In this document: positions 1 to 64,000 of the stretch, piece after piece
Layout: every line of letters begins with the position of its first letter
Numbering within the stretch: position 1 is the stretch's first letter
DNA from: Syntrophaceae bacterium
GTDB lineage: Bacteria; Desulfobacterota; Syntrophia; Syntrophales; Smithellaceae
DNA length: 64,000 nt
Direction of reading: 5' to 3'
Assembly (NCBI GenBank): GCA_003139775.1
Contig: PLGI01000080.1
Span: 34,063 to 98,062 of the forward strand
Made by a program: the position numbers and the translations under genes
Notes under the pieces: generated by a model
Told to the model about the DNA's origin: nothing
What the model saw: the letters and a program-made list of their open reading frames with translations, nothing else
Database searches by the model: none

Positions 1-34
1 CCGTTTTGATAAAGGCGTCTTGGAGAAGTTTGTT

Positions 35-583
35 TTATTTTTTAAATAAGGGTTCTTGCTTAATATAGTTATCGGCCAGGATAATCCCTAAAACAGTTTT
101 AGCGTCAATTATTTCGCCGTTTTTTAATAATTCCTGCGCTTGAGAAAAAGTGGTAGGGATTGTTTCAATGAATTCATCTTCGTCGGGAGTAAGCGGCGCG
201 ATGAAAAGATCCTTCGCCAGAAAAAAATACATATATTCGTTGCAGTATCCCGGCAGTAAATAGCCTTCAAAGAGTTTTAAAAGAGCTTTGGCTTTAAAGC
301 CGGTTTCTTCGGCCAGTTCCCTTTGGGCGCAGACAGCCGGTGATTCTTCTAAATTATCCAGCGAGCCGGCCGGAATTTCCAGAAGATTTTTTTTAACAGC
401 GGTTCGGTATTGTTTGATGAGAATTAATTCGTTTTTATCGTTGATGGCGACAATGGCTACTGTTGGATTGTGATTTATCCAGCTTTGTTTAGTTGATTTG
501 CCGTTGGGCAGATCAACTTCTTCTTCCCAAACATCAAAAATTTTACATTGGTACACTAAAGATGTTTTATTTTTTTTCATCAA
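35..583 (-). CDS. NUDIX hydrolase (ADP-ribose pyrophosphatase-like)
   Basis: 182-aa ORF with a Nudix-box-like signature, GSLDNLEESPAVCAQRELAEETGF. Confidence 0.85.
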   Translation of the reverse strand: MMKKNKTSLVYQCKIFDVWEEEVDLPNGKSTKQSWINHNPTVAIVAINDKNELILIKQYRTAVKKNLLEIPAGSLDNLEESPAVCAQRELAEETGFKAKALLKLFEGYLLPGYCNEYMYFFLAKDLFIAPLTPDEDEFIETIPTTFSQAQELLKNGEIIDAKTVLGIILADNYIKQEPLFKK

Positions 584-596
584 CGCGTCGCTTAAT

Positions 597-1163
597 TCAG
601 TTTGTCTTGATTATGGATAACAAATATTTTTCGATTTCTTCTTTCGGCAGAGCTCCGGTTACTTGTTTAACAAGCTTTCCTTCCTTAAAAAAAAGCATGG
701 TTGGAATACTGCGAATGCCATATTGCGAAGCGGTATGCGGATTTTCATCAACGTTCAGCTTTACGACTTTTACGCCATTGGCATAATCAGAAGCCAGCTC
801 GTCAATTATTGGTGATAAAGTCCGGCAGGGACCGCACCATGGTGCCCAACAATCCACGAGAACCGATGTATCGGCAGTCAGGACTTCACGGGTAAAGGTA
901 TTATCCGTTACTTCGAAAGCCGCGATTTTTTGTTGCGAGATTACCAGCGGGTCGTGACATTTGCCGCATATGGGTTTTTGATTTAAACGATCTTCAGGCA
1001 TTCTGTTTTTTGTGCCGCATTTCAGACATGGAATTATTAAGTCATCCAGCGAAGCGCCGCATTTGCCACAGACAGATCTGCCCTGTAGTTTTTTGTGAGG
1101 TATTCTGTTTTTTGTGCCGCAATTGAGGCAGCGGATAATTACGTTGTCAGGCATATTAATCAA
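597..1163 (-). CDS. Thioredoxin with two tandem N-terminal zinc-ribbon modules (Trx2-like)
   Basis: 188-aa ORF. The C-terminal part carries the WAPWCGPCR active site. The N-terminus has CLNCGTKN...CGKCG followed by CLKCGTKN...CGKCH. Confidence 0.85.
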
Positions 1164-1205
1164 ACCTCGTTAATTATTATCTCTTTTTTGCCGGAAAAAG
1201 GCAAA

Positions 1206-1688
1206 TTATATAGCAACACTCACATAGACCGGCTTAAGTATGCGAATGAGTTCAGCTGAGGGCATATGCGCCAGCAAACCGCGGCTGCCCGCGTTAATAA
1301 AAATTTCCGGCAAATCGGCTATGGTACTTTCCATATACACCTGCATTGCTTTTTTTGTGCCGAAAGGCGAAGTGCCGCCAACTTTATAGCCGGTATGTTT
1401 TTCTGCAATTACTGGATTGCAGGGTGAAATCGACTTTACGCCAATAATGCGGGCTATTGATTTTGTGGAAACTTCTTTATCACCGTGCATCAAAATAATC
1501 AGGGGCTTACCTGCTTCGTCTTCCATCACCAACGTTTTAATAACGCGGTGTTCGTCAACGCCCAATTTGCCTGCTGCTCTTTCTGTTCCGCCCCTTTCCT
1601 CGTATTGGTAAGTATGCAGAGTAAAATCAGCCCTTTGCGCCTTCAGGGCTAAAATAGCGGGTGTTGTCGGAATTTTTTCTTTAGTCAT
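1206..1688 (-). CDS. ybaK: Cys-tRNA(Pro)/Cys-tRNA(Cys) deacylase, YbaK/EbsC family
   Basis: 160-aa ORF with family-typical length and motifs (HTYQYE..., GYKVGGTSPFG). Confidence 0.75.
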   Translation of the reverse strand: MTKEKIPTTPAILALKAQRADFTLHTYQYEERGGTERAAGKLGVDEHRVIKTLVMEDEAGKPLIILMHGDKEVSTKSIARIIGVKSISPCNPVIAEKHTGYKVGGTSPFGTKKAMQVYMESTIADLPEIFINAGSRGLLAHMPSAELIRILKPVYVSVAI

Positions 1689-1948
1689 TAGAAATTATAA
1701 TAACAATTAAAACTAAAAAAGCAATACAGACGGGGTAGCAAGGGTATGAAATGTCATAGGACAAGGTTTCTTTACATCCGGCGTAAAGATCAACAGTAAA
1801 TCATCCTTCCTGAAAGAAATAAAACGTTATCCTTGTCAGATATTCTTGCTTTCAATCAGTAATCAATAAAAACTTCCCAAAAAGCATTACACCTGATATT
1901 AGAAAAGGCACTTGGAGAAAGTGAAAATATAACAGGAGAACCAAAACG

Positions 1949-3256
1949 ATGATTTACAATGAAGAATATGAAACTCTGCCCAGAGAAGCCCTGAAAGCAT
2001 TGCAATTAAAAAGATTACAGCAAATTGTTAATCTGGTCTATAACAACGTCGATTTTTATAAAAAGTCCTTCGACAAAGAGGGAGTAACCCCTGATGACCT
2101 CAAAACTCTTGATGACGTTAAGCGATTTCCCTTTACCTCAAAGCAGGATTTGCGGGATAATTATCCTTTTGGAATGTTTGCCGTACCGATGAGTAATGTT
2201 GTCCGCCTGCATGCGTCATCGGGAACAACAGGCCGCTCTACCGTAGTCGGATACACGAAGCGCGATATCGACACCTGGGCGGAACTGATAGCTCGCTGCC
2301 TCGTCGCCGCCAATCTTACCAAAGGTGACGTTATCCATAATGCTTATGGCTATGGTCTGTTTACAGGCGGCCTGGGTCTTCATTACGGAGCGGAAAAGCT
2401 CGGGGCCAGCGTTATCCCCATGTCCGGCGGCAATACCAAGCGGCAACTGATGATTCTCCAGGATTTCGGTCCGACAGCAATCTGCTGCACTCCTTCTTAT
2501 GCGCTGAATCTGGCGGAGCAGGGGCAGGCTATGGGTATAGATATGCGTTCCTTAAAACTGCGCGTGGGCATCTTCGGCGCTGAACCCTGGAGCGAACAAA
2601 TGCGCCGGCAGATTGAAGAGGCCTTTGACATTAAAGCTCTAAATATCTACGGCCTTTCCGAGATCATGGGACCCGGTGTTGCCATGGAATGCAGCGACGT
2701 GAAGGAAGGTATGCATATTTTTGAAGATCATTTTCTGGTGGAGACCATCAATCCGAAAACGGGCGAGGTTCTCCCTCCCGGCGAGCAGGGCGAACTGGTC
2801 TTTACAACTCTGACCAAAGAGGCTTTTCCTCTGATACGTTACCGGACCCGTGATATTTCCCGTCTGTATCCGATACCCTGTCGCTGCGGCCGAACGTCTT
2901 ACCGTATGGATCGCGTTATGGGCAGGAGCGATGATATGCTCATCATCCGGGGCGTCAATGTCTTTCCCTCACAGATCGAGGCCGTACTGATTGCAATCGA
3001 AGGCCTGGAACCCCATTATCAGCTTATTGTTGATCGTGTAGGCACTCTTGATACTCTGGAGGTACAGGTTGAAGTTACGGATAGCCAGTTTGTCAATGCT
3101 GATGAAGTGAAGGAGCTGCAGAAACTGGAAAAGCAATTGATCAAGGATATGAAAGACTATCTGGGAATTACGGCTAAGGTCAAACTCGTGGAACCCCAAA
3201 CCATTCAGCGCTCCGAAGGTAAGGCCAGTCGGGTGATTGATAAACGGAAAATATAA
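1949..3256 (+). CDS. Phenylacetate-CoA ligase / coenzyme F390 synthetase family adenylate-forming enzyme
   Basis: 435-aa ORF. It has an N-terminus typical of the PaaK family ([17 protein letters not shown]) and the AMP-binding motif [16 protein letters not shown] lies upstream of the ATG. Confidence 0.8.
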
Positions 3257-3444
3257 TTACTTATGTCATTTTTACTGAAACTTTATAAATACCTGATGTA
3301 TTGACATTGCTACACTCACAATAAAGGTGTCGACAAGGATATTTTTATTCTCCTTTGTGACAGAATGCTGTCATGTATGTTTCGACCAGTATTCCTCAAC
3401 TTTTTTTAAACAACAAAAGTGTGGATAAGTAGATACCGTTCTTG

Positions 3445-3630
3445 TCAAGCGCAAGTTGGCTTATAATTTGGATCATACATTTTGCCTGATTTCAGGACTC
3501 CAAAGATAACATGAACCAATTTACGCATTATCGCACAGACAATTACTTTCCCATTTTTCCCTCTTTCTTTCAGTCTAAAGTTATAAATATTACAAATATT
3601 CACACTGGTAAAAAGCTGCGTTCTAATCAA
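3445..3630 (-). pseudogene. IS110-family transposase, C-terminal fragment only (IS scar)
   Basis: In the 61-aa ORF, the segment FRLKERGKNGKVIVCAIMRKLVHVIFGVLKSGKMYDPNY resembles the extreme C-terminus of IS110/IS116/IS902 transposases. No upstream catalytic region is present. It sits in a 630-nt noncoding gap. Confidence 0.55.
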
Positions 3631-3883
3631 CCTTGCAAGTGCAAACTCATTCTCCTCTGAGAAGGTTTATGATACTGTACGAGTTATTGAACAAAGCAAT
3701 GGGAAAAGGATCTAATCTACAAAACATGTTCTCAGGCATCAGGTGAAAGACAGATTCACTTCTCCCATTTACTATGATATTTTATACCATACGCTAAATT
3801 ATAAGAACACAAGGTGTAAGAAATAACCGATAAGACTTAATTAAACAACGTCCTCTTGATTTTACATTGATTTTAAGTTATTT

Positions 3884-5068
3884 GTGCAAAACATATCTTT
3901 GCTAGGGAGAATTAAGTTGCAATTTAATCCTTGCATGAAACATAAACTTATCCGCAATTCCGTGCGGCATTTCGCAGAAACCGAACTTGCTCCTATTGCC
4001 GCCGAAATAGACCGCGATGCTACATTTCCCCTCGATGTCATTGAAAAAATGAAAACGCTTAATTATTTCGGCCTGCAGGTGCCGAAGGAATTCGGCGGGG
4101 CGGCCATGGATTCAATCAGCGCGGCGATAGTTATGGAAGAAATTTCCCGTGTATGCGCGGCGGTCGGTTTATGCGTTACTGTGCACAATGGCGTTGCTGT
4201 TTATCCGTTTATCCGGTTTGCGACACCGGAGCAGAAAAAACATTATTTGCCTAAGTTGGCCAGCGGTGAAATTATCGGCGCTTTCAGCCTGACCGAAGCC
4301 AATGCCGGCTCTGATGCGGGAAGTGTGGAGACAACAGCGGTAAAGAAAAATCAGGAATACATCTTAAACGGCACAAAAATATTTGTCACCAACGGCGGGG
4401 TTTGTGATCTGGCCTTAATTTTCGCTCTTACCAATACCGATCAGACACGCCTGCAGAGCAGTGTTTTTATTGTCGAGAGCGGGTTTCCCGGTTTTTTACG
4501 CGGCGAGTTGGAAGATCTTTGCGGTATGCGCGCCAATCCCGTATCTTCTCTGTTTTTAGAAGATTGCCGTGTGCCGGAAAAAAATCTTTTAGGAAAACTG
4601 GGCGATGGAATGAAAATAGGTATGACCACACTTGATAACGGCCGGATAGGTGTTGCGGCGCAAGCTCTCGGTATCGCCCAGGGAGCCTTTGAAGCCGCGG
4701 TTAAATACGCCAAGGAAAGACAGCAATTTAAAAAGCCCATTGCCTCGCTGCAAACAATTCAAAATTACATTGCCGATATGGCCACGGGAATAGCCGCCGC
4801 GCGTCTGCTTTTATACCACGCCTGTTCCTTGAAGGATGAGGGAGCGCCCTTTGGCTGTGAGGCGGCGATGGCGAAACTTTATTGCAGTCAGGTCGCGTCA
4901 AAGGTCACATCGCTGGCCGTGCAAATTCACGGTGGTTATGGATACAGCAAGGAATACGATGTGGAAAGATATTTCCGCGATGCTAAAGTTACGGAAATTT
5001 ATGAAGGCACGAGCGAAATTCAGCGCCTGGTCATTGCTCGCTCAGTGCTGTCTCAATGGACTTTTTAG
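3884..5068 (+). CDS. Acyl-CoA dehydrogenase (short/medium-chain, butyryl-CoA dehydrogenase-like)
   Basis: ORF with ACAD motifs (GAFSLTEANAGSDAGS; IHGGYGYSKEYDVERYFRDAKVTEIYEGTSEIQRLVIAR). The real start is probably TTG 3917 (GGGAGA 6 nt upstream) or ATG 3935. Confidence 0.9.
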   Translation: MQNISLLGRIKLQFNPCMKHKLIRNSVRHFAETELAPIAAEIDRDATFPLDVIEKMKTLNYFGLQVPKEFGGAAMDSISAAIVMEEISRVCAAVGLCVTVHNGVAVYPFIRFATPEQKKHYLPKLASGEIIGAFSLTEANAGSDAGSVETTAVKKNQEYILNGTKIFVTNGGVCDLALIFALTNTDQTRLQSSVFIVESGFPGFLRGELEDLCGMRANPVSSLFLEDCRVPEKNLLGKLGDGMKIGMTTLDNGRIGVAAQALGIAQGAFEAAVKYAKERQQFKKPIASLQTIQNYIADMATGIAAARLLLYHACSLKDEGAPFGCEAAMAKLYCSQVASKVTSLAVQIHGGYGYSKEYDVERYFRDAKVTEIYEGTSEIQRLVIARSVLSQWTF

Positions 5069-5074
5069 AAAATT

Positions 5075-5908
5075 ATGTTGAATCTCGTAGTTTGTTTAAA
5101 ACAAGTTCCCATGGTGACAGAGCTGCCGTGGGATGCAAAAACCGGCACGTTAAGGCGTGATCTGGCTGCCGGGATGATGAATCCGGCCTGCAAGCATGCA
5201 CTGGAAGCCGCTCTGCAAATCAAGGAAAAATTTTCCGCACACATTACGGTTATAACTATGGGTCCTCCCGCCGCAGAGGAGGTTCTGCGCGAAGCGCTGG
5301 CTCTGGGCGCGGACAGAGCTATCCTTATTTGCGATAAGCTTCTGGCCGGAGCGGATACCTACGCCACTTCATTGGTGTTAACAGCAGCAATAAAAAAGGA
5401 ATGTCCGAAATTTGATCTTATCCTTTGTGGCGCCTACACAGCCGATAGTGAAACAGCGCAGGTCGGTCCGCAGTTAGCCGAGGAATTGGATTTACCCGCG
5501 GCCGCATATGTTGAAAAGCTGGAAATTCATGGCCGGACATTAAGAGTTCGTCGGATGGTGGATAATTTCCGCGAAACACTGGAAATGGAATTTCCGGCGT
5601 TGGTGACAGTGTCCATGGAAAATTACAGGCCGCGCTACACGGAGCTTATGGGCTTGGAGAACGCTTTTGGCGGGGATGGTGTTATTGTTCTTGGCGCGGC
5701 GGCTCTTGGTATAAACGCTTCATTATTTAAAAATAAAGGCTCGCGCACCAAAGTGCGCAAAGTCTTTTTGAGAAAAACTCAGAAAGAAAACGTGATTTTG
5801 CAGGGAACGGCGTCCGCTGTGGTTACTGAATTTCTCAATAAATATCAAAGGAAAATCAGCACGGCAATCGGCAAATCTATTGAGGGAAAGCTTAATGATG
5901 AAGAGTAA
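5075..5908 (+). CDS. etfB: Electron transfer flavoprotein, beta subunit
   Basis: 277-aa ORF starting MLNLVVCLKQVP, with ADSETAQVGPQLAEELDLP. It lies directly downstream of the ACAD gene. Confidence 0.9.
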   Translation: MLNLVVCLKQVPMVTELPWDAKTGTLRRDLAAGMMNPACKHALEAALQIKEKFSAHITVITMGPPAAEEVLREALALGADRAILICDKLLAGADTYATSLVLTAAIKKECPKFDLILCGAYTADSETAQVGPQLAEELDLPAAAYVEKLEIHGRTLRVRRMVDNFRETLEMEFPALVTVSMENYRPRYTELMGLENAFGGDGVIVLGAAALGINASLFKNKGSRTKVRKVFLRKTQKENVILQGTASAVVTEFLNKYQRKISTAIGKSIEGKLNDEE

Positions 5909-6899
5909 GAAAAAAAGTATCTGGGTATTCGGCGATTACCGCAACTATTATCAAAACCGTGTAACTTTGCAGTTACTTTCCAAAGCGGTAGATCTTGCTC
6001 AAACAATCAAAGCGGAAGTTTGCGCGCTGGTTTTCGGTCATGAGATTGATGAATGGATTATGGAATATACTGCGCACGGAGCGGATAGAATTCTGGCGAT
6101 TGATGATCCCGCTTTAAAGAGCTACAGCACGGAAAAATACCTGGCGATCATCGAAAATTTAGCAAAGGAAAGAGATCCGGAGATTATCCTGATCGGGGCG
6201 ACTGATTTTGGCCGTGAATTCGCGCCGCGGCTGGCCAAGCGGTTGAAGACCGGTTTATCCGCTGATTGCGTCGGGCTCGATATTACGGATGACGGATTAT
6301 TGCTGCAAATAGCTCCTTCTTTTGGCGGTAACATGCTGGCCGAAATCGTTACGGAACTCCATCGTCCCCAGATGGTCACGGTACGGCCGGGCACCTTTAA
6401 AGAAATACCGCACAATTATACAAGAAAGGCTTTGGTTGAACGCCTGCCCTTGATGAAAAAACTGCCGAAGTCGCGAGTTCGTCTTATAGAGTATGAACGT
6501 TCTGTAGAAAAAGAACATACCATTGAAAACGCTTCCGTCATCGTTTGCGGTGGTCGCGGCATGGGCAATAGAGACAAATTTAAAAAATTACATGATCTGG
6601 CCAGACTTTTGGGAGGAGATGTCGGCGCCACAAGGCCAGTCGTGTATTCCGGATGGGCTGATCATGGCGCGCTGGTCGGACAAGCCGGCAAGCACATCAA
6701 ACCGAAAATTCTTTTTTCCTTTGGCATCAGCGGCGCCATCCAGCATACAGCCGGATTGGGCGAAGCAGATTTCATTATTGCCATCAATAAAAACCCGCAG
6801 GCGACAATGATGAAAATGGCCGATGTCGCTATCATTGCCGACGCCAGCGACGTCCTCAAGACACTCATTAAAGAACTGAAAAAACGAATCAGAGAATAA
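5895..6899 (+). CDS. etfA: Electron transfer flavoprotein, alpha subunit
   Basis: The ORF track gives 5880. ATG 5895/5898 behind GAGGGAAAG is the likelier start. C-terminal FAD-binding motif GISGAIQHTAG...AINKNPQA. Overlaps the etfB stop. Confidence 0.9.
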   Translation: MMKSKKKSIWVFGDYRNYYQNRVTLQLLSKAVDLAQTIKAEVCALVFGHEIDEWIMEYTAHGADRILAIDDPALKSYSTEKYLAIIENLAKERDPEIILIGATDFGREFAPRLAKRLKTGLSADCVGLDITDDGLLLQIAPSFGGNMLAEIVTELHRPQMVTVRPGTFKEIPHNYTRKALVERLPLMKKLPKSRVRLIEYERSVEKEHTIENASVIVCGGRGMGNRDKFKKLHDLARLLGGDVGATRPVVYSGWADHGALVGQAGKHIKPKILFSFGISGAIQHTAGLGEADFIIAINKNPQATMMKMADVAIIADASDVLKTLIKELKKRIRE

Positions 6900-6926
6900 T
6901 CCATTACACAAATGGACAGAGCATAA

Positions 6927-7754
6927 TTATTCAGGCGCACTGGTTTGAACATAACGAACTCCCATCCAGATTATTACAACCACAAATATTGAGCGCAGTA
7001 TGTTATCGGAAAACAAAAAGGCGAGATTTCCACCCAGATATGTACCGAAAATAATTCCGGGGATAAGACCAAAAAGAATTCCTACCACAACATTTCCCAT
7101 CTTCCAATGGGTGAAGGCGCCCACTGCGCCTGCCGGAACCATAACAAGCAGTGATGTTCCCTGAGCAACATGCTGGGTAAAACCGGCCAGAAGAACCATG
7201 ACGGGAACCATTATTGTTCCACCGCCAACCCCCATCATTCCTGAAAGAAATCCGGTAAAAGCTCCGGTTATCAAAAATACAATTATTTTTGCATAACCGG
7301 GAACGGTGCCGATGATGTTGGCCAAATATGGTTTAAAAAGTAAAATCGCCGCGCAAAAGATCAAGAATGCGCCGAAAGTTTTTTTCAATTTCCATTCGGG
7401 AAGAATATGAGCATGACGCGCTCCGGCTTGTGCGGTAAATATTGCCGGTACCGCTATAAGTACAGCCGCCGTAATATCAATCGCGCCATTTAAAGCGTAG
7501 GTTATTGCTCCGCTGATTCCTGTAAAGACTAGAGCCACCAGACTGGTGCCATGCGCTTTGTGTTGATTCAGATTCAATACGCCCGCCATCAAGGGAATCA
7601 TAACCAGCCCGCCGCCAAGCCCGGCAAGGCCGCCAAAGATTCCGGCAGTGATCCCGATTACGAAACTAATGACATTTATTTTCAGCTGAGCTACCTCCGG
7701 TAGGATTAATGTACTTTTCCCCTTGCCAGTGAAGCAAAGATACCACCACAGCAA
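6927..7754 (-). CDS. TauE/SafE family sulfite/anion exporter (membrane protein)
   Basis: Polytopic hydrophobic ORF with the duplicated motif GLGGGLVMIPL / GVGGGTIMVPV. The start is uncertain because the longest ORF overlaps the upstream MFS gene by 49 nt; a GGAGG sits near 7700. Confidence 0.75.
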   Translation of the reverse strand: MLWWYLCFTGKGKSTLILPEVAQLKINVISFVIGITAGIFGGLAGLGGGLVMIPLMAGVLNLNQHKAHGTSLVALVFTGISGAITYALNGAIDITAAVLIAVPAIFTAQAGARHAHILPEWKLKKTFGAFLIFCAAILLFKPYLANIIGTVPGYAKIIVFLITGAFTGFLSGMMGVGGGTIMVPVMVLLAGFTQHVAQGTSLLVMVPAGAVGAFTHWKMGNVVVGILFGLIPGIIFGTYLGGNLAFLFSDNILRSIFVVVIIWMGVRYVQTSAPE

Positions 7755-9073
7755 ATCACGGCCAAGAGGGTAAAAATAATTTGGATGCTTTTTAAAAGAA
7801 GAGGATTGTTAGCTTGCGAAATAGGATGGTTTCCTAAAATAACGGCAAAAACTAACATCGTAATACCCATGCTGAACATTTGACCTGTCAGCCTCATTGT
7901 GCCCAACGTGGCCGAAGCTATGCCGTAAAATTTATTTTCCACAGCACTCATTGTGGCGTTGACGTTGGGTGAGGAAAAAAGCGCAAAACCAAGACCGAGT
8001 AAAATAAGGCAAAACACAATGTAATGAATACTTGTATCGTTATTGATAAAAATTAACGGAATAAGCCCGATTACATTCAGGGCCATGCCGATGGAAGCGA
8101 TAATCTGCGGCTCAAGGCGGTCGGAAAGTCTTCCGGCAAGAGGTGAAAAAAACGCCTGCATAAAAGGCGCGGCAACAAGAATGATGCCTGTCTGAGATGG
8201 CGTCAACATTTTAATGTGCTGCAAATAAAGGCTAAGCAAAAATGTAACTGCAAATGTAGCGCAGTAATTGATTAGCGCCGCTAAATTGGAAAAAGCAAAA
8301 ACTTTGTTATCCAAAAACAAACGTATATCCAATAAAGGGGAAGGTTGTTTTAATTGCTGAAAAATAAAGAAACCCAGGCAAAGCACACCCAGACCGATTA
8401 ATAGTCCGGCCCTCCATGTGGGCAGTAAGGAGAATCCATACATAATGGCAAAAAGAGCAATCGCATATAGCATGGAGCCGGCAAAGTCAAAACCTTCGCC
8501 TTTGGTTCCCGACCATTCTTCCTTAATCATGGCGGCAACACTTAATATGATAATTATGCCCAGAATAGCCGTAAAAATAAAAATGTATCTCCAGCCCAAA
8601 TGCTCCGTGAGCAAACCGCCGATGAACGGACCAATTGTCAGGCCGATGTAAACTGCGGCGATATTAATTCCCAGTATTTTACCCCGGTCGCCTGCAGGAT
8701 AAGCGGAGACCAACATTGCCGTACCAGTGCTGAAGATCATCGCTCCGCCAATCCCCTGTATTATGCGCACGGCAATTAAAAAAGTCTGTGTAGGGGACCA
8801 AGCGCAAAGCCCAGAGGCTGCGGTAAAAACTATCGCGCCATAAAGAAAGATTTTTTTGCGGCCATATATATCGGCCAACCGTCCCAAAGGAACGAGGGTT
8901 ATCGCGGCAGCCAGAATAAAGGATGTCGCCACCCAGCTTAAAGACAAGGCGGTCATGGACAGCTCTTTGGCCATAAAGGGCAATGCTACGTTGACTGCCG
9001 ATCCCATAAAAGGTGTGAGAAACGAACTTAGAGTGGTGGCTAATAGAAGGATGTACAATTGTTTTTTGGTCAT
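7706..9073 (-). CDS. MFS transporter (drug:H+ antiporter-like)
   Basis: 455-aa polytopic ORF with the MFS signature LGRLADIYGRKKIF after TM2. Confidence 0.8.
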   Translation of the reverse strand: MTKKQLYILLLATTLSSFLTPFMGSAVNVALPFMAKELSMTALSLSWVATSFILAAAITLVPLGRLADIYGRKKIFLYGAIVFTAASGLCAWSPTQTFLIAVRIIQGIGGAMIFSTGTAMLVSAYPAGDRGKILGINIAAVYIGLTIGPFIGGLLTEHLGWRYIFIFTAILGIIIILSVAAMIKEEWSGTKGEGFDFAGSMLYAIALFAIMYGFSLLPTWRAGLLIGLGVLCLGFFIFQQLKQPSPLLDIRLFLDNKVFAFSNLAALINYCATFAVTFLLSLYLQHIKMLTPSQTGIILVAAPFMQAFFSPLAGRLSDRLEPQIIASIGMALNVIGLIPLIFINNDTSIHYIVFCLILLGLGFALFSSPNVNATMSAVENKFYGIASATLGTMRLTGQMFSMGITMLVFAVILGNHPISQANNPLLLKSIQIIFTLLAVICCGGIFASLARGKVH

Positions 9074-9087
9074 GAAATCACAGTTGG

Positions 9088-10563
9088 TCAGGTATGAGGC
9101 GAAAAGACCTTTTTGTAAATATTACTAAAACTATCTTTGCCGCAGGCCATCATGAGCGTTAAAGGCATGACTTTTTTTGCCTGCTGGAGCATCTTTTCCG
9201 TAAGTTCATGAATATCCCATTGGGCGTGCGCATCAGCGCGCAAACGCGCCAGATGGTATAGTTCACGGGCGTTGAATTTCATCAAAACTCTTTTACGATG
9301 CGCGTTAGTTAGCACATATACAGCAGCAAGCGGCGTTTTTTTCTTAATTTGCTCGTAAGCGTTTTTTGTATGGCGCATAATTTCCATAAAATTCTTTTGC
9401 TGGCCGATTTTGCGTACGGCGGGAGGAATAGTTACGTTCAGTTGCGGATCATATTCTTGAGCGATAATTGTGGACAGACGGTGCCTTTTTAATTGCGCGA
9501 AGCAGCTGGCGCTCAATATTAGCTCAAATTGCAAAGCGACATTTTCCAATTCCCGCAGCACGGCATCGTGCGCCTGTAAATTCGCGAAAGCAGTCTTGAA
9601 CAAGACCTTTTTTTCTTTCGAGGTCATACTGTTTGCCTGGCTTAAGCACGAAGAATAATTTAAAGTGGATGAAGAAAACAGCAAATCCGCGGTTACTTTG
9701 TTATCTGCAGCGTCAGAGACAGAAATCAATTTTACGTCAGACAATTTTTTAGAACCCTCTGATTGAGGAGAATATTTTTGTAATAAAACGGAAGCTTGGC
9801 TGCGCAGATTTTGTCTGGTAAATTTGTCATAGTCAGTAGCCTGGGTATAGCGGATAAGGGAAGGCGCGATATCCTTTGTCGCCGCGAATAGTTTTTTACT
9901 GTATTCCTGCGCTTCAGCAGAAGGCAGCGCGGCCAGCCGCCGCAGCATGAGCTCCAGGTTGCGGGCGTTAATGGTCATGCCCAGTTGCGTTTCAGTTGCC
10001 AGTGATATCACATAGCGGGCGTCTTCTTTAGCCCAGCCTTCCAGAAGCGATTTGTTGGCCGGGTTTTCCGCCAGTGTTTTATGTTTGTCAAAGATGTACG
10101 GTCTTAATTTTTCGTAGAGTGCGTGATAATATTCATTTTGAGTCTGGACAGTATCTGTGAACAAATCGGTCAGGCTTGCCTGCTTGATTTCTTCAGGAAC
10201 AACAAAATCTTTATTAAAAAGCACGTAGCGTTGTGATTTTTCCGTAAAAGAACATAAGCGGAATTTTTCAATTTCTTCGACAAGCAATCGGGACACGCCG
10301 ATCACATCAATATTAAACACGGCATGTTCGGCAACGGAACTGTGCCCCATTTCAAAAACTATGTTGCGGTTAGATTGGCGCGCCTTGTCCACTTCGTCGC
10401 GGGAGATGTCGCGCAATTCATTGACCGGTTTTGGGTTGCGGCTGATGCGCGCGTAAGCCGCCGAAATAGTTTCCGGTGTTAAATCCTGTTGCATTCCGCT
10501 TTTATCTTTTAGTGTGCGGATAAGATCATAATCCAAATTGTAGCCGGCAAGAAGAATTTTCAT
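9088..10563 (-). CDS. thyX: FAD-dependent thymidylate synthase, internally duplicated (two ThyX-like halves)
   Basis: 491-aa ORF. The N-half reads HSSVAEHAVFNIDVIGVSR...KFRLCSFTEKSQRYV. The C-half reads QLKRHRLSTIIAQEY and ARELYHLARLR. Confidence 0.75.
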   Translation of the reverse strand: MKILLAGYNLDYDLIRTLKDKSGMQQDLTPETISAAYARISRNPKPVNELRDISRDEVDKARQSNRNIVFEMGHSSVAEHAVFNIDVIGVSRLLVEEIEKFRLCSFTEKSQRYVLFNKDFVVPEEIKQASLTDLFTDTVQTQNEYYHALYEKLRPYIFDKHKTLAENPANKSLLEGWAKEDARYVISLATETQLGMTINARNLELMLRRLAALPSAEAQEYSKKLFAATKDIAPSLIRYTQATDYDKFTRQNLRSQASVLLQKYSPQSEGSKKLSDVKLISVSDAADNKVTADLLFSSSTLNYSSCLSQANSMTSKEKKVLFKTAFANLQAHDAVLRELENVALQFELILSASCFAQLKRHRLSTIIAQEYDPQLNVTIPPAVRKIGQQKNFMEIMRHTKNAYEQIKKKTPLAAVYVLTNAHRKRVLMKFNARELYHLARLRADAHAQWDIHELTEKMLQQAKKVMPLTLMMACGKDSFSNIYKKVFSPHT

Positions 10564-10711
10564 AATATTACGTAGAGTTCAGGACCTTTCGGTTTTAATG
10601 TTATGCAGCACTTTATGTAGTTTTGTCAAAAAAAATACCGCTTAAAATGGCTTGTAAAGCATTATTTTTAAGTTTAAGGGTAACCACACCACCCCTGAAA
10701 ATCAACCTTTT

Positions 10712-11518
10712 TTAAAGATTCACCAACTCAACACGGCCAAGTGTGCGTCCCAGAAAACGTTCGCCAATCGTTTGAAAGCGATAAGGCAAATCGCTTACAT
10801 AAAAAGTATAATCCGGTGGCGTGCAATTATGGTTGCCCATGTTTTGTTTATTGATCAACTCAGCGGCGATATCGGCCATTGCTTCCGCCGAGTCAATAAG
10901 CATTACTTCCTGTCCCAGAATATCCTGCAGTAATGGTTTTAAAAGCGGATAATGAGTACAGCCCAAAACCAGCGTGTCAATTTGTTCGGCAATAACCGGT
11001 TTTAAATATTCCTGAACGATAAGCTTTGTTGCCGGATGATCAAACCACCCTTCTTCTACCAGAGGCACGAAAAGAGGGCAGGCTTGCGAAAAAACCTTCG
11101 CTTCTTTATCTAAAAGGTGGATAGCCCTGGCGTAAGCGTTACTGTTGATTGTTGCCGGTGTTCCAATGACTCCGATTGATTTGGTTTTGGTATTTTGTAT
11201 GGACATGCGGGCGCTGGCGTCAATTACTTCTAGCACGGGCACCGGCGATAAATCAATTATCGATTGATGGGCGACTGCTGCCATCGTGTTGCACGCAACG
11301 ATCAATAACTTTACGTCTTTCTTAATAAGAAATTCTGTAATTTGCGCCGCGTAGCGATTGATTGTTTCCACCGATTTAATGCCGTAGGGCACACGCGCGG
11401 TATCGCCGAAATAAATGATGTTTTCAAAAGGTAGACGTTCCATCAAAGAACGGACGACCGTCAGGCCGCCAATACCGGAATCGAACACACCTATGGCATT
11501 ATTTGTTTTTGTATTCAC
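10712..11518 (-). CDS. murI: Glutamate racemase
   Basis: 268-aa ORF with IGVFDSGIGGLTV, VACNTM and GCTHYPLL motifs. Confidence 0.92.
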   Translation of the reverse strand: MNTKTNNAIGVFDSGIGGLTVVRSLMERLPFENIIYFGDTARVPYGIKSVETINRYAAQITEFLIKKDVKLLIVACNTMAAVAHQSIIDLSPVPVLEVIDASARMSIQNTKTKSIGVIGTPATINSNAYARAIHLLDKEAKVFSQACPLFVPLVEEGWFDHPATKLIVQEYLKPVIAEQIDTLVLGCTHYPLLKPLLQDILGQEVMLIDSAEAMADIAAELINKQNMGNHNCTPPDYTFYVSDLPYRFQTIGERFLGRTLGRVELVNL

Positions 11519-11666
11519 GAGTTATATTCTTCTTTAAATTGTCTATTTATGCAAGGTTTCCACCGGGGAAATGTTTATCATAACTAATCAGAATATAGCA
11601 AGATTTCTTGTAGATATATTTATAACACAGACGGGAATGCGCAGAGATAAAAACATTTGCATTTCT

Positions 11667-13103
11667 TTATCTAGAAGAAATATATTTTTTAAATTGCTGA
11701 ATCATATAATTGTATTTGTTTATTGCTGAATTTCTCCGGAGAACGGATTTATTGTAAGCGTTATTATAGTATCTGTTTTGTATATTTTCCCACATTTGTT
11801 GTTCACCGACTGTTAAATCTTTTTCACTATCAGATTTATGGGGGAAAGTGCGCTTGAATAATTCATCGCGGTACTGATCAAGAGCTAATTGCGCATCTCT
11901 TACAGGGTCGATTGAATTGGGATCAACGCCTACTTCATCCAATACCCACTTCTCATACTTGGCGCCATCTAGGCTGCCATCAGGTTTCGATATCAGGATG
12001 CCTGCATTCCAATCTACAAAATGGACTAATGACTGAGAATCCACATAGCAATATACATCACGTTTGGAAGGTGTTTTTAATGATCCTCTTTCCGCCTGGT
12101 TTGTTGCCAGAGATTTTCCATTTTGTAATGCTATTACCCGTTCGGCAGCCACGCAAAAATTTAAATTTTGTCCTTGAGTGTATTGGAATGTTGCCACACC
12201 GATAACTTCGCCACGCATATTCAGCAAGGGGCCGCCGCTGTTGCCGGGTGATATAGGTGCCGATACTTGAATATACTTTACTGCTTGCGGAGAGCTTCTT
12301 ACGCCAGATATGATGCCGTCGGAAACAGTCTGTTCGAGTCCCTCGAAACCCAATGGGTTGCCGATTACAATTACCTGCTCGCCGATATCAGGAATTGATG
12401 AAGTTAAAGCCACGGGAAAGATTTCATTGGCGGGTGTTTCCGTTGAAGCAATCACCAAATCTCCAACAACATCAGTGGCAACTATTCGATTAATTTTGTA
12501 AATATTACCCGATGAAGTTTTAATCTCAGCATTGCCGGAATCGCTGAGAACATGCTTATTAGTGGCGATGAATCCCTGATCGTTGATAAAAAAACCGCTA
12601 CCCTTCACCCCTCGCGCAGTTTTAACGACAACCACGCTGCGTGTATTTCTGCGTACAATATCGGAAAGAGATAGTTTTCCCTCTTCTCTTGAGGGCACAT
12701 TAATTACAGGATTTTCCGACAATTTCGTTTCCGGTACATTTCCAAGTCTGTAATTTTCGGGAGATTCCGGTAAAGAAGCGGAAGGGGTTATGGCCACATT
12801 CTTCGGTTCAGTTTTTTCTTTTTGAGAATATTTGATTATAAACGGAACTAAAAAAGAGTTGATTATCACTATCGCTGCAACAACAATAATAGCATATTTC
12901 AATATCGGGTTTATATTCGACGGCGAACAGTTTGAGGGTGCTGCACTGGGGGGTTCACTAGCTTTTTTTATTGGTGCATTATTTTCAGTAACGGCAGCGG
13001 CCTTCCATTTTGCGTAGACGATGCCACATTTGGGACATTCAGCGGCATTAATTACTTCATCAATTGGCATTCTTTCATAACCACATTTAGGGCATTTTGT
13101 CAT
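11667..13103 (-). CDS. Membrane-anchored trypsin-like serine protease with N-terminal zinc ribbon and an unknown C-terminal domain
   Basis: CPKCGYE...CPKCG ribbon, one TM segment, and an S1C-type core (ATNKHV..., GNSGGPLLN). The start is set at ATG 13103 (TAGGAG 6 nt upstream), not the longer ORF start at 13181. Confidence 0.75.
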   Translation of the reverse strand: MTKCPKCGYERMPIDEVINAAECPKCGIVYAKWKAAAVTENNAPIKKASEPPSAAPSNCSPSNINPILKYAIIVVAAIVIINSFLVPFIIKYSQKEKTEPKNVAITPSASLPESPENYRLGNVPETKLSENPVINVPSREEGKLSLSDIVRRNTRSVVVVKTARGVKGSGFFINDQGFIATNKHVLSDSGNAEIKTSSGNIYKINRIVATDVVGDLVIASTETPANEIFPVALTSSIPDIGEQVIVIGNPLGFEGLEQTVSDGIISGVRSSPQAVKYIQVSAPISPGNSGGPLLNMRGEVIGVATFQYTQGQNLNFCVAAERVIALQNGKSLATNQAERGSLKTPSKRDVYCYVDSQSLVHFVDWNAGILISKPDGSLDGAKYEKWVLDEVGVDPNSIDPVRDAQLALDQYRDELFKRTFPHKSDSEKDLTVGEQQMWENIQNRYYNNAYNKSVLRRNSAINKYNYMIQQFKKYISSR

Positions 13104-13222
13104 AGTAACTCCTAAAATTGGATGGATTACATGGTTGTGAAAATAATTAAAGCAACTAACAACTTCATCAAGTTGGTTCAATTATATAATATTTTTTAAA
13201 ATAAATTCAATATAATATGTCA

Positions 13223-13407
13223 TTAATCCCGCGGTTTGAAATCCCCCGGTTTCAGCCGGGGGATGAATGCGGTGTAACTCGCGGGAGGTCGCGTTATTCT
13301 CTGCTTCGCGGGATAATTCGACCTACAAGCTTCAGTGCACTTTGTTTCTGAAGCTTGGGTCTCATTATTGTGGGGAGCCTCCGGCTCCTGCCGGAGGGGG
13401 CTCCACT
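13223..13407 (+). repeat. Multi-hairpin repeat element, copy A
   Basis: Near-identical over most of its length to 26032-26202. Contains the hairpins CCCCCGG/CCGGGGG, AAGCTTCAG/CTGAAGCTT and GGAGCC-TCCGG...CCGGA-GGCTCC. Confidence 0.85.
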
Positions 13408-13599
13408 ATTGGAATATCCCCTCATTGAACAGTAAAATAGTCGGTTTTACATGTCAATAAAATGTGAAGAGATTCTTATGCTGCTGTTTATTGTCGAGCG
13501 TAAATTGTTTTTCTTACAGCTTGAAAGCAAGTATGTCCGTGAAACTTTTTAAAGGCTCATTTTCAGCAAGCAATATTTACACTAGCTTCATATTCGTGA

Positions 13600-14865
13600 T
13601 TACACCTTAAATTTATTTAAGCCATCGAAGTCTAAGGTAGTCAGATAGTCTTTTACTGTTTCGGCGCGGCGGATTTGTACAACTTCACCATTTTCTCTTA
13701 GCAGCAGTTCTGCCGAACGAAGCTTGCCGTTGTAATTGAATCCCATGGCGAAGCCATGCGCGCCGGCATCATGGATAACAACAATATCGCCGCTTTCCAG
13801 CTTGGGCAAAGCGCGGTCAATGGCGAATTTATCATTATTTTCGCAAAGTGAGCCGGTTACGTCATAAACAAAATTATGCGGTTTGCGTTCCTTGCCCATA
13901 ACCGTGATGTGATGATAGGCGCCGTAAAGTGCGGGACGCATCAAGTTAGCCATGCAGGCATCCAGACCGGCAAATTTTTTATAAGTATTTTTAATATGCA
14001 GAATGCGGGAAATCAGATAACCATAAGGGCCGGTGATGTAACGGCCGCACTCCGTAAAAAGTTTAATAGGGGCCAAGCCGTTGGCAACAATAATTTGTTC
14101 ATATTTTTTCTTGATGCCACGGCTCATTGCTTTGAGGTCTATGCGTTTCTGCTCCGGTTGGTAAGGAATACCCACACCCCCGCCGATATTGACAAATTCA
14201 AATTTGATTTTCAGCTTTTGTGAAATTTCCACTATCAGCTTAAATAATATTTCCGCCGTTTCTGCAAAGTAATGGGCGTCGAGTTCATTGGACGCGACCA
14301 TGGTATGAATGCCGAATCGTTTGACGCCTTTTTCTTTACAAATTTTATAACCTTCAAAAAGCTGTTCCCGCGTGAAGCCGTATTTTGCCTCCTCGGGATG
14401 GCCGATAATAAAATTTCCTTTTTTTAAAGATCCGGGATTGTAGCGGAAGCAAATCAAGGAAGGCAATCCGGCGCATTTTTCCAGATAGTCAATATGGCTG
14501 ATATCATCCAGATTGATATTGGCTTTTAATTTTTTTGCCAGAAGAAATTCTTCCACGGGTGTGTCATTGGAGGAAAACATGATTTCTTTGCCGGTGATCC
14601 CCGTTTTTTGCGCCATGATCAGTTCCGCCAGCGAACTGCAATCCGCGCCGAAGTCTTCCTTGTGCAGAATTTTCATCAGGTAAGGATTAGGCGCGGCTTT
14701 GACGGCAAAAAATTCTTTAAACCCTTCGTTCCAGGCAAAGGCGTTTTTGAAATCGCGTGCGTTCTCCCTGATGGCTTTCTCATCATAAAGGTGAAAAGGC
14801 GTCGGATATTTTTTTATGATTTTTTCGATTTGGTTTTTTGTAAAAGGCAATAACTTTTTCGACAT
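13600..14865 (-). CDS. PLP-dependent decarboxylase, Orn/DAP/Arg decarboxylase family (diaminopimelate decarboxylase-like)
   Basis: Reads YPTPFHLYDE..., FAVKAAPNP and a C-terminal beta-barrel region. The start is set at ATG 14865 (AAGGAGAG upstream), not 14916. Confidence 0.7.
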   Translation of the reverse strand: MSKKLLPFTKNQIEKIIKKYPTPFHLYDEKAIRENARDFKNAFAWNEGFKEFFAVKAAPNPYLMKILHKEDFGADCSSLAELIMAQKTGITGKEIMFSSNDTPVEEFLLAKKLKANINLDDISHIDYLEKCAGLPSLICFRYNPGSLKKGNFIIGHPEEAKYGFTREQLFEGYKICKEKGVKRFGIHTMVASNELDAHYFAETAEILFKLIVEISQKLKIKFEFVNIGGGVGIPYQPEQKRIDLKAMSRGIKKKYEQIIVANGLAPIKLFTECGRYITGPYGYLISRILHIKNTYKKFAGLDACMANLMRPALYGAYHHITVMGKERKPHNFVYDVTGSLCENNDKFAIDRALPKLESGDIVVIHDAGAHGFAMGFNYNGKLRSAELLLRENGEVVQIRRAETVKDYLTTLDFDGLNKFKV

Positions 14866-14986
14866 GAGGCTCTCCTTGAAATGTGCGTATGGAAATAACA
14901 TATTCCTAATGAACAAATTTACGGTAAAAAATAAAATTTATCAATGTTATTTTATGTCAGGAGGACTAGCCGGTGAATGTAAAACG

Positions 14987-15988
14987 TTATAAGAAAAAGT
15001 ATTTGAAAAAAAGATAAGTGATTGCGGAGATAATGGCGGTAATAGGAATGGTTAAAATCCATGCCCAGACAATGTTTCCGGCAACACCCCAGCGCACCGC
15101 GGAAAGTCTTTTGGTAGCGCCGACGCCGACTATAGCACCGGTTATTGTATGAGTTGTGCTGACGGGAATTCCGGCCAAAGACGCACCGATAATCGAACAG
15201 GCGGCAGCCGTCTCGGCGCTAAAGCCGCCAATGGGACGCAGCTTGGTAATTTTAGTGCCCATAGTTTTAACGATACGCCAGCCGCCGAACATAGTTCCCA
15301 GAGAGATCACCGTATAGCAGGCAATGATAACCCAGATGGGAATATGAAAAGTGTTGCCGAGAAGTCCCTTACTGAAAAGAGCCATCGCAATGATCCCCAT
15401 CGTTTTTTGCGCGTCATTCATACCGTGTCCCAACGAATAGACCGCGGCGGAAACAAGCTGTAATTTTCTGTATAGTTTATCTGAACGAGCCATATTGGAA
15501 TGCCGGTTCAAATTTAAGGAGATGACCATAAAAACAAAACCTAAAGTCATTCCGATAGCAGGGGAAACGATGATAAAAATAGTTGTTTTCGCAATGCCGG
15601 ACCATATCAGGGTGCCAGTGCCAGCCTTGGCAATACCAGCTCCGATAAGCCCGCCAATCAAGGCATGGGAAGAACTACTGGGAAGGCCGTAATACCAAGT
15701 GGTTATATTCCAGATAATTGCTCCACCCAAAGCAGATAGTATCAACAGGTTGTCTACAACTTCCAAATGTATTATGCCCTTGCCGACGGTGTTCGCAACT
15801 GCTGTGCCTACAAAAAAGACGGCGGCAAAATTAAAAAAAGCCGCCCAGATGACAGCATATTTCGGCGAAAGAACACGAGTGGAAACAACGGTAGAAATGG
15901 AATTCGCTGAATCATGAAAACCATTAAGGAAGTCAAAAACCAGCGCGACAATAACAAGAAATATGACAAAGCCCATCGACTCAAGCAT
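14987..15988 (-). CDS. Inorganic phosphate transporter, PiT family
   Basis: 333-aa polytopic ORF with GFHDSANSIST and GMNDAQKTMGII motifs. Confidence 0.9.
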   Translation of the reverse strand: MLESMGFVIFLVIVALVFDFLNGFHDSANSISTVVSTRVLSPKYAVIWAAFFNFAAVFFVGTAVANTVGKGIIHLEVVDNLLILSALGGAIIWNITTWYYGLPSSSSHALIGGLIGAGIAKAGTGTLIWSGIAKTTIFIIVSPAIGMTLGFVFMVISLNLNRHSNMARSDKLYRKLQLVSAAVYSLGHGMNDAQKTMGIIAMALFSKGLLGNTFHIPIWVIIACYTVISLGTMFGGWRIVKTMGTKITKLRPIGGFSAETAAACSIIGASLAGIPVSTTHTITGAIVGVGATKRLSAVRWGVAGNIVWAWILTIPITAIISAITYLFFKYFFL

Positions 15989-16601
15989 GCTTCAAGACGA
16001 TCCCTTCCACAATGTTGGATACATCTTCACAAACATCAATTGCCTCTTCAAGGAGTTGAAAAATATCTTTCCATTTTATAAGTTCGATCGCGTCTTTCTC
16101 GTTTTCGAAAAGATTGGCCATGATAGTTCTTAGAACAATATCACCGGCATTTTCCAGCGTGTTAATTTCCACACAACCGGCTAGAATCATTTCGGAGTTT
16201 TTCATGTTGCGCATTGCCTGAACAATGCTTTTGACTTTTTTTATCGCGTCATTCAATATTTGCGCCTGCTTGATTATTTCATCCGCCGGCTTTTTGACTT
16301 TATAAAGATGAACACGGACGGCAGTGGCTTCAATGACATCCATAATGCTATCCATTTTATTAACAAGGGCGTAGATATCTTCACGGTCAATAGGAGTGAG
16401 GAAAGTCTTGTGCATTTTTTCATATGTTTTATGGGTAATACCGTCCGCTTCGTGTTCAATTTCCTTGAGCTTGGCGACTTTCTCCTCAGAAAAATCACGA
16501 GTTTGAGCCATTTCCAGAAAAAGTTTACCGCCCTCTTCAATTTTGTCGGCCAGCTCTTCAAAAAGTTCAAAAAAATTATCTGTTTTAGGAAAAAGGCGCA
16601 T
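15981..16601 (-). CDS. DUF47 / PhoU-like phosphate transport regulator (PiT accessory)
   Basis: 206-aa helical ORF. It overlaps the PiT start by 8 nt, which is the typical pairing. Confidence 0.8.
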   Translation of the reverse strand: MRLFPKTDNFFELFEELADKIEEGGKLFLEMAQTRDFSEEKVAKLKEIEHEADGITHKTYEKMHKTFLTPIDREDIYALVNKMDSIMDVIEATAVRVHLYKVKKPADEIIKQAQILNDAIKKVKSIVQAMRNMKNSEMILAGCVEINTLENAGDIVLRTIMANLFENEKDAIELIKWKDIFQLLEEAIDVCEDVSNIVEGIVLKHA

Positions 16602-16728
16602 GAGAAATACCTCTCTTTATTTTTTCCAGGGGTTTATAAATTCACGCAGTCCTCTAGCGAATTTTGAAAAATAATGCAAGCTGTTTTAAAGGCACAAGAC
16701 CCCTGCTTTGTGGGCTTATTGTATGTTG

Positions 16729-17217
16729 TTAAAGAGTTTTGACGTATATAATTTTACTGTCACCTTCCATATAATAATCCTTTAAGACAGCTTCTTTTTG
16801 ATAACCGCAACTCTCATAAAAACCATGGGTTGGTTGATATTGATCACGGGAAGATGTCTCCACGTAAATTCGTTTGCCGCCTAGATCGTAAATAATTTTT
16901 TCTGTTCTCTTCATTAAGTCTTTACCCAGGCCTATACCTCTGGATTGTTCATCGACAGCAATCCAGTAGAGGTCATAGCTGCCGGAAGTTGCCGGGATAA
17001 GGCCAAAGCAGGTATATCCATGAACAATCTGCTTATCTTCGGCAAATAAAAACTGGTATGAACTGGCATTGCCTTGATCAAGCTTTTCCTCGGCTAATTC
17101 TCTGGCTAAAGCAATTTCTTCGGTAGAAAAAAATCCGCTTGATCTCACAATTCTGGAGATTGCATGCGGGTCTGCTGCCATGATCTCCTGACGGTAAATT
17201 AATGTGTTTGCGGTCAT
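16729..17217 (-). CDS. GNAT family N-acetyltransferase
   Basis: 162-aa ORF with the acetyl-CoA binding motif VDEQSRGIGLGKDLM. It is the last gene of the kamA operon. Confidence 0.8.
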   Translation of the reverse strand: MTANTLIYRQEIMAADPHAISRIVRSSGFFSTEEIALARELAEEKLDQGNASSYQFLFAEDKQIVHGYTCFGLIPATSGSYDLYWIAVDEQSRGIGLGKDLMKRTEKIIYDLGGKRIYVETSSRDQYQPTHGFYESCGYQKEAVLKDYYMEGDSKIIYVKTL

Positions 17218-17572
17218 AGTAGTACCTCAAACTTGCGGTAGCACATTGCGAAACATAAAACATACTGCGCCAATAGACACAATCCCGCCCAAAGATAGTC
17301 CAGTGTTAAGGCTTGCTTCATATAAATAAGGGCAAAGCCGGCAAAAACAATCATAGTGATAACTTCCTGAATAATTTTAGCTGGCCCAAGCTATAATATT
17401 GAAAACCGATTCTATTGGCCGGCACTTGTAAAGCGTATTCAAAAAAAGCGATGCCCCAACTGAATAATATCACAAATACCAGAGGTTTGCTGTTGAAGTT
17501 TTTCAAATGACCGTACCAGGCAAAAGTCATAAACACATTAGAAAAGAAAAGTAAGATAATTAATTTGAACAT
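17214..17572 (-). pseudogene. DUF486 (DMT-like small membrane protein), interrupted by a -1 frameshift in an A4 run
   Basis: The 73-aa ORF ends prematurely. Reading from 17379 in the -1 frame gives IIQEVITMIVFAGFALIYMKQALTLDYLWAGLCLL..., which ends in an ATGA overlap with the GNAT start. Confidence 0.7.
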
Positions 17573-17655
17573 TTAGTTGATATTCTCCAAATGTTTTATT
17601 TATATCATCATTGCTTAAAAAAGAACGTTTTGAAGTAATCAATGTTTGTTGCAAT

Positions 17656-18648
17656 TTAAAAACGCCTCAACGCATCATCTATGATTAGTGCAATACCCTC
17701 GTGATATTTGAAAGATGCTTTTTCCATAGCAAAAGCGAAGCCGGCCTCCAGTGACAAACAAGGATTAGCATTAATTTCCAGTACCCAGGGGGTGCCATTT
17801 TTATCCACCCGGAAATCAACGCGTGCGTAACCGCGCAGATCGAACAGTTTCCAGCATTTTTTGGCGATTTCCTGCAATTCGGCGATTAATCCGAAATCAT
17901 CTTCGGAAAAATCCATTGTCCGCGAGGTGTTTTCGTATTCAAAAGAGCCCTCTACCCATTTGGCGCGGTAATCCAATAACTTCAATTTATCTGCTCCATA
18001 ATCTATGAATTGCATTTCCGCTGCCGGAAGAGCTACGCATCCGGATTTGCCGGCGATAAGCGCTATGTTAAATTCACGTCCGTCAATATATGCTTCGGCA
18101 AAACAGCTTCTGCCAATTTTCTTATGGCGATCTTTCATTGTGCTTAGAATATCAGTTGCAGCATCAAGAGTAATTATGGACTCTTTGTCCAAGCCGACGG
18201 ACGCATGTTCCCAAACGGCTTTAAGTAGGAATGTGGCAGAAGGAGCCTGCCCGTTGCAAATCCCTTTTGGAGAAATCCATGCAGGAGTGGCAATCCCCGC
18301 GGCTTGCATTAATTCCTTGGCCAGTGGCTTATTGGATGTAAGATAGATAGCATCCGTACCTGAGCCTGTATAGGGAATGTTCAAATGATCCAAAAGAGCC
18401 GGAGCAAAATAAATTAAACTGCCTTTGGTATTGATAGTTTCCACAATATTAAAAACAAAATGCGGACGCAAGGATGTCAGTGTGTCAATTGTCTTATTTA
18501 AATCCAAAACAAAGGGGAGCAAAATTGGTTCGTAATCTAATTGGCGGAGCGCCCCGGAAATAGTTTTCGCCTGCATTAGACAATCAAGTTCGTCTTCACT
18601 GGCATCGGGAGCAATATCGCTGTGTAAAATTACAACTTTTTTCATCAT
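17656..18648 (-). CDS. D-alanine--D-alanine ligase-like ATP-grasp enzyme (paralog 2)
   Basis: 330-aa ORF with Ddl-like N-domain and ATP-grasp core (GYARVDFRVDKNGTPWVLEINANP). Confidence 0.8.
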   Translation of the reverse strand: MMKKVVILHSDIAPDASEDELDCLMQAKTISGALRQLDYEPILLPFVLDLNKTIDTLTSLRPHFVFNIVETINTKGSLIYFAPALLDHLNIPYTGSGTDAIYLTSNKPLAKELMQAAGIATPAWISPKGICNGQAPSATFLLKAVWEHASVGLDKESIITLDAATDILSTMKDRHKKIGRSCFAEAYIDGREFNIALIAGKSGCVALPAAEMQFIDYGADKLKLLDYRAKWVEGSFEYENTSRTMDFSEDDFGLIAELQEIAKKCWKLFDLRGYARVDFRVDKNGTPWVLEINANPCLSLEAGFAFAMEKASFKYHEGIALIIDDALRRF

Positions 18649-18673
18649 TAATTTTTGGCGGATTTTAACCGTC

Positions 18674-19714
18674 TTAGTGTAGAATTTTAAGGTTTATATC
18701 AGCGCGCCGCAGGGCCGATTCAATAATGGAGCTGATTAATACAGGATAGCTCATGCCCAGCAGATTACAGAGAATGGGCAAATCCGAACGCTTAGGGTTT
18801 AGTCCGGCAAGCGAATTAACTTCCATGAAATGCGGTGCTCCATGGACATCAGAGCGTAAATCCACACGTCCGGCATCTTTTAAATCCAAATAACGCCAGG
18901 CTTTGAGGGCTATTTCCCTAGCTTGCTTGGCTTCGTTATCATCAACCAAAGCGTATTGGACGAGATTTTCATAATGTTCCTTATTTTCATAGGAATAAGC
19001 ATTTTTATCCGCAGTTGGCTTTAAAATAACTTCCATTACTCCCAGCACTTTAGCATCTTTTGCGGTGCCTAATATGCCGACGGTAAATTCACGGCCGGGA
19101 AGATATGTTTCGACCAGCGCAGGCTGCTTAAAAGTCTGTAAAATGTATTTGCAGGTCCGACGCAATTCTTCACGATTGATTATTTTTGACAGCGCCGTTA
19201 TGCCCTTGCTCGTTCCTTCCGCTACCGGTTTGGCAAAAAGAGGAAAAGGAAGATTAACGTTGTCAATTTCCGCATCACTGTTAACTACAGCAAAATCTGG
19301 TGTGGGTATTCCTAAATCGCGGAGAACATGTTTGGTCATTCCCTTATGGAGAGAAAGGGTATGACCAAGTGGATCGGAAAAAGTATAAGGGATGTTAAAT
19401 GCGTCCAACAGAGCGGGAATTTGTGCTTCGCGTCCGAAACCATTAAGGCCTTCAGCAATGTTAAAAACGAGATCCCAGCGGTTTTCTGCGGCAAGCCGGC
19501 GAGTCAACGCTTTTACGTTGCCAATTCGATCAGCTTGAAAACCATTATCTAAAATCACCTTTTCAATAGCTTCGATTGTATCGAGAAGATCGAATTCAGC
19601 CGTTTCTTCTAGACCATATCCTTCTTTCAAATAATCATCGCGTAAATCATAAGTTATGCCAATTTTCAATTTTTTACTGACGCGATTCAATGTTAAATTA
19701 TCTACCCCCTGCAA
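18674..19714 (-). CDS. D-alanine--D-alanine ligase-like ATP-grasp enzyme (paralog 1)
   Basis: 346-aa ORF with an ATP-grasp core (DAGRVDLRSDVHGAPHFMEVNSLAGL). The start codon is uncertain: TTG 19714, or an internal TTG before KIGITYD. Confidence 0.8.
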   Translation of the reverse strand: MQGVDNLTLNRVSKKLKIGITYDLRDDYLKEGYGLEETAEFDLLDTIEAIEKVILDNGFQADRIGNVKALTRRLAAENRWDLVFNIAEGLNGFGREAQIPALLDAFNIPYTFSDPLGHTLSLHKGMTKHVLRDLGIPTPDFAVVNSDAEIDNVNLPFPLFAKPVAEGTSKGITALSKIINREELRRTCKYILQTFKQPALVETYLPGREFTVGILGTAKDAKVLGVMEVILKPTADKNAYSYENKEHYENLVQYALVDDNEAKQAREIALKAWRYLDLKDAGRVDLRSDVHGAPHFMEVNSLAGLNPKRSDLPILCNLLGMSYPVLISSIIESALRRADINLKILH

Positions 19715-19729
19715 TAAATTTCTGCCAAT

Positions 19730-21037
19730 TTAATGTATATCCTTCGATTTTGCGTGGTTGTCGGGGTAGCGGAAAGTATTACCTTCGTAATTACGCAGCA
19801 GCAAAGCGCCATTTTCCCATCCGATGGCATATTCGGGGAGCAAAGGAATTTTGCCGCCGCCGCCGGGAGCATCGACAACATAAGTAGGCACAGCATAACC
19901 GGTAGTATACCCGCGCATGCCTTGAATAATTTCAATACCCTTGCTTATCGGTGTCCGGAAATGAGAGGAGCCCGGAATGGGATCACACTGATACAGATAA
20001 TAAGGACGAACTCTGATTTGCAGTAGGCCATGTACCAATCTCATCATGGTGACAACGTCATCATTGATATCGGAAAGCAGCACGGTCTGACTTCCCAATG
20101 GAATGCCGGCGTCGGCCAGGCGGATACAGGCGGCGCTCATTTCCGGCGTTAATTCGTCGGGATGGGTGATATGAATGCTCAACCATAAAGGATGATATTT
20201 TTTCAGCATAGAGGTAAGAGCCGGAGTTATTCTCTGAGGCAAAACAACAGGCACTTTGGTTCCGATACGCAGAAGTTCAATATGAGGAATTTTGTGCAGA
20301 CGCATTAACAGCCAATCCAGCTTTTCATCGGACAAGGTTAAAGGATCGCCGCCGGAGAGAAGTACGTCCCGGATGTTTTTATTGCCGGCAATATATTCTA
20401 TAGCCTTTTCCCATTTTTCGAAGTCGACAAGATGTTGATTACTGCGTTCGATAATTCGGGAACGTGTGCAATAGCGGCAATATGTCGAACAGTGGTCGGT
20501 CACTAAAAATAGCACGCGATCGGGATAGCGATGAATAATGCCCGGCACCGGAGAATCGGCATCCTCGCACAGCGGATCTTCTTCTTCGCCTGCGGTATGC
20601 AAGCATTCATCTACAACGGGAACAACGCAGCGGCGCAGCGGATCTGAAGGATCATCAGAATCGAGCAGGCTGGCATAATAAGGCGTAATGGAAACAGGCA
20701 ACGCTCCCGAGTGATGCATCATTGCCTGACGTTCATTATCCGAAAGATTAAGTATTTGAGACAAGGTGTCGACGTCCCTGATGGCGTTACGCAACTGCCA
20801 ATGCCAGTCAAACCATTCCATACGGGTAATTTCGGGATAATTTCGGGTTCGGAAAATACGTGATCGAGGGGAATCTTTAAAAGGAAATAAAACTCTATCT
20901 GACTTTTTTTTAATCGGGTAAAGAGAAACATCTTCTTTGAATAACAAAAAGTCACTTACATCATTTTTAGCATTAACAAGACCGGTCAATGGACCAGGAG
21001 GTTCCTCCTCCTCATTAAATAGGGTCTCGTTTTCCAT
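19730..21037 (-). CDS. kamA: Lysine 2,3-aminomutase (KamA family radical SAM/PLP enzyme)
   Basis: 435-aa ORF with CSTYCRYCTRS (CxxxCxxC), YYLYQCD...HFRT and TYVVDAPGGGGK motifs. AAGGAGG lies 6 nt upstream of the ATG. Confidence 0.85.
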   Translation of the reverse strand: MENETLFNEEEEPPGPLTGLVNAKNDVSDFLLFKEDVSLYPIKKKSDRVLFPFKDSPRSRIFRTRNYPEITRMEWFDWHWQLRNAIRDVDTLSQILNLSDNERQAMMHHSGALPVSITPYYASLLDSDDPSDPLRRCVVPVVDECLHTAGEEEDPLCEDADSPVPGIIHRYPDRVLFLVTDHCSTYCRYCTRSRIIERSNQHLVDFEKWEKAIEYIAGNKNIRDVLLSGGDPLTLSDEKLDWLLMRLHKIPHIELLRIGTKVPVVLPQRITPALTSMLKKYHPLWLSIHITHPDELTPEMSAACIRLADAGIPLGSQTVLLSDINDDVVTMMRLVHGLLQIRVRPYYLYQCDPIPGSSHFRTPISKGIEIIQGMRGYTTGYAVPTYVVDAPGGGGKIPLLPEYAIGWENGALLLRNYEGNTFRYPDNHAKSKDIH

Positions 21038-21109
21038 TTTGTTCCTCCTTCTGGGGGTTTCCCTCCCGTGAAATTATTTTGTAATAAAAAATTACAAACT
21101 TTTATAATT

Positions 21110-21138
21110 TTAATGTACTCATCTGGAATATTTGTCAA
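21110..21138 (-). promoter_or_regulatory. Candidate sigma-70 promoter for the kamA operon
   Basis: On the minus strand: TTGACA (21138-21133), a 17-nt spacer, then CATTAA (21115-21110). This is about 70 nt upstream of the kamA ATG. Confidence 0.3.
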
Positions 21139-21763
21139 CACTTTTTTTTATTTTTGTTATAAAAAAATAAAATATTTTTTAAAGGGATCTTCCTTAAAAA
21201 TAATATTCTCTAACTTTTTCAGCTTTATTTGACGGCCTAATGTGCAAATTCTATTATTTGATCGGGCCCAATATGAAACCTTTGATGTTGCGTAAACACT
21301 GATGGAATCTATATCAGAGCGTTATGGAAGCGACCGACTGGGGTGAGGGATGGTTCCATGGAAAAAGAAAATCCTTTTGGAAAAATGGATGGAAAGGTCT
21401 GGCGATGTGAAATTATGTCTAACGGTGGATCGTCTAGCAAACTGATTGTGTTTGGTTAAAGATCGGGGTAGGTTTGTCAAGCGGAAAAAAGAAGTAGGCA
21501 AAAAAAATTATTTTTAGTAACAGTAGAAACGGAAGGATTGTTGAAAACCCCATGTTTGGAGGCTGTTCAAAAATGTTCAGATGCAAGGCACGCGAAGAAC
21601 CGAACCGCGAGGCGTATAACCTAAAGGTCACACGCATGGATATACGTTGAGCGATGCGGTTTGCAGCGCAACCCCGGCCTTCGCCGGGGTAAACTCCGCA
21701 GATGAGCGTTTTTCAATAGCCCCACAGAAGATAAATGTGTCCTTATAGCTATGGAGAGAAGAA

Positions 21764-22537
21764 ATGCCCGAATTGCCCGAAGTAGAAACTCTAAGCCGCC
21801 AAATGCAAGAAAAGATTTGCGGCCTGAAGATATTAGCCACCGAAGTTTACGACGATAAACTGGCCGGCATCAAAAATCTTAAGGGAAGAATAGTCACTGC
21901 GGTTGAGCGCAGGGGCAAAACAGTAGCCATTCTTCTTGATGACGGGAATTTCGTGTTAATCCATCTGCGCATGACGGGAAGGCTTTTTTGGCAGGAGGAT
22001 TCGACAAGGCCGAAACATAGCCGCTGGAGAATGGCTTTTGCCGATGGCAATGTCTTTCTTATTGATCCACGCCGTTTTGCCACGATCGGGATATTAAAGA
22101 AAGTGGAGGGCGACTCCGGCAAAGATATTTTCAAAGAATTTGATCTTAAAGCTTTCCTGAAAAACCATGGAAGCCGCAGGACAAAAGTTAAATCGCTGAT
22201 TATGGATCAAAGAGCCGTGGCGGGCATAGGCAACATTTACGCGTGTGAGATTTTACACCGAACCGGTATTCATCCCAAACGAGTAGCGGTAACTTTAATG
22301 AAAAATGACTGGAAAAAAATATTTCGTCAGGCCAAAATCGTGTTAAAGACAGCGATTAAAAAAAGAGGCACGTCTATTTCCGATTGGCGCGATCTGTATG
22401 GCCGTAAAGGCGAAAACCAGCACGAGTTAAAAGCCTATGGGCGGGAAGGAAAGCGTTGTTCAATTTGCGGCGGCACAATTTGCCGGATAAAGCAAAACGG
22501 ACGCAGTACATTTTTTTGTCCCGCTTGCCAGAAGTAA
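21764..22537 (+). CDS. mutM: Formamidopyrimidine-DNA glycosylase
   Basis: 257-aa ORF starting MPELPEVET, with the C-terminal zinc finger CSICGG...CPACQ. Confidence 0.92.
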   Translation: MPELPEVETLSRQMQEKICGLKILATEVYDDKLAGIKNLKGRIVTAVERRGKTVAILLDDGNFVLIHLRMTGRLFWQEDSTRPKHSRWRMAFADGNVFLIDPRRFATIGILKKVEGDSGKDIFKEFDLKAFLKNHGSRRTKVKSLIMDQRAVAGIGNIYACEILHRTGIHPKRVAVTLMKNDWKKIFRQAKIVLKTAIKKRGTSISDWRDLYGRKGENQHELKAYGREGKRCSICGGTICRIKQNGRSTFFCPACQK

Positions 22538-22568
22538 TTGTTCGCTGTCCACAATGACAATCATGGAT

Positions 22569-22760
22569 GCGGCAGTTGAAGGGGCATCCAAACGCTCCAA
22601 ATCCCCTGCAACTGTGGCTCTATGGCTTATTACGCGACAGCCGGAAACTCTCCGCCACGGCGGATCAGACAGTCCGGCTGTCTGAAGCTACATTTCGCCT
22701 AGAGCCACAATGTTTCGGGCATAGTCGCTTATTGTATGCCCCGGTTAAACTGCCGTTTTT
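22569..22760 (+). ncRNA. Candidate structured ncRNA (about 190-nt irregular long hairpin, 6S-RNA-like architecture, ending in a U-run)
   Basis: Four nested helices: 22570-22577/22748-22755, 22581-22587/22736-22742, 22613-22622/22700-22709 and 22665-22672/22678-22685. They are followed by TTTTT at 22756-22760. The region is a convergent intergenic gap. Confidence 0.4.
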
Positions 22761-22840
22761 AGGTTTATGAGACTCCTCATTAAGTGGATTGTTGAGAATA
22801 AACCGAACGCTGTTGTCCCCAATTACTTAATTCGTGCTGT

Positions 22841-23452
22841 TTAACCGCAAATTTCACGAGTTGGTCCAACTTGCCTGACTGGTCGTCGAGCATCTTCAAT
22901 TTCCTTGCGCTTTGTCTCCAGATTAACATAGTTAGGAACATTATCGCTGCTCCTAACTAATAGGTTAGTTATGTGCGGTTCAAATTTTTCAGGAAGAGTT
23001 TCTTCATTCCAAACACCATTCCTGTAGACATACTTATTGTAAGCCTCACAACGATCTCTAACACCCACAAGTGTATATATAACAGGTTGACCGTTTTCCA
23101 GGTCGAGGATTAGGGGTATTTCCGGAAATAGCATTGAAGATTTCTTTAACGTCCGATACTCAACAGCTTTGCCCGATCCATCAGGATTAATGAATCGTAT
23201 ATGATTTTCTTTAGGTTTTAGACCTCTGCGGTTAGATGCCCATTCACCACCACCGCTCTCTAGCACTCTTTCCCTTTCTACGACAATGATGCGCCCATCG
23301 CTCAAATTCACTTCTTCTTTCCATTTTTCCGTACTACCAAATCCTAAAAAACCGCATGCATTCATGCTTGTCACCCCTATAAAAATAAAAATGAAGATAA
23401 TTATGCTGATGCTGGTTTTATTATTCCATCTGCCGTTCTCTTTTTTCTTCAT
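22841..23452 (-). CDS. Hypothetical lipoprotein
   Basis: The start is set at ATG 23452 (AAGGAGG 5 nt upstream). It has a signal peptide with a lipobox-like TSMNAC. No recognisable domain. Confidence 0.6.
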   Translation of the reverse strand: MKKKENGRWNNKTSISIIIFIFIFIGVTSMNACGFLGFGSTEKWKEEVNLSDGRIIVVERERVLESGGGEWASNRRGLKPKENHIRFINPDGSGKAVEYRTLKKSSMLFPEIPLILDLENGQPVIYTLVGVRDRCEAYNKYVYRNGVWNEETLPEKFEPHITNLLVRSSDNVPNYVNLETKRKEIEDARRPVRQVGPTREICG

Positions 23453-23518
23453 GCCGCCCTCCTTAGATTTTCTGTCGCACAGATACACTGCCTGATTAAT
23501 GAGCCCAATCACCATGCA

Positions 23519-23986
23519 CTATTTTTTATAATCTTGGAAAGAAAACAAATAACGCCAGCCGCGGTCGTAAATCAGAACGAAAACAGACATGCAAAAAAGT
23601 GAAAGGTCACGCACAAGATAAAACCAATTTATATTTCCCGAAGACGCTCCAAAACATCCGCAGGAAATATCCAGACCTCGCATTAAGTTGATAGTTAACA
23701 CTGTGGCGAACGTCATAAATAATAAGGAAGACAATAAAGCAGCTCCTCGCTTAAAAATGCCGACAACGAGACTTATCGCTATGAGAACTTCCAGCCATGG
23801 GAAAAATATGGCCGATACGTTGATGGCAAAGTCCGGAAGCAGTTGATAGTTATAAATGGCTACGGCAATATCACCCGGATTGATAATTTTTTCTATACCG
23901 GCATAAAAGAAAATGATTGCCAAAGCTAATCGGCAAATTAGAGCAAGCAGGGGAATGAAAGGACGAGGGAAGTTTCTTAATTTCAT
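23519..23986 (-). CDS. MauE/DoxX family membrane protein
   Basis: Four hydrophobic segments and the DISCGCFG motif. ATG 23986 forms an ATGA overlap with the rhodanese stop. Confidence 0.7.
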   Translation of the reverse strand: MKLRNFPRPFIPLLALICRLALAIIFFYAGIEKIINPGDIAVAIYNYQLLPDFAINVSAIFFPWLEVLIAISLVVGIFKRGAALLSSLLFMTFATVLTINLMRGLDISCGCFGASSGNINWFYLVRDLSLFCMSVFVLIYDRGWRYLFSFQDYKK

Positions 23987-24486
23987 TTCTTTCCTTTGGA
24001 GACGGGATAACCAGCTTTTAACCAGATACTCCATCCATTTACTAAAACTTTAACTGTCGTAATACCGCGCTGTATCAGCGCGTACGCGGTTTCTTTGCTC
24101 AAGGGACATTGAGGGCCATCGCAGTATGTTACAAAGATAAAACCCTGATCGGCTTTAATTTTCAGGCTGGATGCATGAAGAGAAGCATCCTCAGGATAGA
24201 TGTTGATCGCGCTAGCTATATGGCCTTCTTCAAAACTAAAGGGATCGCGGGCGTCAATAAAGATGACCTTATTTTTCGCATACAGATCGTAAGCTTCGGA
24301 AAGAGTTATTGAGAGGATTTTAGCTTGTTGCTCCTTAACTAAAGCCGCAGAGGAGAAACCGAACAAAGGCATATTATTAAATCTGAGCAAGGTAAAAATA
24401 ATGGCAATAAATAAAGCAACTGCCAGGATAATTATGCCTTCACGAAAAGCCGGATAAAGTTTTTGCGAGAGATTATTTGGGGTCAT
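23983..24486 (-). CDS. Membrane-anchored rhodanese-like domain protein
   Basis: N-terminal TM segment. The rhodanese fold pattern (IDARDP..FEEGHI..AINI) carries the active-site loop YCDGPQCPLS. Confidence 0.7.
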   Translation of the reverse strand: MTPNNLSQKLYPAFREGIIILAVALFIAIIFTLLRFNNMPLFGFSSAALVKEQQAKILSITLSEAYDLYAKNKVIFIDARDPFSFEEGHIASAINIYPEDASLHASSLKIKADQGFIFVTYCDGPQCPLSKETAYALIQRGITTVKVLVNGWSIWLKAGYPVSKGKK

Positions 24487-24512
24487 TTCTATATTGTGCC
24501 GAATATTTAATA

Positions 24513-25022
24513 TTATTTATCCGGTGGATTATAGGCCTCAATTATCCATTGGCGGATTTTACTTTTCGGAGGCACTTCACCCACCGACAAGACTTTATTA
24601 TTTATCACCAAGGCCGGAGAGCCTAACAATTCATAATGCGCTATTTCTTTTAAGTCGGTAATGTGGTGCAAATTAGCGGCAATTTTCATTTCCGATAATA
24701 AATCACGGACATCATTTTCCAATTGACTGCAACGAGCGCATCCCATACCCAAAACTGCTATGTTCAGTCCGTGGCTGGGTTCTTCAGCAACGAGTAAACC
24801 TTGCGCGATCTTAGATTCGTGTAAAAGCGCGTGTCCGTAAGCGTCTTGTGCAGAGGGAGGCACGTAATTATTGAGAACAATTTCACTGAGCAAAATATTT
24901 TTAATGTCTTTGTCGTTCTTGTCCCGATGTGTTTCAACGGTTTTTTTTATTATATCTTCCAAGCCAACGATACCGACCAAATGATCGTTAATCATAATTT
25001 GTTTGATTTCATCTTTAGCCAT
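24513..25022 (-). CDS. Thioredoxin_3-type (redox-active disulfide protein 2-like) domain protein with an unknown N-terminal domain
   Basis: The C-terminal half reads NIAVLGMGCARCSQLEN...GSPALVINNKV, which is CxxC in a TM0996/MTH895-like context. Confidence 0.65.
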   Translation of the reverse strand: MAKDEIKQIMINDHLVGIVGLEDIIKKTVETHRDKNDKDIKNILLSEIVLNNYVPPSAQDAYGHALLHESKIAQGLLVAEEPSHGLNIAVLGMGCARCSQLENDVRDLLSEMKIAANLHHITDLKEIAHYELLGSPALVINNKVLSVGEVPPKSKIRQWIIEAYNPPDK

Positions 25023-25177
25023 AGTGTTTCCTGAAATATTTTATCCGCTAAAGGTATTAGTGCAAGACTGATTCGTCAAGGAGAAAATTGAATATGAAGA
25101 TCATCAGCGGCATCCTTGACCGAAGAAGCTAAAATTCCAGATGTTCGAAAAAGCCTTCTAATCACCTTCTGTCCGAA

Positions 25178-25282
25178 TTTCATTGTTGAAACTCCAATTC
25201 CAAAAGCGAAGCGGAATTGGTAAGTTGAACAATCCCGCGAAGCGGAGAGTTTAATACCCCGCCGCTTGCTTTGGGGTTCATG
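25178..25282 (-). repeat. Multi-hairpin repeat element, diverged copy C (inverted relative to copies A and B)
   Basis: The minus strand shares CTC.GCTTCGCGGGAT..TTC.AC.TA with A/B. The second hairpin is replaced by a different but still complementary pair, CCAATTCC/GGAATTGG. Confidence 0.65.
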
Positions 25283-25289
25283 CCCGTGA

Positions 25290-25338
25290 TTGAAACAATG
25301 TTTCATTTTTATCTTGATATTTGAAACAATGTTTCATA
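25290..25338. promoter_or_regulatory. Two identical palindromic operators (TTGAAACAaTGTTTCAT) upstream of the TetR gene
   Basis: The perfect inverted repeat TGAAACA-N-TGTTTCA occurs at 25291-25305 and again at 25322-25336, 31 nt apart. The second lies 39 nt before the tetR ATG. Confidence 0.75.
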
Positions 25339-25374
25339 TTATGTTTGCAATTAAAACATGAAATTTAGGATATT

Positions 25375-25986
25375 ATGATAGCAGAAAAACCGGTAATCCC
25401 TGAAAAATTAAAAGAACGACTGTATCCCGTGGTGTTGCGTCAATTTTCCAGGAAAGATTTCCATGCGGTAAATATACGCGATATATCAAAAGAAAGTGGA
25501 ATTAGCACGGGAACCATATACAAATATTTTTCATCAAAAGAAGATATTCTTTTTTCCATCATTGACGAAAAATTGCGCGATCTCGCCTCATTATTGAGGA
25601 TGCATATTGCGGGAACTGAGGATATTCGCGAGATGTTTAGAAAGTTGTTCTGGGTTACGATGAATTTTTTTGATAACAATCCTGAGCTTGCAATTACGGC
25701 TTTTATAACAGTTCCATTGAAAAGCTTTATGGCGAATAAATCTTATAAAAGAGAAACAGAAATAGATATATTGAACGGGATAATCGAAAAGGCAAAAAAA
25801 AGAGGTGCGGTTATCTCAGATATTGAAAATCATTATTTTGCTGACCTTTATATAATGATCATGAACAGGCACATACAGAACTGGTATGTCCATGGAATGA
25901 AATGGAAACTTGCCGACTCGATAAACAATTTTTTTGATTTTTTCTGGAAAGTGGTCGCGCCCCTGGGTGAAAAGGAATCGCAATGA
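25375..25986 (+). CDS. TetR/AcrR family transcriptional regulator
   Basis: 203-aa ORF with the N-terminal HTH motif ISKESGISTGTIYKYFSSKEDIL. Confidence 0.9.
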   Translation: MIAEKPVIPEKLKERLYPVVLRQFSRKDFHAVNIRDISKESGISTGTIYKYFSSKEDILFSIIDEKLRDLASLLRMHIAGTEDIREMFRKLFWVTMNFFDNNPELAITAFITVPLKSFMANKSYKRETEIDILNGIIEKAKKRGAVISDIENHYFADLYIMIMNRHIQNWYVHGMKWKLADSINNFFDFFWKVVAPLGEKESQ

Positions 25987-26031
25987 TATTTTTATTTCGT
26001 AAACGGGAAAAGTTTATAGATGCAGCAGGTG

Positions 26032-26202
26032 TTAATCCCCCGGCTTCAGCCTAGGGAGGAATGCGGTGTAACCAGCGGGAGGTCGACGTTATCCTCTGCT
26101 TCACGGGATAATTCGACCTGCAAGCTTCAGTGCACTTTGTTTCTGAAGTTTGGGTCTCATTATTGTGGGGAGCCTCCGGCTCCTGCCGGAGGGGACTCCA
26201 CT
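26032..26202 (+). repeat. Multi-hairpin repeat element, copy B
   Basis: Aligns with 13223-13407, apart from an 18-nt indel near the 5' end and scattered substitutions. Confidence 0.85.
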
Positions 26203-26306
26203 GATGAATTAAGTAGAATATTAGCTTGTTCCTGTCTAAGTATTAGATATAATACTTATAAAATTATTTGGTTTATAATTATAAAAAATTCGCTGTTGTA
26301 TAGAGG

Positions 26307-28490
26307 ATGAAAATGAAAAAATTAGAAATCATTGAAAAAGCAAAATCTCAAAAGCGAACGGCATTAACAGAAGCAGAAGCAAAGGAAGTGTTAAAAAAAT
26401 ACGGCATTCCGGTAGTAGAAGAAAAAGCCGTTAAAACCAGTGAGGAAACAGAGATAGCAGCGAAAGAAATAGGTTATCCTGTTGTTTTAAAAGGGTTGGG
26501 ATCCCGTCTTACACATAAAACAGAAAGAGGTTTGGTCAAGCTCAACTTAAAAAACAAGGAAGATGTTCGCTCTGCAGCTCTATATATAAAGGAAGCAGCC
26601 GGAAGTGATTTAGAGGGTTTTTTAATCCAGCCTATGCTGGAAGGCAAACGAGAGTTTGTTGCCGGTCTTTTCCATGATGAACAATTTGGCGCTACAGTAA
26701 TGTTTGGATTAGGCGGAATTTTTACAGAAGCCATCGGGGATGTTGTATTTCGTCTGGCTCCTCTTGATGATCACGAAGCACGAAAAATGATTGATGAGTT
26801 GCACGCGCAGAAATTACTGGGCGCATTTCGCGGGGAAAAAGCTGCGGACAAAGAGGCGTTGATTAAAACAATCGTGGGTTTATCAAAAATTGGAACAGAG
26901 ATACCGGAAATAAGAGAGATTGATATTAATCCATTATTAGTTACTGCCGACGGTAAAGTAACAGCGGTTGACGCCCTTATAGTTTTGGGGGAAGTACCCG
27001 ATAAAAAAACAACTCATGTTGCCATAGCGCCCAAGGCAATAGGACGTTTATTCTATCCTAAAGCAATTGCATTTATTGGCGCTTCCGCAGAGGTCAGCAA
27101 ATGGGGGAATTTGATATTCACTAATGTTCTCGCCGGAAAATACCAGGGGAAAATCTATTTGGTAAACCCCAAAGGAGAAGAAATTGCCGATAGAAAAGTT
27201 TTTAAATCCGTAACCGAAATCCCCGATCCGGTTGACCTTGCTGTTGTTACAATTCCCGCAAATAGAGTTTTAGCCTTAATACCTGAACTGAAGAAAAAGA
27301 AAATAAAAAATGTATTGCTTATCTCGTCTGGTTTTGCCGAAACGGGCGCGGAAGGCAAAGTCATGGAAGATGAGTTGGTAGAAAAAGCGCGAGAAGCAGG
27401 GATTTTAATTTTTGGCCCCAATACGATGGGAATATGTAATCCCTATATCTCACTTTATTGCACAGGAACGCATGTGAGACCAAAAGCGGGAAGTACAGTT
27501 TTGGTTACTCAATCAGGTAATTTGGGAACGCAGTTATTGGCTTTTGCCGAAAAAGAAGGCGTTGGCATCCGCGCGTTTGGCGGTTCAGGCAATGAAGCAA
27601 TGATAACAATTGAAGACGCTATGGGGGGATTTGAGGTTGATGAGCTGACTAAAACAGTTGTTTTGTACATAGAAAGTATTAAAAACGGCCGAAGGTTTTT
27701 TGAAGCGGCAAAACGTGTTGGAAGAAAAAAACCAATTATCGCCTTAAAAGGCGGGCGCACAGAGGCAGGAGCCCATGCGGCGGCCAGCCATACGGGTGCG
27801 ATGGCTTCTAATATAAAAGTGTTTAAAGCAGCGTGTCGGCAAGCAGGGATCGTACAGGTTGAAAACCCCATGGAATTGCTGGATCTTTCTGCGGCATTTT
27901 CCTCTTTACCGCTGCCCAAAGGGAAAAAAGTTGGTATTATGACTTTGGGAGGGGGCTGGGGTGTTGTCGCCTCAGACTTATGCGTGGAAAATGGTTTGGA
28001 GGTGCCAAAATTATCAGAGGATGTAATTTCTCGAATTAATAAATTGCTGCCACCGTTTTGGAGCCATGCTAATCCGATAGATGTCGTAGGGGAGATGAAT
28101 ACCGAGACATATATGACGATTCTGGAAGAACTTCTTCAATGGCCTGAGTGTGATGCCATAATCCATATGGGTATTATAGGAAGAATAATAATGATAAAAG
28201 CGATGCTGGAATCAACTGTCTCTGTAGATAAGAAATATAATCATAAATATGTAGAAGATTCTTTGCGTTACCTGGAAGATTTTGAACAACAGTGTATCGA
28301 GCGAACGATAAGATTAATGGAAAAATATGATAAACCGATAATAGGGGTTTATTTGCTCAATGATGATAAATCGCGAACAATCACCGATGTCGATGGCTTC
28401 AAATATAAAGGGGTAAACTTTATTACTCCGGAGCGAGCCGTTAAGGCATTGGGTAAAATGTATCAATATGCCCGGTGGTTGAAAGGGTGA
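26307..28490 (+). CDS. ADP-forming acetyl/acyl-CoA synthetase (NDP-forming), fused with the ATP-grasp part first
   Basis: 727-aa ORF. It has an N-terminal ATP-grasp segment (LTEAEAKEVLKKYGIPV). This is followed by a CoA-binding segment (AIAFIGAS...) and the phosphohistidine loop GAHAAASHTGAMAS. ATG 26313 is the likelier start (AGAGGA upstream). Confidence 0.8.
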   Translation: MKMKKLEIIEKAKSQKRTALTEAEAKEVLKKYGIPVVEEKAVKTSEETEIAAKEIGYPVVLKGLGSRLTHKTERGLVKLNLKNKEDVRSAALYIKEAAGSDLEGFLIQPMLEGKREFVAGLFHDEQFGATVMFGLGGIFTEAIGDVVFRLAPLDDHEARKMIDELHAQKLLGAFRGEKAADKEALIKTIVGLSKIGTEIPEIREIDINPLLVTADGKVTAVDALIVLGEVPDKKTTHVAIAPKAIGRLFYPKAIAFIGASAEVSKWGNLIFTNVLAGKYQGKIYLVNPKGEEIADRKVFKSVTEIPDPVDLAVVTIPANRVLALIPELKKKKIKNVLLISSGFAETGAEGKVMEDELVEKAREAGILIFGPNTMGICNPYISLYCTGTHVRPKAGSTVLVTQSGNLGTQLLAFAEKEGVGIRAFGGSGNEAMITIEDAMGGFEVDELTKTVVLYIESIKNGRRFFEAAKRVGRKKPIIALKGGRTEAGAHAAASHTGAMASNIKVFKAACRQAGIVQVENPMELLDLSAAFSSLPLPKGKKVGIMTLGGGWGVVASDLCVENGLEVPKLSEDVISRINKLLPPFWSHANPIDVVGEMNTETYMTILEELLQWPECDAIIHMGIIGRIIMIKAMLESTVSVDKKYNHKYVEDSLRYLEDFEQQCIERTIRLMEKYDKPIIGVYLLNDDKSRTITDVDGFKYKGVNFITPERAVKALGKMYQYARWLKG

Positions 28491-28514
28491 TGTTTCACGT
28501 GAAACATTTTTATT
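28490..28514 (+). terminator. Rho-independent terminator after the acyl-CoA synthetase gene
   Basis: Perfect palindrome ATGTTTCAC/GTGAAACAT (28490-28507) followed by TTTTATT. Confidence 0.6.
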
Positions 28515-28565
28515 GTTCAACTAATGCTTCAAATTTCACTTCGTTCATTTTCAGAGAGTCTCATT

Positions 28566-28597
28566 AAAAAAGGCAGGCTATTGTCGCCTGCCTTTTT
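28566..28597. terminator. Bidirectional rho-independent terminator
   Basis: AAAAA-AGGCAGGC-tattgtc-GCCTGCCT-TTTTT, lying between convergent genes. Confidence 0.7.
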
Positions 28598-28621
28598 GGT
28601 ACTCCAGAGGAATTAATCTTT

Positions 28622-30094
28622 CTATTCTATGTGCAATGCGACATAAAAAGCGGATTTGCCGCGCTTAACTAAAAACATCACGCTTTTCTTTTCAGCTGCC
28701 TTATTCATTTCCATAGTATATTGTTTCATGGAGGAAACTTTTACTTTGTTTACTTGAACAATTATATCCTGCGGTTGAATGCCGACATCATCCGCCGGAC
28801 TGCCCTCTTCCACGTCAGTGACTATTACGCCGGCATCGCGGGAAATTCCCAACTGTTGGGCGATTTCTTTAGTTATTTCCTGAGCAGCAATGCCAAAATA
28901 TCCATTTGATTTTTTTGTTAACGCTATTTCGGGTTTGTCTTTACGCTCCGTCACAACAACATGGAACGATAGTTCTTTGCCGTCGCGTAATGCTTTAATT
29001 AATACCTTTTCGCCAACATGCAATGAGGCAATCGTCAGGAGTAATTCATGGGTGTCTTTAATAGACTTTCCGTTGATTTCTACAATTATATCGCCTACTT
29101 TAATCCCCGCTTTGTCTGCTGGATCATCTTTAAAAACGTCGGATACTAAAGCGCCGTTCTTATTTTTGTGATTCAGATTTTTCGCTAAATCGTCTGAAAT
29201 GTCCTGGACGGAAACGCCTAACCATCCTCGAGTTACTTTGCCTTTTGTTTTCAGGTCCGACAAAATGCTTTTTGCCATATTCATCGGGATGGCAAAACCG
29301 ATGCCCTGCCCTTGGGCAACGATTGCAGTATTGATGCCGATAACTTTTCCGGCCATATTAAATAATGGTCCACCACTATTGCCCGGATTAATGGATGCAT
29401 CAGTTTGAATAAAATTATCATATGCGCCTGCTCCAATCACACGACCTTTGGCACTGATGATGCCGGCGGTAACGGTTTGCTCCAAGCCAAACGGATTGCC
29501 AATTGCAATAACCCACTCACCTACTCTTACTGCATCGGAATCACCTATCTCGACGAACGGTAAGCTATTATCAGGTTTGATCTTTATTAAGGCAATATCG
29601 GTTTTAGCGTCGGTGCCGATAATTTTTGCTTCATATTCCTTGCCGTCGGAAACTTTAACAAGAATTTTATCTGTCTGTTCTACAACATGATTATTCGTGA
29701 TAATGTATCCATCATTGCTGATAATAAAACCGGACCCAAGACTTCGTTGCTTAAATTCATGCTGGGGAATATCGCCAAAAAAGCGTTCAAAGAAATCATC
29801 TCCGAAATGTCCGCCGAAAGGCGACCGGCCAAATGGCGTACCCAAACCGCTTCGTCCTTTAAATGTCTTTGTCGTGCTGATGTTTACGACTGCAGGTTTA
29901 ACGCGTTCGGCCAGATCTGAAAAAGAAGCAGGTGTATTTGTTTCCGAGGAAGAAACTGCTGAGGCCGTTTGAATTTCCGGCGCCCCTGAAGGGAAAAAAG
30001 AAGATCGCAGAACTTCTACAAAAGAAACAATAAAAAATGCGACCAAAAACGCCATTAAGAACATAAAAAATGTCTTACGATTTTTACTTTCCAT
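28622..30094 (-). CDS. htrA: Periplasmic serine endoprotease DegP/HtrA family (two PDZ domains)
   Basis: Reads GNSGGPLFN and NNHVV, followed by two PDZ-like segments. The start is set at ATG 30094 (GGAGG 5 nt upstream). Confidence 0.9.
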   Translation of the reverse strand: MESKNRKTFFMFLMAFLVAFFIVSFVEVLRSSFFPSGAPEIQTASAVSSSETNTPASFSDLAERVKPAVVNISTTKTFKGRSGLGTPFGRSPFGGHFGDDFFERFFGDIPQHEFKQRSLGSGFIISNDGYIITNNHVVEQTDKILVKVSDGKEYEAKIIGTDAKTDIALIKIKPDNSLPFVEIGDSDAVRVGEWVIAIGNPFGLEQTVTAGIISAKGRVIGAGAYDNFIQTDASINPGNSGGPLFNMAGKVIGINTAIVAQGQGIGFAIPMNMAKSILSDLKTKGKVTRGWLGVSVQDISDDLAKNLNHKNKNGALVSDVFKDDPADKAGIKVGDIIVEINGKSIKDTHELLLTIASLHVGEKVLIKALRDGKELSFHVVVTERKDKPEIALTKKSNGYFGIAAQEITKEIAQQLGISRDAGVIVTDVEEGSPADDVGIQPQDIIVQVNKVKVSSMKQYTMEMNKAAEKKSVMFLVKRGKSAFYVALHIE

Positions 30095-30255
30095 ATTATC
30101 CTCCGCCACATTGATAAAAAATCATGGCCATTTTGCCACGTTGTCTAAAATTAATTTACTTGATAAGTGTATTTAATATAACGGCTGCCTAGTTTTTGTC
30201 AATGAAATATTATTGAATTTTAGCAGTTTGAAGTTTTAACGATCATGTGTTAGTA

Positions 30256-31038
30256 TTACGAAGTTGATAGTTTATAAATTTCCGCATGGCAATATTCTTT
30301 GAAACCCGTCCGTATGTAAACCTTAGCACCCAATGGCGTTGCCTGCAAAATTACATTTTTAAAACCATCTTGCATCGCCGCTTGCATCGCGCCTTGTGTG
30401 ATCGCTAGGCCGAATCCTTTATTTCTGAAGGCGGGGAGAGTAGATACATAGTAGATGCCCGCTGAATTTTTATGAGTGAAAAGTAGCGAGGTGGCTACCG
30501 GCTTTCCCTCGCAATAGGCCAGAAAAAGCTTTTGTGGCGATTGCGTGCCAAGGTCAAATGAAGAAACAAAAGTGCCATACTGCTCTCTGGCGCGCCGGGG
30601 CATTGCAAAGCCGCGGAAAGAGATATCTTCCCAGATAAGCAAGTCATTTTTATCTTTAACCGGAGATATTGTTACATTATCAGGACTTTGCTTATCTGAT
30701 ACCGAATCGTTCAAAGCCGCCGCCATACAAGGAACTTTTTCAATCAAACGCAAGCCCGCATCTTGTAATATTCTTCTTGTTTCCGGCGATTGCCCGCAGG
30801 GATATATCCACCACCAGAAACGCAGATTTAATTTTTTGTAAATTTCTTTTATGTCAGCGATGGATTTTGCGTTATCATCGGTTAAAGGTTTTTCATTCCA
30901 TACCCAGTTGATATCGGCAATAGCTGCGCCCGTGTTCATTGCCCCGATTGATCCGGCCTGAATCAACGAAGAATTTAGGCCTCCCCAGTAGCGGCAGACG
31001 GCAAAAAAATTTTCTTCAATATGTTTGATTAAATCCAT
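30256..31038 (-). CDS. GNAT family N-acetyltransferase (C-terminal GNAT domain)
   Basis: 260-aa ORF with VSTLPAFRNKGFGLAITQGAM. It abuts the pdxT stop. Confidence 0.7.
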   Translation of the reverse strand: MDLIKHIEENFFAVCRYWGGLNSSLIQAGSIGAMNTGAAIADINWVWNEKPLTDDNAKSIADIKEIYKKLNLRFWWWIYPCGQSPETRRILQDAGLRLIEKVPCMAAALNDSVSDKQSPDNVTISPVKDKNDLLIWEDISFRGFAMPRRAREQYGTFVSSFDLGTQSPQKLFLAYCEGKPVATSLLFTHKNSAGIYYVSTLPAFRNKGFGLAITQGAMQAAMQDGFKNVILQATPLGAKVYIRTGFKEYCHAEIYKLSTS

Positions 31039-31713
31039 TTAATCAATGCCGGATTGTCTTGTCCAACTCGAACTTTTCCAAAGCGGATCAATATAACCAT
31101 GATCATTAGTCGCAAGTTTCAATCCGCATTTGATGGCGAAATACCGATGCAGGGCAAGGCATCCGGTTAATTCCGGATGAAATACCGTCACCAAAACATT
31201 TTCGCTTTCCGCTGCCGCTATGTAATTGTCAATTTTTAAAAGGACATTAATTTCTTTACCTACAGAGATAATTTTGGGCGCGCGAATAAAAGTCAAGGGT
31301 ATTGGTTCGACAGAAACAGCAGGAATCATCGCCTCACTGGTAAAACTATCGAGTTGACTGCCGAAGCTGTTGCGCTCGATTTTTATATCGATCAAACCAA
31401 GGCAAGACGTTTCACCAACCACTTTCTTCGCTAGTAAAATTGCTCCCGCGCAAGTACCCCAAATTTTCATACCCTCGCGATGAGTCCGAAGTAATATTTC
31501 CTTGATTTCAAAAATATTAAGCAGCCTCGAAATGCAGGAACTTTCACCGCCGGGAATGATTAAACCGGCCAGATCTGCAAAATCCGAGGCCTGCTTTACT
31601 CTTCGGGCAGAAACTCCCAGCCGCTCCAGATGATCCAGATGCTCATGCACTCCGCCTTGTAAATCCAGAATTCCAATGATAGAGGGCTTATTGCTTACTA
31701 AATGCAATGTCAT
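31039..31713 (-). CDS. pdxT: Pyridoxal 5'-phosphate synthase, glutaminase subunit
   Basis: Reads IGILDLQGGVHEH, GTCAGAILLA and FHPEL. It carries about 30 extra C-terminal residues. Confidence 0.88.
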   Translation of the reverse strand: MTLHLVSNKPSIIGILDLQGGVHEHLDHLERLGVSARRVKQASDFADLAGLIIPGGESSCISRLLNIFEIKEILLRTHREGMKIWGTCAGAILLAKKVVGETSCLGLIDIKIERNSFGSQLDSFTSEAMIPAVSVEPIPLTFIRAPKIISVGKEINVLLKIDNYIAAAESENVLVTVFHPELTGCLALHRYFAIKCGLKLATNDHGYIDPLWKSSSWTRQSGID

Positions 31714-31720
31714 AAAAAAA

Positions 31721-32602
31721 TTACCAGCCTCGTCCGGCTAATATTTGTTCAGGCGGAATTTGTGATATTTCCAGACCGGGCATTGCCTCTCCCAGGTCCA
31801 TCGATGCTTCCAATACCTTTTGCGGATCATTAAAATAAGCTGTTGCCTTGACGATAGCTCGTGCCCGCGGGGCTGGATCGACAGATTTGAAAATACCGGA
31901 ACCAACAAAAACGCCATCGCAGCCCAACTGCATCATTAAAGCGGCATCCGCAGGAGTGGCAATGCCGCCCGCCGCAAAATTAACCACCGGCAGGCGTCCT
32001 AGCTCTTTGACTTTTAAGGCCAGTTCGTAGGGAATGCCGTTTGTTTTGGCAAATCCGGTGACTTCTTCCACAGGCATCTGCGCCAACTGACGAATCTCGC
32101 GGTTCATAGTTCTCATATGGCGAACAGCTTCGACAACGTTTCCCGTTCCCGCCTCCCCTTTAGTACGGATCATTGCCGCGCCTTCGGCAATACGGCGCAG
32201 GGCCTCGCCAAGATTGCGCGCGCCGCAAACAAAAGGAATCGAGAATTTTGTCTTATCAATATGGCATTCTTCATCAGCCGGGGTCAAAACTTCGCTTTCA
32301 TCTATATAATCAATGCGTAAAGCTTCCAGAATTTGCGCTTCTACAAAATGACCGATACGTGCTTTGGCCATAACTGGTATGGATACGGTTTTTTTAATTT
32401 TGGCAATCATCGACGGGTCGGACATCCTGGCCACGCCGCCATGCTTGCGGATATCTGCAGGCACTCGCTCCAGAGCCATAACAGCCACCGCTCCGGCTTC
32501 TTCCGCAATCTTTGCCTGTTCCACATTTGTTACATCCATGATGACGCCGCCTTTTAACATTTGCGCCAGTTGGACATTTAATTCATATCTTTTTGCATCC
32601 AC
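31721..32602 (-). CDS. pdxS: Pyridoxal 5'-phosphate synthase, lyase subunit
   Basis: 293-aa ORF with [21 protein letters not shown] and FVGSGIFKS. Confidence 0.93.
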
Positions 32603-32677
32603 TTTAATTTGCCTCCTAATTTAATACCTTATTATAATACTTCACAAGAGAGTTGCCTAGTGAAAAGAATGATCAAA

Positions 32678-33457
32678 CTACCAAAGTATTCTTGTTTTAA
32701 TTTGATGTTCATTTAAATATTGCTTGATTTCGGCAATTGTATAGGTGCGGTAATGCACCATAGAAGCGATCAATGCCGCGTCGGCTCTGCCTTTGGTCAA
32801 GACTTCGGCCAAATGTTGGGGTTTTCCGGCGCCTCCGGAGGCGATAACCGGAATATGCACATTTTTGGAAATCAGCGCCGTTAAAGTCAATTCATATCCT
32901 GTCTGTGTGCCGTCGGCATCAATGGAATTCAGACAAATTTCACCGGCGCCAAGCTTTTCTGCCTCCTTTGCCCACCAGAGAGCATCAATGCCCGTATATT
33001 TTCTCCCGCCATGGATGACTATTTCATAGCCCGAAGGAATTTTGCCGGATACATCCACTTTTTTTACATCCATGCCCAGCACAATGCACTGACTGCCAAA
33101 CGCTTTGGCGCCCTGCGTTATTATTTCAGGCTCGTTCACAGCAGCAGAATTGACGCTGACTTTTTCCGCTCCGGCCAAAATAACTTTGCGCATATCTTCC
33201 AGATTGCGGATGCCGCCGCCCACGGAAAAGGGGATAAAAATCGTTTCCGCCACGCGCCGCACCACATCAATCATGATGTCGCGTTTGTCGGATGACGCCG
33301 TAATATCGTAAAAAACAATTTCATCCGCGCCCTGTTCATAATATTCCCGTGCTGCTTCCACCGGATCGCCGATATCCACATTGCCTTTAAATTTAATGCC
33401 TTTGGTGAGCTTGCCATCGCGCACATCCAGACAGGGAATAATTCTTTTGCTAAGCAT
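32678..33457 (-). CDS. hisF: Imidazole glycerol phosphate synthase, cyclase subunit
   Basis: Starts [15 protein letters not shown] (ATG 33457 behind GGAGGGG) and overlaps the hisH stop by 8 nt. Confidence 0.9.
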
Positions 33458-34079
33458 TGCCCCTCCACGCGCAGAAATTTCGCAGAATTTGTAAGCCGGG
33501 ACGCCCGCTTTTTTCCGGGTGAAACTGCATGGCCACAAGATTCTCTTTGGCCAGCACCGAGCAGAATGTCATGCCGTAATCGGTTGTGCCTAAAATCGCT
33601 CTTTCATCAGACGGAGCCGGATAATAAGAATGCACAAAATAAAATTCGGCATCCGGTGAAATATCCTGAAATACCGGATGACTGTGGCGAAAAGTAACGC
33701 TGTTCCAGCCCATGTGCGGGATCTTTAATGTCTGGCTGCCGGAAGTTAATTTGTAGGGGAATCGTTTTGTCGAACCGGTGACAAGGCCGATACAATTAGT
33801 GTCATTTTCCTCGGAATAATCCAGAACAATCTGCGTGCCCAGGCAGATGCCCATTAAAGGTTTTCCAGTTGATAACCATGTTTTCAGCCAGATATCGAGT
33901 TTCTTTTCACGCAGATAAGCCATTGCCTCACCCGCCGCGCCTACGCCGGGAAAGATCACATGGCTGGCAGCATTGAGCTTTTTGGTATTGTCAGTTACGA
34001 CAAATTCCTGCCCGATATTTTGCAAGGCCCGCGCTACGCTCGTGATATTTCCAGCGTTATAGTTAATTATCGCTATCAT
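33450..34079 (-). CDS. hisH: Imidazole glycerol phosphate synthase, glutaminase subunit
   Basis: 209-aa class I amidotransferase with GICLGTQ, HSYY and FHPEKSG. Confidence 0.9.
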
Positions 34080-34275
34080 CTATTCTCTCGTAAGAAAAAT
34101 TTAACACATATGCACTTAGCAATTTTTGTGCAAATATCATAGATTTTTTTACCATATTATCCCGCCTTTGATAACTTCGTAAAATGCCCAGAGACAAGGC
34201 GCGCGAATTGAGCGCAATCAGGCATACACCGGATACACTCCGCATATGCATAGCCCGGCGACTGCCGGGGACTTT

Positions 34276-35265
34276 TTACGGAGTTATCCCATAGTTTTTC
34301 CCTTGATACGAATTTCGCCGTTCCAGCTCTTTATTAATCGAGTTCAATACATCTAATTTATTCATTGTCCAGTCGGGCGCAAGGAAAATATCGCGATAGC
34401 CATCGGCAGTCAGGCGCTGAATCACCATTTCGGGCGGCAAAATCTCCAGAACATCGGCCGCTAAAGAAACATATTTTTCTTTCGTTATCATACATACAGA
34501 GCCTTTTTTGTATATTTCACCAAGGGCGGTTCCTTCCAGAGCGAGCAGAGAATGAATCTTGATACCCTGTAAAGGCAGGGCAGCAAGAGTCCTGGCTGTC
34601 GTTAATACATCTTCGTTGCTCTCCCCCGGCAAACCGATAATAATGTGAACACAAATGTTCAGGCCGTGTCCAGCCAGAGAATTCACCGCGTCCAGGAATT
34701 GCTGGAAATTATGTCCCCGGTTGATGAACTGCAAAGTCTTGTCGTGAACAGATTGCAGGCCCAACTCCACCCAGATGTGATATTTTTTCGCATATTCGCC
34801 TAATAACTCGATAACATCGGGGTCCAGGCAATCCGGCCTTGTGCCGATGGAAAGACCGATGATATCTTCCTGAGACAGCGCTTCATCAAATATTTTTCGC
34901 AATTTTCCCATCGGAGCGTAAGTATTGGTAAATGTTTGGAAATAAGCGATAAATTTTGAGGCCTGCGGTTTATAATACTTTTTTCCGGAAGCAATTTGCT
35001 CGGCAACCAATGGCAAATTGCCCTTTTGGCGCAGTTTTGATCCTCTGCCGTCGCAGTAAATACAGCCGCCAGTTGCGACATGTCCGTCACGGTTCGGGCA
35101 GGTAAATCCCGCGTCAATTGCTAATTTATGGACATTACAGCCGAACAGGTTCCGCCAGTAGCTTTTCAGATCATAATAATTTTTGCTGTTTTTCCAAAAA
35201 TCCGGTTTAACCAAGGGTGCCTCTTTTTTTGTTGTGTTTTTACGGTCTATGCCGTAAAAAAACAT
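34276..35265 (-). CDS. Radical SAM protein, TIGR01212 (YhcC-like) family
   Basis: 329-aa ORF with FTCPNRDG....GGCIYCD and a family-typical length. Confidence 0.8.
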   Translation of the reverse strand: MFFYGIDRKNTTKKEAPLVKPDFWKNSKNYYDLKSYWRNLFGCNVHKLAIDAGFTCPNRDGHVATGGCIYCDGRGSKLRQKGNLPLVAEQIASGKKYYKPQASKFIAYFQTFTNTYAPMGKLRKIFDEALSQEDIIGLSIGTRPDCLDPDVIELLGEYAKKYHIWVELGLQSVHDKTLQFINRGHNFQQFLDAVNSLAGHGLNICVHIIIGLPGESNEDVLTTARTLAALPLQGIKIHSLLALEGTALGEIYKKGSVCMITKEKYVSLAADVLEILPPEMVIQRLTADGYRDIFLAPDWTMNKLDVLNSINKELERRNSYQGKNYGITP

Positions 35266-35339
35266 CAGTCCAAGTTTCCGGCACTAGGTTTAACATTGAT
35301 TGAAAACAAGCGCAAGTAATCGGATTAGGAGCAGATAAG

Positions 35340-37205
35340 TTGATTGATAACTATGATGTCTTGGTAATTGGCGGCGGGCATGCCGGCTGCGAAGCGGCCC
35401 TGGCTTCAGCGCGCATGGGTTGCCGGACAATTTTGTTTAATATTAATTTGGATTCGATTGCGCTGATGTCCTGCAATCCGGCCATTGGGGGCTTAGCCAA
35501 AGGTCAACTGGTCAAGGAAATTGACGCCCTCGGCGGTGAGATGGGCAAGATTACCGATAAAACCGCCGTGCATTTTCGGATGCTCAATGCCTCCAAGGGC
35601 CCGGCCGTTCATTCTTCCCGGATGCAGTGCGATAAGCAACTCTACCGGCTGACGATGAAAGCGGTAGTTGAGAATCAGCAGAATCTCAACATCCGGCAGG
35701 CCATGGTCGAGAGCCTCGTGATTGAAAACGGTACGATAAAAGGAGTGCTGGATCAAAGCGGTTATTTTTACGGCGCGAAAAAAGTTATTATTACCACCGG
35801 CACTTTTTTAAACGGTCTGGTGCATATAGGCGCTTCTCAAACACCTTCGGGACGCGCCGGAGAACTGGCTTCCATCGGACTTGCCAACAATCTCAAAGGG
35901 CTTGGTTTTGATATAGGTAGAATGAAAACGGGAACTCCGCCCCGCCTGCGCGCATCCTCTATTGATTTTTCCCGATTAGAGCGCCAAGACAGCGATCCCT
36001 CTCCGCAGCCATTTTCCTTTACCACCATTGCTCTGCGACCGGAGCGTTTGCCTTCCTATTTCAGCGCCACATCCGCCAAAACACATCGTGTGATTAGAGA
36101 AAATATTCAACATTCGCCTCTTTATTCCGGTACTATTAAGGGCGTAAGCGCCCGCTACTGTCCTTCTCTGGAAGATAAAGTAATGCGCTTCAGCGAACGC
36201 GAAAGCCATCCGGTGGTGCTGGAGCATGAAGGACTCGACACGCAGGAAGTATATGCCAAAGGTTTGGGCAACTGTCTGCCGCTGGAATTACAGTATCAGA
36301 TTGTACGCAGTGTGAAAGGATTGGAGCAGGCGCAAATCATGCGCCCGGCTTACGCGATAGAATATGATTTTGTTCAGCCGACACAACTTAAACCAACTCT
36401 GGAGACAAAATTAGTTGCAGGATTGTATCTGGCCGGTCAGATAAACGGCACATCCGGTTATGAGGAAGCGGCGGCGCAGGGTCTCTGGGCGGGAATCAAT
36501 GCCGCGCGCGCCGTGCAGGACGCGCCAGCCTTTATTCTGGATCGTTCCGAGGCTTACATAGCAGTGATGATCGATGATCTGGTTACGCGCGGCGTGGATG
36601 AACCCTACCGCATGTTTACCTCGCGCGCCGAATACCGTCTTATTCTGCGGGAAGATAATGCCATCATCCGTTTAATGGGCAAGGGCTGCGAGCTGGGATT
36701 GATTGATCGCGAGCATTATTTATCTTTGCAGGATAAAATTCATCAGATTGAGAAAGGGATTGAACGGCTGAAAGCATCATCGATCAACCCAACGCCGGAA
36801 ATAAACGAAATATTGGCAAAGATCCCATCACCGCCTTTGAATAATCACTCCACTCTTTACGGTCTGCTGAAACGTTATGAAATATCTTATGACAATTTGG
36901 CCGGATTTCCCGGCTGGGAGCCGCAAAGAGATTCCTTTGTCAAACAACAGATTGAAATTGAAACCAAGTATGAAGGTTACATCAAGCGTCAATTTGATGC
37001 CGTGAAAAAATTAAAAGATCAGGAAAAAAAGAAAATCCCGCCGGATTTTGATTACAACTGTGTTCCCGGCCTCTCCAATGAATTAAAAGCAAAACTCACC
37101 AAAATAGCGCCGCAAACACTAGGTCAGATGGAACGCATTATCGGCATGACCGAAGGCGCCATCTCCGCTGTCCTAATCATGATGAAGAAACAGGAAAGCC
37201 AGTAA
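35340..37205 (+). CDS. mnmG: tRNA uridine 5-carboxymethylaminomethyl modification enzyme
   Basis: 621-aa ORF with [19 protein letters not shown] start with AGGAG 8 nt upstream. Confidence 0.93.
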
Positions 37206-37320
37206 TTGAGTGCTGTGATATTTATTTTGACTTCACATAAATATTTCTATATAAGTAAACATAATTAATGAGACTGTCTGAATATTTTTTCATAAGAAAT
37301 GAATCCAAAGGCTTTTTATT

Positions 37321-38130
37321 GTGAAACAAAAATCATCAAATAAGGTGTTAACCTTACAGCTGCCAAGCTATAAAAAACCACCCGTGAATGAAGTTATATG
37401 TGGCATGCGGTATCAGATACCTGCAAATATTTGGATTCCACATATCGGAGTTCTTTGGTCCAAGTTTAGGCAAGAATATCCAAATATACAACATGCAAAT
37501 CCAATTTTTTCAAGTCCGCTTGAGGATTTAGCGACGGGACTACCTTTACCTAGAATATGGTTTATAAATGAGCAAGATGACCAATTAATACAATTTCAAT
37601 TTGACCGTTTTTATTATAATTGGCGTCGTCGTAACGACAATTATCCACGTTACCCTCATGTTATAACCAAATTTAAACAAACATTTGACTTAATTAGTGC
37701 ATTCTTTGATGAAAATGGCTTTGGTCAAGTTTTACCATTGGAGTTGGAACTATCTTATATAAACCATATCCCGCGAGGTGAAGGATGGGAAAAATTTGAA
37801 GATATCCAAAATTTATTTACTGATTTTAAGTGGGAATCAAGGCAAGGTCGTTTCCTGCCAAATCCAATTAAAACACAATGGACAGCAATTTTTCAGTTCC
37901 CAGACGAAAAAGGATTATTAACTGTTAATATCAAAGAAGCAATACGAATGAGTGATAAAGTGCCATTAATTGTTTTTGAACTAATCGCAAAAAAAACATG
38001 TGAAACAACAATTAAACAAGACGAAATATATTTGTGGTATGATTTAGCTCATGAATGGATTGTCCGAGGATTTACAGATTTAACAAGTCCAAAAGTTCAA
38101 AAAGATGTTTGGGAGATAGAAAATGCTTAA
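37321..38130 (+). CDS. Hypothetical protein, TIGR04255-like (island gene 1)
   Basis: 269-aa ORF in an AT-rich segment. From memory, the N-terminal YKKPPVNEVICGMRY and the C-terminal LAHEWIVRGF resemble the TIGR04255 family pattern. GTG start, weak RBS. Confidence 0.55.
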   Translation: MKQKSSNKVLTLQLPSYKKPPVNEVICGMRYQIPANIWIPHIGVLWSKFRQEYPNIQHANPIFSSPLEDLATGLPLPRIWFINEQDDQLIQFQFDRFYYNWRRRNDNYPRYPHVITKFKQTFDLISAFFDENGFGQVLPLELELSYINHIPRGEGWEKFEDIQNLFTDFKWESRQGRFLPNPIKTQWTAIFQFPDEKGLLTVNIKEAIRMSDKVPLIVFELIAKKTCETTIKQDEIYLWYDLAHEWIVRGFTDLTSPKVQKDVWEIENA

Positions 38131-38833
38131 TCCTAGTTTCCGAGAATATGAAAAATACAGAGCCGCTCAAAATATTTGTGCAGTTTACGACAACAAAGAA
38201 CTTCTCTCTGAAGAAATTGATGAAAGTATTGGAGTTTGGAACCCCAATGTACTGCAAATAAACCAATTTCAACAATGGTCGCAATCTTTTATTAAAGCAA
38301 GTATACATACCCAATGGGGATTATTCAATACAGAAGAAAATAAAATTACACAGGATTCTACTAAAACAAGTGCCTCTACCCAATTGGAATTACTAGATTC
38401 AGAAGAAAACAAACTTCAACAATTAATAATGAAAATTAGAGTTTCGGCGTCTACTTTATGTAATCATAAATTATTGAATATAGTAGAGCGCATTCTTACA
38501 TTATTAAAAGATGCAAAGGAAGAAGACGAATTCAGTGTTGGAATATCACCAGGGTCTCTTCTTAATTTCTATTCTTTTATAAGTAAACATGCTGATTTAA
38601 AACGACCAAAATTAGCTTTGACACCGGAAAATAATATATATGCTTCTTGGAAGACTGGCAAAGACAAGGTTTTCAGTATTCATTTCCTTGCAAATGGTGA
38701 TGCCCGTTTTGTAATCTTTAAACCAAGCGATAGACATCCTGATAAACCTATTAGGCTTTCTGGAATTGCGCCAGTAGATGATTTGATGCAAGAAGTGCTA
38801 ATCCCGCATGGTATATCTTGGGCACTAGAGTGA
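38123..38833 (+). CDS. Hypothetical protein (island gene 2)
   Basis: 236-aa ORF. The ATG (GGGAGA 6 nt upstream) overlaps the gene 1 stop by 8 nt. I recognise no motif. Confidence 0.55.
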   Translation: MLNPSFREYEKYRAAQNICAVYDNKELLSEEIDESIGVWNPNVLQINQFQQWSQSFIKASIHTQWGLFNTEENKITQDSTKTSASTQLELLDSEENKLQQLIMKIRVSASTLCNHKLLNIVERILTLLKDAKEEDEFSVGISPGSLLNFYSFISKHADLKRPKLALTPENNIYASWKTGKDKVFSIHFLANGDARFVIFKPSDRHPDKPIRLSGIAPVDDLMQEVLIPHGISWALE

Positions 38834-39231
38834 AAAACAAAATTATCCCAGACAGTAATCATGTTGCCCGATATTGCAAACCAACCACCGTTGAAAATAA
38901 CGAGATTTTGGCCACTGCCTTCCTCATGAGACCTATAGATGGAAGTTTGTCAGTAAATTGGTTAGAATATTTAAAACTATCAACCAGAGAAAAAGAAATA
39001 TCAAAAATCCAAGACGTATATAATAAAAAATTAAAAGTCAGTCCAATGTCAAGAATAGCAGTTGTAAATGTTGGTCTAGCAAGAGAGAAGGTTTTTTCTG
39101 AAAGTGATGATAGAAGGAATATTCAGTTCAAGCATGATCCATCAAAAGAAGATCCTTCCCACAGTGGGATATTTAATTCTTGTTTGGGGTTAATTCCCCT
39201 TAGCTTGCTACGAAAGGCCTATTCCTTATAG
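38830..39231 (+). CDS. Hypothetical protein (island gene 3), 3' end disrupted by hairpin repeats
   Basis: GTG 38830 forms a GTGA overlap with the gene 2 stop (the ORF track gives TTG 38818). The last about 17 codons are read from repeat sequence. Confidence 0.5.
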   Translation: MKNKIIPDSNHVARYCKPTTVENNEILATAFLMRPIDGSLSVNWLEYLKLSTREKEISKIQDVYNKKLKVSPMSRIAVVNVGLAREKVFSESDDRRNIQFKHDPSKEDPSHSGIFNSCLGLIPLSLLRKAYSL

Positions 39232-39263
39232 AGGCTTTTGATACCCCGTAGCTTGCTGCGGGG
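39196..39263. repeat. Two tandem copies of the hairpin-1 module of the repeat family (MITE/REP-like)
   Basis: CCCCTTAGCTTGCTACGAAAGG (39196-39217) and CCCCGTAGCTTGCTGCGGGG (39244-39263). Compare ATACCCCGCCGCTTGCTTTGGGGTTCAT at 25254-25282. Confidence 0.7.
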
Positions 39264-39266
39264 TAG

Positions 39267-39356
39267 TTCATTCTTAAATCAGATGATGAAATGATTGCAG
39301 AACTGATTTTATCTGTTGTTGATCAGGAACGTCACGTATACCCGGCAAAAAGATAA
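39267..39356 (+). pseudogene. Orphaned C-terminal coding remnant, probably of island gene 3
   Basis: An open 29-codon stretch, FILKSDDEMIAELILSVVDQERHVYPAKR*, lies just after the repeat insertion in a different frame from gene 3. Confidence 0.4.
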
Positions 39357-39411
39357 AAACTTAATAAGTATTATTTTTGCTGTTTCTTAGGTTTGTTGCA
39401 GTTTATTTTTC

Positions 39412-39747
39412 TCATTTTGTATTTTTAGAATTTAATTGAGCTCTTGCTTGAACGAGTTTTTCTTTGTCCAGATAATATTTTCCGTTGTTCGTTTTAATTA
39501 CCAGACCATCATCGATTAAAAGTTTTAGCGCTTTGGGACGAATGTTTTTGACGCCCACGCGAAAGAAATTTTTTCGTTCATCCTGAAGTTTAACCGCCCT
39601 CGCCTCTTTAAAAGCTCTGGCCTCTTCCATTTCGGCGATAATCTTAAAACAAGTCCGTTGCACAGCCAAACCACCCATGTAAATAACAAGGACAACAAAG
39701 GCAATAAAAGCGGCAACCAGCAGAATTATTTGTAAATAAACAGGCAT
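39412..39747 (-). CDS. Hypothetical membrane-anchored protein
   Basis: 111-aa ORF with an N-terminal TM helix followed by a charged soluble domain. No recognisable motif. Confidence 0.5.
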   Translation of the reverse strand: MPVYLQIILLVAAFIAFVVLVIYMGGLAVQRTCFKIIAEMEEARAFKEARAVKLQDERKNFFRVGVKNIRPKALKLLIDDGLVIKTNNGKYYLDKEKLVQARAQLNSKNTK

Positions 39748-39893
39748 AAAAATCTCTTTAAAAATATTTACGGCGTCAGTTAATACATTTGATAAGCTTT
39801 TTTGTCAAATTACAATAATCATGATTTTGCATAATAAGTGCCTTGACTAATGCATCGTGTTGCCTTACATTTTTGAACAAAAAAGGTGTGCAT

Positions 39894-40319
39894 ATGGAAG
39901 ATATAATTAAAATGATTCAAGAAGCATTTAGTAATCTATTGCCCGGATATTTAGGTATGCAAGTAATTAAAGCGACAACGAAAGAAGTAGTGGGCACTCT
40001 GGAAATAAAAGAAAATCTTTGCACAATTGGTAAGGTTGCACATGGCGGCGCTATTATGGCTTTTGCGGATACCATGGGAGCCATCTGTGCATTTTTAAAT
40101 CTGCCGCCAAACTCAAGAACGACTACCATAGAATCTAAAACCAACATGATTCGTCCCGGCAGACTAGGTGAGGCATTAACGGCAAAAAGTAAGTTACTTA
40201 ATAAGGGACGGACGCTTATGCTGTTATATACGGAGGTTCAAAACTCCCAAGAACAACTTGTTGCTGTAGTTATTCAGACTCAAATGATTATACGATCACC
40301 CCAAGCAAAGGATGCCTGA
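39894..40319 (+). CDS. PaaI-family hotdog-fold thioesterase
   Basis: Reads GKVAHGGAIMAFADTMG. The start is set at ATG 39894 (AAGGTG upstream), not 39843. Confidence 0.8.
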   Translation: MEDIIKMIQEAFSNLLPGYLGMQVIKATTKEVVGTLEIKENLCTIGKVAHGGAIMAFADTMGAICAFLNLPPNSRTTTIESKTNMIRPGRLGEALTAKSKLLNKGRTLMLLYTEVQNSQEQLVAVVIQTQMIIRSPQAKDA

Positions 40320-40360
40320 CATAGGGTTGCGAAATCCACTTTCATCACGAAAAAGGAAGC

Positions 40361-41164
40361 ATGAAAAAAGCTTACGTTCACGGTTACGATCATCGGGAAA
40401 ATATACGATTACAGGATCAGGCCTCAACTTTGGTTGAATTACTGCACTCCGACACGAAGTATCCGGCAGGAAGCAAAGTTCTGGAAGCCGGTTGCGGTGT
40501 TGGAGCACAAACCGTCACCCTTGCGAAAAACAGTCCGGATGCGTTGATTACTTCTGTCGATATATCCGAGACCTCTCTTGTTGAAGCCAGGAAAAAGGCA
40601 GCGGCGGCAGGCGTGACTAATGTTTACTTTGAAAAGGCGGATATTTTCAATCTGCCTTTTGTACCGGAATTTTTCGATCATATTTTCGTGTGTTTCGTTT
40701 TGGAACATCTCTCCCGGCCGGTCCAGGCGCTCAATGCATTAAAAGAATATTTGAGGGAAGGCGGCACGATCACAGTGATCGAAGGGGATCATGGCTCGGT
40801 CTATTTTCATCCGGAGAGCGATACGGCACATAAAGCGATTCAGTGTCAGATTGAACTGCAACGGCGGGCCGGCGGCAATGCCATGATAGGTAGGGAACTG
40901 TATCCGCTGTTGAATAAGGCAGGCTTGAACTCTGTTCGTGTATCTCCTCGAATGGTTTATGTTGATTCCAGCAAGCCTGAACTGGTCGAAGGTTTCACGA
41001 AGAAGACATTCACGGCGATGACAGAAGGTGTCCGTGAAGCGGCAATCAAGGCAGGAATAATTGAAGAACAAGTTTTTGAACAAGGCATTAGGGGCTTATA
41101 TCGAACTGCCGAGGCGGACGGAGTTTTCTGTTATACGTTCTTTAAGGCCATTGGAAATAAATAA
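40361..41164 (+). CDS. Class I SAM-dependent methyltransferase
   Basis: 267-aa ORF with motif I, VLEAGCGVGAQT. Confidence 0.8.
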   Translation: MKKAYVHGYDHRENIRLQDQASTLVELLHSDTKYPAGSKVLEAGCGVGAQTVTLAKNSPDALITSVDISETSLVEARKKAAAAGVTNVYFEKADIFNLPFVPEFFDHIFVCFVLEHLSRPVQALNALKEYLREGGTITVIEGDHGSVYFHPESDTAHKAIQCQIELQRRAGGNAMIGRELYPLLNKAGLNSVRVSPRMVYVDSSKPELVEGFTKKTFTAMTEGVREAAIKAGIIEEQVFEQGIRGLYRTAEADGVFCYTFFKAIGNK

Positions 41165-41203
41165 TTGCCGGGCAATCGATTGCGTTGATCGGAGAAAAAA
41201 AGA

Positions 41204-41659
41204 ATGCGTCGTAATGATAGAGAAATAACAGACAGGAGAGATATTGACGAAATTATTAAGCGTTGCCGGGTTTGTCATCTTGCCATGTGTGACGATGGTC
41301 AGCCTTATGTTGTTCCTCTCAACTTTGGTTATGATGGTCGCTTTCTCTTCTTTCACACCGCTTCGGAAGGAAGAAAAATTGACATTATCAAAAGGAATAA
41401 TCGTGTAGGTTTCGAGTTTGATATCCTCCATGATATTGTCACTTCTGAGCAAGCCTGCAAATGGGGAGCGAAATACGAGAGTGTCATGGGATCAGGCACT
41501 GCAGAGATAGTAGATGATTTGGAAGCCAAAAAAGAAGCGCTGGAATGGATCATGCGTCAGTACGGAAACGGCGCTTGGGATTTCAAAGAAGAGATATTGA
41601 AAAAGACCTTGGTTCTTCGTGTACGAATACTGGAAATCAGCGGTAAAGCCATCAGGTAA
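41204..41659 (+). CDS. Pyridoxamine 5'-phosphate oxidase family (FMN-binding split-barrel) protein
   Basis: 151-aa ORF with MRRNDREITD....VCHLAM.DDGQPYVVPLNFGY, typical of this family. Confidence 0.75.
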   Translation: MRRNDREITDRRDIDEIIKRCRVCHLAMCDDGQPYVVPLNFGYDGRFLFFHTASEGRKIDIIKRNNRVGFEFDILHDIVTSEQACKWGAKYESVMGSGTAEIVDDLEAKKEALEWIMRQYGNGAWDFKEEILKKTLVLRVRILEISGKAIR

Positions 41660-41687
41660 AACTCGACAGCTGGCAATTTTAAACTGC

Positions 41688-42833
41688 TCAAAAATATTTA
41701 AGAAGATATTTTTCGAGTCGGTTCAATCCTTCTTTAATATTTCCCAGGGAATTGGCATAAGAAAAGCGCAAAAACCCCTCGCCCTCGCTGCCGAAATCAA
41801 TACCGGGTGTAACGCCTACTTTTACCTCTTCAATAATCCGAAACGCTTCTTTATAGGAATCCGTGCAAAAAAGCCGCGCGTCTGCAAATACATAAAACGC
41901 GCCGGTCGGCTCGACATGGATGACAAAACCCATGTCCTTCAATCGCGCCAGCATGTATTGGCGTCTTTCGTCATAAATCTTTACCATTTCCGCCACGTCA
42001 TCTTGCGCTTTTGTTAGGGCGGCAATGCCCGCCCATTGAATAAAGCCGTTGGCGGAAATCATAAAATTCTGATGAATCCGTTGCATGATTTTCGAAAATT
42101 GCCTGGGAAAGATGCAATAACCCAGACGCCAGCCGGTCATCGCGTACAATTTGGAGAAACCATTGATGACAAAAGCCTTGTCCGTAAATTCCAAAATAGA
42201 ATGAGCACGTCCTTGATAGACCAAGCCGTGGTAAATCTCATCCGAGATAATATACTGCTTGTCGAACTGAGCCATACTCTGCAATTGGTCTTTGCGCATA
42301 ACAATGCCGGTGGGGTTGGAAGGCGAGTTGATCATAATCGCCTTGGTCCTGCGCGCGAGTTTCTTTTTAATATCATTTGGGCGATACTGAAATCCTTCTT
42401 CCGGGTAAGTTTTAACCTCTTTAATTTTTCCGCCTGCCGCGAGGATGAAATTCTGGTAGCAGGGATAGCGCGGATTGGAAATGATTACTTCATCGCCATG
42501 ATCTAAAATGGCCAGCATTGCGAACAATAGCGCTGGAGAAGTGCCGGTGGACACCAATACCTGATCGGGCGTAATATTAACGCCATATTCTTTTAAATAG
42601 AAATCGCATATAGCTTGACGCAGTTCCAGTAAGCCCAAAGCGTGGGTATAGCGGGTTTTATTATTGGACAAAGCGTTGATTGCCGCCTGCGTGATAACTT
42701 TCGGCGTGGGGAAATCAGGCTCGCCTACTTCCAGATGGATAACACGTTCGCCTTTGCGCTCCAGTTCCTCGGCTTTTGCCATGACATCCATGACAATGAA
42801 AGAGGTAAATGAATCAGCTCGCTTTGATATCAT
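41688..42833 (-). CDS. Class I/II PLP-dependent aminotransferase (aspartate aminotransferase-like)
   Basis: 381-aa ORF with GFSKLYAMTGWRLGY (PLP lysine) and SPSNPTG. Confidence 0.85.
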   Translation of the reverse strand: MISKRADSFTSFIVMDVMAKAEELERKGERVIHLEVGEPDFPTPKVITQAAINALSNNKTRYTHALGLLELRQAICDFYLKEYGVNITPDQVLVSTGTSPALLFAMLAILDHGDEVIISNPRYPCYQNFILAAGGKIKEVKTYPEEGFQYRPNDIKKKLARRTKAIMINSPSNPTGIVMRKDQLQSMAQFDKQYIISDEIYHGLVYQGRAHSILEFTDKAFVINGFSKLYAMTGWRLGYCIFPRQFSKIMQRIHQNFMISANGFIQWAGIAALTKAQDDVAEMVKIYDERRQYMLARLKDMGFVIHVEPTGAFYVFADARLFCTDSYKEAFRIIEEVKVGVTPGIDFGSEGEGFLRFSYANSLGNIKEGLNRLEKYLLKYF

Positions 42834-43076
42834 CTAAATTCCTTTCCAATTAGTATAGCCTTTCTAGAGTGATTGCTAAAATTTTTCAACTAACTTTTGT
42901 CAATTTATTAAAACTTAATTGAATCTTCGGTAACTTACGATCTTACTTTTTTAGTATAATTATCAGAAAAAACTTATAATTGGCTCATTCTTTGCTAAAT
43001 TATTCTTAATAGCTAAAAAACGATTGCTATTAGTACAATTTTGTTACAAAATAATTTTGGGTTTGTCGAGCCGTCT

Positions 43077-44660
43077 ATGAGAAAGGCTACAAAAAAATCT
43101 TTTTCTGAGAAAGAGCGAAATTTGAGTATTCATAGCTATGAAGAATTGGCCACCTTGCACGCGATAGCTAAAATTTTAGCTCAGCCTCAAGACCTGCGCG
43201 ATCAACTAGCGCTTGTCCTGCAGGAAATGAGTTACCGTCTAGGCATGAAGCGGGGCATGATTTCACTTCTGGACAGGGAAAAAAAAGAAGCATGGCTCGA
43301 TATTGCTCATGATGTCAATATTGAAGGAATGGATGTAACCTACAAGCCCGGCGAGGGTATCACAGGCAAAGTGGCGGAAACAGGCCGCCCCATGGCCATA
43401 GCTAATCTTGGTCAGGCTACTCACTTTTTAGACCGCACCGGCGCCCGCCGTCATTTAAACAGATCGGAGCTTGCTTTTCTTTGTGTTCCCATTATTTATG
43501 ATGCAAATGTCATCGGCGTTCTGTCAGCCGATAAAGTAGCTATCGAAGTGGAAGATTTGGACAAGGAACTGGCCATGCTCTCATCGGTAGCTGAGCTGAT
43601 GGCCAAGGCCGTGCATATCAGGGCTCTGGAGGAAGAAAATGAACGCTTGCGAAAAATTGTCGGCAGTGAGCGCGCGCCTTCGATAGATATTATCGGCCAC
43701 TCTAAGCCGATGCAGGAAGTATTCGGTTTGGTAGCCCAAGTATCCGATTCCAATACGACAGTCTTAATCACCGGCGAAACAGGAACCGGTAAAGAACTGA
43801 TCGCCAGGGCGATCCATATGAATTCTCCGCGGCACAAAGGGCCGATGGTGCAGGTTAATTGCGCAGCCATTCCGGATACGCTGATTGAAAGCGAGCTTTT
43901 TGGTCATGAAAGAGGGGCCTTTACGGGGGCACTGCATCAACGCCGGGGGCGTTTTGAGGAGGCTAACGGCGGCACAATTTTTTTAGATGAAGTTGGAGAG
44001 CTTTCCGCTGCCGCTCAGGTAAAGCTTTTGCGCGTTTTACAGGAAAAGAGATTTCAGCCGCTGGGCTCTTCGCGGATTATAAATGTTAATGTCCGCATTA
44101 TCGCGGCAACAAACAGGGATTTAGAACAAGACATTGTGGCGGGACGTTTTCGCGCCGATTTGTTTTACCGGTTGAATGTTTTTCCAATATATTTACCCTC
44201 GTTGCGCGAAAGAGGCAGCGATATTATACTTTTGGCAGATCATTTTATTTTGAAATACAGCAAGGAAATGGGAAAGAATGTTAAAAAAATTTCTACCGCG
44301 GCAATAGAAGTATTTCTATCTCACAAATGGCCGGGTAATGTGCGTGAACTGGAAAATTGCATCGAAAGAGCTGTTCTGCTTTCCAATACCGATACTATCG
44401 ATTCTTTTCATTTGCCGCCGTCTTTGCATGTCAGAGAAACAAAGGTGGAAAAAAAGGACCACAGCAAATTAACTTCTGTTGTCGAAGCGCAGGAAAGATC
44501 TTTAATTATTGATACGTTGGAAGTAACCGGTGGTAATCAAACAAAGGCCGCCAAAATTTTGGGGACAACAAAGCGCATCATTCAATATAAAATTAGCAAA
44601 CTGGGAATTAATCCCAAGCTTTTCCGTAAAAATAATAAAAATTCCGATGATACTGATTAA
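43077..44660 (+). CDS. Sigma-54-dependent transcriptional activator (GAF - AAA+ - Fis HTH; NifA/NtrC-type EBP)
   Basis: Reads [40 protein letters not shown] and a C-terminal HTH. ATG 43077 is preferred over TTG 43041 because the decayed paralog at 47853 starts at the homologous position. Confidence 0.88.
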
Positions 44661-44670
44661 ATTGTAAAAC

Positions 44671-44698
44671 CCCTCACTACAAGCAGTGAGAGGTTTTT
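44671..44698 (+). terminator. Rho-independent terminator after the EBP gene
   Basis: CCCTCACT-acaagc-AGTGAGAGG followed by TTTTT. Confidence 0.6.
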
Positions 44699-44743
44699 AC
44701 AGTGTTATATTAAAAAATATTTTATTCCACTGAGTTTCCACGT

Positions 44744-44817
44744 TGAGGGGTCGTCTAAAGGTAGGACAACAGGTTCTGGCCCTGTGAATCGAGGTTCGAG
44801 TCCTTGCTCCTCAGCCA
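44744..44817 (+). tRNA. tRNA-Gln (anticodon CUG), CCA encoded
   Basis: Manual cloverleaf: acceptor TGAGGGG/CTCCTCA (U1-A72); D stem GTCT/GGAC; anticodon stem ACAGG/CCTGT with loop TTCTGGC; T arm CGAGG-TTCGAGT-CCTTG; discriminator G plus CCA. Confidence 0.9.
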
Positions 44818-44931
44818 TATTATTCTTTAATTGTAAGGAAGCCCATTGATGAACTATCTTTGATCCGTTTATTAAAAGTTCTCAGTTGAGATGAAAACCG
44901 GAAAATATAAATAGAGAAAAAATGATGGTAT

Positions 44932-45627
44932 ATGCGCGCACACTACTTACAGCACATTCCATTTGAAGGGCTTGGCAGCATCGCACCCTGGCTTGAAGCG
45001 TCCGGATACGAAATAACAGGTACTAAGTTATTTGAGTCAGCAAAGTACCCTAATCTAAAAGAGATAGACCTGCTAGTGATTTTGGGCGGTCCGATGAGCA
45101 TAAATGATAAAGATGAATTTTCCTGGCTTGCTTCTGAAAAACAATTTATCCATGAATCCATCAATTCAGGAAAGCCAGTCCTGGGTATTTGTCTTGGTGC
45201 GCAGCTTATTGCCAGTGCGTTAGGTGCCAGACTATACCGTAATTCCGTGAAGGAGATAGGGTGGTTTCCCATCTATGGGATTTCATCGAACAACAAATCC
45301 ATTTTTAGTTTCCCGCCGTCAGTGAAAGTTTTCCATTGGCACGGTGAGACATTTGACTTACCATCAGGAGCAACTCGCCTCGCGAAGAGTGACGTCTGCG
45401 AAAACCAGGCATTTCAATTCGGCAATTCGGTTATCGGCTTGCAGTTTCACTTGGAAACTACACCAATAGCGGCGTGCGACATTGTATCCCATTGTCGCAG
45501 TGAATTGGTTCCATCGAAGTACATACAAACGGAGGAAGAAATTTTGTCAGCTAAGCCTAGGAGATATAAATTAGTAAATAAGCTGATGGGCAGCATACTT
45601 TCTTTCATGCTTAGAAACAATGGCTAA
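44932..45627 (+). CDS. Class I glutamine amidotransferase (GMP synthase GATase-domain-like, stand-alone)
   Basis: 231-aa ORF with PVLGICLGAQLIA and FHWHGETF...LQFHLE. Confidence 0.8.
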   Translation: MRAHYLQHIPFEGLGSIAPWLEASGYEITGTKLFESAKYPNLKEIDLLVILGGPMSINDKDEFSWLASEKQFIHESINSGKPVLGICLGAQLIASALGARLYRNSVKEIGWFPIYGISSNNKSIFSFPPSVKVFHWHGETFDLPSGATRLAKSDVCENQAFQFGNSVIGLQFHLETTPIAACDIVSHCRSELVPSKYIQTEEEILSAKPRRYKLVNKLMGSILSFMLRNNG

Positions 45628-46052
45628 ATACAGATACCTAACAAAACTGGTTATAATTTCGTAATGATATAAGATATTCTAAACAGATATTCTCTTTGGT
45701 TTGCTGGATTGATGTGCGAAATCGCGGACAGAGTGGTCACAAGTAAAAACACATTTCTATTCCTACTCACATTTGACATTAAGTTGTTAAATATCATATT
45801 AGGGGATATAAATTACGAGGCATTGTCGAGATGTTTTATACTTAAAACACTGCGATGCTTCGCATATTCGAAAGGATTCATATACTCACCGTTGAATCTG
45901 AGAATAATTGAAAATGGATTTAAACGTATTTAGAGTTAAAGTATCTAAGTTTTTTAACTTTGTTGATCCAAAGCCTGTTGTGGGAATAAATAAATTGCAT
46001 GTTATATGGTTACATTAAAATATAAAAATTCATACACTGGAGTAATGAAACT

Positions 46053-47396
46053 ATGGATACAATACTTACAAAAATACAGGAACTAGTTCTCCTGCATGAC
46101 AAAATCGACCCCAAGATCGTAAAGGAAAAAAACATCAAACTTGGACTGCGGAATGAAGACGGCTCCGGTGTTTTTGTCGGTATTACCAGCAAAGGACAGG
46201 TAATCGGTTATGAGAAAATCTATCACGGTGACGGCACGGAAGCGGTGAATCCTGTTCATGGCAAACTCTTCTATTGCGGTTATGATGTAGAGGACATTAT
46301 TCGCCAAAAAAAGCAAGATCATCGATTTGGTTTTGAAGAAACTGTTTACCTGCTTTTAACCGGTGAACTACCTGATCGAAAGGATTTGAATGCCTTTTCG
46401 CAATCCCTTGCTAAACTTCGCCCTCTTCCTAACGGAGTCAAGCAAATGATAAAAAACCATCCTCCCCACGACGATCAAATGGGATCTTTACATACAATCG
46501 TTTCTGCCATGCATATTTTCGATAAAGATCCCAATTCCACAAATATAAATGATGTGATTCTGCAATGCGTTGACCTCATCGCCAAATTCCCGACCATTAT
46601 CGCTTACAACTATCTAGCCGTGAAAATGAAAAGACGGGAACGGATTGTACTTCCGGAACCGTCTCCGGATACGAGTGTTGCTGAAACTTTTCTGTATCTG
46701 CTCAAGGGAAATACGGCTGACAGGTCTGTAGCAGAGCTTTTTGATACAATGCTTATATTTCACGCCGAGCACGGAGGAGGAAACAACTCCACATTTTCCA
46801 CTAGGTGTGTTTCCTCTGCTGGTGCCAACACCTATATGGCTATCTGCGCCGGAATAGGTTCGCTCTCCGGTCACTTACACGGAGGTGCGAACGTAGCTGT
46901 CATGAACATGATTGACGACATCAAAAATAAAGTAAAAAACTGGGAAAGCGATGCGCAGTTAAGCGATTACCTCATGAAGATTCTAAATAAAGAGGCCGGC
47001 GACAAATCTGGAACAATTTACGGAATCGGTCATGCCGTTTATACCGTATCGGACCCCCGAGCAATGTATATAGAAAATCAAGCGGGAGAACTTGCGCAGT
47101 CAACCGGCCGGTTGGATGAATTCAATCTACTAAAAAAAATAGCACGTATCGCGCCGGTTTTAGTTAAAGAAAAGAAACGCAAAACAGTTTGCACGAATGT
47201 GGATTTTTACTCGGGATTTGTTTATGAATGCATGGGGATACCCCGGGAACTTTTTACGCCGATTTTTGCACTTGCACGAGTTGTCGGCTGGTCTGCCCAC
47301 CGGATCGAAGAAATCGTGCAGGGACGGATTATCCGTCCATCCTATGTCACTTCATTAAAGGCAAAGAAAAGCTACATTCCCTTGAACAAGCGTTGA
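46053..47396 (+). CDS. Citrate synthase
   Basis: 447-aa ORF with HAEHGGGNNSTF, GIGHAVYTVSDPR and NVDFYSG motifs. Confidence 0.88.
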   Translation: MDTILTKIQELVLLHDKIDPKIVKEKNIKLGLRNEDGSGVFVGITSKGQVIGYEKIYHGDGTEAVNPVHGKLFYCGYDVEDIIRQKKQDHRFGFEETVYLLLTGELPDRKDLNAFSQSLAKLRPLPNGVKQMIKNHPPHDDQMGSLHTIVSAMHIFDKDPNSTNINDVILQCVDLIAKFPTIIAYNYLAVKMKRRERIVLPEPSPDTSVAETFLYLLKGNTADRSVAELFDTMLIFHAEHGGGNNSTFSTRCVSSAGANTYMAICAGIGSLSGHLHGGANVAVMNMIDDIKNKVKNWESDAQLSDYLMKILNKEAGDKSGTIYGIGHAVYTVSDPRAMYIENQAGELAQSTGRLDEFNLLKKIARIAPVLVKEKKRKTVCTNVDFYSGFVYECMGIPRELFTPIFALARVVGWSAHRIEEIVQGRIIRPSYVTSLKAKKSYIPLNKR

Positions 47397-47852
47397 CACC
47401 ATTAACAGAAATGTACCCTACAGCAAGAACCGCGCATGCTAATTGAAAATTGATAGGAATAACGATAGTATAAGTCAACAAAATAAGAAAAATCCTTAAA
47501 GACAAAAGCTGAATTAAAGCATAGCGGAAAGATTTGATAATAATTGGTTAACTCCTTGTTCTGAAGATCTACAAATTAATTATTCTTAGCACAATTTTGT
47601 AACAAATTGCTTTAAGGAGTTAGTAAAAAGATCAAAATAATGGTGAAGATCAAAAATCATGGTAAAACTCCAACGATTCTTAAAGAACTCTAATGTCATT
47701 ATAAATCCACGATAAAAATTCCGAAAAGATGAACATGACTTTTTGTAACGATTTGTAAGATATTTTAGGTACATTCTATAAAGATAAAAATATTAGTTGC
47801 TATTAGCATATTTTTTTTATAAAATTAATGATTAAGGTTCTATGCTCATTAT

Positions 47853-48412
47853 ATGAGCAGAATTTTGATAAAACTATTTGTCAGGAAAGATACGACCTTG
47901 AGCGTTTATAGTTACGAAGAATCAGCCACCCTATACGCAATTGTCAAGCCGTAGGCGCAGCTGAGGTATTTGGACGATCAGTTGAAGCAAATCATCGACG
48001 AAATTAGCTTGCGTCTGGGTATGCAAAAGAATTTGATTTCGTCGTTGGATCGCGAAAAAAGAGGTTTGGTTCTGCATTGCTTATGGTATCGATAGAGAAG
48101 GGGTGAATATAACTTATAAACCCGGCTTCTATAAATGGCCGGATAACGTGTGGAAATTGGAAAATTGCATTAAGCAAGATGTTTTATTATCAAAGACTAA
48201 TACTATAGATTGCCAGCATCTTCCACCTTTATTGCAAATAGCGGAAAAGAAAATTGAGAAGTAAAGATAAAAATGCTTTCTTCTGTTGTTGAAATTTAAG
48301 AAAAAGTTTAATTATTAAAGACTTGGAAGAAAACAGGTGGTAACCAGACAGAAGCTGCTTATAAAAGTATGAAGACAAATTATAAAGCAACAATTGCAAA
48401 TAAAAGTTTAAG
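47853..48412 (+). pseudogene. Decayed paralog of the sigma-54 EBP (stop codons, frameshift, AAA+ domain deleted)
   Basis: Reads MSRILIKLFVRKDTTLSVYSYEESATLYAIVKP*AQL...SLRLGMQKNLISSLDREK. After the A-run at 48055-48060 it continues in the +1 frame as KEVWFCIAYGIDREGVNITYKPG, which joins directly to YKWPDNVWKLENC. HTH remnant: TGGNQTEAAYKS. Confidence 0.8.
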
Positions 48413-48529
48413 ATATTTCATCCTTTTAATAATAACAAATTTGTACTTTTCAAATAGGAAGATGGATTTTTTTATAGCGTAAATAATTAAAAATGAAGAG
48501 CATACAATAATATAACTTATTTTGAACAA

Positions 48530-48546
48530 TTGGTATGAATATAGCA
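48530..48546 (+). promoter_or_regulatory. Candidate sigma-54 (-24/-12) promoter of the 10-gene operon
   Basis: TTGGTATGAATATAGCA has GG (48532-33) - N10 - GC (48544-45). It lies about 150 nt upstream of 48697. Confidence 0.4.
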
Positions 48547-48640
48547 ACAAACATAACGCATTATGATCTTGTTATGATCAGGCCGGAAAGAGTTTTTGGA
48601 TGATTTATCAAAATATGTATCGTTTGTTTGCCCAAATTTT

Positions 48641-48659
48641 GGATGAAATTCTTTCATCC
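48641..48659. promoter_or_regulatory. Perfect 8-bp inverted repeat in the operon leader
   Basis: GGATGAAA-ttc-TTTCATCC, 38 nt before the first start codon. TTTTGGATGA also occurs at 48594-48603. Confidence 0.35.
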
Positions 48660-48696
48660 ATGTTTGTGATTAATAATAGTCATGTCATGAAAGAAG

Positions 48697-49116
48697 GTGT
48701 TGCAACTGAATACTCACATTCCTAAAATATATCTCTTCTATTGTGCAACAAGCTACGATCAAGAAGAATTGTTGAAAAGTTATTCCCTGCAGGCCGTCGA
48801 GATTAAAGTAGTATCATTGCCCTGTTCTGGAAAACTGGACATTCTTTACCTCACTAAAGCATTTGATACCGGTGCGGATGGGGCTGCCATTCTGATATGC
48901 AAAGAAGGCGAATGTCATTATATGGAAGGTAATATGCGCGCCAGAAAACGTGTACAAGCCGTCGACGAATTACTGGAAGAAGCTGGCCTCGGAAAAGGCC
49001 GGACTAAAATAATTCAGATGGGAGACAAGGGTATCACAGGGGCCGTCCATGAATTAGAAGATTTCTTACTTCAAATAAAGACAATGGTTGAAAATGCTCC
49101 ATCTTTGCAAAAATAG
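48697..49116 (+). CDS. MvhD/FlpD-like protein, cysteine-depleted variant
   Basis: 139-aa ORF that aligns with the canonical MvhD at 61627 (LPCSGKLDILYLTKAFDTGADGAAILICKEGECHY). The N-terminal FCCHYC motif is replaced by FYCATS. GTG start. Confidence 0.7.
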   Translation: MLQLNTHIPKIYLFYCATSYDQEELLKSYSLQAVEIKVVSLPCSGKLDILYLTKAFDTGADGAAILICKEGECHYMEGNMRARKRVQAVDELLEEAGLGKGRTKIIQMGDKGITGAVHELEDFLLQIKTMVENAPSLQK

Positions 49117-49163
49117 AAGACAGAGTAGTTTTTCGTCAGTCCATAACAGAAGGAGTACAGGGT

Positions 49164-50054
49164 ATGAAACCTGATAGTAAATTAGCAGTTAAAACCAGCG
49201 GCAAAGAATTTATTTTCACTGCCGAGTATTTGCCGGTTGCCGGTACCGAGTTAACGATTGATCCTGAAATATTCGGTAGCGGTGTGACAGCGGTAAACGT
49301 AGCTGATAATCATTATGGTGTATCCATTTCTAGCATGGCAGCTTCTTTAGCATTGAAGCAGACTGGCATTGAACCAGTGCTTCAAATTATAACTAGAGAC
49401 CGCAATCGCATTGCGCTCCAATCCGATCTGTTGGGAGCCGTTTCTCTTGGTATTAAAAATGTATTGTGTCTTTCCGGTTTTCACCAAACTCTCATCGGCT
49501 GCAGTGAATCAGCCAATGTCTTTGACATTGATTCCATTCAACTCATCGATATGGTTAGAAAGATGAATGACGGAGAGTTGCTGGACGGTTCGAAAATCCA
49601 AGGGAAATTCTGTCTGCTGATCGGCGCTGCAGCTAATCCGGATTTGAAACCGATCGAACTGAATATATTAAAGTTAAATAAAAAAATAACCGCAGGAGCT
49701 AATTTTATTCAAACTCAACCTGTATTTGATGTTGATGCATTTAAAATCTGGCTGGAAGCCGTTCATAATGCAGGGCTTGCCGATAAAGCAGCCTTTCTTG
49801 CCGGTGTTCTGCCGCTCAAGAGTGCGGCCCAAGCCAAAGAGCTGATCGAGTTGCATACTGATTTTGTTATTCCCGAAACGATCATTAACCGGTTGACGAA
49901 TGCCGGTGATCCCGAGGCTCAAAGAAAAGAAGGCGTTAAATTAACCGCTGAAATTATAAAGAAGCTTAAAGATCTTCCCGGATTAAAAGGTGTCCATATT
50001 TTATCCGGTGGCAACGAATCAGCTATTAACGAATTATTAGCGGCTATAAAGTAA
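49164..50054 (+). CDS. metF: Methylenetetrahydrofolate reductase catalytic subunit (MetF-like)
   Basis: 296-aa ORF with VNVADN, ITRDRNRIALQSDLLGA, NVFDIDSIQLI and FIQTQPVFD motifs. Confidence 0.8.
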   Translation: MKPDSKLAVKTSGKEFIFTAEYLPVAGTELTIDPEIFGSGVTAVNVADNHYGVSISSMAASLALKQTGIEPVLQIITRDRNRIALQSDLLGAVSLGIKNVLCLSGFHQTLIGCSESANVFDIDSIQLIDMVRKMNDGELLDGSKIQGKFCLLIGAAANPDLKPIELNILKLNKKITAGANFIQTQPVFDVDAFKIWLEAVHNAGLADKAAFLAGVLPLKSAAQAKELIELHTDFVIPETIINRLTNAGDPEAQRKEGVKLTAEIIKKLKDLPGLKGVHILSGGNESAINELLAAIK

Positions 50055-50067
50055 GAGACTGAATAAA

Positions 50068-51477
50068 ATGCCCAAGAAATATCATATTGAAACAAAAAAG
50101 ATTGCACCGAGATTGCCGAAAAGAGGTAAGTTCGGAATTGTTGATTGGCGTGAAGATTGTGCCCAGTGCCATAATTGCGTGAAAAAAGCCTGTGTGTATG
50201 ATCGCTATCGGCAGGAAATGCAGTATATCAAAAACCTGGATGAATTTAATTCCATGTTCTTTGAATGCATGGGTTGTTTTTCCTGCGTGCAGAAATGCAC
50301 GAAGGGTCTACTGGCTCTAACCGTGAATCCCGAATACGAACGCATGGGTAATGGTTATTTTACACCGGATATTATTCTAACTACTTGGAACCAAGCGGAA
50401 ACAGCCGGCATTCCTGTTTCCGGTGCCGGTTATCGCGGTAAGTTTACAGGTTCCGGGTTTGATTCTATGTGGACGGACATGTCTGAAATCGTCCGTCCAA
50501 CTCGCGACGGAATTCATGGTCGTGAATACATCAGTACCTCTGTCGATATCGGAAGAAAACCGAAATTACTTTCGTTTGAAAACAACAAACTGACTACTAC
50601 ATTACCACCGCTGGTAGACCTGCCGGTTCCGATAATCATTGAAATGTTCCCCGAGAAATATCACTTCCCCAATCTCATACCAATGTTATTGGCTGTCGCC
50701 GTTAAAACCGGCACAATGATAATTGTTGATTGGAAATATCATCATCTTTTAGGGGCCTATGAAGAAAACCATTTATCGAATATCATTTTTTATCTTGATA
50801 AAGAAACGCCGCTGCCACCCCCTGATATCCTTAAAAAGTTGCGTCTTATAGAGATCGTTGACAGTGATAGAATCGAACAACGGATAAACGAAATTAAAGC
50901 CGTCAATCCGGAATTGGTTGTTTCAATTAGAGTTGAACTGGATGCTTGCGGTGAGCAGAGATCTATAGAGCTTGCTCATCATCCTTTCATTGAAGTCATA
51001 CATATCGTGTCCGATATCAACGGTAATCAAACAGGGGCGGAAAAACCTAAATTCATAAAGGATATGACCCGGATCATCCATACGTCTCTTGTAAAAGACG
51101 GTATCAGGGATGAAATCACTTTGATTGCCAGTGGCGGTATTGCTCTGGCGGAACATATGGCAAAAGAGATAATCTGCGGCGCAGATGTCATCACAATCAA
51201 TATGCCGCTGCTAATTGGTCTTGAATGCCGTTTTTGTAAAAACTGTCGCGATGGTTTTGCCTGTCCAGCCAAGATTGAGACGATCACCGCCGAGTATGGG
51301 ATCGGACGTATGACAAATTTAATAGCCGTCTGGCATGACCAACTGATTGAAGTGATGGGAGCCATGGGAATGAGAGAAGCCCGCCGTCTGCGCGGTGAGA
51401 CCGGCCGTGCATTATTCTTTGAAGACCTTGAGGAGGAAACCTTTGGAAGGCATTTTGGCAAGAGAATTAGGGCTTAA
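50068..51477 (+). CDS. Ferredoxin-fused glutamate synthase FMN-domain paralog lacking the catalytic motifs
   Basis: 469-aa ORF with CAQCHNCVKKAC and CMGCFSCVQKC at the N-terminus. The C-terminal part reads LIASGGIALAEHMAKEIICGADVI...CRFCKNCRDGFACPAKIE and is homologous to the next gene. No GGMSFGS or QGAKPGxGG motif is present. Confidence 0.65.
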   Translation: MPKKYHIETKKIAPRLPKRGKFGIVDWREDCAQCHNCVKKACVYDRYRQEMQYIKNLDEFNSMFFECMGCFSCVQKCTKGLLALTVNPEYERMGNGYFTPDIILTTWNQAETAGIPVSGAGYRGKFTGSGFDSMWTDMSEIVRPTRDGIHGREYISTSVDIGRKPKLLSFENNKLTTTLPPLVDLPVPIIIEMFPEKYHFPNLIPMLLAVAVKTGTMIIVDWKYHHLLGAYEENHLSNIIFYLDKETPLPPPDILKKLRLIEIVDSDRIEQRINEIKAVNPELVVSIRVELDACGEQRSIELAHHPFIEVIHIVSDINGNQTGAEKPKFIKDMTRIIHTSLVKDGIRDEITLIASGGIALAEHMAKEIICGADVITINMPLLIGLECRFCKNCRDGFACPAKIETITAEYGIGRMTNLIAVWHDQLIEVMGAMGMREARRLRGETGRALFFEDLEEETFGRHFGKRIRA

Positions 51478-53023
51478 AGAAGTCCTGCCTGAAAATACAA
51501 TAAAAACATTGGTACCGCAGGTTGAGGTAGATCGAGAAGTCAAACCAGCGCCATCGCGCTATCGCAATGAGATAGCCAAATATATTATTCGGCGCAGTAG
51601 TGATTGCAAATTATGCGGTAAATGCGCTCAGGTTTGTCCGCATGGCGTACACGTATTGAAACCCGGTTATAAATTATTTTCTGCACCGCACTTGAACGTT
51701 TGTATAGGTCCTTCCTGCCAGAAGACAGACCATTATTGCATTGACCTCTGCCCGAATAAAGCGCTTCAAATGGTTGAAAATCCGATGTTGAAGTCGATGG
51801 GTGACTATCGCTGGACACCGGACATGCTTATGGCTACCTGGAAAATGGCAGAAACCGGGGAAGCGCCATTACCTGAGTATGGCTATGATTACGAGACGGG
51901 AGCTTCCGGCGGCGGGTTCGACCGATTGAGATTCAAGTTTCCTGAAAAACCGCCCGTTGAATTACAAGACGATGATATAGATACCAGTATTATACTTAAC
52001 AGACGAAACGATGGTCGGCCACAGGTGAAAATCGATGTTCCATGGTATGGTGGTGGAATGTCTTTCGGTTCCGTCAGTAACGTAATACAGCTTTCCAAAG
52101 CGCGTGCGGCCACCGCTTTCAATACCTTTACCTGTACCGGTGAAGGCGGTTACATGGAACGTATGAAGCCGTATGATGACCACGTTATCACCCAGATTGC
52201 CACCGGTCTTTTCGGCGTTCGTGAAGAAACGATCCAACGTGTCCGTATTGTTGAATTCAAATATGCTCAGGGGGCCAAGCCCGGTCTGGGCGGCCATTTA
52301 TTAGCTGATAAAGTTACACCCACAGTCGCCAAAATGCGTGAAACAGTTCTGGGTATTTCACTCTTTTCGCCGTTCCCGTTTCATAGCGTTTACTCGATTG
52401 AAGACCATCAGAAACACATGGACTGGATCAAACACGTTAACCGGCGAACCCTGATTGCCACCAAGGTCTCAACGCCTAACGATGTGGATATGGTTGCTGT
52501 CGGCAGTTATTCCGCCGGTACCCATATTGTGCATCTGGACGGCGGATACGGTGGAACCGGTGCCGCACCTGATATTGCTAAGAAGAATATCGCAATGCCC
52601 ATCGAATATGCTATCGTTAAAGTCCATCGTTTCTTGGAACAGGAAGGCATTCGCGACAAGGTAACGCTGATTGCTAGCGGCGGACTGCGAACATCTCATG
52701 ACATTGCGAAAGCTATTGCATTGGGGGCTGATGGTGTTGTCGTGGGCACGTCCGAGTTGGTGGCGCTGGGTTGTATCAGATGTTCACGCTGTGAAAGCGG
52801 TCGCGGCTGTCCGCGCGGCATTGCTACGACCGATCCCGAACTTGCGAAGGATATTGATCTTGACTGGGGTACACAGCGGATTATCAATATGTATGCTGCC
52901 TGGCGAAAAGAACTTGTAGAGATATTGAAACGGTTAGGACTGCGTAGCGTGAGTGAGTTGCGTGGGCGTACCGATCTTCTGATGCACCTTGATTATACGA
53001 ATGATTCGGAGACCCATCCATGA
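51395..53023 (+). CDS. Glutamate synthase FMN-binding domain protein with N-terminal 2x[4Fe-4S] (archaeal GltB domain-2 type)
   Basis: Reads CKLCGKCAQVCP, GGGMSFGSVS, KYAQGAKPGLGGHL, LIASGGLRTSHDIAKAIALGADGV and CSRCESGRGCPRGIATTD. The start is uncertain: ATG 51395 overlaps the upstream gene by 83 nt, and TTG 51455 behind GGAAGG is an alternative. Confidence 0.85.
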   Translation: MRPAVHYSLKTLRRKPLEGILARELGLKEVLPENTIKTLVPQVEVDREVKPAPSRYRNEIAKYIIRRSSDCKLCGKCAQVCPHGVHVLKPGYKLFSAPHLNVCIGPSCQKTDHYCIDLCPNKALQMVENPMLKSMGDYRWTPDMLMATWKMAETGEAPLPEYGYDYETGASGGGFDRLRFKFPEKPPVELQDDDIDTSIILNRRNDGRPQVKIDVPWYGGGMSFGSVSNVIQLSKARAATAFNTFTCTGEGGYMERMKPYDDHVITQIATGLFGVREETIQRVRIVEFKYAQGAKPGLGGHLLADKVTPTVAKMRETVLGISLFSPFPFHSVYSIEDHQKHMDWIKHVNRRTLIATKVSTPNDVDMVAVGSYSAGTHIVHLDGGYGGTGAAPDIAKKNIAMPIEYAIVKVHRFLEQEGIRDKVTLIASGGLRTSHDIAKAIALGADGVVVGTSELVALGCIRCSRCESGRGCPRGIATTDPELAKDIDLDWGTQRIINMYAAWRKELVEILKRLGLRSVSELRGRTDLLMHLDYTNDSETHP

Positions 53024-55635
53024 ATAACGGAATGATTGAAAAATTGCTACTCTCCCGGCGGAAGCTCATTGAAAAGTTACAAATTCCTGAACCCACTTAC
53101 AAAGGAGAGGAAGAAGGTGGGTGCGGTGTCGTTGGTTTTTGCGCCACTGAACCGATTGCTGCACGTCACATTCACGAACCTTCCAGGCAGATGCATAACC
53201 GCGGTAACGGTAAAGGCGGCGGAATTGCCGCTTTAGGCTTTATACCGGAACAACTTGGAGTTACCCGTGAAGTTCTGAACGACTATTACATGATACACAT
53301 AGCATTTCTCGATAATTCGGTCAGAATGGAACTTGAACAAAAATATATTACTCCTTATTTTGAAATTAAAACTTCCTGTCAGCTGGACACCGTTGCCGAC
53401 TGGACAACTATTCCTTCTTTAGAAGCAAAGCCTCCTGATGTCATGCGTTATTTTGTTCGCGTGAAGTCGGATGTGCTGGATGCCTTTATTTCAAAGAACA
53501 AATTTGATGGAATAAGTCGTGAAGAAGCAGAAGGCGAATTTCTGAGCCAGCAAAGCGTTAAGCTGAATCATGAATATTACGCGTCGTTAGGCGATAAAAA
53601 AGCCTTCGTCATGTCTTTCGGCAAGAATATTATGATCCTAAAGGTTGTTGGGTACGCAGAGTCCATTACCGATTATTATAAAATTGATGATTTGAAGGCA
53701 CATGTCTGGATTGCCCATCAGCGGTTCCCAACAAAAGGACGTGTCTGGCATCCAGGTGGTGCGCACCCGTTTGGAGTAATGAATACCGCACTGGTTCATA
53801 ACGGAGATTTTGCTAATTACAGTTCCGTCAGCGAGTATCTTGCGCAGCGTCATATATATCCGCAATTTTTAACTGATACCGAGGTTTCTGTCCAGATATT
53901 TGATTTGCTGGATAGGACCTATCACTATCCGCTGGAGTATATTATAGAAGCTCTGGCACCTACGACAGAAATAGATTTTGACAGACTTCCCAAAGATAAA
54001 CAGTCTGTCTATCGGGCAATTCAGGCAACTCATATTCATGCCTCACCGGACGGCCCCTGGTTCTTTATCATTGCCCATACCTTGTCCCAGGCCGACAAAT
54101 TTCAACTCATGGGTATCACTGATACTTCCATGCTCCGACCGCAGGTTTTTGCTTTTGCAGACGGGGAAGTTCAGGTAGGCTTGATCTGTTCCGAAAAACA
54201 AGCAATCGATGCGACATTGCTCAGCATGTCAAAAGATGACAGCCGCATCTGCCCGGTAGCCGATAAGTACTGGAATGCCCGGGGTGGCAGTTCGACGGAT
54301 GGCGGATCGTTCATTTTTACTCTTGAAAAAGACCAAGCCGGAAAATACAGATTGAATTGTAACGACAAATTCGGGGTTACGGTCAAATTACCGTCTGGAA
54401 CAGAGGTCGTCGATTTATCCGAGGAAATAAAACATTCCGGTGCTCAGACCGGTAATATTGAAAAAGGAATTCGCGAGAACTTTGATGTCGACAGTCAAAA
54501 GGTCTTTCGTCATATTATAGGAAAAATCGTTGATTGGTCCTTTGCAGAAGTATGGTTAGCCTGTGAAACAGTTATTTCGCTGGCTAAAGATTCGAATCAA
54601 TTCGCCAAAGCAATTGAAATATTGACTCTGTTGAACGACCGGCATTATGCTACCGGCACAAAGAAGCGTAAGCACATCCTGCAAATCGTTCGCACCGCTT
54701 TGCGCCAATTGCTCGGTCTTATCCCTTTGATAGAAGAAACATCGACAAGTGAGTTTCGGCTGATAAATTATAAAACCAGGCAACTTTTAAGAGAACCGCA
54801 GATTTGTGAGACGACTTTGGTGATTGATACGCTGGGTTTCTCACCTGAAGGAAACGAATCGAATTCCTCGCTTTTAATGGACGCTTACATGAAGGGCTGG
54901 AAACATTTCATTGTTTATAACTGTGCTGGACAGCGTTTTACCGGTTGCGGCTTGGGACCTCAAACTGAGGATGTTACAATCGATGTTTACGATAGCGATG
55001 GCGATTACCTCGCTTCCGGCATCGACGGTTTAACTATTAACGTTCACGGCAATGCTCAGGACCAATTGGGTCAGATTATCAAAGGTGGTAAATTGGTTAT
55101 TCACGGCGACACCGGACAAACATTCTTATATGGTGCCAAAGGTGGTTCTATTTTTGTTTTGGGTAATGCTGCCGGCCGTCCTCTGATTAATTCCGTAGGT
55201 AAGCCAAAGGTTGTGATCAACGGAACCTGCCTGGACTTCCTCGCTGAATCCTTCATGGCGGGTGACGTCTTTGCGGATGGCGGTTTTGTTATTTTAAACG
55301 GTATAACATTCGATGATAAAGGCAACTTAATTGATTTGAAAGAACCCTATCCGGGCGGCAATTTGTTTTCCCTCGCTTCCGGCGGTGCCATTTACGTTCG
55401 CGATCCTCGCAAGTATCTTGTCCGGGAGCAATTGAACGGCGGCAATTTTTTCAAGCTGACTGATCAGGACTGGGAAACTATCTTGCCTTATCTCGAAGAG
55501 AATGAACGTTTGTTTGGAATCAAGGTAGATGATTTGCTTACTGTCGACGGCAAACTTAAGCGGCCCGGTCAAGTCTACCGCAAAGTTGCCCCGGCCAAAC
55601 TGGCGGCTACCGCACAAATCGAATCGGATGAATAG
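53020..55635 (+). CDS. Glutamate synthase amidotransferase (class II GATase) fused to the GXGXG domain
   Basis: 871-aa ORF. There is a propeptide before the CGVVGF nucleophile, then HQRFPTKGRVWHPGGAHPF and LVHNGDFANY. The C-terminal GXGXG repeats read INVHGNAQDQLGQIIKGGKLVIHGDTGQTFLYGAKGGSIFVLGNAAGRP. ATGA overlap with the upstream gene. Confidence 0.85.
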   Translation: MNNGMIEKLLLSRRKLIEKLQIPEPTYKGEEEGGCGVVGFCATEPIAARHIHEPSRQMHNRGNGKGGGIAALGFIPEQLGVTREVLNDYYMIHIAFLDNSVRMELEQKYITPYFEIKTSCQLDTVADWTTIPSLEAKPPDVMRYFVRVKSDVLDAFISKNKFDGISREEAEGEFLSQQSVKLNHEYYASLGDKKAFVMSFGKNIMILKVVGYAESITDYYKIDDLKAHVWIAHQRFPTKGRVWHPGGAHPFGVMNTALVHNGDFANYSSVSEYLAQRHIYPQFLTDTEVSVQIFDLLDRTYHYPLEYIIEALAPTTEIDFDRLPKDKQSVYRAIQATHIHASPDGPWFFIIAHTLSQADKFQLMGITDTSMLRPQVFAFADGEVQVGLICSEKQAIDATLLSMSKDDSRICPVADKYWNARGGSSTDGGSFIFTLEKDQAGKYRLNCNDKFGVTVKLPSGTEVVDLSEEIKHSGAQTGNIEKGIRENFDVDSQKVFRHIIGKIVDWSFAEVWLACETVISLAKDSNQFAKAIEILTLLNDRHYATGTKKRKHILQIVRTALRQLLGLIPLIEETSTSEFRLINYKTRQLLREPQICETTLVIDTLGFSPEGNESNSSLLMDAYMKGWKHFIVYNCAGQRFTGCGLGPQTEDVTIDVYDSDGDYLASGIDGLTINVHGNAQDQLGQIIKGGKLVIHGDTGQTFLYGAKGGSIFVLGNAAGRPLINSVGKPKVVINGTCLDFLAESFMAGDVFADGGFVILNGITFDDKGNLIDLKEPYPGGNLFSLASGGAIYVRDPRKYLVREQLNGGNFFKLTDQDWETILPYLEENERLFGIKVDDLLTVDGKLKRPGQVYRKVAPAKLAATAQIESDE

Positions 55636-55665
55636 TTATTTTATTTCAAGAAAAGAGTATCGATA

Positions 55666-56235
55666 ATGACAATAAGAATAACAAAACACAAAGCCACTGA
55701 AGACTTTTTAAAACTAGTTCAGGAAAAAGCGGATGTAAATCTAAGCTCCTGCTACCAGTGTAAGAAATGTTCTATGGGCTGTCCTGTTGCCGACCTAATC
55801 AAGCTGCCACCTTCCGAGGTAATAAGAGGCCTTCAACTCGGGGCTGGAACTGAATTATTAAATACGGATCTCATCTGGACATGTCTTTCCTGTGAAACAT
55901 GTTACTCCAGGTGTCCTAATCAGATAAACTTTCCCGCTGTGATTGATGCTTTAAAGTCCATTGCTTTGGAAAAAGGAGCTGCAAAACCGGCGGGTGATGC
56001 ACCTTTATTTAACCGTTTATTCCTGAACACCGTCAAGTCTTACGGCCGCGTTTATGAATTGCTGGCGATTGCCATGTATAAACTGGGAACCGGTAACCTT
56101 AAGCAGGACATGGGTAAATTCCCCATGATGCTGAAAAAAGGCAAAATAGCAATTTTGCCTCCGTCCGGTGCGAACAAAGACAAAATGAAACGTATTTTCA
56201 GCAAATCAGCACAGAATAAAGGAACGGAAAAATGA
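55666..56235 (+). CDS. hdrC: Heterodisulfide reductase subunit C-like (2x[4Fe-4S])
   Basis: 189-aa ORF with CYQCKKCSMGCP and CLSCETCYSRCP. Confidence 0.85.
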   Translation: MTIRITKHKATEDFLKLVQEKADVNLSSCYQCKKCSMGCPVADLIKLPPSEVIRGLQLGAGTELLNTDLIWTCLSCETCYSRCPNQINFPAVIDALKSIALEKGAAKPAGDAPLFNRLFLNTVKSYGRVYELLAIAMYKLGTGNLKQDMGKFPMMLKKGKIAILPPSGANKDKMKRIFSKSAQNKGTEK

Positions 56236-57104
56236 GATACGCATATTATCCCGGTTGCTCTGCTCATTCTACTGCTCGTGACATGCATGAATCATGTCTG
56301 GCGGTATCAAAAGCGCTTGGTATTGAACTTAATGAAATAAAGGGCTGGACGTGTTGCGGTGCCAGTGCCGCTCATCAGACCGACCGGAAATTGGCTGTTT
56401 CTTTGGCTTCTGCCAACCTCCTTTTGGCCAAACAAATGGGTATGGACATGGTAGTCAATTGCGCCGCTTGCTACAACCGCTCAAAGACAGCCAATTATGA
56501 AATTATTAATTCCGAAAATGTAAGGAAATCGGTTGCCGATAGTCTTGGAGATACTTATGATGGTTCGGTTCCAGTACGGCACTTTGTTGAGATACTTTTG
56601 AAAGATATCGGACCGGTTAATTTACGTAAGAAAATTATTAACCCTTTAAGAGATCTGAAAGTGGCTGCTTATTATGGATGTTATCTTGTGCGTCCGTCGG
56701 AAGTAACCAACTTTGACGATCCTGAAAATCCAACGATCATGGAAAGCTTGATTGATGCGATAGGCGGTACTAATGTGGAGTGGTCGGGCAAAGTGGATTG
56801 CTGCGGTGGTATGCAAAATCTTACCCAAACGGAAATTACCGTCCGGCGTTCTGCGGCAGTAATAGATATGGCTCAGGCTGCCGGCGCCGAATGTATCGTC
56901 GTCGCCTGTCCCATGTGCCAAGTAAGCCTCGATGTCCGACAGGCAGACATGGAAAAACTTCTCGGCAGAAAATATAATATGCCGGTTATTTATCTTACGC
57001 AGTTAGTTGGTCTTGCTCTCGGACTTTCGCCTGTAGAACTCGGGTTTAACAAACTCATGGTAAATCCGGCAGCCGTATTAAACAAAGTCAAAGCAGCAGC
57101 CTAG
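56232..57104 (+). CDS. hdrB: Heterodisulfide reductase subunit B-like (two CCG domains)
   Basis: 290-aa ORF with YYPGCS...WTCCGAS...CAACY and YYGCY...VDCCGG...CPMCQ. ATGA overlap with hdrC. Confidence 0.88.
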   Translation: MRYAYYPGCSAHSTARDMHESCLAVSKALGIELNEIKGWTCCGASAAHQTDRKLAVSLASANLLLAKQMGMDMVVNCAACYNRSKTANYEIINSENVRKSVADSLGDTYDGSVPVRHFVEILLKDIGPVNLRKKIINPLRDLKVAAYYGCYLVRPSEVTNFDDPENPTIMESLIDAIGGTNVEWSGKVDCCGGMQNLTQTEITVRRSAAVIDMAQAAGAECIVVACPMCQVSLDVRQADMEKLLGRKYNMPVIYLTQLVGLALGLSPVELGFNKLMVNPAAVLNKVKAAA

Positions 57105-57155
57105 TAAAGACTGCTTATTGATAACAGATGATTAAAGGCTACTTAAGGTTAGAAT

Positions 57156-60100
57156 ATGCATAAAAGTGAAAAGAAATTAACAGGTGCGGTTCTTGTTCAG
57201 GGGGGAGGTATTGCCGGTATTCAGGCAGCCCTGGACCTCGCTGATTCCGGGTTCAAAGTCTATCTGGTTGAGCGTAATGCGGCTATCGGCGGCATGATGG
57301 CACAGCTGGACAAGACGTTCCCCACCGGAGATTGTGCCACCTGTATAGTATCGCCTAAACTTGTTGAATGCGCCCGCAATATCAATATTGAGATACTTAC
57401 CCTTTCTGAGCTCATCGGTTTGGAAGGAGAACCGGGTCATTTTAAAGCTAAAGTCAAGGTCTCTCCCAGATATGTGGATGAAATTAAGTGCAATGCGTGT
57501 GGTCAGTGCACGGATGTGTGTCCGGTCAACGTGCCCAATCCATTTGATCGTGAGATGGGTACGCGAAAGGCAATCGCCAAGCTCTATGCTCAAGCAACAC
57601 CTAACAAGTTTGGTATTCTAAAGAACGGGCATTCGCCGTGCAAGGTAGAGTGCCCGGCAAACATTAATGTCCAGGGCTACATTCAATTAATTAAGAAAAA
57701 GGAATACCTCAAGGCCGTTAATCTGATTCGGGAGCGAAACCCGCTCTCTGCCATCTGCGGACGGGTTTGTACACACCCATGTGAATCCAAATGCACGCGT
57801 AATGACATTGATTCATCCGTTTCCATAAGATTGTTGAAACGTTTCGCTTCAGACCAGGAAATGGAAATGGTCAGGTCCGGAAAACTAGCTCTTCCGGAAG
57901 AGAAGACTCCATCCATGAGTGCCAAAAAGATTGCTGTAATCGGCGCTGGGCCTGCCGGTCTTACTGCTGCCGCTGATCTAGCTGACAGGGGCTATGCTGT
58001 AACAGTTTACGAAGCCACGTCTGAAGCCGGCGGCATGCTACGCTGGGGAATCCCCGCTTACCGTCTACCGAAAGATGTGTTGAGCTACGAAATTGAACTG
58101 ATCCGCCGCAAGGGAATCAAGTTCGTCTACAAAACGCGTATCGGTACCGATATTTCCATGGAAAAATTACGCCAGGAAAATGATTCTGTCTTTATCAGTG
58201 TCGGTACACAGAGTAGCCGAAAGCTTAACGTCGAGGGTGAAGATAAAACCGGAATCTCCTACGGTCTGGAGTTCCTGCGTCGGGCCGGCGACAAAGACAA
58301 TCGTCCCAAACTGCGCGGTAAAGTCGTGGTAATCGGCGGCGGCAACGTCGCTGTTGATGTGGCCCGCTCCGCGATACGCCTCGGCGCCGACTCCGTTGAA
58401 ATGGTCTGCCTGGAACAGCGTTATGAGATGCCGGCTTTACCCGAAGAAGTTGCCGCCGCTCTCGAAGAGAACATAAAAATCAACAACGGCTGGGGCCCGA
58501 AGCGTGTTCTCGGAAACAGCAAAGTCAGCGGAATCGAGCTAAAACGCTGCACAAGAGTTTTTGATGAAAACGGCCGGTTCAGCCCCGCATACAGCGAGAA
58601 TGAAACGACCACATTAAATGCCGACCAAATCATCGTTGCCATCGGTCAAGCAATCGATCAGGAATCTCTCAGCAACATGGGAGCGGCAACTGAACGCAAT
58701 TTTTACAAAGTCGATAAGATCACCCTGGAAACATCAGTAAAAGGAGTATTTGCCGGTGGCGATGATATTCCGGGCAGCGCTTCCGTAATCGGCGCTGTGG
58801 GCGCGGGCAAACGGGCAGCGGAATCGATTGATCGTTATCTCAAAGGCGAAGACATGTTGTCCGCCCGGTTTGAATCAACCGTGAAACCTCTTGTTCCGGA
58901 ATTACTGCCGGAAACCAAAGGCAAAGAAAAGATACCGCGTACCGAGCAGGCAATGTTGCCGGTTACTCAACGTGCCAATAATTTCATTGAAATCGAAATG
59001 GGTCTTACTGAAGAAGATGCCCTCGCAGAAGCAGAGCGCTGCCTTAATTGCGCCCTCTGTTCAGAGTGTCTGGAATGCGTTGCCGCCTGTGAACAACATG
59101 CTGTTGACCATTTCATGACGGAAAGGATTATCGAGCTTGCTGTCGGTTCCGTTATCCTTGCACCCGGTTTTGAGGAGTTTGATGCTGCGAAAAAAGGTGA
59201 GTACGGCTACGATCGGTACCCGAATGTGATTTCCAGCGTACAGTTCGAGCGCATGCTTTCAGCTTCCGGACCATTCGACGGCCATGTGATTCGAAGATCC
59301 GACGGACAGCCGGCCAAACGAGTTGCTTGGATTCAGTGTGTCGGTTCACGGGATACTCGTTGTGGCAATGAGTATTGTTCTTCGGTCTGCTGTATGGTTT
59401 CCACAAAACAATCGATGATTGCCGCTGATCATTTGCCCGGGCTAGAAGCGACCATCTTTAACATGGATATTCGGGCTCATGGTAAGGACTTTGATCAGTA
59501 CTATGAGCGCGCCAAGAAGCAAGGTGTAAATTATGTAAAAGGCATACCGTCCCGCATCATCCAGATGCCCGGTACCAAAGACCTGCGGGCGACATTCTAT
59601 AACGAAGCCAATCAACTGCAGGAGAATGACTTTGACCTGGTTATTTTATCTGTAGGTATGGAACCCGGTTTATCTGCCGTGGATACTGCCAAACGTCTGG
59701 GAATTGAACTGAATGAATACGGTTTTTGCTTGACTGATCGCTTTACGCCGTTGAATACTTCGCGGCCAGGGGTTTTTGTCGGCGGCGCTTTCCAGGAACC
59801 GAAAGATATCCCGGAAACTGTCACCCAGGCCAGCGCCGCAGCTTCCATGGCCATGGAACTTTTATCCTCTGCCCGCAATACGCTGGTTGCCAAACCAATT
59901 TACCCGGCTGAGCACGATGTTACCGATGAAGATCCTCGAATCGGTGTTTTCATTTGCCACTGCGGCCGTAACATTGCATCTGTAGTCGATGTGGAGAAAG
60001 TAGCTGACTCTGTAGCTAAGGAACCGAATGTAATCTTAGCCACTCACACATTATTTACCTGTTCCGATACAAGTCTGGTCGATATTCGTAATGCTATCCG

Positions 60101-61622
60101 AGATAACCGGCTTAATCGAATTGTTGTGGCTTCCTGCACACCACGGACTCACGAACCGATCTTCAGAGATACTTTGCGTGAAGCAGGTTTGAACCAGTAT
60201 TTATTCGAAATGGCTAATATTCGTGATCAATGTTCATGGGTACACTCGACCATGCCTGAGAAAGCCACACAAAAAGCCTCAGAGCTGGTCAGGATGGCCA
60301 TAGCCCGCTCCCGCAGGTTGGTTCCACTACAAAGTTCTTATTCCAAAGTCGTCCAGAATGGTCTAGTGATCGGTGGCGGCATCAGCGGCATGACCTCTGC
60401 TCTTTCCCTAGCTGATCAGGGATTCAAAACACACTTGGTCGAAAGGTCGGATAAGCTGGGAGGTTACTGCCTCAATCTGCATTCCACTCTGGAACACGAT
60501 AAAGTTGATGGATTTCTCAACGCATTGATTAAACGTGTTCAGAATAATGACAACATCGTTCTGCACATGAACAGTGAAGTGAAAAACGTCGCCGGTTTTG
60601 TGGGTAATTTCGAGGTTACGCTTAGCAAGCTTAATGAAGAAACGATTGTGCCGTGCGGTGCAATCGTTGTCGCAACTGGAGCCATGCCAGCTGTTACCAA
60701 AGATTTCCATTATGGTCAGGATGCCAGTATCCTGACTCAATCGGAATTGGAAAACGCCTTACAAAGAGGCACTTTTTCTTCCGCCAATCGCAACATCGTC
60801 ATGATCCAGTGTGCCGGTTCACGCAATGAAGAAAGACCGTATTGCAGCCGTATTTGCTGTTCAATGGCAGTTAAGAATGCTCTCAAACTGAAAAAGCAGA
60901 ATCCCGATACAAATATCATCGTTCTCTACCGTGATATCCGCACTTATGGTTTCCGTGAAAAATATTATAAACAGGCCCGTGAAGCAGGCGTCATTTTTAT
61001 GAGATACGAAAACGATTATCCTCCGGTTATTTCCGACAATCATGGTCTAGTTACGTTGAAGAGTCCCGATTTTCCGGAACCGGTAGAAATTGAAACCGAT
61101 GCCATTGTGTTAAGTACGGGTATCGATGCCTTGAAGGATAACCGTAAGCTTGCGGACATGCTCAAGGTACCTTTGAATGGTGATGGCTTTTATGTGGAGG
61201 CTCACATGAAGCTACGGCCTGTCGAGTTTGCCACTGAAGGTATTTATCTTTGCGGCATGGCTCATTCGCCGAAAATGATCGATGAAAATATCTCGCAGGC
61301 AAGAGCGACCGCTGCCCGTGCGGCGACCATACTTTCCAAGGTTCAACTGGAAGTCGGCGGTCAGATCTCCAGCGTCGATCAGGAAAAATGTATATCCTGT
61401 ATGACCTGCGTGAGGGCGTGTCCTTATCATGCGCCGCTTGTTAATGTTAACAATAAAGCGGAAATTGTTGCCGCCGCGTGTATGGGTTGCGGCATTTGCG
61501 CTTCGGAATGTCCGGCACATGCCATCCAGTTGCGAAATTTCGAATCTGATCAGTTTGAAGATATGTTAAAAGCTTTATTATCAGAATCGGAGGAAAAGAA
61601 ACCGGCATCAGTACCGAAATAG
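57156..61622 (+). CDS. hdrA: Giant HdrA-like flavoprotein: HdrA interrupted by a GltD/NfnB-like NAD(P)H module, followed by a second HdrA unit
   Basis: 1488-aa ORF with four dinucleotide-binding motifs: GGGIAGIQAALDLA, GAGPAGLTAAADLA, GGGNVAVDVARSA and GGGISGMTSALSLA. It carries the GltD-type cluster region GRVCTHPCESKC. HdrA signatures WIQCVGSRD...YCSSVCC and IQCAGSRNE...YCSRICC are present. The C-terminal part reads CISCMTCVRACP/CMGCGICASECP. Confidence 0.85.
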   Translation: MHKSEKKLTGAVLVQGGGIAGIQAALDLADSGFKVYLVERNAAIGGMMAQLDKTFPTGDCATCIVSPKLVECARNINIEILTLSELIGLEGEPGHFKAKVKVSPRYVDEIKCNACGQCTDVCPVNVPNPFDREMGTRKAIAKLYAQATPNKFGILKNGHSPCKVECPANINVQGYIQLIKKKEYLKAVNLIRERNPLSAICGRVCTHPCESKCTRNDIDSSVSIRLLKRFASDQEMEMVRSGKLALPEEKTPSMSAKKIAVIGAGPAGLTAAADLADRGYAVTVYEATSEAGGMLRWGIPAYRLPKDVLSYEIELIRRKGIKFVYKTRIGTDISMEKLRQENDSVFISVGTQSSRKLNVEGEDKTGISYGLEFLRRAGDKDNRPKLRGKVVVIGGGNVAVDVARSAIRLGADSVEMVCLEQRYEMPALPEEVAAALEENIKINNGWGPKRVLGNSKVSGIELKRCTRVFDENGRFSPAYSENETTTLNADQIIVAIGQAIDQESLSNMGAATERNFYKVDKITLETSVKGVFAGGDDIPGSASVIGAVGAGKRAAESIDRYLKGEDMLSARFESTVKPLVPELLPETKGKEKIPRTEQAMLPVTQRANNFIEIEMGLTEEDALAEAERCLNCALCSECLECVAACEQHAVDHFMTERIIELAVGSVILAPGFEEFDAAKKGEYGYDRYPNVISSVQFERMLSASGPFDGHVIRRSDGQPAKRVAWIQCVGSRDTRCGNEYCSSVCCMVSTKQSMIAADHLPGLEATIFNMDIRAHGKDFDQYYERAKKQGVNYVKGIPSRIIQMPGTKDLRATFYNEANQLQENDFDLVILSVGMEPGLSAVDTAKRLGIELNEYGFCLTDRFTPLNTSRPGVFVGGAFQEPKDIPETVTQASAAASMAMELLSSARNTLVAKPIYPAEHDVTDEDPRIGVFICHCGRNIASVVDVEKVADSVAKEPNVILATHTLFTCSDTSLVDIRNAIRDNRLNRIVVASCTPRTHEPIFRDTLREAGLNQYLFEMANIRDQCSWVHSTMPEKATQKASELVRMAIARSRRLVPLQSSYSKVVQNGLVIGGGISGMTSALSLADQGFKTHLVERSDKLGGYCLNLHSTLEHDKVDGFLNALIKRVQNNDNIVLHMNSEVKNVAGFVGNFEVTLSKLNEETIVPCGAIVVATGAMPAVTKDFHYGQDASILTQSELENALQRGTFSSANRNIVMIQCAGSRNEERPYCSRICCSMAVKNALKLKKQNPDTNIIVLYRDIRTYGFREKYYKQAREAGVIFMRYENDYPPVISDNHGLVTLKSPDFPEPVEIETDAIVLSTGIDALKDNRKLADMLKVPLNGDGFYVEAHMKLRPVEFATEGIYLCGMAHSPKMIDENISQARATAARAATILSKVQLEVGGQISSVDQEKCISCMTCVRACPYHAPLVNVNNKAEIVAAACMGCGICASECPAHAIQLRNFESDQFEDMLKALLSESEEKKPASVPK

Positions 61623-61626
61623 GAAA

Positions 61627-62076
61627 ATGAATATGAATAATAACTTCGAACCTAAAATCGTGGCCTTTTGCTGCCACTATTGTGCCTATGCCGCCGCAGA
61701 TCTTGCCGGTTCAGGCCGTTTACAATATCCGCCTAATATCCGTATTATCCGGTCGCCGTGTACCGGCAGATTGGAAATCGACTTTTTTATGAAGGCCTTT
61801 GAGGCGGGCGCTGATGGCGTGCTGGTTGCCGGCTGTGAGGAAGGAAGTTGTCACTTCAAAGAAGGTAATTACCTAGCCAAGCGTCGGGTCAACACGACAA
61901 AACAGTTACTGCTGGAAGCAGGTCTGGAGCCGGAGCGGCTACGCATGGTGAATGTGAGCGCCGCCAGTTCCCAGAAATTTGTCGAATACGTTCGTGACAT
62001 GGTGGAGACCGTTGCGAAGCTTGGTCCCACGCGTAACAAAAAGACTACCACTAAAGAAAAAACAGGAGCAATATAA
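61627..62076 (+). CDS. mvhD: Methyl-viologen-reducing hydrogenase delta subunit-like protein (MvhD)
   Basis: 149-aa ORF reading KIVAFCCHYCAYAAADLAG...IRIIRSPCTGR...GADGVLVAGCEEGSCHF. Confidence 0.88.
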   Translation: MNMNNNFEPKIVAFCCHYCAYAAADLAGSGRLQYPPNIRIIRSPCTGRLEIDFFMKAFEAGADGVLVAGCEEGSCHFKEGNYLAKRRVNTTKQLLLEAGLEPERLRMVNVSAASSQKFVEYVRDMVETVAKLGPTRNKKTTTKEKTGAI

Positions 62077-62744
62077 TGATCGTTGCCGAAAGAAAAACCA
62101 TTCCTGAAATGGTCGAGATTTTAAAACCGCATAAGAAAATTCTGGTGCTGGGTTGTGGAACCTGCGTCACTGTCTGTTTGTCCGGAGGAGAACGGGAGGT
62201 CAGTATCATCTCTTCAGCGCTGCGAATCGCGTCACGCATTCAAGGCTTAAACTTTGAAATAGCTGAACTCACCATCGAGCGCCAGTGTGATAACATCTTC
62301 ATCGAACAGGCGGCAGAAGCCATCCAGAAAGCCGATGCAGTATTGTCAACGGCCTGCGGTGCCGGAGTCCAGGCTATTGCCGAACGTTATCCTCAGAAGC
62401 CGGTTTATGCCGGATTAAACACAACCTTCCTCGGTATTCTCGAGGAGCGCGGTGTATGGACGGAGAAGTGTGCTGCCTGTGGTGCCTGTGTCCTGCACAA
62501 ATACGGTGGTATCTGTCCAATCACCAGGTGCGCTAAGCGTATGATGAACGGGCCCTGTGGAGGGTCTCGCGAAGAGAGATGCGAAGTGCGAAAGGACAGA
62601 CCCTGTGCATGGCAGCTTATCTTCAAGAGGCTCAAGGATATCAATCAGCTCGAAAGGCTCAAGGAAATAGAACCAGCCAAGAACTGGAATTCAAGCCTGT
62701 CCGGAGGCCCCAGAATGTTAATAAGGGAGGACCATAAAATATAG
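62076..62744 (+). CDS. metV: Methylenetetrahydrofolate reductase zinc/iron-sulfur subunit (MetV, MTHFR_C domain)
   Basis: 222-aa ORF with LGCGTCVTVC, CAACGACVL and ITRCAKRMMNGPCGGS. TAATG overlap with mvhD. Confidence 0.8.
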   Translation: MIVAERKTIPEMVEILKPHKKILVLGCGTCVTVCLSGGEREVSIISSALRIASRIQGLNFEIAELTIERQCDNIFIEQAAEAIQKADAVLSTACGAGVQAIAERYPQKPVYAGLNTTFLGILEERGVWTEKCAACGACVLHKYGGICPITRCAKRMMNGPCGGSREERCEVRKDRPCAWQLIFKRLKDINQLERLKEIEPAKNWNSSLSGGPRMLIREDHKI

Positions 62745-63140
62745 TAATGGGCTGCCTGCATAATTGCTCTGCCGGTAATTTATATCAATGATGAAATGGT
62801 TTTTTTGCTTAATACGAACATGTGAAAGATTGATCACGTAAAAAGATGATTTGTCGAGAAAAGTCTGGATGGAAAAGGAAGCCATCTATGCTTAAAAGGC
62901 AAATAAGGGTTTCGAAGGCCATTATTGTTACTTTTATCATATTTGTGGTACAAAATTGTAATATTTGATATAGTATGTGATTCTTATTCACAGTAAAGCC
63001 CAATCAGCATCAAGTATTTTTAGTCCTGTTTTCATTATTGCGTTAAAATAGTAGTTTAATTTCGATGAGTCATAATGTCATCAATTTAGAGTGGACTAAT
63101 TGAATATGAATTGCTATAAGCTTAAGATGGTATTAATCCA

Positions 63141-63156
63141 TGGCATGTTTTTCGCT
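63141..63156 (+). promoter_or_regulatory. Sigma-54 (-24/-12) promoter of glnA
   Basis: TGGCATGTTTTTCGCT has GG (63142-43) - N10 - GC (63154-55), a close match to TGGCAC-N5-TTGCW. It lies 43 nt upstream of the glnA ATG. Confidence 0.7.
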
Positions 63157-63198
63157 ATTGTCTTTGGATAATAAATATTTAACACAAAGGAGTAATAT

Positions 63199-64000
63199 TA
63201 TGGCCGAAATAAAAACACCAAAGGATGTTCTTGAGTTAATTAAAAAGGAAAAGGTGAAGATAGTTGATCTGCGATTCATGGATTTCCCCGGAATTTGGCA
63301 GCATTGCAGCTATCCTATAAGTCAGATTGATGAAGCCGTATTTACCGAGGGATTGGGATTTGACGGTTCATCAATTCGCGGCTGGAGGGCGATTAATGAG
63401 TCTGATATGCTTATCATACCGGTGCCTTCCACTGCATTTATTGATCCCTTTACTGCTGTTAAGACCTTGGTGATGATATGCAACATCCAGGATCCTGTGA
63501 CCGGTGCCGATTACACCAGAGATCCCCGCAACATAGCAATAAAAGCGGAAAATTATCTCAAGAAGCTTGGCTTGGCTGATACGGCTTATTTTGGGCCGGA
63601 GGCGGAATTCTTTATTTTCGATGACATACGTTATGATCAGAAAACTAACGAAGGCTACTATCATATTGACAGCGTGGAAGGCATCTGGAACAGCGGCAGA
63701 GTTGAGGATCCAAACCTGGGCTATAAAGTTCGCCATAAAGAAGGGTATTTTCCTGTACCGCCTACCGATAGCCTGATGGATTTGCGCTCTGAAATGGCTC
63801 TAGCCCTTGAAAACATCGGGATTGAAGTTGAGGCTCAGCATCATGAAGTAGCTACAGCCGGACAGGCAGAGATTGATATGAAGTTTTCACCTCTGGTAGA
63901 AATGGCGGATAATCTATTAAAATTTAAATATATACTTAAGAACACTGCCAAGAAGTATAATAAGACAGTGACATTCATGCCGAAGCCGTTATTTGGCGAC
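63199..64000 (+). CDS. glnA: Glutamine synthetase type I (5' part; runs off the window)
   Basis: Not in the ORF track because there is no stop in the window. My own translation starts at ATG 63199 (AAGGAG 7 nt upstream). It reads MAEIKTPKDVLELIKKEKVKIVDLRFMDFPG...FGPEAEFFIFD...HHEVATAGQAEIDMKF...FMPKPLFGD. Confidence 0.92.

Follow-up and report, generated by a model that had tools for sequence, protein, structure and literature searches.

What compound does a lysine 2,3-aminomutase serve when its gene is followed by two Ddl-like ATP-grasp ligases and a small acetyltransferase? The question is raised by a minus-strand block at 16729-21037 of the 64,000-nt stretch of Syntrophaceae bacterium DNA analyzed here (the window), in which five co-oriented reading units are set apart by spacers of 15, 25, and 83 nt. 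The original prediction read them as a five-gene operon for a beta-lysine-derived peptide or solute. The units and spacers stand as described, and because the same order recurs in other loci, the arrangement is more than chance. Only four of the genes are intact, the DUF486 unit being a pseudogene. The operon therefore comprises genes for a KamA-type lysine 2,3-aminomutase, two ATP-grasp ligases (AG1 and AG2), and a 162-aa GNAT. The features discussed below are as follows.

21079..21432, no strand: upstream spacer, 5′ limit of the transcribed block (RNA versus DNA depth)
19730..21037, minus strand: KamA-family lysine 2,3-aminomutase, 435 aa (TIGR00238, 2A5H alignment, motifs)
18674..19714, minus strand: AG1, Ddl-like ATP-grasp ligase, 346 aa from the first TTG (Dala_Dala_lig_C, E 5e-30)
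17656..18648, minus strand: AG2, second, more divergent Ddl-like ATP-grasp ligase, 330 aa (Dala_Dala_lig_C, E 2e-14)
17227..17572, minus strand: DMT_6/DUF486 pseudogene between AG2 and GNAT (two 1-nt deletions)
16729..17217, minus strand: small GNAT N-acetyltransferase, 162 aa (Acetyltransf_7/_1, E 2e-10)
15981-16601, minus strand: DUF47/PhoU_div (Pfam/NCBIfam)
14987-15988, minus strand: PiT phosphate transporter (Pfam/NCBIfam)
13600-14916, minus strand: lysA (TIGR01048, 302.3 versus a cut-off of 297.9)

A four-gene operon within a transcribed block

Aligned with seven intact relatives, which are 113-116 aa long, the DUF486 gene shows two deletions, one within the A-run 17375-17378 and one at 17274/17275, that break it into ORFs of 73 aa and 46 aa. 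This region was reproduced with 0 gaps in independent assemblies, one of DNA and three of RNA, and the intact ortholog in L025 matches PF04342 at E 1e-45. Since the intact frame would end at the TGA at 17227-17229, 9 nt upstream of the GNAT start, the ATGA overlap reported earlier arises only from the shifted reading frame. The suggestion that this protein exports the product is not supported, given that the gene is inactivated here and occurs in only 22/70 loci, all of them in relatives within the same family.

Contigs from three peat metatranscriptomes, each from a different study, were identical to the window (0 differences). They span kamA/AG1 in three runs, AG1/AG2 in one run, and DUF486/GNAT in three runs; none of the RNA contigs spans the AG2/DUF486 junction by 31 nt on each side. 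These gene-bridging contigs are consistent with a transcribed block and do not by themselves prove a single transcript. Upstream, they terminate at 21015-21055, and the spacer beyond has zero depth in all three RNA runs while being covered by the DNA run X7.

One RNA contig continues from the GNAT into DUF47. The downstream neighbors (13600..16601) are conserved in same-family relatives, and we treat them as context of the operon, which does not imply membership in the pathway. A lysA gene does lie two genes downstream, as had been proposed, and scores above the TIGR01048 cut-off. Its proposed role in supplying lysine fared less clearly: lysA follows the operon in 34/61 loci, and immediately follows the GNAT in six of those, but as the sole close lysA in the genome it is a housekeeping gene, and a dedicated lysine supply is only suggestive.

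Conserved residues support a lysine-type aminomutase

The aminomutase scored 363 against the TIGR00238 cut-off of 199. All of the motifs previously pointed out are present, namely the radical-SAM CxxxCxxC (C183/C187/C190), QCD with D352, and VVDAPGGGGK with D389 and K396. In an alignment to the solved clostridial enzyme 2A5H (E 5e-134), D352, D389, and K396 correspond to D293, D330, and K337, and these positions and the Cys triad are invariant in 76/76 orthologs. The retention of both lysine-binding aspartates supports the predicted assignment as a lysine-type enzyme. The N terminus is extended by ~65 aa, and the LAM_C match is confined to profile positions 1-60 of 127 (Pfam), leaving out the C-terminal half of this domain. 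The closest model is AblA, with 497.7 bits against an equivalog cut-off of 525.4. Given this sub-cut-off score and the partial LAM_C domain, the substrate may be a different basic amino acid.

Clostridial lysine fermentation begins with KamA, and the locus could on that ground be read as one for lysine breakdown via beta-lysine. We consider this extremely unlikely, as the beta-lysine 5,6-aminomutase, dehydrogenase, and cleavage enzyme are absent from the operon, none of them recurs in 24 distant loci, and ATP-consuming ligases indicate synthesis.

AG1 and AG2 are probably active ligases other than the housekeeping Ddl

The view of AG1 and AG2 as Ddl-type ATP-grasp proteins was borne out by the match of both to Pfam Dala_Dala_lig_C. 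With the solved Ddls (PDB 5D8D, 8EVX, 1IOV, and others) they share the fold family PF07478 and much of the catalytic machinery. All 81 AG1 sequences compared share 63 residues, among them the counterparts of Ddl K215, R255, D257, E270, N272, G276, and S281, and the ATP-grasp catalytic residues do not vary in any of the 81. AG2 retains the catalytic K, R, D, E, and N in at least 69/71 sequences. The two proteins differ from solved Ddls in their distance (E-values of 1e-24 for AG1 and 1e-12 for AG2), in a distinct N-terminal substrate region, where AG1 has invariant Y22-D23 and E40-x-D42, and in the Cys that replaces Ddl G276 in AG2 of 70/71 sequences. AG1 falls below every Ddl cut-off (156.5 versus 243, NCBIfam), as does AG2 below every NCBIfam one, and a separate canonical Ddl in the genome passes them (449.6 versus 262). 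From these residues and scores, both ligases are probably active, and neither is the housekeeping Ddl.

The start of AG1 may be the TTG at 19714, 19690, or 19669, the last of which gives 331 aa. Because the alignment to distant orthologs and fusion proteins begins only at residue ~16, the kamA-AG1 spacer is possibly 60 nt rather than 15.

The ligases are linked to the aminomutase across several phyla

The comparison across genomes suggested with the original prediction found kamA-AG1-AG2 retained in ~70/76 related loci from several phyla. The kamA gene lies directly upstream of AG1 in 75/76 loci with room for it (74 by the script rule plus L053, where two hits overlap), and AG2 directly downstream of AG1 in 69/72. 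A search of the four genomes with apparently broken linkage located the missing gene elsewhere in three (AG2 for L053 and L055, kamA for L075); in the fourth, L071, kamA and AG2 proved to be linked at the locus after all. Among the partners of KamA, AG1 is conserved best. It was found in 143/201 genomes of the order, 110/146 of the high-quality ones, and 20/20 of its own family, a single-copy distribution that looks vertical across the order. Fusions tell of the same association: among the 120 long AG1 homologs listed, KamA domains occur in 25 and GNAT in two. BLAST confirmed a KamA-AG1 fusion (P0023), AG1-AG2 fusions (P0001, P0021), and AG1-AG2-GNAT fusions (P0047, P0067), and an AG2-GNAT fusion is present in L064.

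The GNAT is distinct from AblB

The GNAT matches PDB 2R7H at E 6e-38, with about half of the residues identical over 156 positions, and 2R7H is probably its ortholog. The deposited title, "putative D-alanine N-acetyltransferase", we take to be the depositors' guess; we know of no function assigned to this protein. A GNAT lies within 4 kb of the operon in 50/70 loci, and none is that near in 20/70. For five genomes without one at the locus, it was found elsewhere in three; in the other two, searched with the window's query, it was not found, and kamA, AG1, and AG2 are present. Since the GNAT is not universal, acetylation is possibly optional.

The AblA/AblB system makes N-epsilon-acetyl-beta-lysine in methanogens and some bacteria, as cited in PMC3543383 and PMC11201294. 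The window likewise combines an AblA/KamA-type radical-SAM aminomutase with a GNAT in one operon, and an acetylated beta-lysine-derived molecule would be expected; KamA and the GNAT alone might then make acetylated beta-lysine. AblA is the closest model for KamA, and in Syntrophus a LAM gene not associated with EF-P clusters with "ablB" (PMC2821294). The differences nevertheless make this reading quite improbable. As had been anticipated, the GNAT is not AblB: its 162 aa gave no match to the 266-position AblB model, and the model search found no AblB in the whole genome, which is rated 100% complete. The window KamA is below the AblA cut-off and C-terminally truncated. Two ligases are interposed, show tighter linkage to KamA than the GNAT does, and occur fused to both KamA and the GNAT; some genomes, moreover, have kamA, AG1, and AG2 with no GNAT found.

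A candidate pathway to an acetylated beta-lysine compound

The reading that we favor, with some confidence, is a cytoplasmic, ribosome-independent pathway to a small N-acetylated beta-lysine amide, di- or tripeptide-like. Judging from its residues, KamA would convert L-lysine to beta-lysine. AG1, the ligase consistently found alongside KamA and, in other taxa, part of the same polypeptide, would then use ATP to couple beta-lysine or N-epsilon-acetyl-beta-lysine to a partner bearing a carboxylate adjacent to its amine. AG2 would form a second amide bond, and the GNAT would acetylate a free amine. The acetyl cap might protect against cyclization of activated beta-lysine or neutralize charge in the product. 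Turnover of acetyl groups would fit the fusion of a GNAT-like domain with an HDAC-family deacetylase that lies within the operon in 5/24 distant loci. In the literature searched, in line with the original prediction, no pathway for this gene set or its product is described; in this Smithella-like peat bacterium, a widely conserved, transcribed gene set probably builds a small acetylated beta-lysine compound absent from that literature.

Two systems resemble this scheme by description. Ngg, of the Ngg/AsnO pair, is a fused GNAT and ATP-grasp ligase for N-acetylglutaminylglutamine amide, an N-acetylated dipeptide solute. The AG2-GNAT and AG1-AG2-GNAT fusions recall it; here, unlike there, an aminomutase would provide a beta-lysine building block, there are two ligases, and there is no amidotransferase. 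Blasticidin S biosynthesis, encoded by a much larger nucleoside-antibiotic cluster of actinomycetes, uses the arginine 2,3-aminomutase BlsG and a ligase for the beta-amino acid, so that a radical-SAM 2,3-aminomutase product is likewise joined as an amide by an ATP-dependent ligase. The window KamA, however, reaches 392.6 on the arginine aminomutase model, whose cut-off is 600.

Alternatively, beta-lysine or a peptide containing it could be attached to a cell-wall precursor or to a protein, in the manner of RimK with S6 and EpmA with EF-P. Protein-modifying ligases occur in the ATP-grasp superfamily, RimK or TTL Pfam labels are carried by 16-50% of members in the atlas neighbors of AG2, the next PDB matches to the GNAT after 2R7H are N-alpha-acetyltransferases of proteins, and AG2 weakly matches a putative pseudomurein ATP-grasp model (E 1.5e-6). 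In EpmB/EpmA, too, a KamA-family aminomutase supplies beta-lysine for ATP-dependent ligation. That system differs in that the window kamA is not adjacent to efp and is partnered by ATP-grasp ligases rather than by a lysyl-tRNA-synthetase paralog. EF-P has its own operon in this genome, a kamA paralog-efp-genX set on contig C163, and the same split between EF-P and non-EF-P LAM genes is described for Syntrophus in PMC2821294. Neighbors of the operon in 24 distant loci include no recurring candidate target gene, Mur ligase, or flippase, and the KamA-AG1 fusion suits channeling of a free small molecule. A macromolecular target is therefore unlikely.

A sporadically distributed antibiotic would agree less well with the near-universal, single-copy occurrence across the order than would a compound of primary metabolism, for instance a solute or stress protectant. 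Peat, the habitat of this bacterium, is presumably low in salt, which counts against a classical salt osmolyte.

AG2 has been replaced from another genus

A new finding is that in this genome AG2 alone is a xenologous allele from another genus. Its identity is 57-62% to 14/14 same-genus genomes versus 71-76% to other genera, and the exchange breakpoints lie near 18650 and 17600, inside the flanking spacers.

A swap between genera is what a specificity module might undergo in a secondary-metabolite cassette, in which a bioactive beta-lysine peptide would be kept harmless to its producer by acetylation, activated by a deacetylase, and exported through a DMT-type transporter. GNAT and deacetylase genes do co-occur in those 5/24 distant loci; DUF486/DMT adjoins the GNAT in the 22 loci that have it, and in L091 the unlinked GNAT follows an EamA-type permease. 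Against this, AG1 is single-copy and vertical-looking in most of the order and all of the family, no gene for immunity, regulation, or transport is common to all of the compared loci, and the operon is still transcribed here with its exporter candidate pseudogenized. We accordingly hold such a cassette to be improbable. In the favored pathway to a small acetylated amide, AG2, being exchangeable between lineages, may set the variable moiety.

Organization of the operon

The operon lies entirely on the minus strand and comprises the following features, AG1 and AG2 denoting the first and second Ddl-like ATP-grasp ligases.

19730–21037, minus strand: KamA-family radical-SAM protein (lysine 2,3-aminomutase), 435 aa
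18674–19714, minus strand: AG1, ATP-grasp protein, 346 aa
17656–18648, minus strand: AG2, ATP-grasp protein, 330 aa
17351–17572, minus strand: short ORF of 73 aa, DUF486 remnant
17214–17354, minus strand: short ORF of 46 aa, DUF486 remnant
16729–17217, minus strand: GNAT (small acetyltransferase), 162 aa

Pfam and NCBIfam matches agreed with the protein identities given in the original prediction, and the spacers of 15, 25, and 83 nt were reproduced. The start of AG1 is ambiguous (TTG at 19714, 19690, or 19669). Because distant orthologs and fusion proteins align to it only from residue ~16, the kamA–AG1 spacer may be 60 nt.

DUF486 had been counted as one gene of a five-gene operon, but the single intact ORF of ~104 to 116 aa expected of DMT_6/DUF486 is not found in the window: two frameshifts split it into ORFs of 73 and 46 aa. 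Alignment with seven intact relatives (113–116 aa) located two 1-nt deletions, one in the A-run 17375–17378 and the other at 17274/17275; the intact ortholog at L025, a related locus in another genome, matches PF04342 (DMT_6/DUF486) with an E-value of 1e-45. The ancestral stop would be the TGA at 17227–17229, 9 nt ahead of the GNAT start, and the reported ATGA overlap is a product of the shifted frame. The interval 16497–17669 is reproduced without gaps or other letters by one contig of a DNA run (X7) and by contigs of three Illumina metatranscriptomes, which rules out misassembly as the source of the deletions. The remaining eight genes across 13.6 to 22.5 kb are intact.

Conservation, linkage, and gene fusions

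Relatives of AG1 were found in 80 loci at 58 to 91% identity, distributed over Smithella and Smithellaceae, other Syntrophales, Moduliflexus, Vecturithrix, Verrucomicrobiota, Bdellovibrionota, Myxococcales, Desulfatiglandales, and Desulfobacterales. Within the order, AG1 is single-copy in 143 of 201 sampled genomes and occurs in 110 of 146 high-quality genomes, in 50 of 64 genera, and in all 20 genomes of its own family; it is absent from whole families of the order.

When conservation of the proposed five-gene set was examined, the core held, with kamA directly upstream of AG1 in 75 of the 76 loci with room for it and AG2 directly downstream in 69 of 72. GNAT lies within 4 kb in 50 of 70 such loci. 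DUF486 did not hold: only 22 of 70 related loci have it, and several of the closest relatives (L001–L003 and L007) are without it; it is dispensable, and in this genome it is decaying. Four genomes whose linkage looked broken were searched: the missing gene is located elsewhere in three (AG2 for L053 and L055, kamA for L075), and in the fourth (L071) kamA and AG2 proved to be linked at the locus after all. Similarly, GNAT is located elsewhere in three of five genomes whose loci are without it.

Of 120 listed long homologs of AG1, 25 include KamA domains and two include GNAT. Fusion architectures, confirmed by BLAST against the proteins of the window, are KamA–AG1 (P0023), AG1–AG2 (P0001 and P0021), and AG1–AG2–GNAT (P0047 and P0067), and locus L064 encodes AG2–GNAT as a single protein. 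Each adjacent gene pair therefore also exists as one polypeptide, and the fusions hint that AG1 and AG2 may bind each other. Another fusion protein confirmed by BLAST, P0029, carries a CxxCxxCC (PF03692-like) domain in residues 1 to 150, ahead of AG1–AG2; a putative metal-binding domain of the same kind is encoded between kamA and AG1 at L071:6453–7004. This domain may serve the pathway as a redox or metal partner.

Active-site residues of the aminomutase

KamA aligns with the clostridial lysine 2,3-aminomutase 2A5H (E-value 5e-134). Its radical-SAM CxxxCxxC motif is formed by C183, C187, and C190, and D352, D389, and K396 align with D293, D330, and K337 of 2A5H; equivalents of the cysteine triad and of these three residues are invariant in 76 of 76 KamA orthologs. 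The motif and both acidic positions named in the original prediction are thus present. K337 of 2A5H is the PLP-binding lysine, and D293 and D330 hold the epsilon-ammonium group of lysine; in glutamate 2,3-aminomutases these two aspartates are replaced.

On the AblA equivalog model TIGR03820, KamA scores 497.7, below the cut-off of 525.4, and matches model positions 3 to 362 of 417 only, the last ~55 being absent; LAM_C is likewise matched at positions 1 to 60 of 127 only. The subfamily model TIGR00238 is passed (363 versus 199). Among the models, KamA is nearest to AblA; it is a short form with a lineage-specific N-terminal extension.

Two diverged ATP-grasp ligases

Both ligases match PF07478, the Ddl-type ATP-grasp C-terminal domain (E-values of 5e-30 for AG1 and 2e-14 for AG2), and solved Ddl structures (best E-values of 2e-24 and 3e-12, respectively). 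Both fall well short of the curated Ddl cut-offs, with best scores of 156.5 (AG1) and 99.9 (AG2) versus 243. They are distant relatives of Ddl. The ESM Atlas yielded nothing more specific than generic "D-alanine--D-alanine ligase family" clusters.

The catalytic and second-substrate residues of Ddl (K215, R255, D257, E270, N272, G276, and S281 in E. coli DdlB numbering) were mapped onto AG1 and AG2 through 5D8D. The 63 residues invariant across 81 AG1 sequences include the equivalents of all seven (81/81), along with the family-specific Y22, D23, E40, D42, W80, E88, R95, E96, Y240, Y242, N244, and D311. The acidic residues D23, E40, D42, E88, E96, and D311 are candidates for contacts with the two amines of beta-lysine. 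The 71 AG2 sequences share 24 invariant residues and retain the catalytic K, R, D, E, and N, but a cysteine occupies the G276 position in 70 of the 71 and no serine aligns at S281. Since the catalytic residues are retained, both ligases look active; the Ddl-type site for a carboxylate-bearing nucleophile would be kept in AG1 and not in AG2.

The genome encodes a third, orphan Ddl-like ATP-grasp protein of 349 aa on another contig (C181:10589–11638, outside the window), near a macro-domain gene and a gene for aspartate-semialdehyde dehydrogenase. Its identity to AG2 is 29%, and it scores below all Ddl cut-offs.

Comparison with known systems

The role of cell-wall Ddl was rejected for AG1 and AG2, as that function is covered by the canonical Ddl gene of this genome on contig C54, whose product passes its model (449.6 versus a cut-off of 262).

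Beta-lysylation of EF-P by EpmA/EpmB would also employ a KamA-like enzyme, but the kamA of the window has no efp or GenX/EpmA neighbor. Outside the window, C163:16776–19507 carries an operon of a kamA paralog, efp, and genX (EpmA-like), and because this paralog serves the EF-P context, we exclude an EF-P role for the kamA of the window. The C163 paralog scores 244.9 against the EpmB equivalog cut-off of 369.3, and higher (400.2) on the AblA model. The same division into EF-P and non-EF-P copies of kamA is described for Syntrophus aciditrophicus in PMC2821294.

The AblAB route, in which GNAT would be AblB, is excluded: GNAT does not match TIGR03827, and a search of the genome, rated 100% complete, with this model returned no match. 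The locus differs from the AblA/AblB pathway in lacking an AblB-type acetyltransferase. The closest solved relative of GNAT is the uncharacterized GNAT 2R7H (E-value 6e-38).

No description of this gene set was found in the searched literature, which had subscription-only papers outside its coverage, and the possibility raised initially that the cluster corresponds to an already characterized pathway found no match there. The relevant passages of PMC3543383, PMC11201294, PMC12316311, and PMC11641026 deal only with AblAB or with LAM in general, or are reference lists.

Replacement of the AG2 allele

The window's kamA and AG1 are 99% and 92% identical to those of L001, and its GNAT is 99% identical to that of L025, but its AG2 is only 59 to 62% identical to the AG2 of L001/L025-type relatives, which are 82 to 91% identical to one another. 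Nucleotide identity to L001 and L025 drops from ~90% to ~60% near 18650, in the AG1/AG2 spacer, and identity to L025 is back at 93 to 98% near 17600, in the AG2/DUF486 spacer. AG2 identity is 57 to 62% in all 14 same-genus genomes. The best genome matches (71–76%) come from other genera of the family, and metagenome proteins reach 91%; the nearest AG2 among the loci is that of L017 (74%), from a lineage in which KamA shares 83% identity with that of the window. Divergence of AG2 with breakpoints in both flanking spacers indicates that a single gene of the operon was exchanged as a unit, the incoming allele being from another genus. The exchanged allele is the one present in RNA contigs. The swap constitutes a natural experiment, with two alleles in one genetic background, that can be used to find the specificity determinants of the ligase.

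Transcription in peat and upstream region

Six peat metatranscriptomes contain 58 to 74% of the sampled words of the locus, and contigs of three of these, from three studies, show zero differences from the window. RNA contigs bridge the kamA/AG1 and DUF486/GNAT junctions in three runs, the AG1/AG2 junction in X17 only, and the GNAT/DUF47 junction in X15; no contig of the three RNA runs bridges AG2/DUF486 with 31 letters on both sides. This evidence consists of assembled contigs and is compatible with more than one transcript; between-gene differences in RNA contig depth were left out of account. The interval 21079–21432, covered by the DNA run, is represented in none of the three RNA runs, and this silent control places the 5′ end near 21055 to 21078. 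An apparent 67-nt joint at 20122–20190 in two RNA runs was read as a chimera with another organism, as its shorter side is only 20 letters long and unrelated sequence follows it in the contigs.

Of 24 distant loci, 10 encode sigma-54 activators upstream. Sigma-54 control was rejected for this genome, which has no convincing −24/−12 promoter upstream of kamA: the whole window holds 44 matches versus 60 expected by chance, with none in 21038–21763, and a search of 78 loci found no such promoter, the best score being 7 of 11 consensus positions. An Rfam scan (by E-value) of 16500–21900 detected no riboswitch or known RNA, and counts of sigma-70 promoters and terminators did not exceed those obtained with shuffled sequence.

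The fpg–kamA spacer contains a repeat of ~140 nt (21561–21700), and at least 15 further contigs of the genome carry copies that are 85 to 92% identical. In the DNA run X7, depth jumps ~ninefold at the repeat and many short contigs end at 21559–21562. The repeat is probably a small mobile or REP-like element of intergenic sequence.

Proposed pathway

Beta-lysine has one carboxylate and two amines, and these three reactive groups could all be occupied by two ligations and one acetylation. In the scheme that we consider most likely, KamA would convert lysine to beta-lysine, and AG1, its constant and frequently fused partner, would form the first amide bond using beta-lysine. AG2 would form the second, and GNAT would acetylate a remaining amine. 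If the epsilon-amine were acetylated first, cyclization of the activated carboxylate would be prevented; arginine biosynthesis uses N-acetylation to the same end.

It is conceivable, if doubtful, that the cassette is a compact, nonribosomal peptide synthetase-independent, often-fused assembly line whose products are acetylated beta-lysine peptides of a new class, common in anaerobes of many phyla. KamA and AG1 would then be its unvarying beta-lysyl core, with AG2 as an interchangeable module that sets specificity and lets strains within a single genus produce differing variants of the compound; the acetyl group would act as a switch that can be removed.

For the product of the proposed pathway, a compound of primary metabolism fits better than an antibiotic, given the wide, vertical, single-copy distribution and the in situ transcription. 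Peat habitats are low in salt, which argues against a classical salt osmolyte.

If this scheme is true, a widespread gene set of syntrophic and other anaerobes makes a compound without description in the searched literature, and since the set is transcribed in peat, this compound probably belongs to the active physiology of organisms that supply methanogens. The scheme is easy to test by expression, as the four genes are small and self-contained and some taxa encode them as single fusion proteins.

Accessory and neighboring genes

Five of 24 distant loci (L066, L070, L073, L076, and L079) encode a fusion protein of 576 to 592 aa, placed between AG2 and GNAT or straight after GNAT, in which a weakly GNAT-like domain at the N terminus is joined to a deacetylase domain of the HDAC family (PF00850, E-value 2e-78). 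The five copies, from Desulfatiglandales-like and other loci (e.g., L073:9009–10787), are 62 to 83% identical to one another; this genome has no ortholog of the operon-linked protein, only paralogs at ~28% identity. Such deacetylases in other taxa would fit a removable acetyl group.

In 34 of 61 loci the operon is followed by lysA, which in six stands immediately after GNAT; this genome has no second close lysA. On the same strand, ~5 kb downstream of the operon, the window carries a gene resembling that for glutamate racemase (MurI; 10712–11518), which shows no linkage to the operon in other loci. At L091, an EamA-type permease gene lies ahead of an unlinked GNAT. Two Syntrophales loci (L044:12296–14110 and L045, ~12168–13085) encode a radical-SAM protein that is long (604 aa) and distantly KamA-like (~30% identity); its gene lies on the opposite strand, ~4 kb downstream of the operon.

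What the first reader, a model, noticed from the sequence alone, without database searches (positions are those of the whole stretch)
37321..39356. AT-rich three-gene island of unknown function after mnmG (candidate accessory or defence-type module)
**Structure and composition.**
- Three co-oriented ORFs have coupled junctions. ATG 38123 overlaps the gene 1 stop by 8 nt, and GTG 38830 forms a GTGA overlap with the gene 2 stop.
- The segment has much lower G+C than its surroundings. Hand counts give 20/60 at 37321-37380 and 17/60 at 38401-38460.
- The flanks give 40/60 at 36481-36540 in mnmG and 30/60 at 40501-40560.
- The right edge is marked by MITE-like hairpin repeats that have broken gene 3.

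**The proteins.**
- The gene 1 N-terminus (YKKPPVNEVICGMRY) and C-terminus (LAHEWIVRGFTD) recall the sporadically distributed TIGR04255 family, whose function is unknown. This is from memory and unverified.
- Genes 2 and 3 match nothing I recognise.

**Inference.** Compositional anomaly, sporadic-family membership, translational coupling and a mobile-repeat boundary are the usual hallmarks of horizontally acquired defence or toxin-antitoxin-like cassettes.
Basis: partly seen in the sequence, partly recalled or inferred. Interest (0 to 1): 0.7.

Follow-up and report, generated by a model that had tools for sequence, protein, structure and literature searches.

The report
Mobile three-gene TIGR04255 cassette, disabled
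An AT-rich insert after mnmG carries a widely spread, uncharacterised three-gene operon (a TBP-like protein, a variable adaptor and a small putative enzyme) that looks like a mobile defence or toxin-antitoxin-type module, and whose third gene has been broken here by a 95-base mobile hairpin element.

Summary

**What it is**
- The three genes form a strictly conserved operon. All 55 cassettes examined have the same gene order and overlapping junctions.
- It occurs in at least ten phyla, in unrelated neighbourhoods. Neighbours include integrases, transposases, restriction-modification and toxin-antitoxin genes, and once a plasmid relaxase.
- Gene 1 is predicted to be two tandem TBP-like (helix-grip) domains.
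- Gene 2 has a hypervariable N-terminal part and a conserved C-terminal domain.
- Gene 3 belongs to a large family (2,216 clusters) of stand-alone proteins of about 140 aa. Arg, Ser and His are conserved, and a confident model matches no solved structure.

**Wider family**
- More distant TIGR04255 genes keep the three-gene layout but sometimes carry a different third gene (DUF7689, HEPN-like, or an unnamed Cys family).
- In those distant relatives, gene 2 (clearly) and gene 3 (weakly) match PADLOC's untested candidate system PDC-M32.

**Most likely reading**
- It is a tripartite conflict module (defence or addiction): a nucleic-acid or ligand sensor, an adaptor or neutraliser, and an enzymatic effector.
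- This copy is decaying, because the effector gene is interrupted.
- The function is inferred, not shown.

The parts
37198..37320 (+). Upstream control region of the cassette. It starts at the last two codons of mnmG and holds a promoter-like TTGACT (37227-37232), a 17-nt spacer and TATAAG (37250-37255).
   Evidence: - About 96% DNA identity to the same region of L090, while the adjacent mnmG 3' end is much more diverged.
- The hexamers were read directly from the sequence.
- The consensus scan did not list them because the second hexamer ends in G.
37321..38130 (+). Gene 1: a TIGR04255-family protein of 269 aa, predicted to be two tandem TBP-like (helix-grip) domains.
   Evidence: - NCBIfam TIGR04255: 49.7 bits against a cut-off of 30.
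- AF2 model: pLDDT 87.6, pTM 0.86, with two S1-H1-S2-S5-H2 units.
- Foldseek best matches are TBP chains (E 2e-4, probability 0.99, but TM only 0.26-0.36).
- 892 homologue clusters found.
38123..38833 (+). Gene 2: 236 aa, with a hypervariable N-terminal part of about 85 aa and a conserved C-terminal domain of about 150 aa. Proposed adaptor or neutraliser.
   Evidence: - 316 homologue clusters; alignment A4.
- Always found between genes 1 and 3.
- No Pfam, PADLOC, PHROGs or PDB match.
- The equivalent gene of distant cassettes matches the C-terminal third of PADLOC PDC-M32A, with E down to 6e-13.
38830..39176 (+). Gene 3, 5' part (residues 1-116). It holds all the conserved residues: R14, C16, S41, E46, H102, H111.
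   Evidence: Alignments A2 and A8. Intact homologues are 140-143 aa.
39177..39271 (.). A 95-nt MITE-like hairpin element inserted in gene 3. It shifts the reading frame, so the ORF ends at 39231.
   Evidence: - Clean insertion relative to L090.
- Hairpin of -35.4 kcal/mol, z = -3.1.
- Multi-copy family found in metagenomes.
- Two population contigs end inside it or within about 11 nt after it.
39272..39356 (+). Gene 3, 3' remnant (the last 27-28 codons and the stop), now out of frame.
   Evidence: Translation LKSDDEMIAELILSVVDQERHVYPAKR* aligns with the C-termini of intact homologues.
39412..39747 (-). Convergent 111-aa ORF with an N-terminal hydrophobic segment and low G+C (0.38). Its membership of the island is uncertain.
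   Evidence: - Also present next to the cassette in L090 and in the population contigs.
- It is not a conserved neighbour of other cassettes.
- Only sub-threshold family matches.

Best explanation
The segment is one copy of a widespread, horizontally mobile three-gene operon built around a TIGR04255 protein. It most probably acts as a tripartite conflict module: anti-phage, abortive-infection or addiction type.

**Proposed working (inferred)**
- The three translationally coupled products form a complex.
- Gene 1 is a free-standing pair of TBP-like domains with a conserved polar face (E24, R78, Q91, Q93, D95, R96, N100, Y146, N148). It would bind a nucleic acid or nucleotide-like ligand and act as sensor or targeting subunit. 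The TBP-like domains of the RnlA toxin are substrate-binding modules in this way.
- Gene 2 would bridge or neutralise through its conserved C-terminal domain. Its fast-evolving N-terminal part would give specificity.
- Gene 3, a small alpha/beta protein with family-wide Arg, Ser and His, would be the enzymatic effector.

**Shown**
- The operon, its conservation, its mobility and the fold prediction for gene 1.
- The interruption of gene 3 by a 95-nt MITE. It removes the last helix and strand, so this copy is most likely non-functional.

**Inferred**
- The conflict function and the role assigned to each of the three proteins.
For: **Co-occurrence**
- All loci whose gene 1 is at least about 41% identical to the window's carry genes 1, 2 and 3 in the same order.
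- The g1/g2 overlap is 8 nt in 32 of 55 cassettes. The g2/g3 overlap is 4 nt in 42 of 55, and g2/g3 always overlap.

**Mobility**
- Gene 1 is about 55% identical across Thermodesulfobacteriota, Planctomycetota, Nitrospirota, Calditrichota, Ignavibacteria, Cloacimonadota, Spirochaetota, Marinimicrobia and KSB1. More distant three-gene copies occur in Pseudomonas and Leclercia.
- One identical gene 1 protein sits in three different neighbourhoods.
- Cassettes lie next to a tyrosine integrase and a large serine recombinase on IMG/VR contigs, and next to a MobF relaxase on a Mycobacterium plasmid.
- The composition is the most extreme in the window.

**Neighbours**
- There is no conserved neighbour.
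- The commonest neighbour families are DNA methyltransferases, Schlafen/AlbA_2, nucleotidyltransferase, MazE, Fic, ParE/Phd and transposases.

**Modularity**
- Distant TIGR04255 genes keep the three-gene layout.
- Most keep a gene 3 homologue (hhalign probability 91.6%, E 8e-7).
- Others carry DUF7689 (1e-40), a HEPN-like protein (HEPN_IX 3.5e-4) or an unnamed Cys-containing family instead.

**Link to a defence catalogue**
- Gene 2 of distant cassettes matches PADLOC candidate PDC-M32A (E 6e-13 to 4e-3). Gene 3 of distant cassettes weakly matches PDC-M32B (5e-3 to 1.5e-2).

**Gene 1 fold**
- The AF2 model shows two tandem S1-H1-S2-S5-H2 units, and TBP is the top Foldseek match.
- TBP-like domains are substrate-binding modules of the RnlA toxin (PMC8266594). 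They are also fused to some bacterial Schlafen defence nucleases (PMC13056530).

**Gene 3**
- The family has 2,216 clusters. The top 150 are all stand-alone proteins of 99-188 aa, mostly about 140-150.
- S41 is invariant. R14, C16, E46, H102, P104 and H111 are at least 90% conserved.
- The model has pLDDT 96.
Against: - No experimental evidence exists for any member. Full-text searches for TIGR04255, CHP04255 and DUF7689 found no paper.
- The window's own three proteins match no PADLOC, PHROGs or Pfam model.
- PDC-M32 is itself only a computational candidate (PMC12429752).
- The cassette is nearly absent from phage records, plasmids (1 record) and IMG/VR.
- The defence-gene enrichment among neighbours was not tested against a background rate.
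- The TBP match has low TM-scores (0.26-0.36). There is no sequence similarity to RnlA.
- Gene 3 has no significant structural match in the PDB, so calling it the effector rests on conserved polar residues and analogy alone.
- Gene 1 is the most conserved of the three (62% mean identity) and has many invariant polar residues. It could itself be the enzyme.
Confidence: 0.5

Rival explanations
1. The operon is an accessory nucleic-acid processing, repair or modification complex with no role in conflict. A TBP-like RNA/DNA-binding subunit would present substrate to a small modifying enzyme, and the operon would spread by horizontal transfer like many accessory operons.
For: - TBP-like domains also serve housekeeping enzymes (RNase HIII, DNA glycosylases; PMC3710099).
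- Gene 1 is highly conserved across phyla, which suits a universal substrate.
- The window copy sits directly after mnmG, a tRNA-modification gene, in two related genomes.
- No defence-model match for the window proteins.
Against: - The mnmG context is not conserved outside this lineage.
- The third gene is swapped for unrelated families (DUF7689, HEPN-like) in other cassettes. This is typical of conflict systems, not of a fixed enzymatic pathway.
- Neighbours are often restriction-modification, toxin-antitoxin and recombinase genes.
- The distribution is patchy, and this lineage tolerates loss of gene 3.
Confidence: 0.2
2. It is a conflict module, but with the roles swapped. Gene 1 (TIGR04255) would be the catalytic or toxic component, using the conserved polar pocket of its helix-grip fold. 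Gene 3 would be a regulator, immunity protein or antitoxin.
For: - Gene 1 has the largest set of family-wide invariant polar residues (E24, R78, Q93, Y108, plus Q91, D95, R96, N100, E143, Y146, N148).
- It is the constant gene, while genes 2 and 3 vary.
- Helix-grip proteins include enzymes; Foldseek lists polyketide cyclases, norcoclaurine synthase and thebaine synthase.
Against: - In this genome gene 3 is the broken gene, and the broken state is fixed in the sampled population. Loss of an antitoxin with an intact toxin should not be tolerated.
- The genes that replace gene 3 (HEPN-like, DUF7689) are more effector-like than antitoxin-like.
- The best fold match is TBP, a binding domain rather than an enzyme.
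Confidence: 0.15
3. The low G+C is only local compositional noise in a native, vertically inherited gene cluster, so there is no island.
For: - Other AT-rich patches exist in the window (for example 47501-48500 at 0.31).
- No integrase, tRNA or direct repeats flank the segment in the window.
Against: - It is the lowest-G+C 2.2-kb stretch of the window, and its GC3 is half that of its neighbours.
- The same cassette lies in unrelated contexts in at least ten phyla.
- The upstream region is about 96% identical between two genomes whose flanking mnmG ends have diverged far more.
Confidence: 0.03

Closest known systems
TIGR04255 (NCBIfam 'TIGR04255 family protein', function unknown)
   Same: Gene 1 passes the curated cut-off over the full model. 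JGI and NCBI name its homologues the same way.
   Different: - The family name carries no function.
- The constant three-gene context, the tandem TBP-like fold prediction and the swappable third gene were worked out here. Full-text searches found no paper describing them.
PADLOC candidate system PDC-M32 (two genes: A about 375 aa, B about 123 aa; untested 'phage defence candidate')
   Same: - The C-terminal domain of gene 2 in distant TIGR04255 cassettes matches PDC-M32A positions about 257-370 (E 6e-13 to 4e-3).
- Their gene 3 weakly matches PDC-M32B (5e-3 to 1.5e-2).
- Their gene 3 is homologous to the window's gene 3.
   Different: - The window's genes 2 and 3 do not match the PDC-M32 models.
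- PDC-M32 has two genes. No TIGR04255 protein tested matches the N-terminal 255 residues of PDC-M32A.
- Homology between the window's gene 2 and the distant gene 2 is not significant (hhalign E 0.28).
RnlA-RnlB / LsoA-LsoB (RNase LS toxin-antitoxin, anti-phage)
   Same: - RnlA has two TBP-like domains (TBP1, TBP2), and TBP1 is needed for substrate binding, ahead of its HEPN nuclease domain (PMC8266594).
- One TIGR04255 cassette (L060) has a HEPN-like third gene, so it resembles a split RnlA.
   Different: - No sequence similarity between gene 1 and RnlA (hhalign E 0.74).
- RnlA is not among the top 50 Foldseek matches.
- The window's gene 3 is not a HEPN domain.
- This is three separate genes rather than a fused toxin plus antitoxin.
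TBP-domain / helix-grip fold proteins (TATA-binding protein, RNase HIII N-domain, Bet v 1/START)
   Same: Gene 1's predicted topology is two tandem S1-H1-S2-S3-S4-S5-H2 units. TBP chains are the best Foldseek matches (E 2e-4, probability 0.99).
   Different: - TM-scores are only 0.26-0.36, and sequence identity is 7-9%.
- The two halves show no detectable sequence similarity to each other.
- No evidence of DNA binding.
ADP-ribosyltransferase fold enzymes (Tpt1/KptA, R-S-E toxins)
   Same: - Gene 3 has a conserved aromatic-Arg on strand 1, then a hydrophobic-Ser on strand 2, then a catalytic-type residue on a late strand.
- Among the gene 3 model's PDB matches, KptA structures have the highest TM-scores listed (0.39-0.41).
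   Different: - The Foldseek probability is only 0.30-0.33 and E is 0.5-0.9.
- The third motif is His, not Glu.
- The comparison of motif spacing rests on my own knowledge of the family.
- This is a lead only, not a membership claim.

Membership tests
TIGR04255 (NCBIfam) | Whole-protein HMM score above the curated cut-off, with full-length coverage | tested here: met
   49.7 bits against a cut-off of 30; residues 17-260 cover profile positions 2-248 of 252.
PADLOC PDC-M32 | Adjacent genes matching the PDC-M32A and PDC-M32B HMMs | tested here: not met
   - Window genes 2 and 3 give no PADLOC match at E <= 1.
- Only distant cassettes match: A at 6e-13 to 4e-3 (C-terminal third only), B at 5e-3 to 1.5e-2.
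TBP-domain superfamily (fold) | S1-H1-S2-S3-S4-S5-H2 topology, here duplicated in tandem | tested here: met
   DSSP on the AF2 model: E22-31, H40-49, E55-59, E78-82, E88-93, E96-102, H111-131, then E139-151, H159-165, E186-192, E199-209, E214-226, H233-254. The second unit is missing one strand.
TBP-domain superfamily (fold) | Significant structural superposition on a solved TBP | tested here: inconclusive
   Foldseek E 2e-4 and probability 0.99 for 8iue_U and 9k3b_U, but TMq is 0.25-0.27 and rmsd is 11-13 A.
RnlA/LsoA (RNase LS) toxin-antitoxin | HEPN domain with the RX4-6H motif, and sequence similarity to RnlA | tested here: not met
   No HEPN match for the window proteins. hhalign of gene 1 against E. 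coli RnlA gives E 0.74.
Known anti-phage defence systems (PADLOC-DB 2.0) | Any component matching a catalogued defence protein model | tested here: not met
   No match for genes 1-3 at E <= 1.
Defence-island or mobile-element cargo | Variable neighbourhoods enriched in defence, toxin-antitoxin or recombinase genes | tested here: inconclusive
   - Among 136 neighbour proteins the commonest families are DNA methyltransferases, Schlafen/AlbA_2, nucleotidyltransferase, MazE, Fic and transposases.
- Integrases or a relaxase lie adjacent in L214, L215 and L091.
- No background rate was computed.
Toxin-antitoxin system | One product is toxic and is neutralised by a co-expressed partner | not testable with these tools
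   This needs expression assays. The only indirect hint is that gene 3 is the broken gene, and the broken state is fixed in the population.
ADP-ribosyltransferase superfamily (gene 3) | ART fold with an R-S-E or H-Y-E catalytic triad | tested here: inconclusive
   - R14 is at least 90% conserved and S41 is invariant.
- The third position is His (H111).
- KptA matches reach only TM 0.39-0.41 with probability 0.30-0.33.
MITE (miniature inverted-repeat element), for the 95-nt insert | Short, non-coding, hairpin or inverted-repeat structure, many copies in unrelated sites | tested here: met
   - 95 nt.
- Hairpin with z = -3.1.
- At least 120 metagenome stretches carry the core, and full-length near-identical or about 90% identical copies occur in other flanks (L195, L092, L125, L156).
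MITE (miniature inverted-repeat element), for the 95-nt insert | Target-site duplication | tested here: inconclusive
   ATTCTT flanks both ends at a 94-nt spacing, but the net insertion is 95 nt. No clean duplication can be defined.
Genomic island (horizontal acquisition) | Deviant composition and patchy phyletic distribution | tested here: met
   G+C 0.339 against 0.434, the lowest in the window. Cassettes are about 55% identical across many phyla.
Genomic island (horizontal acquisition) | Integrase, tRNA target or flanking direct repeats at this locus | tested here: not met
   No integrase ORF adjoins the cassette. The nearest tRNA is at 44744-44814.

The most novel reading that the evidence does not exclude
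TIGR04255 cassettes are a large, previously unrecognised class of modular tripartite immune or addiction systems. A free-standing tandem TBP-like protein would be the constant sensor or targeting subunit. It would be paired through a fast-evolving adaptor with interchangeable effectors:
- the Arg-Ser-His family of about 140 aa seen here, whose fold matches no solved structure;
- DUF7689;
- a HEPN-like protein;
- an unnamed Cys-containing family.

PADLOC's candidate PDC-M32 would then be one offshoot of the same superfamily.
Probability: 0.35. Interest if true: 0.8.

Novelty: new variant of a known kind. Interest (0 to 1): 0.6.

Why it matters
If the reading is right, three things follow.
- A 'sporadic, function unknown' family (TIGR04255) gains a genomic logic: it is the constant first gene of a mobile three-gene cassette.
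- A very large unannotated family of small proteins is tied to it. There are 2,216 clusters at 50% identity, with no Pfam model and no solved structure.
- There is a further case of TBP-like domains working beside effectors in bacterial conflict systems, here as a separate subunit rather than fused as in RnlA or some Schlafens.

Testable material is available. Intact cassettes exist in cultivable Pseudomonas, Leclercia and Mycobacterium, and candidate catalytic residues are defined.

For this particular genome the finding is modest. It is a decaying copy whose third gene was hit by a MITE.

Tried and rejected
**Family and structure searches that found nothing**
- Pfam, PHROGs and PADLOC scans of the window proteins: no matches.
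- Pfam scan of 142 diverse gene 3 homologues: only chance-level hits.
- Profile searches of PDB sequences for genes 1, 2 and 3 and for their distant versions: nothing real.
- Foldseek of the gene 3 model against the PDB: nothing significant. The best E-values are proteasome chains with TM below 0.2. KptA reaches TM 0.4 but probability only 0.3.
- Foldseek of the gene 3 model against viral structures: one unnamed protein.

**Comparisons that were negative**
- hhalign of gene 1 against E. coli RnlA.
- hhalign of the N-terminal half of gene 1 against its C-terminal half.
- hhalign of the window's gene 2 against the distant gene 2: not significant.

**Collection searches**
- tblastn of gene 1 against phage records: none.
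- tblastn of gene 1 against plasmids: one record.
- blastn of the Leclercia cassette against E. coli genomes: none.
- Rfam for the hairpin element: nothing.
- Literature searches for TIGR04255, CHP04255 and DUF7689: no papers.

**Ideas considered and dropped**
- A Zn-binding site in gene 3 (C16, H102, H111, E46). C16 and H102 are not kept in the distant branch.
- A TTAA target-site duplication for the MITE. It is rejected because excising a TTAA-flanked element (101 nt) would not restore the frame, whereas the 95-nt deletion does.
- The hairpin as a plain terminator. It does match the terminator pattern, but it is part of the inserted element.
Full report
**1.

- Three co-oriented ORFs lie at 37321-38130 (269 aa), 38123-38833 (236 aa) and 38830-39231.
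- Gene 2's ATG overlaps the gene 1 stop by 8 nt, and gene 3's GTG forms GTGA with the gene 2 stop.
- Over 37206-39400 the G+C is 0.339, against 0.434 for the window. This is the lowest of all 2.2-kb stretches in the 64 kb.
- GC3 is 0.23, 0.23 and 0.28 for the three genes, against 0.52 for mnmG and 0.46-0.51 for genes further right.
- Gene 1 passes the curated threshold of NCBIfam TIGR04255 (49.7 bits against 30, full length).

**2. Gene 3 is broken by a mobile hairpin element**

- Intact homologues of gene 3 are 140-143 aa and end ...HSGIYN...DDE(L/M)IAELIL....YPA...
- The window copy follows them to HSGIFN, then diverges. The missing C-terminus (LKSDDEMIAELILSVVDQERHVYPAKR*) is present in another frame up to 39356.
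- DNA alignment with the closest intact cassette (L090; gene 1 95%, gene 3 88% identical) shows a clean 95-nt insertion at 39177-39271. Deleting it restores an in-frame 143-aa protein.
- The insert folds into a long imperfect hairpin (-35.4 kcal/mol, z = -3.1).
- Its 20-nt core was found in at least 120 metagenome stretches, many at contig ends.
- L195 holds a near-identical full-length copy in unrelated flanks, and L092, L125 and L156 hold copies about 90% identical.
- It is therefore a genuine multi-copy MITE-like element, with ends roughly TTTAATCTC...GTAGTTCATT. It is not the island's boundary.
- No Rfam family matches it, and no clean target-site duplication can be defined.
- In the population of this organism, every contig that carries the same mnmG protein also has the cassette with the broken gene 3. 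Two assemblies end inside the insert or within about 11 nt after it.

**3. The three genes are one conserved, mobile operon**

- Gene 1 has 892 homologue clusters, gene 2 has 316, and gene 3 has 62 by the word-indexed search.
- An exhaustive profile search raises gene 3 to 2,216 clusters at 50% identity. The best 150 are all stand-alone proteins of 99-188 aa, mostly about 140-150.
- A scan of one genome per species returned 80 loci. HMMs of the three families show that every locus whose gene 1 is at least about 41% identical to the window's has genes 1, 2 and 3 adjacent and in that order. The only exceptions are loci where a contig ends.
- Over 55 cassettes the g1/g2 junction is the same 8-nt overlap in 32, and the g2/g3 junction is a 4-nt overlap in 42. 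The g2/g3 junction always overlaps.
- Hosts span Thermodesulfobacteriota, Planctomycetota (anammox bacteria), Nitrospirota, Calditrichota, Ignavibacteria, Cloacimonadota, Spirochaetota, Marinimicrobia and KSB1, with gene 1 still about 55% identical. More distant three-gene copies occur in Pseudomonas and Leclercia.
- Neighbourhoods differ from locus to locus. One identical gene 1 protein sits in three contexts: beside a DDE transposase, an Apyc1-like metallo-beta-lactamase, ParE/Phd and a DNA methyltransferase.
- Among 136 flanking proteins of 55 cassettes there is no conserved neighbour. The commonest families are DNA methyltransferases, Schlafen/AlbA_2 with HATPase_c_4, nucleotidyltransferases, HTH_3, DUF1016, transposases, Fic and MazE.
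- On IMG/VR contigs, two full cassettes lie next to a tyrosine integrase and a large serine recombinase.
- On a Mycobacterium paragordonae plasmid, a cassette follows the MobF relaxase.
- The cassette is otherwise rare in sequenced phages (none) and plasmids (one record).

**4. Position in this genome**

- From about 37198 (the last two codons of mnmG) to the start of gene 1, the window and L090 are about 96% identical in DNA.
- The mnmG 3' ends upstream of that point are far more diverged, and L090 has about 70 extra bases there.
- This region carries TTGACT-17-TATAAG at 37227-37255.
- L090 also has the convergent 111-aa ORF downstream. The cassette therefore occupies the same site in two related genomes.
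- The right boundary is not defined. No integrase or tRNA adjoins it.

**5. What the proteins look like**

*Gene 1*
- The AF2 model has pLDDT 87.6 and pTM 0.86. It shows two tandem strand-helix-four-strand-helix units, which is the TBP-domain/helix-grip topology.
- The best Foldseek matches are TATA-binding protein chains (E 2e-4, probability 0.99), followed by Bet v 1, START and cyclase helix-grip proteins. TM-scores are low (0.26-0.36).
- The two halves are not similar in sequence.
- Family-wide invariant or near-invariant residues are E24, R78, Q91, Q93, D95, R96, N100, Y108, E143, Y146 and N148, plus several Trp. Their alternating spacing on neighbouring strands points to one conserved polar face of the sheet. 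That last point is an inference.

*Gene 2*
- It has a hypervariable first part of about 85 residues and a conserved C-terminal part of about 150 residues.
- It is the fastest evolving of the three. Mean pairwise identity is 45%, against 62% for gene 1 and 57% for gene 3 on matched loci.

*Gene 3*
- The AF2 model has pLDDT 96.2 and pTM 0.90.
- It has no significant match among solved structures and only one unnamed viral protein match.
- In 142 diverse members S41 is invariant, and R14, C16, F31, W44, E46, H102, P104 and H111 are at least 90% conserved.
- No Pfam model covers the family.

**6. The wider TIGR04255 family keeps the layout but varies the partners**

- Loci with gene 1 only 26-40% identical still have gene 1 followed by two overlapping or nearly abutting genes of about 150-310 and 120-250 aa.
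- In most of them the third gene is a divergent homologue of gene 3. These are alpha-proteobacterial and other loci, plus the Mycobacterium plasmid. hhalign gives probability 91.6%, E 8e-7, with the Arg, Ala-Phe, Ser-Val and Pro...His motifs aligned.
- The residues conserved across both branches are therefore Arg, Ser, Pro and His.
- In others the third gene belongs to a different family:
  - DUF7689 (1e-40; L056, L067);
  - a HEPN-like protein (PADLOC HEPN_IX 3.5e-4, Pfam HEPN only 0.044; L060);
  - an unnamed family with TQACDL and LLPPYREHLSQAFARFFMRVGLP motifs (five Acidobacteria loci).
- Swapping of one position while another stays constant is the pattern expected of modular conflict systems.

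**7. Link to a defence catalogue**

- The second gene of the distant cassettes matches the C-terminal third of PADLOC's PDC-M32A (E 6e-13 to 4e-3). Their third gene weakly matches PDC-M32B (5e-3 to 1.5e-2).
- PDC-M32 is a 'phage defence candidate' without experimental support. The one paper that mentions it only lists it in Sinorhizobium prophages (PMC12429752).
- The window's own genes 2 and 3 do not reach these models.
- Homology between the window's gene 2 and the distant gene 2 is not significant. The only stretch aligned is the expected one, P.ISLTP..NIYASW against P.ivP..GGlQ.EWH.

**8. How it most likely works**

- TBP-like domains have precedents in conflict systems.
  - In the HEPN toxin RnlA, the TBP1 and TBP2 domains are substrate-binding modules, and TBP1 is needed for RNA substrate binding and activity (PMC8266594).
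  - A TBP-like domain binds RNA-DNA hybrids in RNase HIII (PMC3710099).
  - TBP-like domains are fused to 1.5% of bacterial Schlafen defence nucleases (PMC13056530).
- By analogy I propose three roles:
  - gene 1 is the nucleic-acid- or ligand-binding sensor or targeting subunit;
  - gene 3 is the enzymatic effector;
  - gene 2 is an adaptor or neutraliser whose variable N-terminal part tunes specificity.
- The tight translational coupling fits a stoichiometric complex.
- The broken gene is gene 3, and the broken state is fixed in the population. This fits gene 3 being the harmful component, since its loss is tolerated. It is a single anecdote.
- The chemistry of gene 3 is unknown. An ADP-ribosyltransferase-like reading is a weak lead only. 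It rests on aromatic-Arg, then hydrophobic-Ser, then a late catalytic residue, and on KptA being the highest-TM PDB match at 0.4.
- There is no sequence similarity between gene 1 and RnlA, so the RnlA comparison concerns how the protein might work, not family membership.

**9. Rivals**

- *A non-conflict accessory nucleic-acid-processing complex.* This is the main alternative. It fits the high conservation of gene 1 and the lack of catalogue matches. It does not fit the swapping of the third gene or the mobile-element contexts.
- *A role-swap in which gene 1 is the enzyme.* This cannot be excluded, given gene 1's many invariant polar residues.
- *No island at all.* This is refuted by the composition and distribution.

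**10. Verdict**

- The finding is real. The defence or toxin-antitoxin function remains an inference.
- At family level this is an undescribed three-gene system with two structurally novel or unassigned components. Intact copies exist in cultivable hosts, which makes it testable.
- The copy in this window is a decaying one.

Noticed in passing
window 47400-48700: A 1.3-kb AT-rich stretch (G+C about 0.31) with no ORF of 90 aa or more. Short ORFs at 47970-48264 read like fragments of a sigma-54 activator paralogous to the gene at 43041-44660 (for example ...RLGMQKNLISSLDREK... and ...WKLENCIKQDVLLSKTNTIDCQHLPP...). It looks like a decayed pseudogene.
   Followed up: partly
window 39177-39271; loci L092-L211: The hairpin core CCCCGTAGCTTGCTGCGGGG is shared by several different repeat families in many metagenomes. 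Examples are ...GAGCGAGCGCATTCCCCGTAGCTTGCTGCGGGGTTAGCGAGCGATTAGAATAA... and ...GGCGACTGCCGCGAGGGTCAAATACCCCGCAGC...GATGCCCCGTAGCTTGCTGCGGGGTATTTGAC.... Copies often lie at contig ends, and no Rfam family matches. The core may be a common recognition hairpin used by several small mobile elements.
   Followed up: partly
L054, L055, L057, L059, L069 (third gene of the TIGR04255 cassettes): Five Acidobacteria-type cassettes carry an unnamed third-gene family (147-236 aa as called). Its strongly conserved motifs are LTQGDLIF.CP, VVMTQACDLEH.K and LLPPYREHLSQAFARFFMRVGLP. It has no Pfam, NCBIfam or PADLOC match.
   Followed up: partly
L213 4007-5312 (Acetobacter persici plasmid NZ_CP014688): A 297-aa protein carries two tandem copies of the gene-2-like 'WDGY...GSLQLEWH..LDLEL' domain. 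It is followed, with overlap, by a 140-aa gene that RefSeq names as the ClpXP specificity-enhancing factor SspB. The domain is therefore used in other two-gene contexts, possibly tied to proteolysis.
   Followed up: no
window 39412-39747 (- strand): A convergent 111-aa ORF with an N-terminal hydrophobic segment and low G+C. Its only family hits are sub-threshold: TIGR04561 membrane protein (1e-3, below cut-off) and PADLOC AbiEi (5e-3). It is also present beside the cassette in L090. It is unclear whether it belongs to the island.
   Followed up: no
window 37198-37320 vs L090 1-239: The untranslated region upstream of gene 1 is more conserved between the two genomes (about 96% DNA identity) than the gene 2 protein (80%). 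This suggests a constrained operator or leader.
   Followed up: partly
L003 and L004 9034-12825: Downstream of one cassette lie an Apyc1-like metallo-beta-lactamase (Pfam Anti-Pycsar_Apyc1), a ParE/Phd pair and an N6/N4 DNA methyltransferase. This is a defence/counter-defence-type neighbourhood.
   Followed up: no
window 44744-44814: This is the only Rfam match at gathering threshold in the whole window: a tRNA gene (53 bits). It lies between the sigma-54 activator gene and a glutamine amidotransferase-like gene.
   Followed up: no

What the first reader, a model, noticed from the sequence alone, without database searches (positions are those of the whole stretch)
48697..62744. Ten-gene operon that embeds a split archaeal-type glutamate synthase inside a MetF...HdrCBA-MvhD-MetV electron-bifurcation gene set
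**Seen in the sequence.**
- Ten same-strand ORFs are separated by 4-51 nt or overlap at their junctions: ATGA at 53020 and at 56232, TAATG at 62076.
- I saw no terminator-like hairpin between them.
- The order is: Cys-poor MvhD-like, MetF, FMN-domain paralog without catalytic motifs, Fd-fused GltB FMN domain, GATase-II+GXGXG fusion, HdrC, HdrB, 1488-aa HdrA-GltD-HdrA, canonical MvhD, MetV.

**Established knowledge.**
- MetF+MetV+HdrABC+MvhD is the subunit set of the methylene-THF reductase complex of the acetogen Moorella thermoacetica. As I recall, its proposed second (bifurcation) electron acceptor has not been identified.
- GATase-II, the FMN domain and GXGXG are the three pieces of the split GOGAT of archaea.

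**Inference.**
- The GOGAT pieces sit between metF and hdrC/metV rather than beside them.
- The operon is followed by glnA with a strong sigma-54 promoter, and it is preceded by a sigma-54 EBP relic.
- This argues for one co-expressed, nitrogen-regulated unit.
- One reading is an Hdr/GltD-driven (NAD(P)H- and/or ferredoxin-linked) glutamate synthase.
- The other reading is a coupling of 2-oxoglutarate amination with methylene-THF reduction.
- I do not know of a described enzyme with this composition.
Basis: partly seen in the sequence, partly recalled or inferred. Interest (0 to 1): 0.88.

Follow-up and report, generated by a model that had tools for sequence, protein, structure and literature searches.

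The report
Hdr-wired glutamate synthase operon
Ten tightly packed genes, kept together in the same order in anaerobic bacteria of at least six phyla, appear to encode an undescribed glutamate synthase. Its electrons come through a heterodisulfide-reductase-type, probably electron-bifurcating, machine, so nitrogen assimilation may recover energy in energy-starved microbes.

Summary
In detail: ten same-strand ORFs (48697-62744) with the predicted domains, gaps of at most 51 nt or overlaps.

New evidence that this is one unit:
- The same ten genes in the same order occur in Smithella/Syntrophaceae, Syntrophorhabdus, Dehalococcoidia, Spirochaetota/Leptospirales, Verrucomicrobiota and Sedimentisphaerales.
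- One lineage has a circular permutation that keeps every adjacency.
- A variant replaces the NADH module but keeps the core MvhD'-MetF'-GltB'-GltB-GATase/GXGXG.

Flanking genes in different lineages are nitrogen genes: GAF-sigma54 activator, NrpR, amtB-glnK, glnA, gdhA, canonical gltBD.

Residue checks:
- The GOGAT parts look active: an invariant Cys after a 34-residue leader, the 2-oxoglutarate Lys/Arg motifs and the Fe-S motifs.
- The "MetF" lacks the catalytic Asp of methylenetetrahydrofolate reductases. It is Tyr/Phe in all 26 orthologues, and D/Y/T in the three variant clusters looked up (R in a FlpD-adjacent homologue).
- The GltD insert of HdrL lacks the NADPH Arg pair, so NADH is expected.

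Best reading: a nitrogen-regulated, NADH-dependent glutamate synthase built on a MetFV-HdrABC-MvhD chassis, possibly bifurcating to ferredoxin. Coupling to methylene-THF reduction is disfavoured. I found no description in the literature searched. Function is untested.

The parts
48531..48546 (+). Sigma54-type -24/-12 element (TGGTATGAATATAGCA; GG-N10-GC), 151 nt upstream of gene 1
   Evidence: The pattern is not enriched in the window as a whole (5 matches against 9.2 expected). Elements with the same spacing lie 102-213 nt upstream of gene 1 in L001, L002, L004, L005, L007, L020, L011, L015 and L027.
48697..49116 (+). Gene 1: MvhD-like (MvhD'), 139 aa, four invariant Cys (16, 43, 68, 73)
   Evidence: PF02662 at 85 bits. 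Cys conservation is 30-31 of 31. It is always directly upstream of the MetF-like gene, also in the variants L039, L041, L043 and L044.
49164..50054 (+). Gene 2: MetF-like TIM-barrel flavoprotein (MetF'), 296 aa, catalytic Asp replaced by Phe106
   Evidence: PF02219 at 108 bits. Human/E. coli LRGD aligns with LSGF. The motif is L[ST]G[YF]HQ in all 26 orthologues; the Glu of TAEYLP is kept. Of 150 family representatives, 116 have Asp.
50068..51477 (+). Gene 3: GltB' paralogue of the FMN subunit. It has a 2x[4Fe-4S] domain, a C-terminal half barrel and a CxxCxxCx5CP motif, but lacks the substrate-binding segment.
   Evidence: The QGAKPG...SIED segment is deleted in all orthologues. Thirteen Cys are invariant.
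51395..53023 (+). Gene 4: glutamate-synthase FMN subunit with an N-terminal 2x[4Fe-4S] domain (start codon uncertain)
   Evidence: PF01645 at 308 bits. E = 6e-52 to Azospirillum GltS alpha residues 856-1170. It keeps QGAKPG, the Arg of MRET, SPFPFHSVYSIED and ASGG. It has a four-Cys cluster motif and reads PGLGGHL where canonical GltB reads PGEGGQL.
53020..55635 (+). Gene 5: Ntn glutamine amidotransferase + helical linker + GXGXG beta-helix, 871 aa
   Evidence: EEEGG|C35GVVGF, HQRFPTKG and HNGDFANY are invariant. The AF2 model's best PDB matches are GltS alpha chains (E = 8e-11), followed by GlmS and PurF.
55666..56235 (+). Gene 6: HdrC, 2x[4Fe-4S], eight invariant Cys
56232..57104 (+). Gene 7: HdrB, two CCG domains, ten invariant Cys
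   Evidence: TIGR03288 at 215 bits.
57156..61622 (+). Gene 8: HdrL-type HdrA-GltD-HdrA fusion, 1488 aa. Module 1 is residues 1 to about 900, with a GltD insert at about 144-600 inside the inserted ferredoxin domain. Module 2 is residues about 925-1488.
   Evidence: The GltD insert has CLEQ where NADPH-binding Nfn/GltD proteins have YRR. This is conserved as [CSA]LE[QKAS] in every HdrL orthologue.
61627..62076 (+). Gene 9: canonical MvhD
   Evidence: PF02662 at 172 bits. Five Cys are invariant (30/30) and a sixth is present in 26 of 30 orthologues.
62076..62744 (+). Gene 10: MetV, 13 invariant Cys. It is the most conserved subunit (73-81% identity across phyla).
   Evidence: PF12225 at 124 bits.
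43041..44660 (+). Intact GAF-sigma54-HTH (NifA-like) activator, the likely regulator. A sigma54-like site lies at 42981-42996.
   Evidence: Orthologues lie next to the cluster in Smithella, Syntrophaceae and Spirochaetota loci.
47838..48359 (+). Degraded copy of the activator gene (relic)
   Evidence: tblastn.
63141..64000 (+). Sigma54-type element (63141-63156, TGGCATGTTTTTCGCT), then glnA from 63200, cut by the window end
   Evidence: glnA follows the cluster in the Smithella-clade loci L002, L004, L005, L006, L007 and L020.
44932..47396 (+). Context genes: class-I glutamine amidotransferase (44932-45627) and citrate synthase (46053-47396)

Best explanation
The ten genes encode one multi-subunit, nitrogen-regulated glutamate synthase (Gln + 2-oxoglutarate + 2 e- -> 2 Glu). 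Its electron-input side is an HdrA-type machine derived from a MetFV-HdrABC-MvhD complex.

Proposed mechanism (inferred):
1. NADH is oxidised at the GltD insert of HdrL.
2. Electrons reach an HdrA flavin.
3. One branch runs MvhD -> MetV -> MvhD' -> the flavin of the MetF-like protein -> the Fe-S clusters of GltB' and GltB -> FMN. There, 2-iminoglutarate is reduced. It is made from 2-oxoglutarate and ammonia channelled from the Ntn amidotransferase of gene 5.
4. The other branch (HdrC/HdrB and/or the C-terminal ferredoxin domain of HdrL) delivers electrons to a second acceptor, most likely ferredoxin.

The strongly exergonic GOGAT reaction would then pay for low-potential reductant.

Shown: composition, conservation, nitrogen context, and intact or absent catalytic residues.
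Inferred: the electron path, bifurcation, and the identity of the second acceptor.

The MetF-like subunit is read as a flavin relay, not as a methylene-THF reductase.
For: - One unit: identical ten-gene order in 6 or more phyla. The circular permutation 5-6-7-8-9-10-1-2-3 in L009, L022 and L030 keeps all adjacencies visible before the loci end inside gene 3.
- Stable core: MvhD'-MetF'-GltB'-GltB-GATase/GXGXG is kept in L044, where the GltD insert of HdrA is replaced at the same site by NuoE/NuoF/NuoG-like NADH-dehydrogenase parts.
- GOGAT competence: invariant Cys35 after a leader, as in the canonical GltB of L029. Also the HNGDFANY and HQRFPTKG motifs, the QGAKPG Lys, the Arg and the SIED motifs, and the Fe-S motifs. 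The fold of gene 5 matches GltS alpha.
- NADH: the YRR motif is replaced by xLEx.
- Nitrogen role: GAF-sigma54 activator, NrpR, amtB-glnK, glnA, NadE, gdhA and gltBD lie next to the cluster in different lineages. A conserved -24/-12 element precedes gene 1.
- Origin: the closest Asp-containing MetF relative with a non-GOGAT context sits in an hdrA-mvhD-metV-metF cluster.
- Thermodynamics (textbook values, my estimate): GOGAT with NAD(P)H is about -45 to -50 kJ/mol. This is enough to lift two electrons from NADH to ferredoxin (about +25 to +35 kJ/mol).
Against: - There are no expression, protein or activity data.
- GltB has PGLGGHL instead of PGEGGQL at the active site, so the substrate could differ.
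- HdrB keeps both CCG sites. This suggests a thiol/disulfide-type substrate that the model does not name.
- The NADH module sits in the HdrA domain that normally leads to ferredoxin, so NAD(H) could be an acceptor rather than the donor (architecture; argument in PMC12054007).
- Canonical gltBD or gdhA coexist next to the cluster in some genomes, so it is not the only route to glutamate there.
- One variant (L039) keeps the MetF Asp, so a folate function is not excluded for every member.
- The nitrogen context is absent in L047 and L048.
Confidence: 0.5

Rival explanations
1. Dual-substrate complex. A shared Hdr core reduces both 2-iminoglutarate (GOGAT) and methylene-THF (MetFV). Alternatively, it couples methyl-THF/methylene-THF redox chemistry to glutamate synthesis.
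For: - MetF-like and MetV genes are always present, and MetV is the most conserved subunit.
- Glu28 is kept, and Gln183 is kept in this window.
- The variant L039 keeps the Asp.
- The relatives are Hdr-linked MetVF.
Against: - The catalytic Asp is Phe/Tyr in all 26 orthologues. It is D/Y/T in the three variant clusters looked up, and R in a FlpD-adjacent homologue.
- Gln183 is His in about half of the lineages.
- The flanking genes are nitrogen genes, not C1-pathway genes.
- Anabolic fluxes through GOGAT and MTHFR differ by more than tenfold (general knowledge).
Confidence: 0.12
2. Plain, non-bifurcating NADH-dependent glutamate synthase. The Hdr/MetFV-derived parts are only a long wire, and HdrBC is vestigial or structural.
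For: - GOGAT needs no second acceptor.
- GltD modules feed electrons linearly in canonical GOGAT.
- No ferredoxin gene lies in the operon.
Against: - All ten HdrB Cys, all HdrC Cys and both HdrA flavin/cluster motifs are invariant across phyla. This is unexpected for vestigial parts.
- The alternative NADH module in L044 is of the NuoEF type that is used in known bifurcating enzymes (assignment of that type from general knowledge).
Confidence: 0.15
3. Not a glutamate synthase. The complex is a glutamine-dependent reductive aminase for another 2-oxo acid or imine, or a GOGAT-like enzyme of the N-methylglutamate-synthase kind. A further possibility is a thiol/disulfide reaction at HdrB as the physiological purpose.
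For: - The active site reads PGLGGHL instead of PGEGGQL in every member.
- The amidotransferase domain is very divergent: there is no sequence-level match to canonical GltB.
- The complex coexists with canonical gltBD.
- The HdrB active-site Cys are intact.
Against: - The Lys and Arg that hold the two carboxylates of 2-oxoglutarate in GltS are kept (the roles are recalled from the GltS structures).
- Neighbours are glnA, amtB-glnK, and the regulators NrpR and NifA-like activators, both known as 2-oxoglutarate sensors (sensor roles from general knowledge).
- Citrate synthase lies upstream here.
Confidence: 0.15
4. Three independent units (metF, GOGAT, hdr) that merely lie side by side.
For: glnA has its own promoter-like site. 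Weak promoter-like and terminator-like matches occur inside coding regions.
Against: - Order and adjacency are conserved in 6 or more phyla, and the circular permutation keeps the visible junctions.
- Stop/start codons overlap.
- Promoter-like matches are not above the shuffled expectation: 37 against 32 +/- 5.5.
Confidence: 0.03

Closest known systems
MetFV-HdrABC-MvhD methylene-THF reductase of Moorella thermoacetica (type III MTHFR; Mock et al. 2014, as summarised in PMC5736913 and PMC6085437)
   Same: All six subunit types are present. The closest Asp-containing MetF relative with a non-GOGAT context sits in an hdrA-mvhD-metV-metF cluster. The second electron acceptor is unknown in both systems.
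   Different: - The MetF-like subunit lacks the catalytic Asp.
- A second MvhD lies between metV and metF.
- HdrA is a 1488-aa double module with a GltD insert.
- Three GOGAT-type genes are interleaved.
- The context is nitrogen assimilation, not the Wood-Ljungdahl pathway.
Bacterial NADPH-GltBD, ferredoxin-GltS and the split archaeal-type glutamate synthases
   Same: Ntn amidotransferase with a Cys after a leader, an FMN barrel with the QGAKPG Lys and the Arg, an Fe-S cluster next to the FMN, a GXGXG beta-helix, and a GltD-type pyridine-nucleotide module.
   Different: - The domains are split differently: GATase+GXGXG is one protein and the FMN domain is separate, carrying a 2x[4Fe-4S] domain.
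- There is an extra non-catalytic FMN-domain paralogue.
- The cluster motif has four Cys instead of three.
- No Glu_syn_central match was found in gene 5.
- GltD is embedded in HdrA.
- The YRR motif is lost, so NADH is expected.
HdrL of Desulfobacterium autotrophicum (PMC2702500) and the GltD/NfnB-inserted 'type III' HdrA of ANME-1 and Bathyarchaeota (PMC9012536, PMC12054007)
   Same: An HdrA with a GltD-type NAD(P)H module inserted in the ferredoxin domain, followed by mvhD.
   Different: Those proteins were described next to dsr, fdh, mvh or further hdr genes. A link to glutamate-synthase genes was not reported in those papers.
NfnAB and StnABC electron-bifurcating transhydrogenases
   Same: The best structural relatives of the GltD insert are 9n5u, 9bov, 8oh5 and 4ylf.
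   Different: Those enzymes bind NADPH (YRR motif) and have no Hdr, MetFV or GOGAT parts.

Membership tests
Glutamate synthase (GltS/GOGAT) | Ntn (class II) amidotransferase with a catalytic N-terminal Cys exposed after a leader | tested here: met
   EEEGG|C35GVVGF is invariant in 28/28 orthologues, as are HQRFPTKG and HNGDFANY. The fold matches GltS, GlmS and PurF. Processing itself was not tested.
Glutamate synthase (GltS/GOGAT) | FMN (beta/alpha)8 domain with the 2-oxoglutarate-binding Lys and Arg | tested here: met
   PF01645 at 308 bits. QGAKPG and MRET align with the QGAKPG and TRHS of canonical GltB. Two neighbouring residues differ (E->L, Q->H).
Glutamate synthase (GltS/GOGAT) | Fe-S cluster motif next to the FMN (Cx5Cx4C in GltS) | tested here: met
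   C460/C463/C466/C472 are invariant. This is a four-Cys variant that aligns with Cys1102/1108/1113 of Azospirillum GltS.
Glutamate synthase (GltS/GOGAT) | C-terminal GXGXG beta-helix | tested here: met
   PF01493 at 52 bits. hhalign aligns it to GltB residues 1298-1462.
Glutamate synthase (GltS/GOGAT) | Central domain (PF04898) between the amidotransferase and FMN domains | tested here: not met
   There is no PF04898 match in gene 5. Residues about 465-566 are modelled as a helical linker. Only a marginal match occurs inside gene 4.
Glutamate synthase (GltS/GOGAT) | Catalyses Gln + 2-oxoglutarate + 2e- -> 2 Glu | not testable with these tools
   Requires an enzyme assay.
Methylenetetrahydrofolate reductase (MetF) | PF02219 TIM barrel | tested here: met
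   108 bits.
Methylenetetrahydrofolate reductase (MetF) | Catalytic Asp (E. coli Asp120, motif L[RT]GD) | tested here: not met
   The position is Phe106 here and Tyr/Phe in 26/26 orthologues. Asp is found in 116 of 150 family representatives.
Methylenetetrahydrofolate reductase (MetF) | Glu28 and Gln183 equivalents | tested here: inconclusive
   The Glu (TAEYLP) is invariant. The Gln is present here but is His in about half of the orthologues.
MetFV-HdrABC-MvhD complex (type III MTHFR) | Genes for MetF, MetV, MvhD, HdrA, HdrB and HdrC together | tested here: met
MetFV-HdrABC-MvhD complex (type III MTHFR) | A catalytically competent MetF as the terminal reductase | tested here: not met
   The Asp is lost.
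Heterodisulfide reductase HdrABC | HdrB with two CCG domains (2 x 5 Cys) and HdrC with 2x[4Fe-4S] | tested here: met
   All ten HdrB Cys and all eight HdrC Cys are invariant.
Heterodisulfide reductase HdrABC | HdrA with the FAD GxGxxG motif and the CxGSR[DN]...C..CC cluster motif | tested here: met
   Both modules have them: residues 15-20 and 728-746, and residues 1073-1078 and 1219-1235 (sequence). E = 4e-176 to 5odc_A.
Heterodisulfide reductase HdrABC | Reduces CoM-S-S-CoB | not testable with these tools
   These are bacterial hosts, so the substrate of HdrB is unknown.
HdrL / GltD-inserted HdrA | A GltD-type module inserted between the two cluster motifs of the inserted ferredoxin domain, followed by mvhD | tested here: met
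   Motifs lie at 111-125 and 629-650, flanking the insert at about 144-600. mvhD lies 4 nt downstream.
MvhD (FlpD, PF02662) | Conserved Cys set of the [2Fe-2S] protein | tested here: inconclusive
   Gene 9 scores 172 bits, with five invariant Cys and a sixth present in 26 of 30 orthologues. Gene 1 scores 85 bits and keeps only four, all invariant. Cluster binding by gene 1 is not known.
Sigma54-dependent, nitrogen-regulated operon | A -24/-12 element plus a cognate activator | tested here: inconclusive
   The element at 48531-48546 matches 8 of 11 consensus positions. Better copies lie at the same distance in relatives. The activator is intact. No transcript data exist.

The most novel reading that the evidence does not exclude
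This is a new class of flavin-based electron-bifurcating enzyme: a glutamate synthase that uses 2 NADH to reduce 2-iminoglutarate and, with the energy released, ferredoxin (or another low-potential carrier). It would return part of the cost of GS-GOGAT nitrogen assimilation to the cell. It is widespread in uncultured, energy-limited anaerobes of at least six phyla. It evolved by grafting GOGAT onto the MetF end of a MetFV-HdrABC-MvhD complex, whose MetF lost its folate chemistry.
Probability: 0.3. Interest if true: 0.9.

Novelty: new variant of a known kind. Interest (0 to 1): 0.8.

Why it matters
- Glutamate synthase is the main entry of nitrogen into biomass. Its known forms take electrons from NAD(P)H or ferredoxin; an F420-dependent form has been reported for archaea. 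An Hdr-wired form would add a new electron-input design.
- If the complex bifurcates, it would be a new energy-saving step in anabolism for syntrophs and other organisms that live near the thermodynamic limit.
- It gives a natural experiment on the Moorella-type MetFV-HdrABC-MvhD complex, whose second acceptor is unknown. The same chassis is attached here to a different, strongly exergonic reaction.
- It flags a systematic annotation error. Genes of this cluster are called 'methylenetetrahydrofolate reductase', 'heterodisulfide reductase' or 'Hdr/Flox' and used as markers of C1 or energy metabolism in metagenome studies (for example PMC5606693).

Tried and rejected
- A profile comparison of gene 5 with a canonical GltB matched only the GXGXG part. 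The amidotransferase assignment therefore rests on motifs and on a medium-confidence model, pLDDT 69.7.
- The window-wide sigma54 pattern count is not above chance. Only position and conservation in relatives support the sites.
- The terminator and promoter scans gave nothing that splits the cluster.
- Rfam found only a tRNA, with no riboswitch or leader.
- Nine literature searches found no description. One search was too broad to be useful. The library lacks many subscription papers, so absence is not proof.
- A second protein search started from a Syntrophus-like orthologue, to look for a cultured host. It returned only metagenome-assembled genomes.
- 'Independent neighbouring units' was rejected because of the conserved and permuted synteny.
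- 'Dead amidotransferase because the Pfam hit starts at residue 227' was rejected because Cys35 and its motif are invariant.

Full report
**1. Observation**

Gaps are 47, 13, 30, 51 and 4 nt, with overlaps at 53020, 56232 and 62076. With the longest ORF, gene 4 (GTG 51395) overlaps gene 3 by 83 nt. Orthologues align only from residue 9-13 and are called with an overlap of about 35 nt elsewhere, so its start is uncertain.

Pfam and NCBIfam confirm every domain call:
- MvhD-like protein
- MTHFR-like protein
- ferredoxin domain + partial GltS FMN domain
- ferredoxin domain + full GltS FMN domain (308 bits)
- amidotransferase + GXGXG
- HdrC
- HdrB (two CCG domains)
- a 1488-aa HdrA-GltD-HdrA
- MvhD
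- MetV

No terminator-like site falls in an intergenic gap. Promoter-like matches are at the shuffled level.

**2. Organism and surroundings**

The best relatives are Smithella-like Syntrophales from metagenomes, at 87-97% identity. In order, the region upstream of the cluster holds:
- an aminotransferase on the minus strand
- an intact GAF-sigma54-HTH activator, 43041-44660
- tRNA-Gln
- a class-I amidotransferase
- citrate synthase
- a degraded second copy of the activator at 47838-48359, covering residues 8-104 and 428-504 with stops

GG-N10-GC elements lie at 42981 (before the activator), 48531 (151 nt before gene 1) and 63141 (before glnA, which starts at 63200). The pattern is not enriched in the window as a whole. 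However, better copies (TGGCAC-N5-TGGCA) lie 102-213 nt upstream of gene 1 in nine related loci.

**3. Is it one unit?**

A scan of one genome per species gave 35 loci. Every locus long enough carries the same ten genes in the same order. This holds for Smithella, Syntrophaceae, Leptospirales/Spirochaetota and Thermodesulfobacteriota. Look-ups added the following, all in the same order:
- Dehalococcoidia
- Syntrophorhabdus
- Verrucomicrobiota
- Sedimentisphaerales; this locus is cut inside hdrL, so genes 1-8 are visible

Three loci (L009, L022, L030) have the order 5-6-7-8-9-10-1-2-3, cut inside gene 3. This is a circular permutation that keeps every visible adjacency.

Identity between phyla is high: gene 5 at 62-70%, gene 4 at 71-74%, MetV at 73-81%. 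This points to strong constraint and probably lateral transfer. The gene-5 family has more than 7600 clusters at 90% identity.

**4. Variants, found through MetF-like representatives**

- L039: FlpD-MetF-GltB', then Fd, FMN domain, GATase and GXGXG as separate genes, then HdrC-HdrB. Its MetF keeps the Asp.
- L040/L041: activator, amtB, glnK, glnA, GATase-I and NadE, followed by FlpD-MetF'-GltB'-GltB-gene 5.
- L044: gdhA, GAF-ANTAR, gdhA and NrpR, followed by FlpD-MetF'-GltB'-GltB-gene 5. Next come an HdrA N-terminal part fused to a NuoE-like domain, a NuoF-like protein, and a NuoG-like N-terminus fused to the rest of HdrA.
- L046: hdrA-mvhD-metV-metF without GOGAT genes. Its MetF is 46% identical to gene 2 and has the Asp.

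From these, the stable core is MvhD'-MetF'-GltB'-GltB-GATase/GXGXG. The NADH-oxidising module is exchangeable, and it is inserted at the same place in HdrA in both versions. The MetF-like protein descends from Hdr-linked MetVF.

**5. Nitrogen link**

Besides this window, the following genes lie next to the cluster:
- NrpR directly upstream in Dehalococcoidia and Syntrophaceae
- amtB-glnK plus the activator in a Spirochaetota locus, and glnK-amtB in a deltaproteobacterial locus
- canonical gltB-gltD, divergently, in two Spirochaetota/Leptospirales loci
- glnA downstream in the Smithella clade

Two loci (L047, L048) have unrelated neighbours.

**6. Residues**

- *Gene 5.* EEEGG|C35GVVGF, HQRFPTKG and HNGDFANY are invariant. 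The canonical GltB of L029 likewise has its Cys behind a leader. An AF2 model (pLDDT 69.7) matches GltS alpha chains best (E = 8e-11 to 7e-7), then GlmS and PurF.
- *Gene 4.* It aligns with Azospirillum GltS residues 856-1170 (E = 6e-52). It keeps QGAKPG, the Arg, SP.P.H..YSIED and ASGG. It has a four-Cys version of the cluster motif. It reads PGLGGHL where canonical enzymes read PGEGGQL, in all members including the variants. The assignment of the Lys and Arg to 2-oxoglutarate binding is from my memory of the GltS structures.
- *Gene 3.* It lacks the whole QGAKPG...SIED segment. It keeps its ferredoxin domain, ASGG and the cluster motif, with 13 invariant Cys. It is therefore non-catalytic and probably serves as an electron-transfer or scaffold subunit.
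- *Gene 2.* LRGD of human and E. coli MTHFR aligns with LSGF. All 26 orthologues have L[ST]G[YF]HQ. The Gln183 equivalent is Gln or His, and the Glu28 equivalent is invariant. Of 150 representatives of the family, 116 have Asp. The three variant clusters looked up show D (L039), Y (L041) and T (L044) at this position. A FlpD-adjacent homologue on a short contig shows R.
- *Hdr, MetV and MvhD.* The ten HdrB Cys, eight HdrC Cys, 13 MetV Cys and four MvhD' Cys are invariant.
- *HdrL, read from the sequence.* Module 1 has the FAD motif and the inserted ferredoxin domain, split by the GltD insert. Module 2 has the HdrA N-terminal domain, a FAD motif and the C-terminal ferredoxin domain, but no inserted domain. 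Together they form an asymmetric pseudo-dimer.
- *GltD insert.* It is closest to NfnA/StnC/NfnB structures. It has CLEQ where these NADPH enzymes have YRR. This is conserved as xLEx in every HdrL orthologue, so NADH is the expected nucleotide.

**7. Mechanism**

Best supported: a nitrogen-regulated, NADH-dependent glutamate synthase on a MetFV-HdrABC-MvhD chassis.

The circular gene order hdrC-hdrB-hdrL-mvhD-metV-mvhD'-metF'-gltB'-gltB-gat can be read as the electron path. This is an inference only.

GOGAT with NAD(P)H releases roughly 45-50 kJ/mol (textbook values). A bifurcation that also reduces ferredoxin is therefore feasible, and it would suit hosts that lack other sources of low-potential electrons. 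For example, the Ca. [quoted passage not shown]

Open points:
- the substrate of the intact HdrB site
- the direction of electron flow through the NAD module, because the insert sits on the branch that leads to ferredoxin in methanogen HdrA (PMC12054007)
- the role of the MetF' flavin

**8. Comparison and novelty**

The parts are known. HdrL was named in Desulfobacterium autotrophicum (PMC2702500). GltD/NfnB-inserted HdrA proteins are known from ANME-1 (PMC9012536, PMC12054007). The MetFV-HdrABC-MvhD complex is known from Moorella (summarised in PMC5736913 and PMC6085437).

None of the papers found links these parts to glutamate-synthase genes. One Smithella genome paper lists the region as 'Hdr/Flox' and, separately, as GS/GOGAT genes (PMC5606693).

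I rate the finding as a new variant of known kinds, with a 0.3 chance of being a new class of bifurcating enzyme. The literature library is incomplete, so prior description elsewhere cannot be excluded.

Noticed in passing
window 44744-44817: A tRNA-Gln (anticodon CTG) lies between the sigma54 activator gene and the class-I amidotransferase gene. It is the only Rfam/ARAGORN hit in the 64 kb window.
   Followed up: partly
window 47838-48359: This is a degraded duplicate of the activator gene: its AAA+ core is deleted and it has in-frame stops. It lies directly upstream of the operon. In L001, L002, L004 and L005 the intact activator occupies this position, so the window seems to record a duplication or rearrangement that moved the working copy 4 kb upstream.
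   Followed up: partly
L044 15021-18408: In this variant HdrA is split. A NuoE-like domain, a NuoF-like protein and a NuoG-like N-terminus occupy the place of the GltD insert. This is a module swap at one site of HdrA. The downstream part could not be fetched.
   Followed up: partly
L029 604-5148 (and L013): Canonical gltB (1514 aa) and gltD lie divergently next to the ten-gene cluster in Spirochaetota/Leptospirales genomes. The two glutamate-synthase systems therefore coexist there.
   Followed up: no
L039 16055-16464: A HicA/HicB toxin-antitoxin pair follows hdrB where hdrL is expected, in a variant with split GOGAT genes. The contig ends soon after.
   Followed up: no
L015 3276-4865: A 529-aa 'glutamate synthase-related' FMN protein with an N-terminal Cys cluster lies between NrpR and the cluster. 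This is a third kind of GltB-like gene in the neighbourhood.
   Followed up: no
L047 5283-6149: The MvhD-like gene 1 is called as 288 aa in a Verrucomicrobiota locus, about twice the usual length. This could be an N-terminal extension or a start-codon artefact.
   Followed up: no
window 37321-39231: Three consecutive + strand ORFs (269, 236 and 137 aa) have no Pfam match at E <= 1e-5.
   Followed up: no
L032 5088-19273: All ten genes are present but are broken into many pieces by frame changes. This may be a decaying copy or a poor long-read assembly.
   Followed up: no
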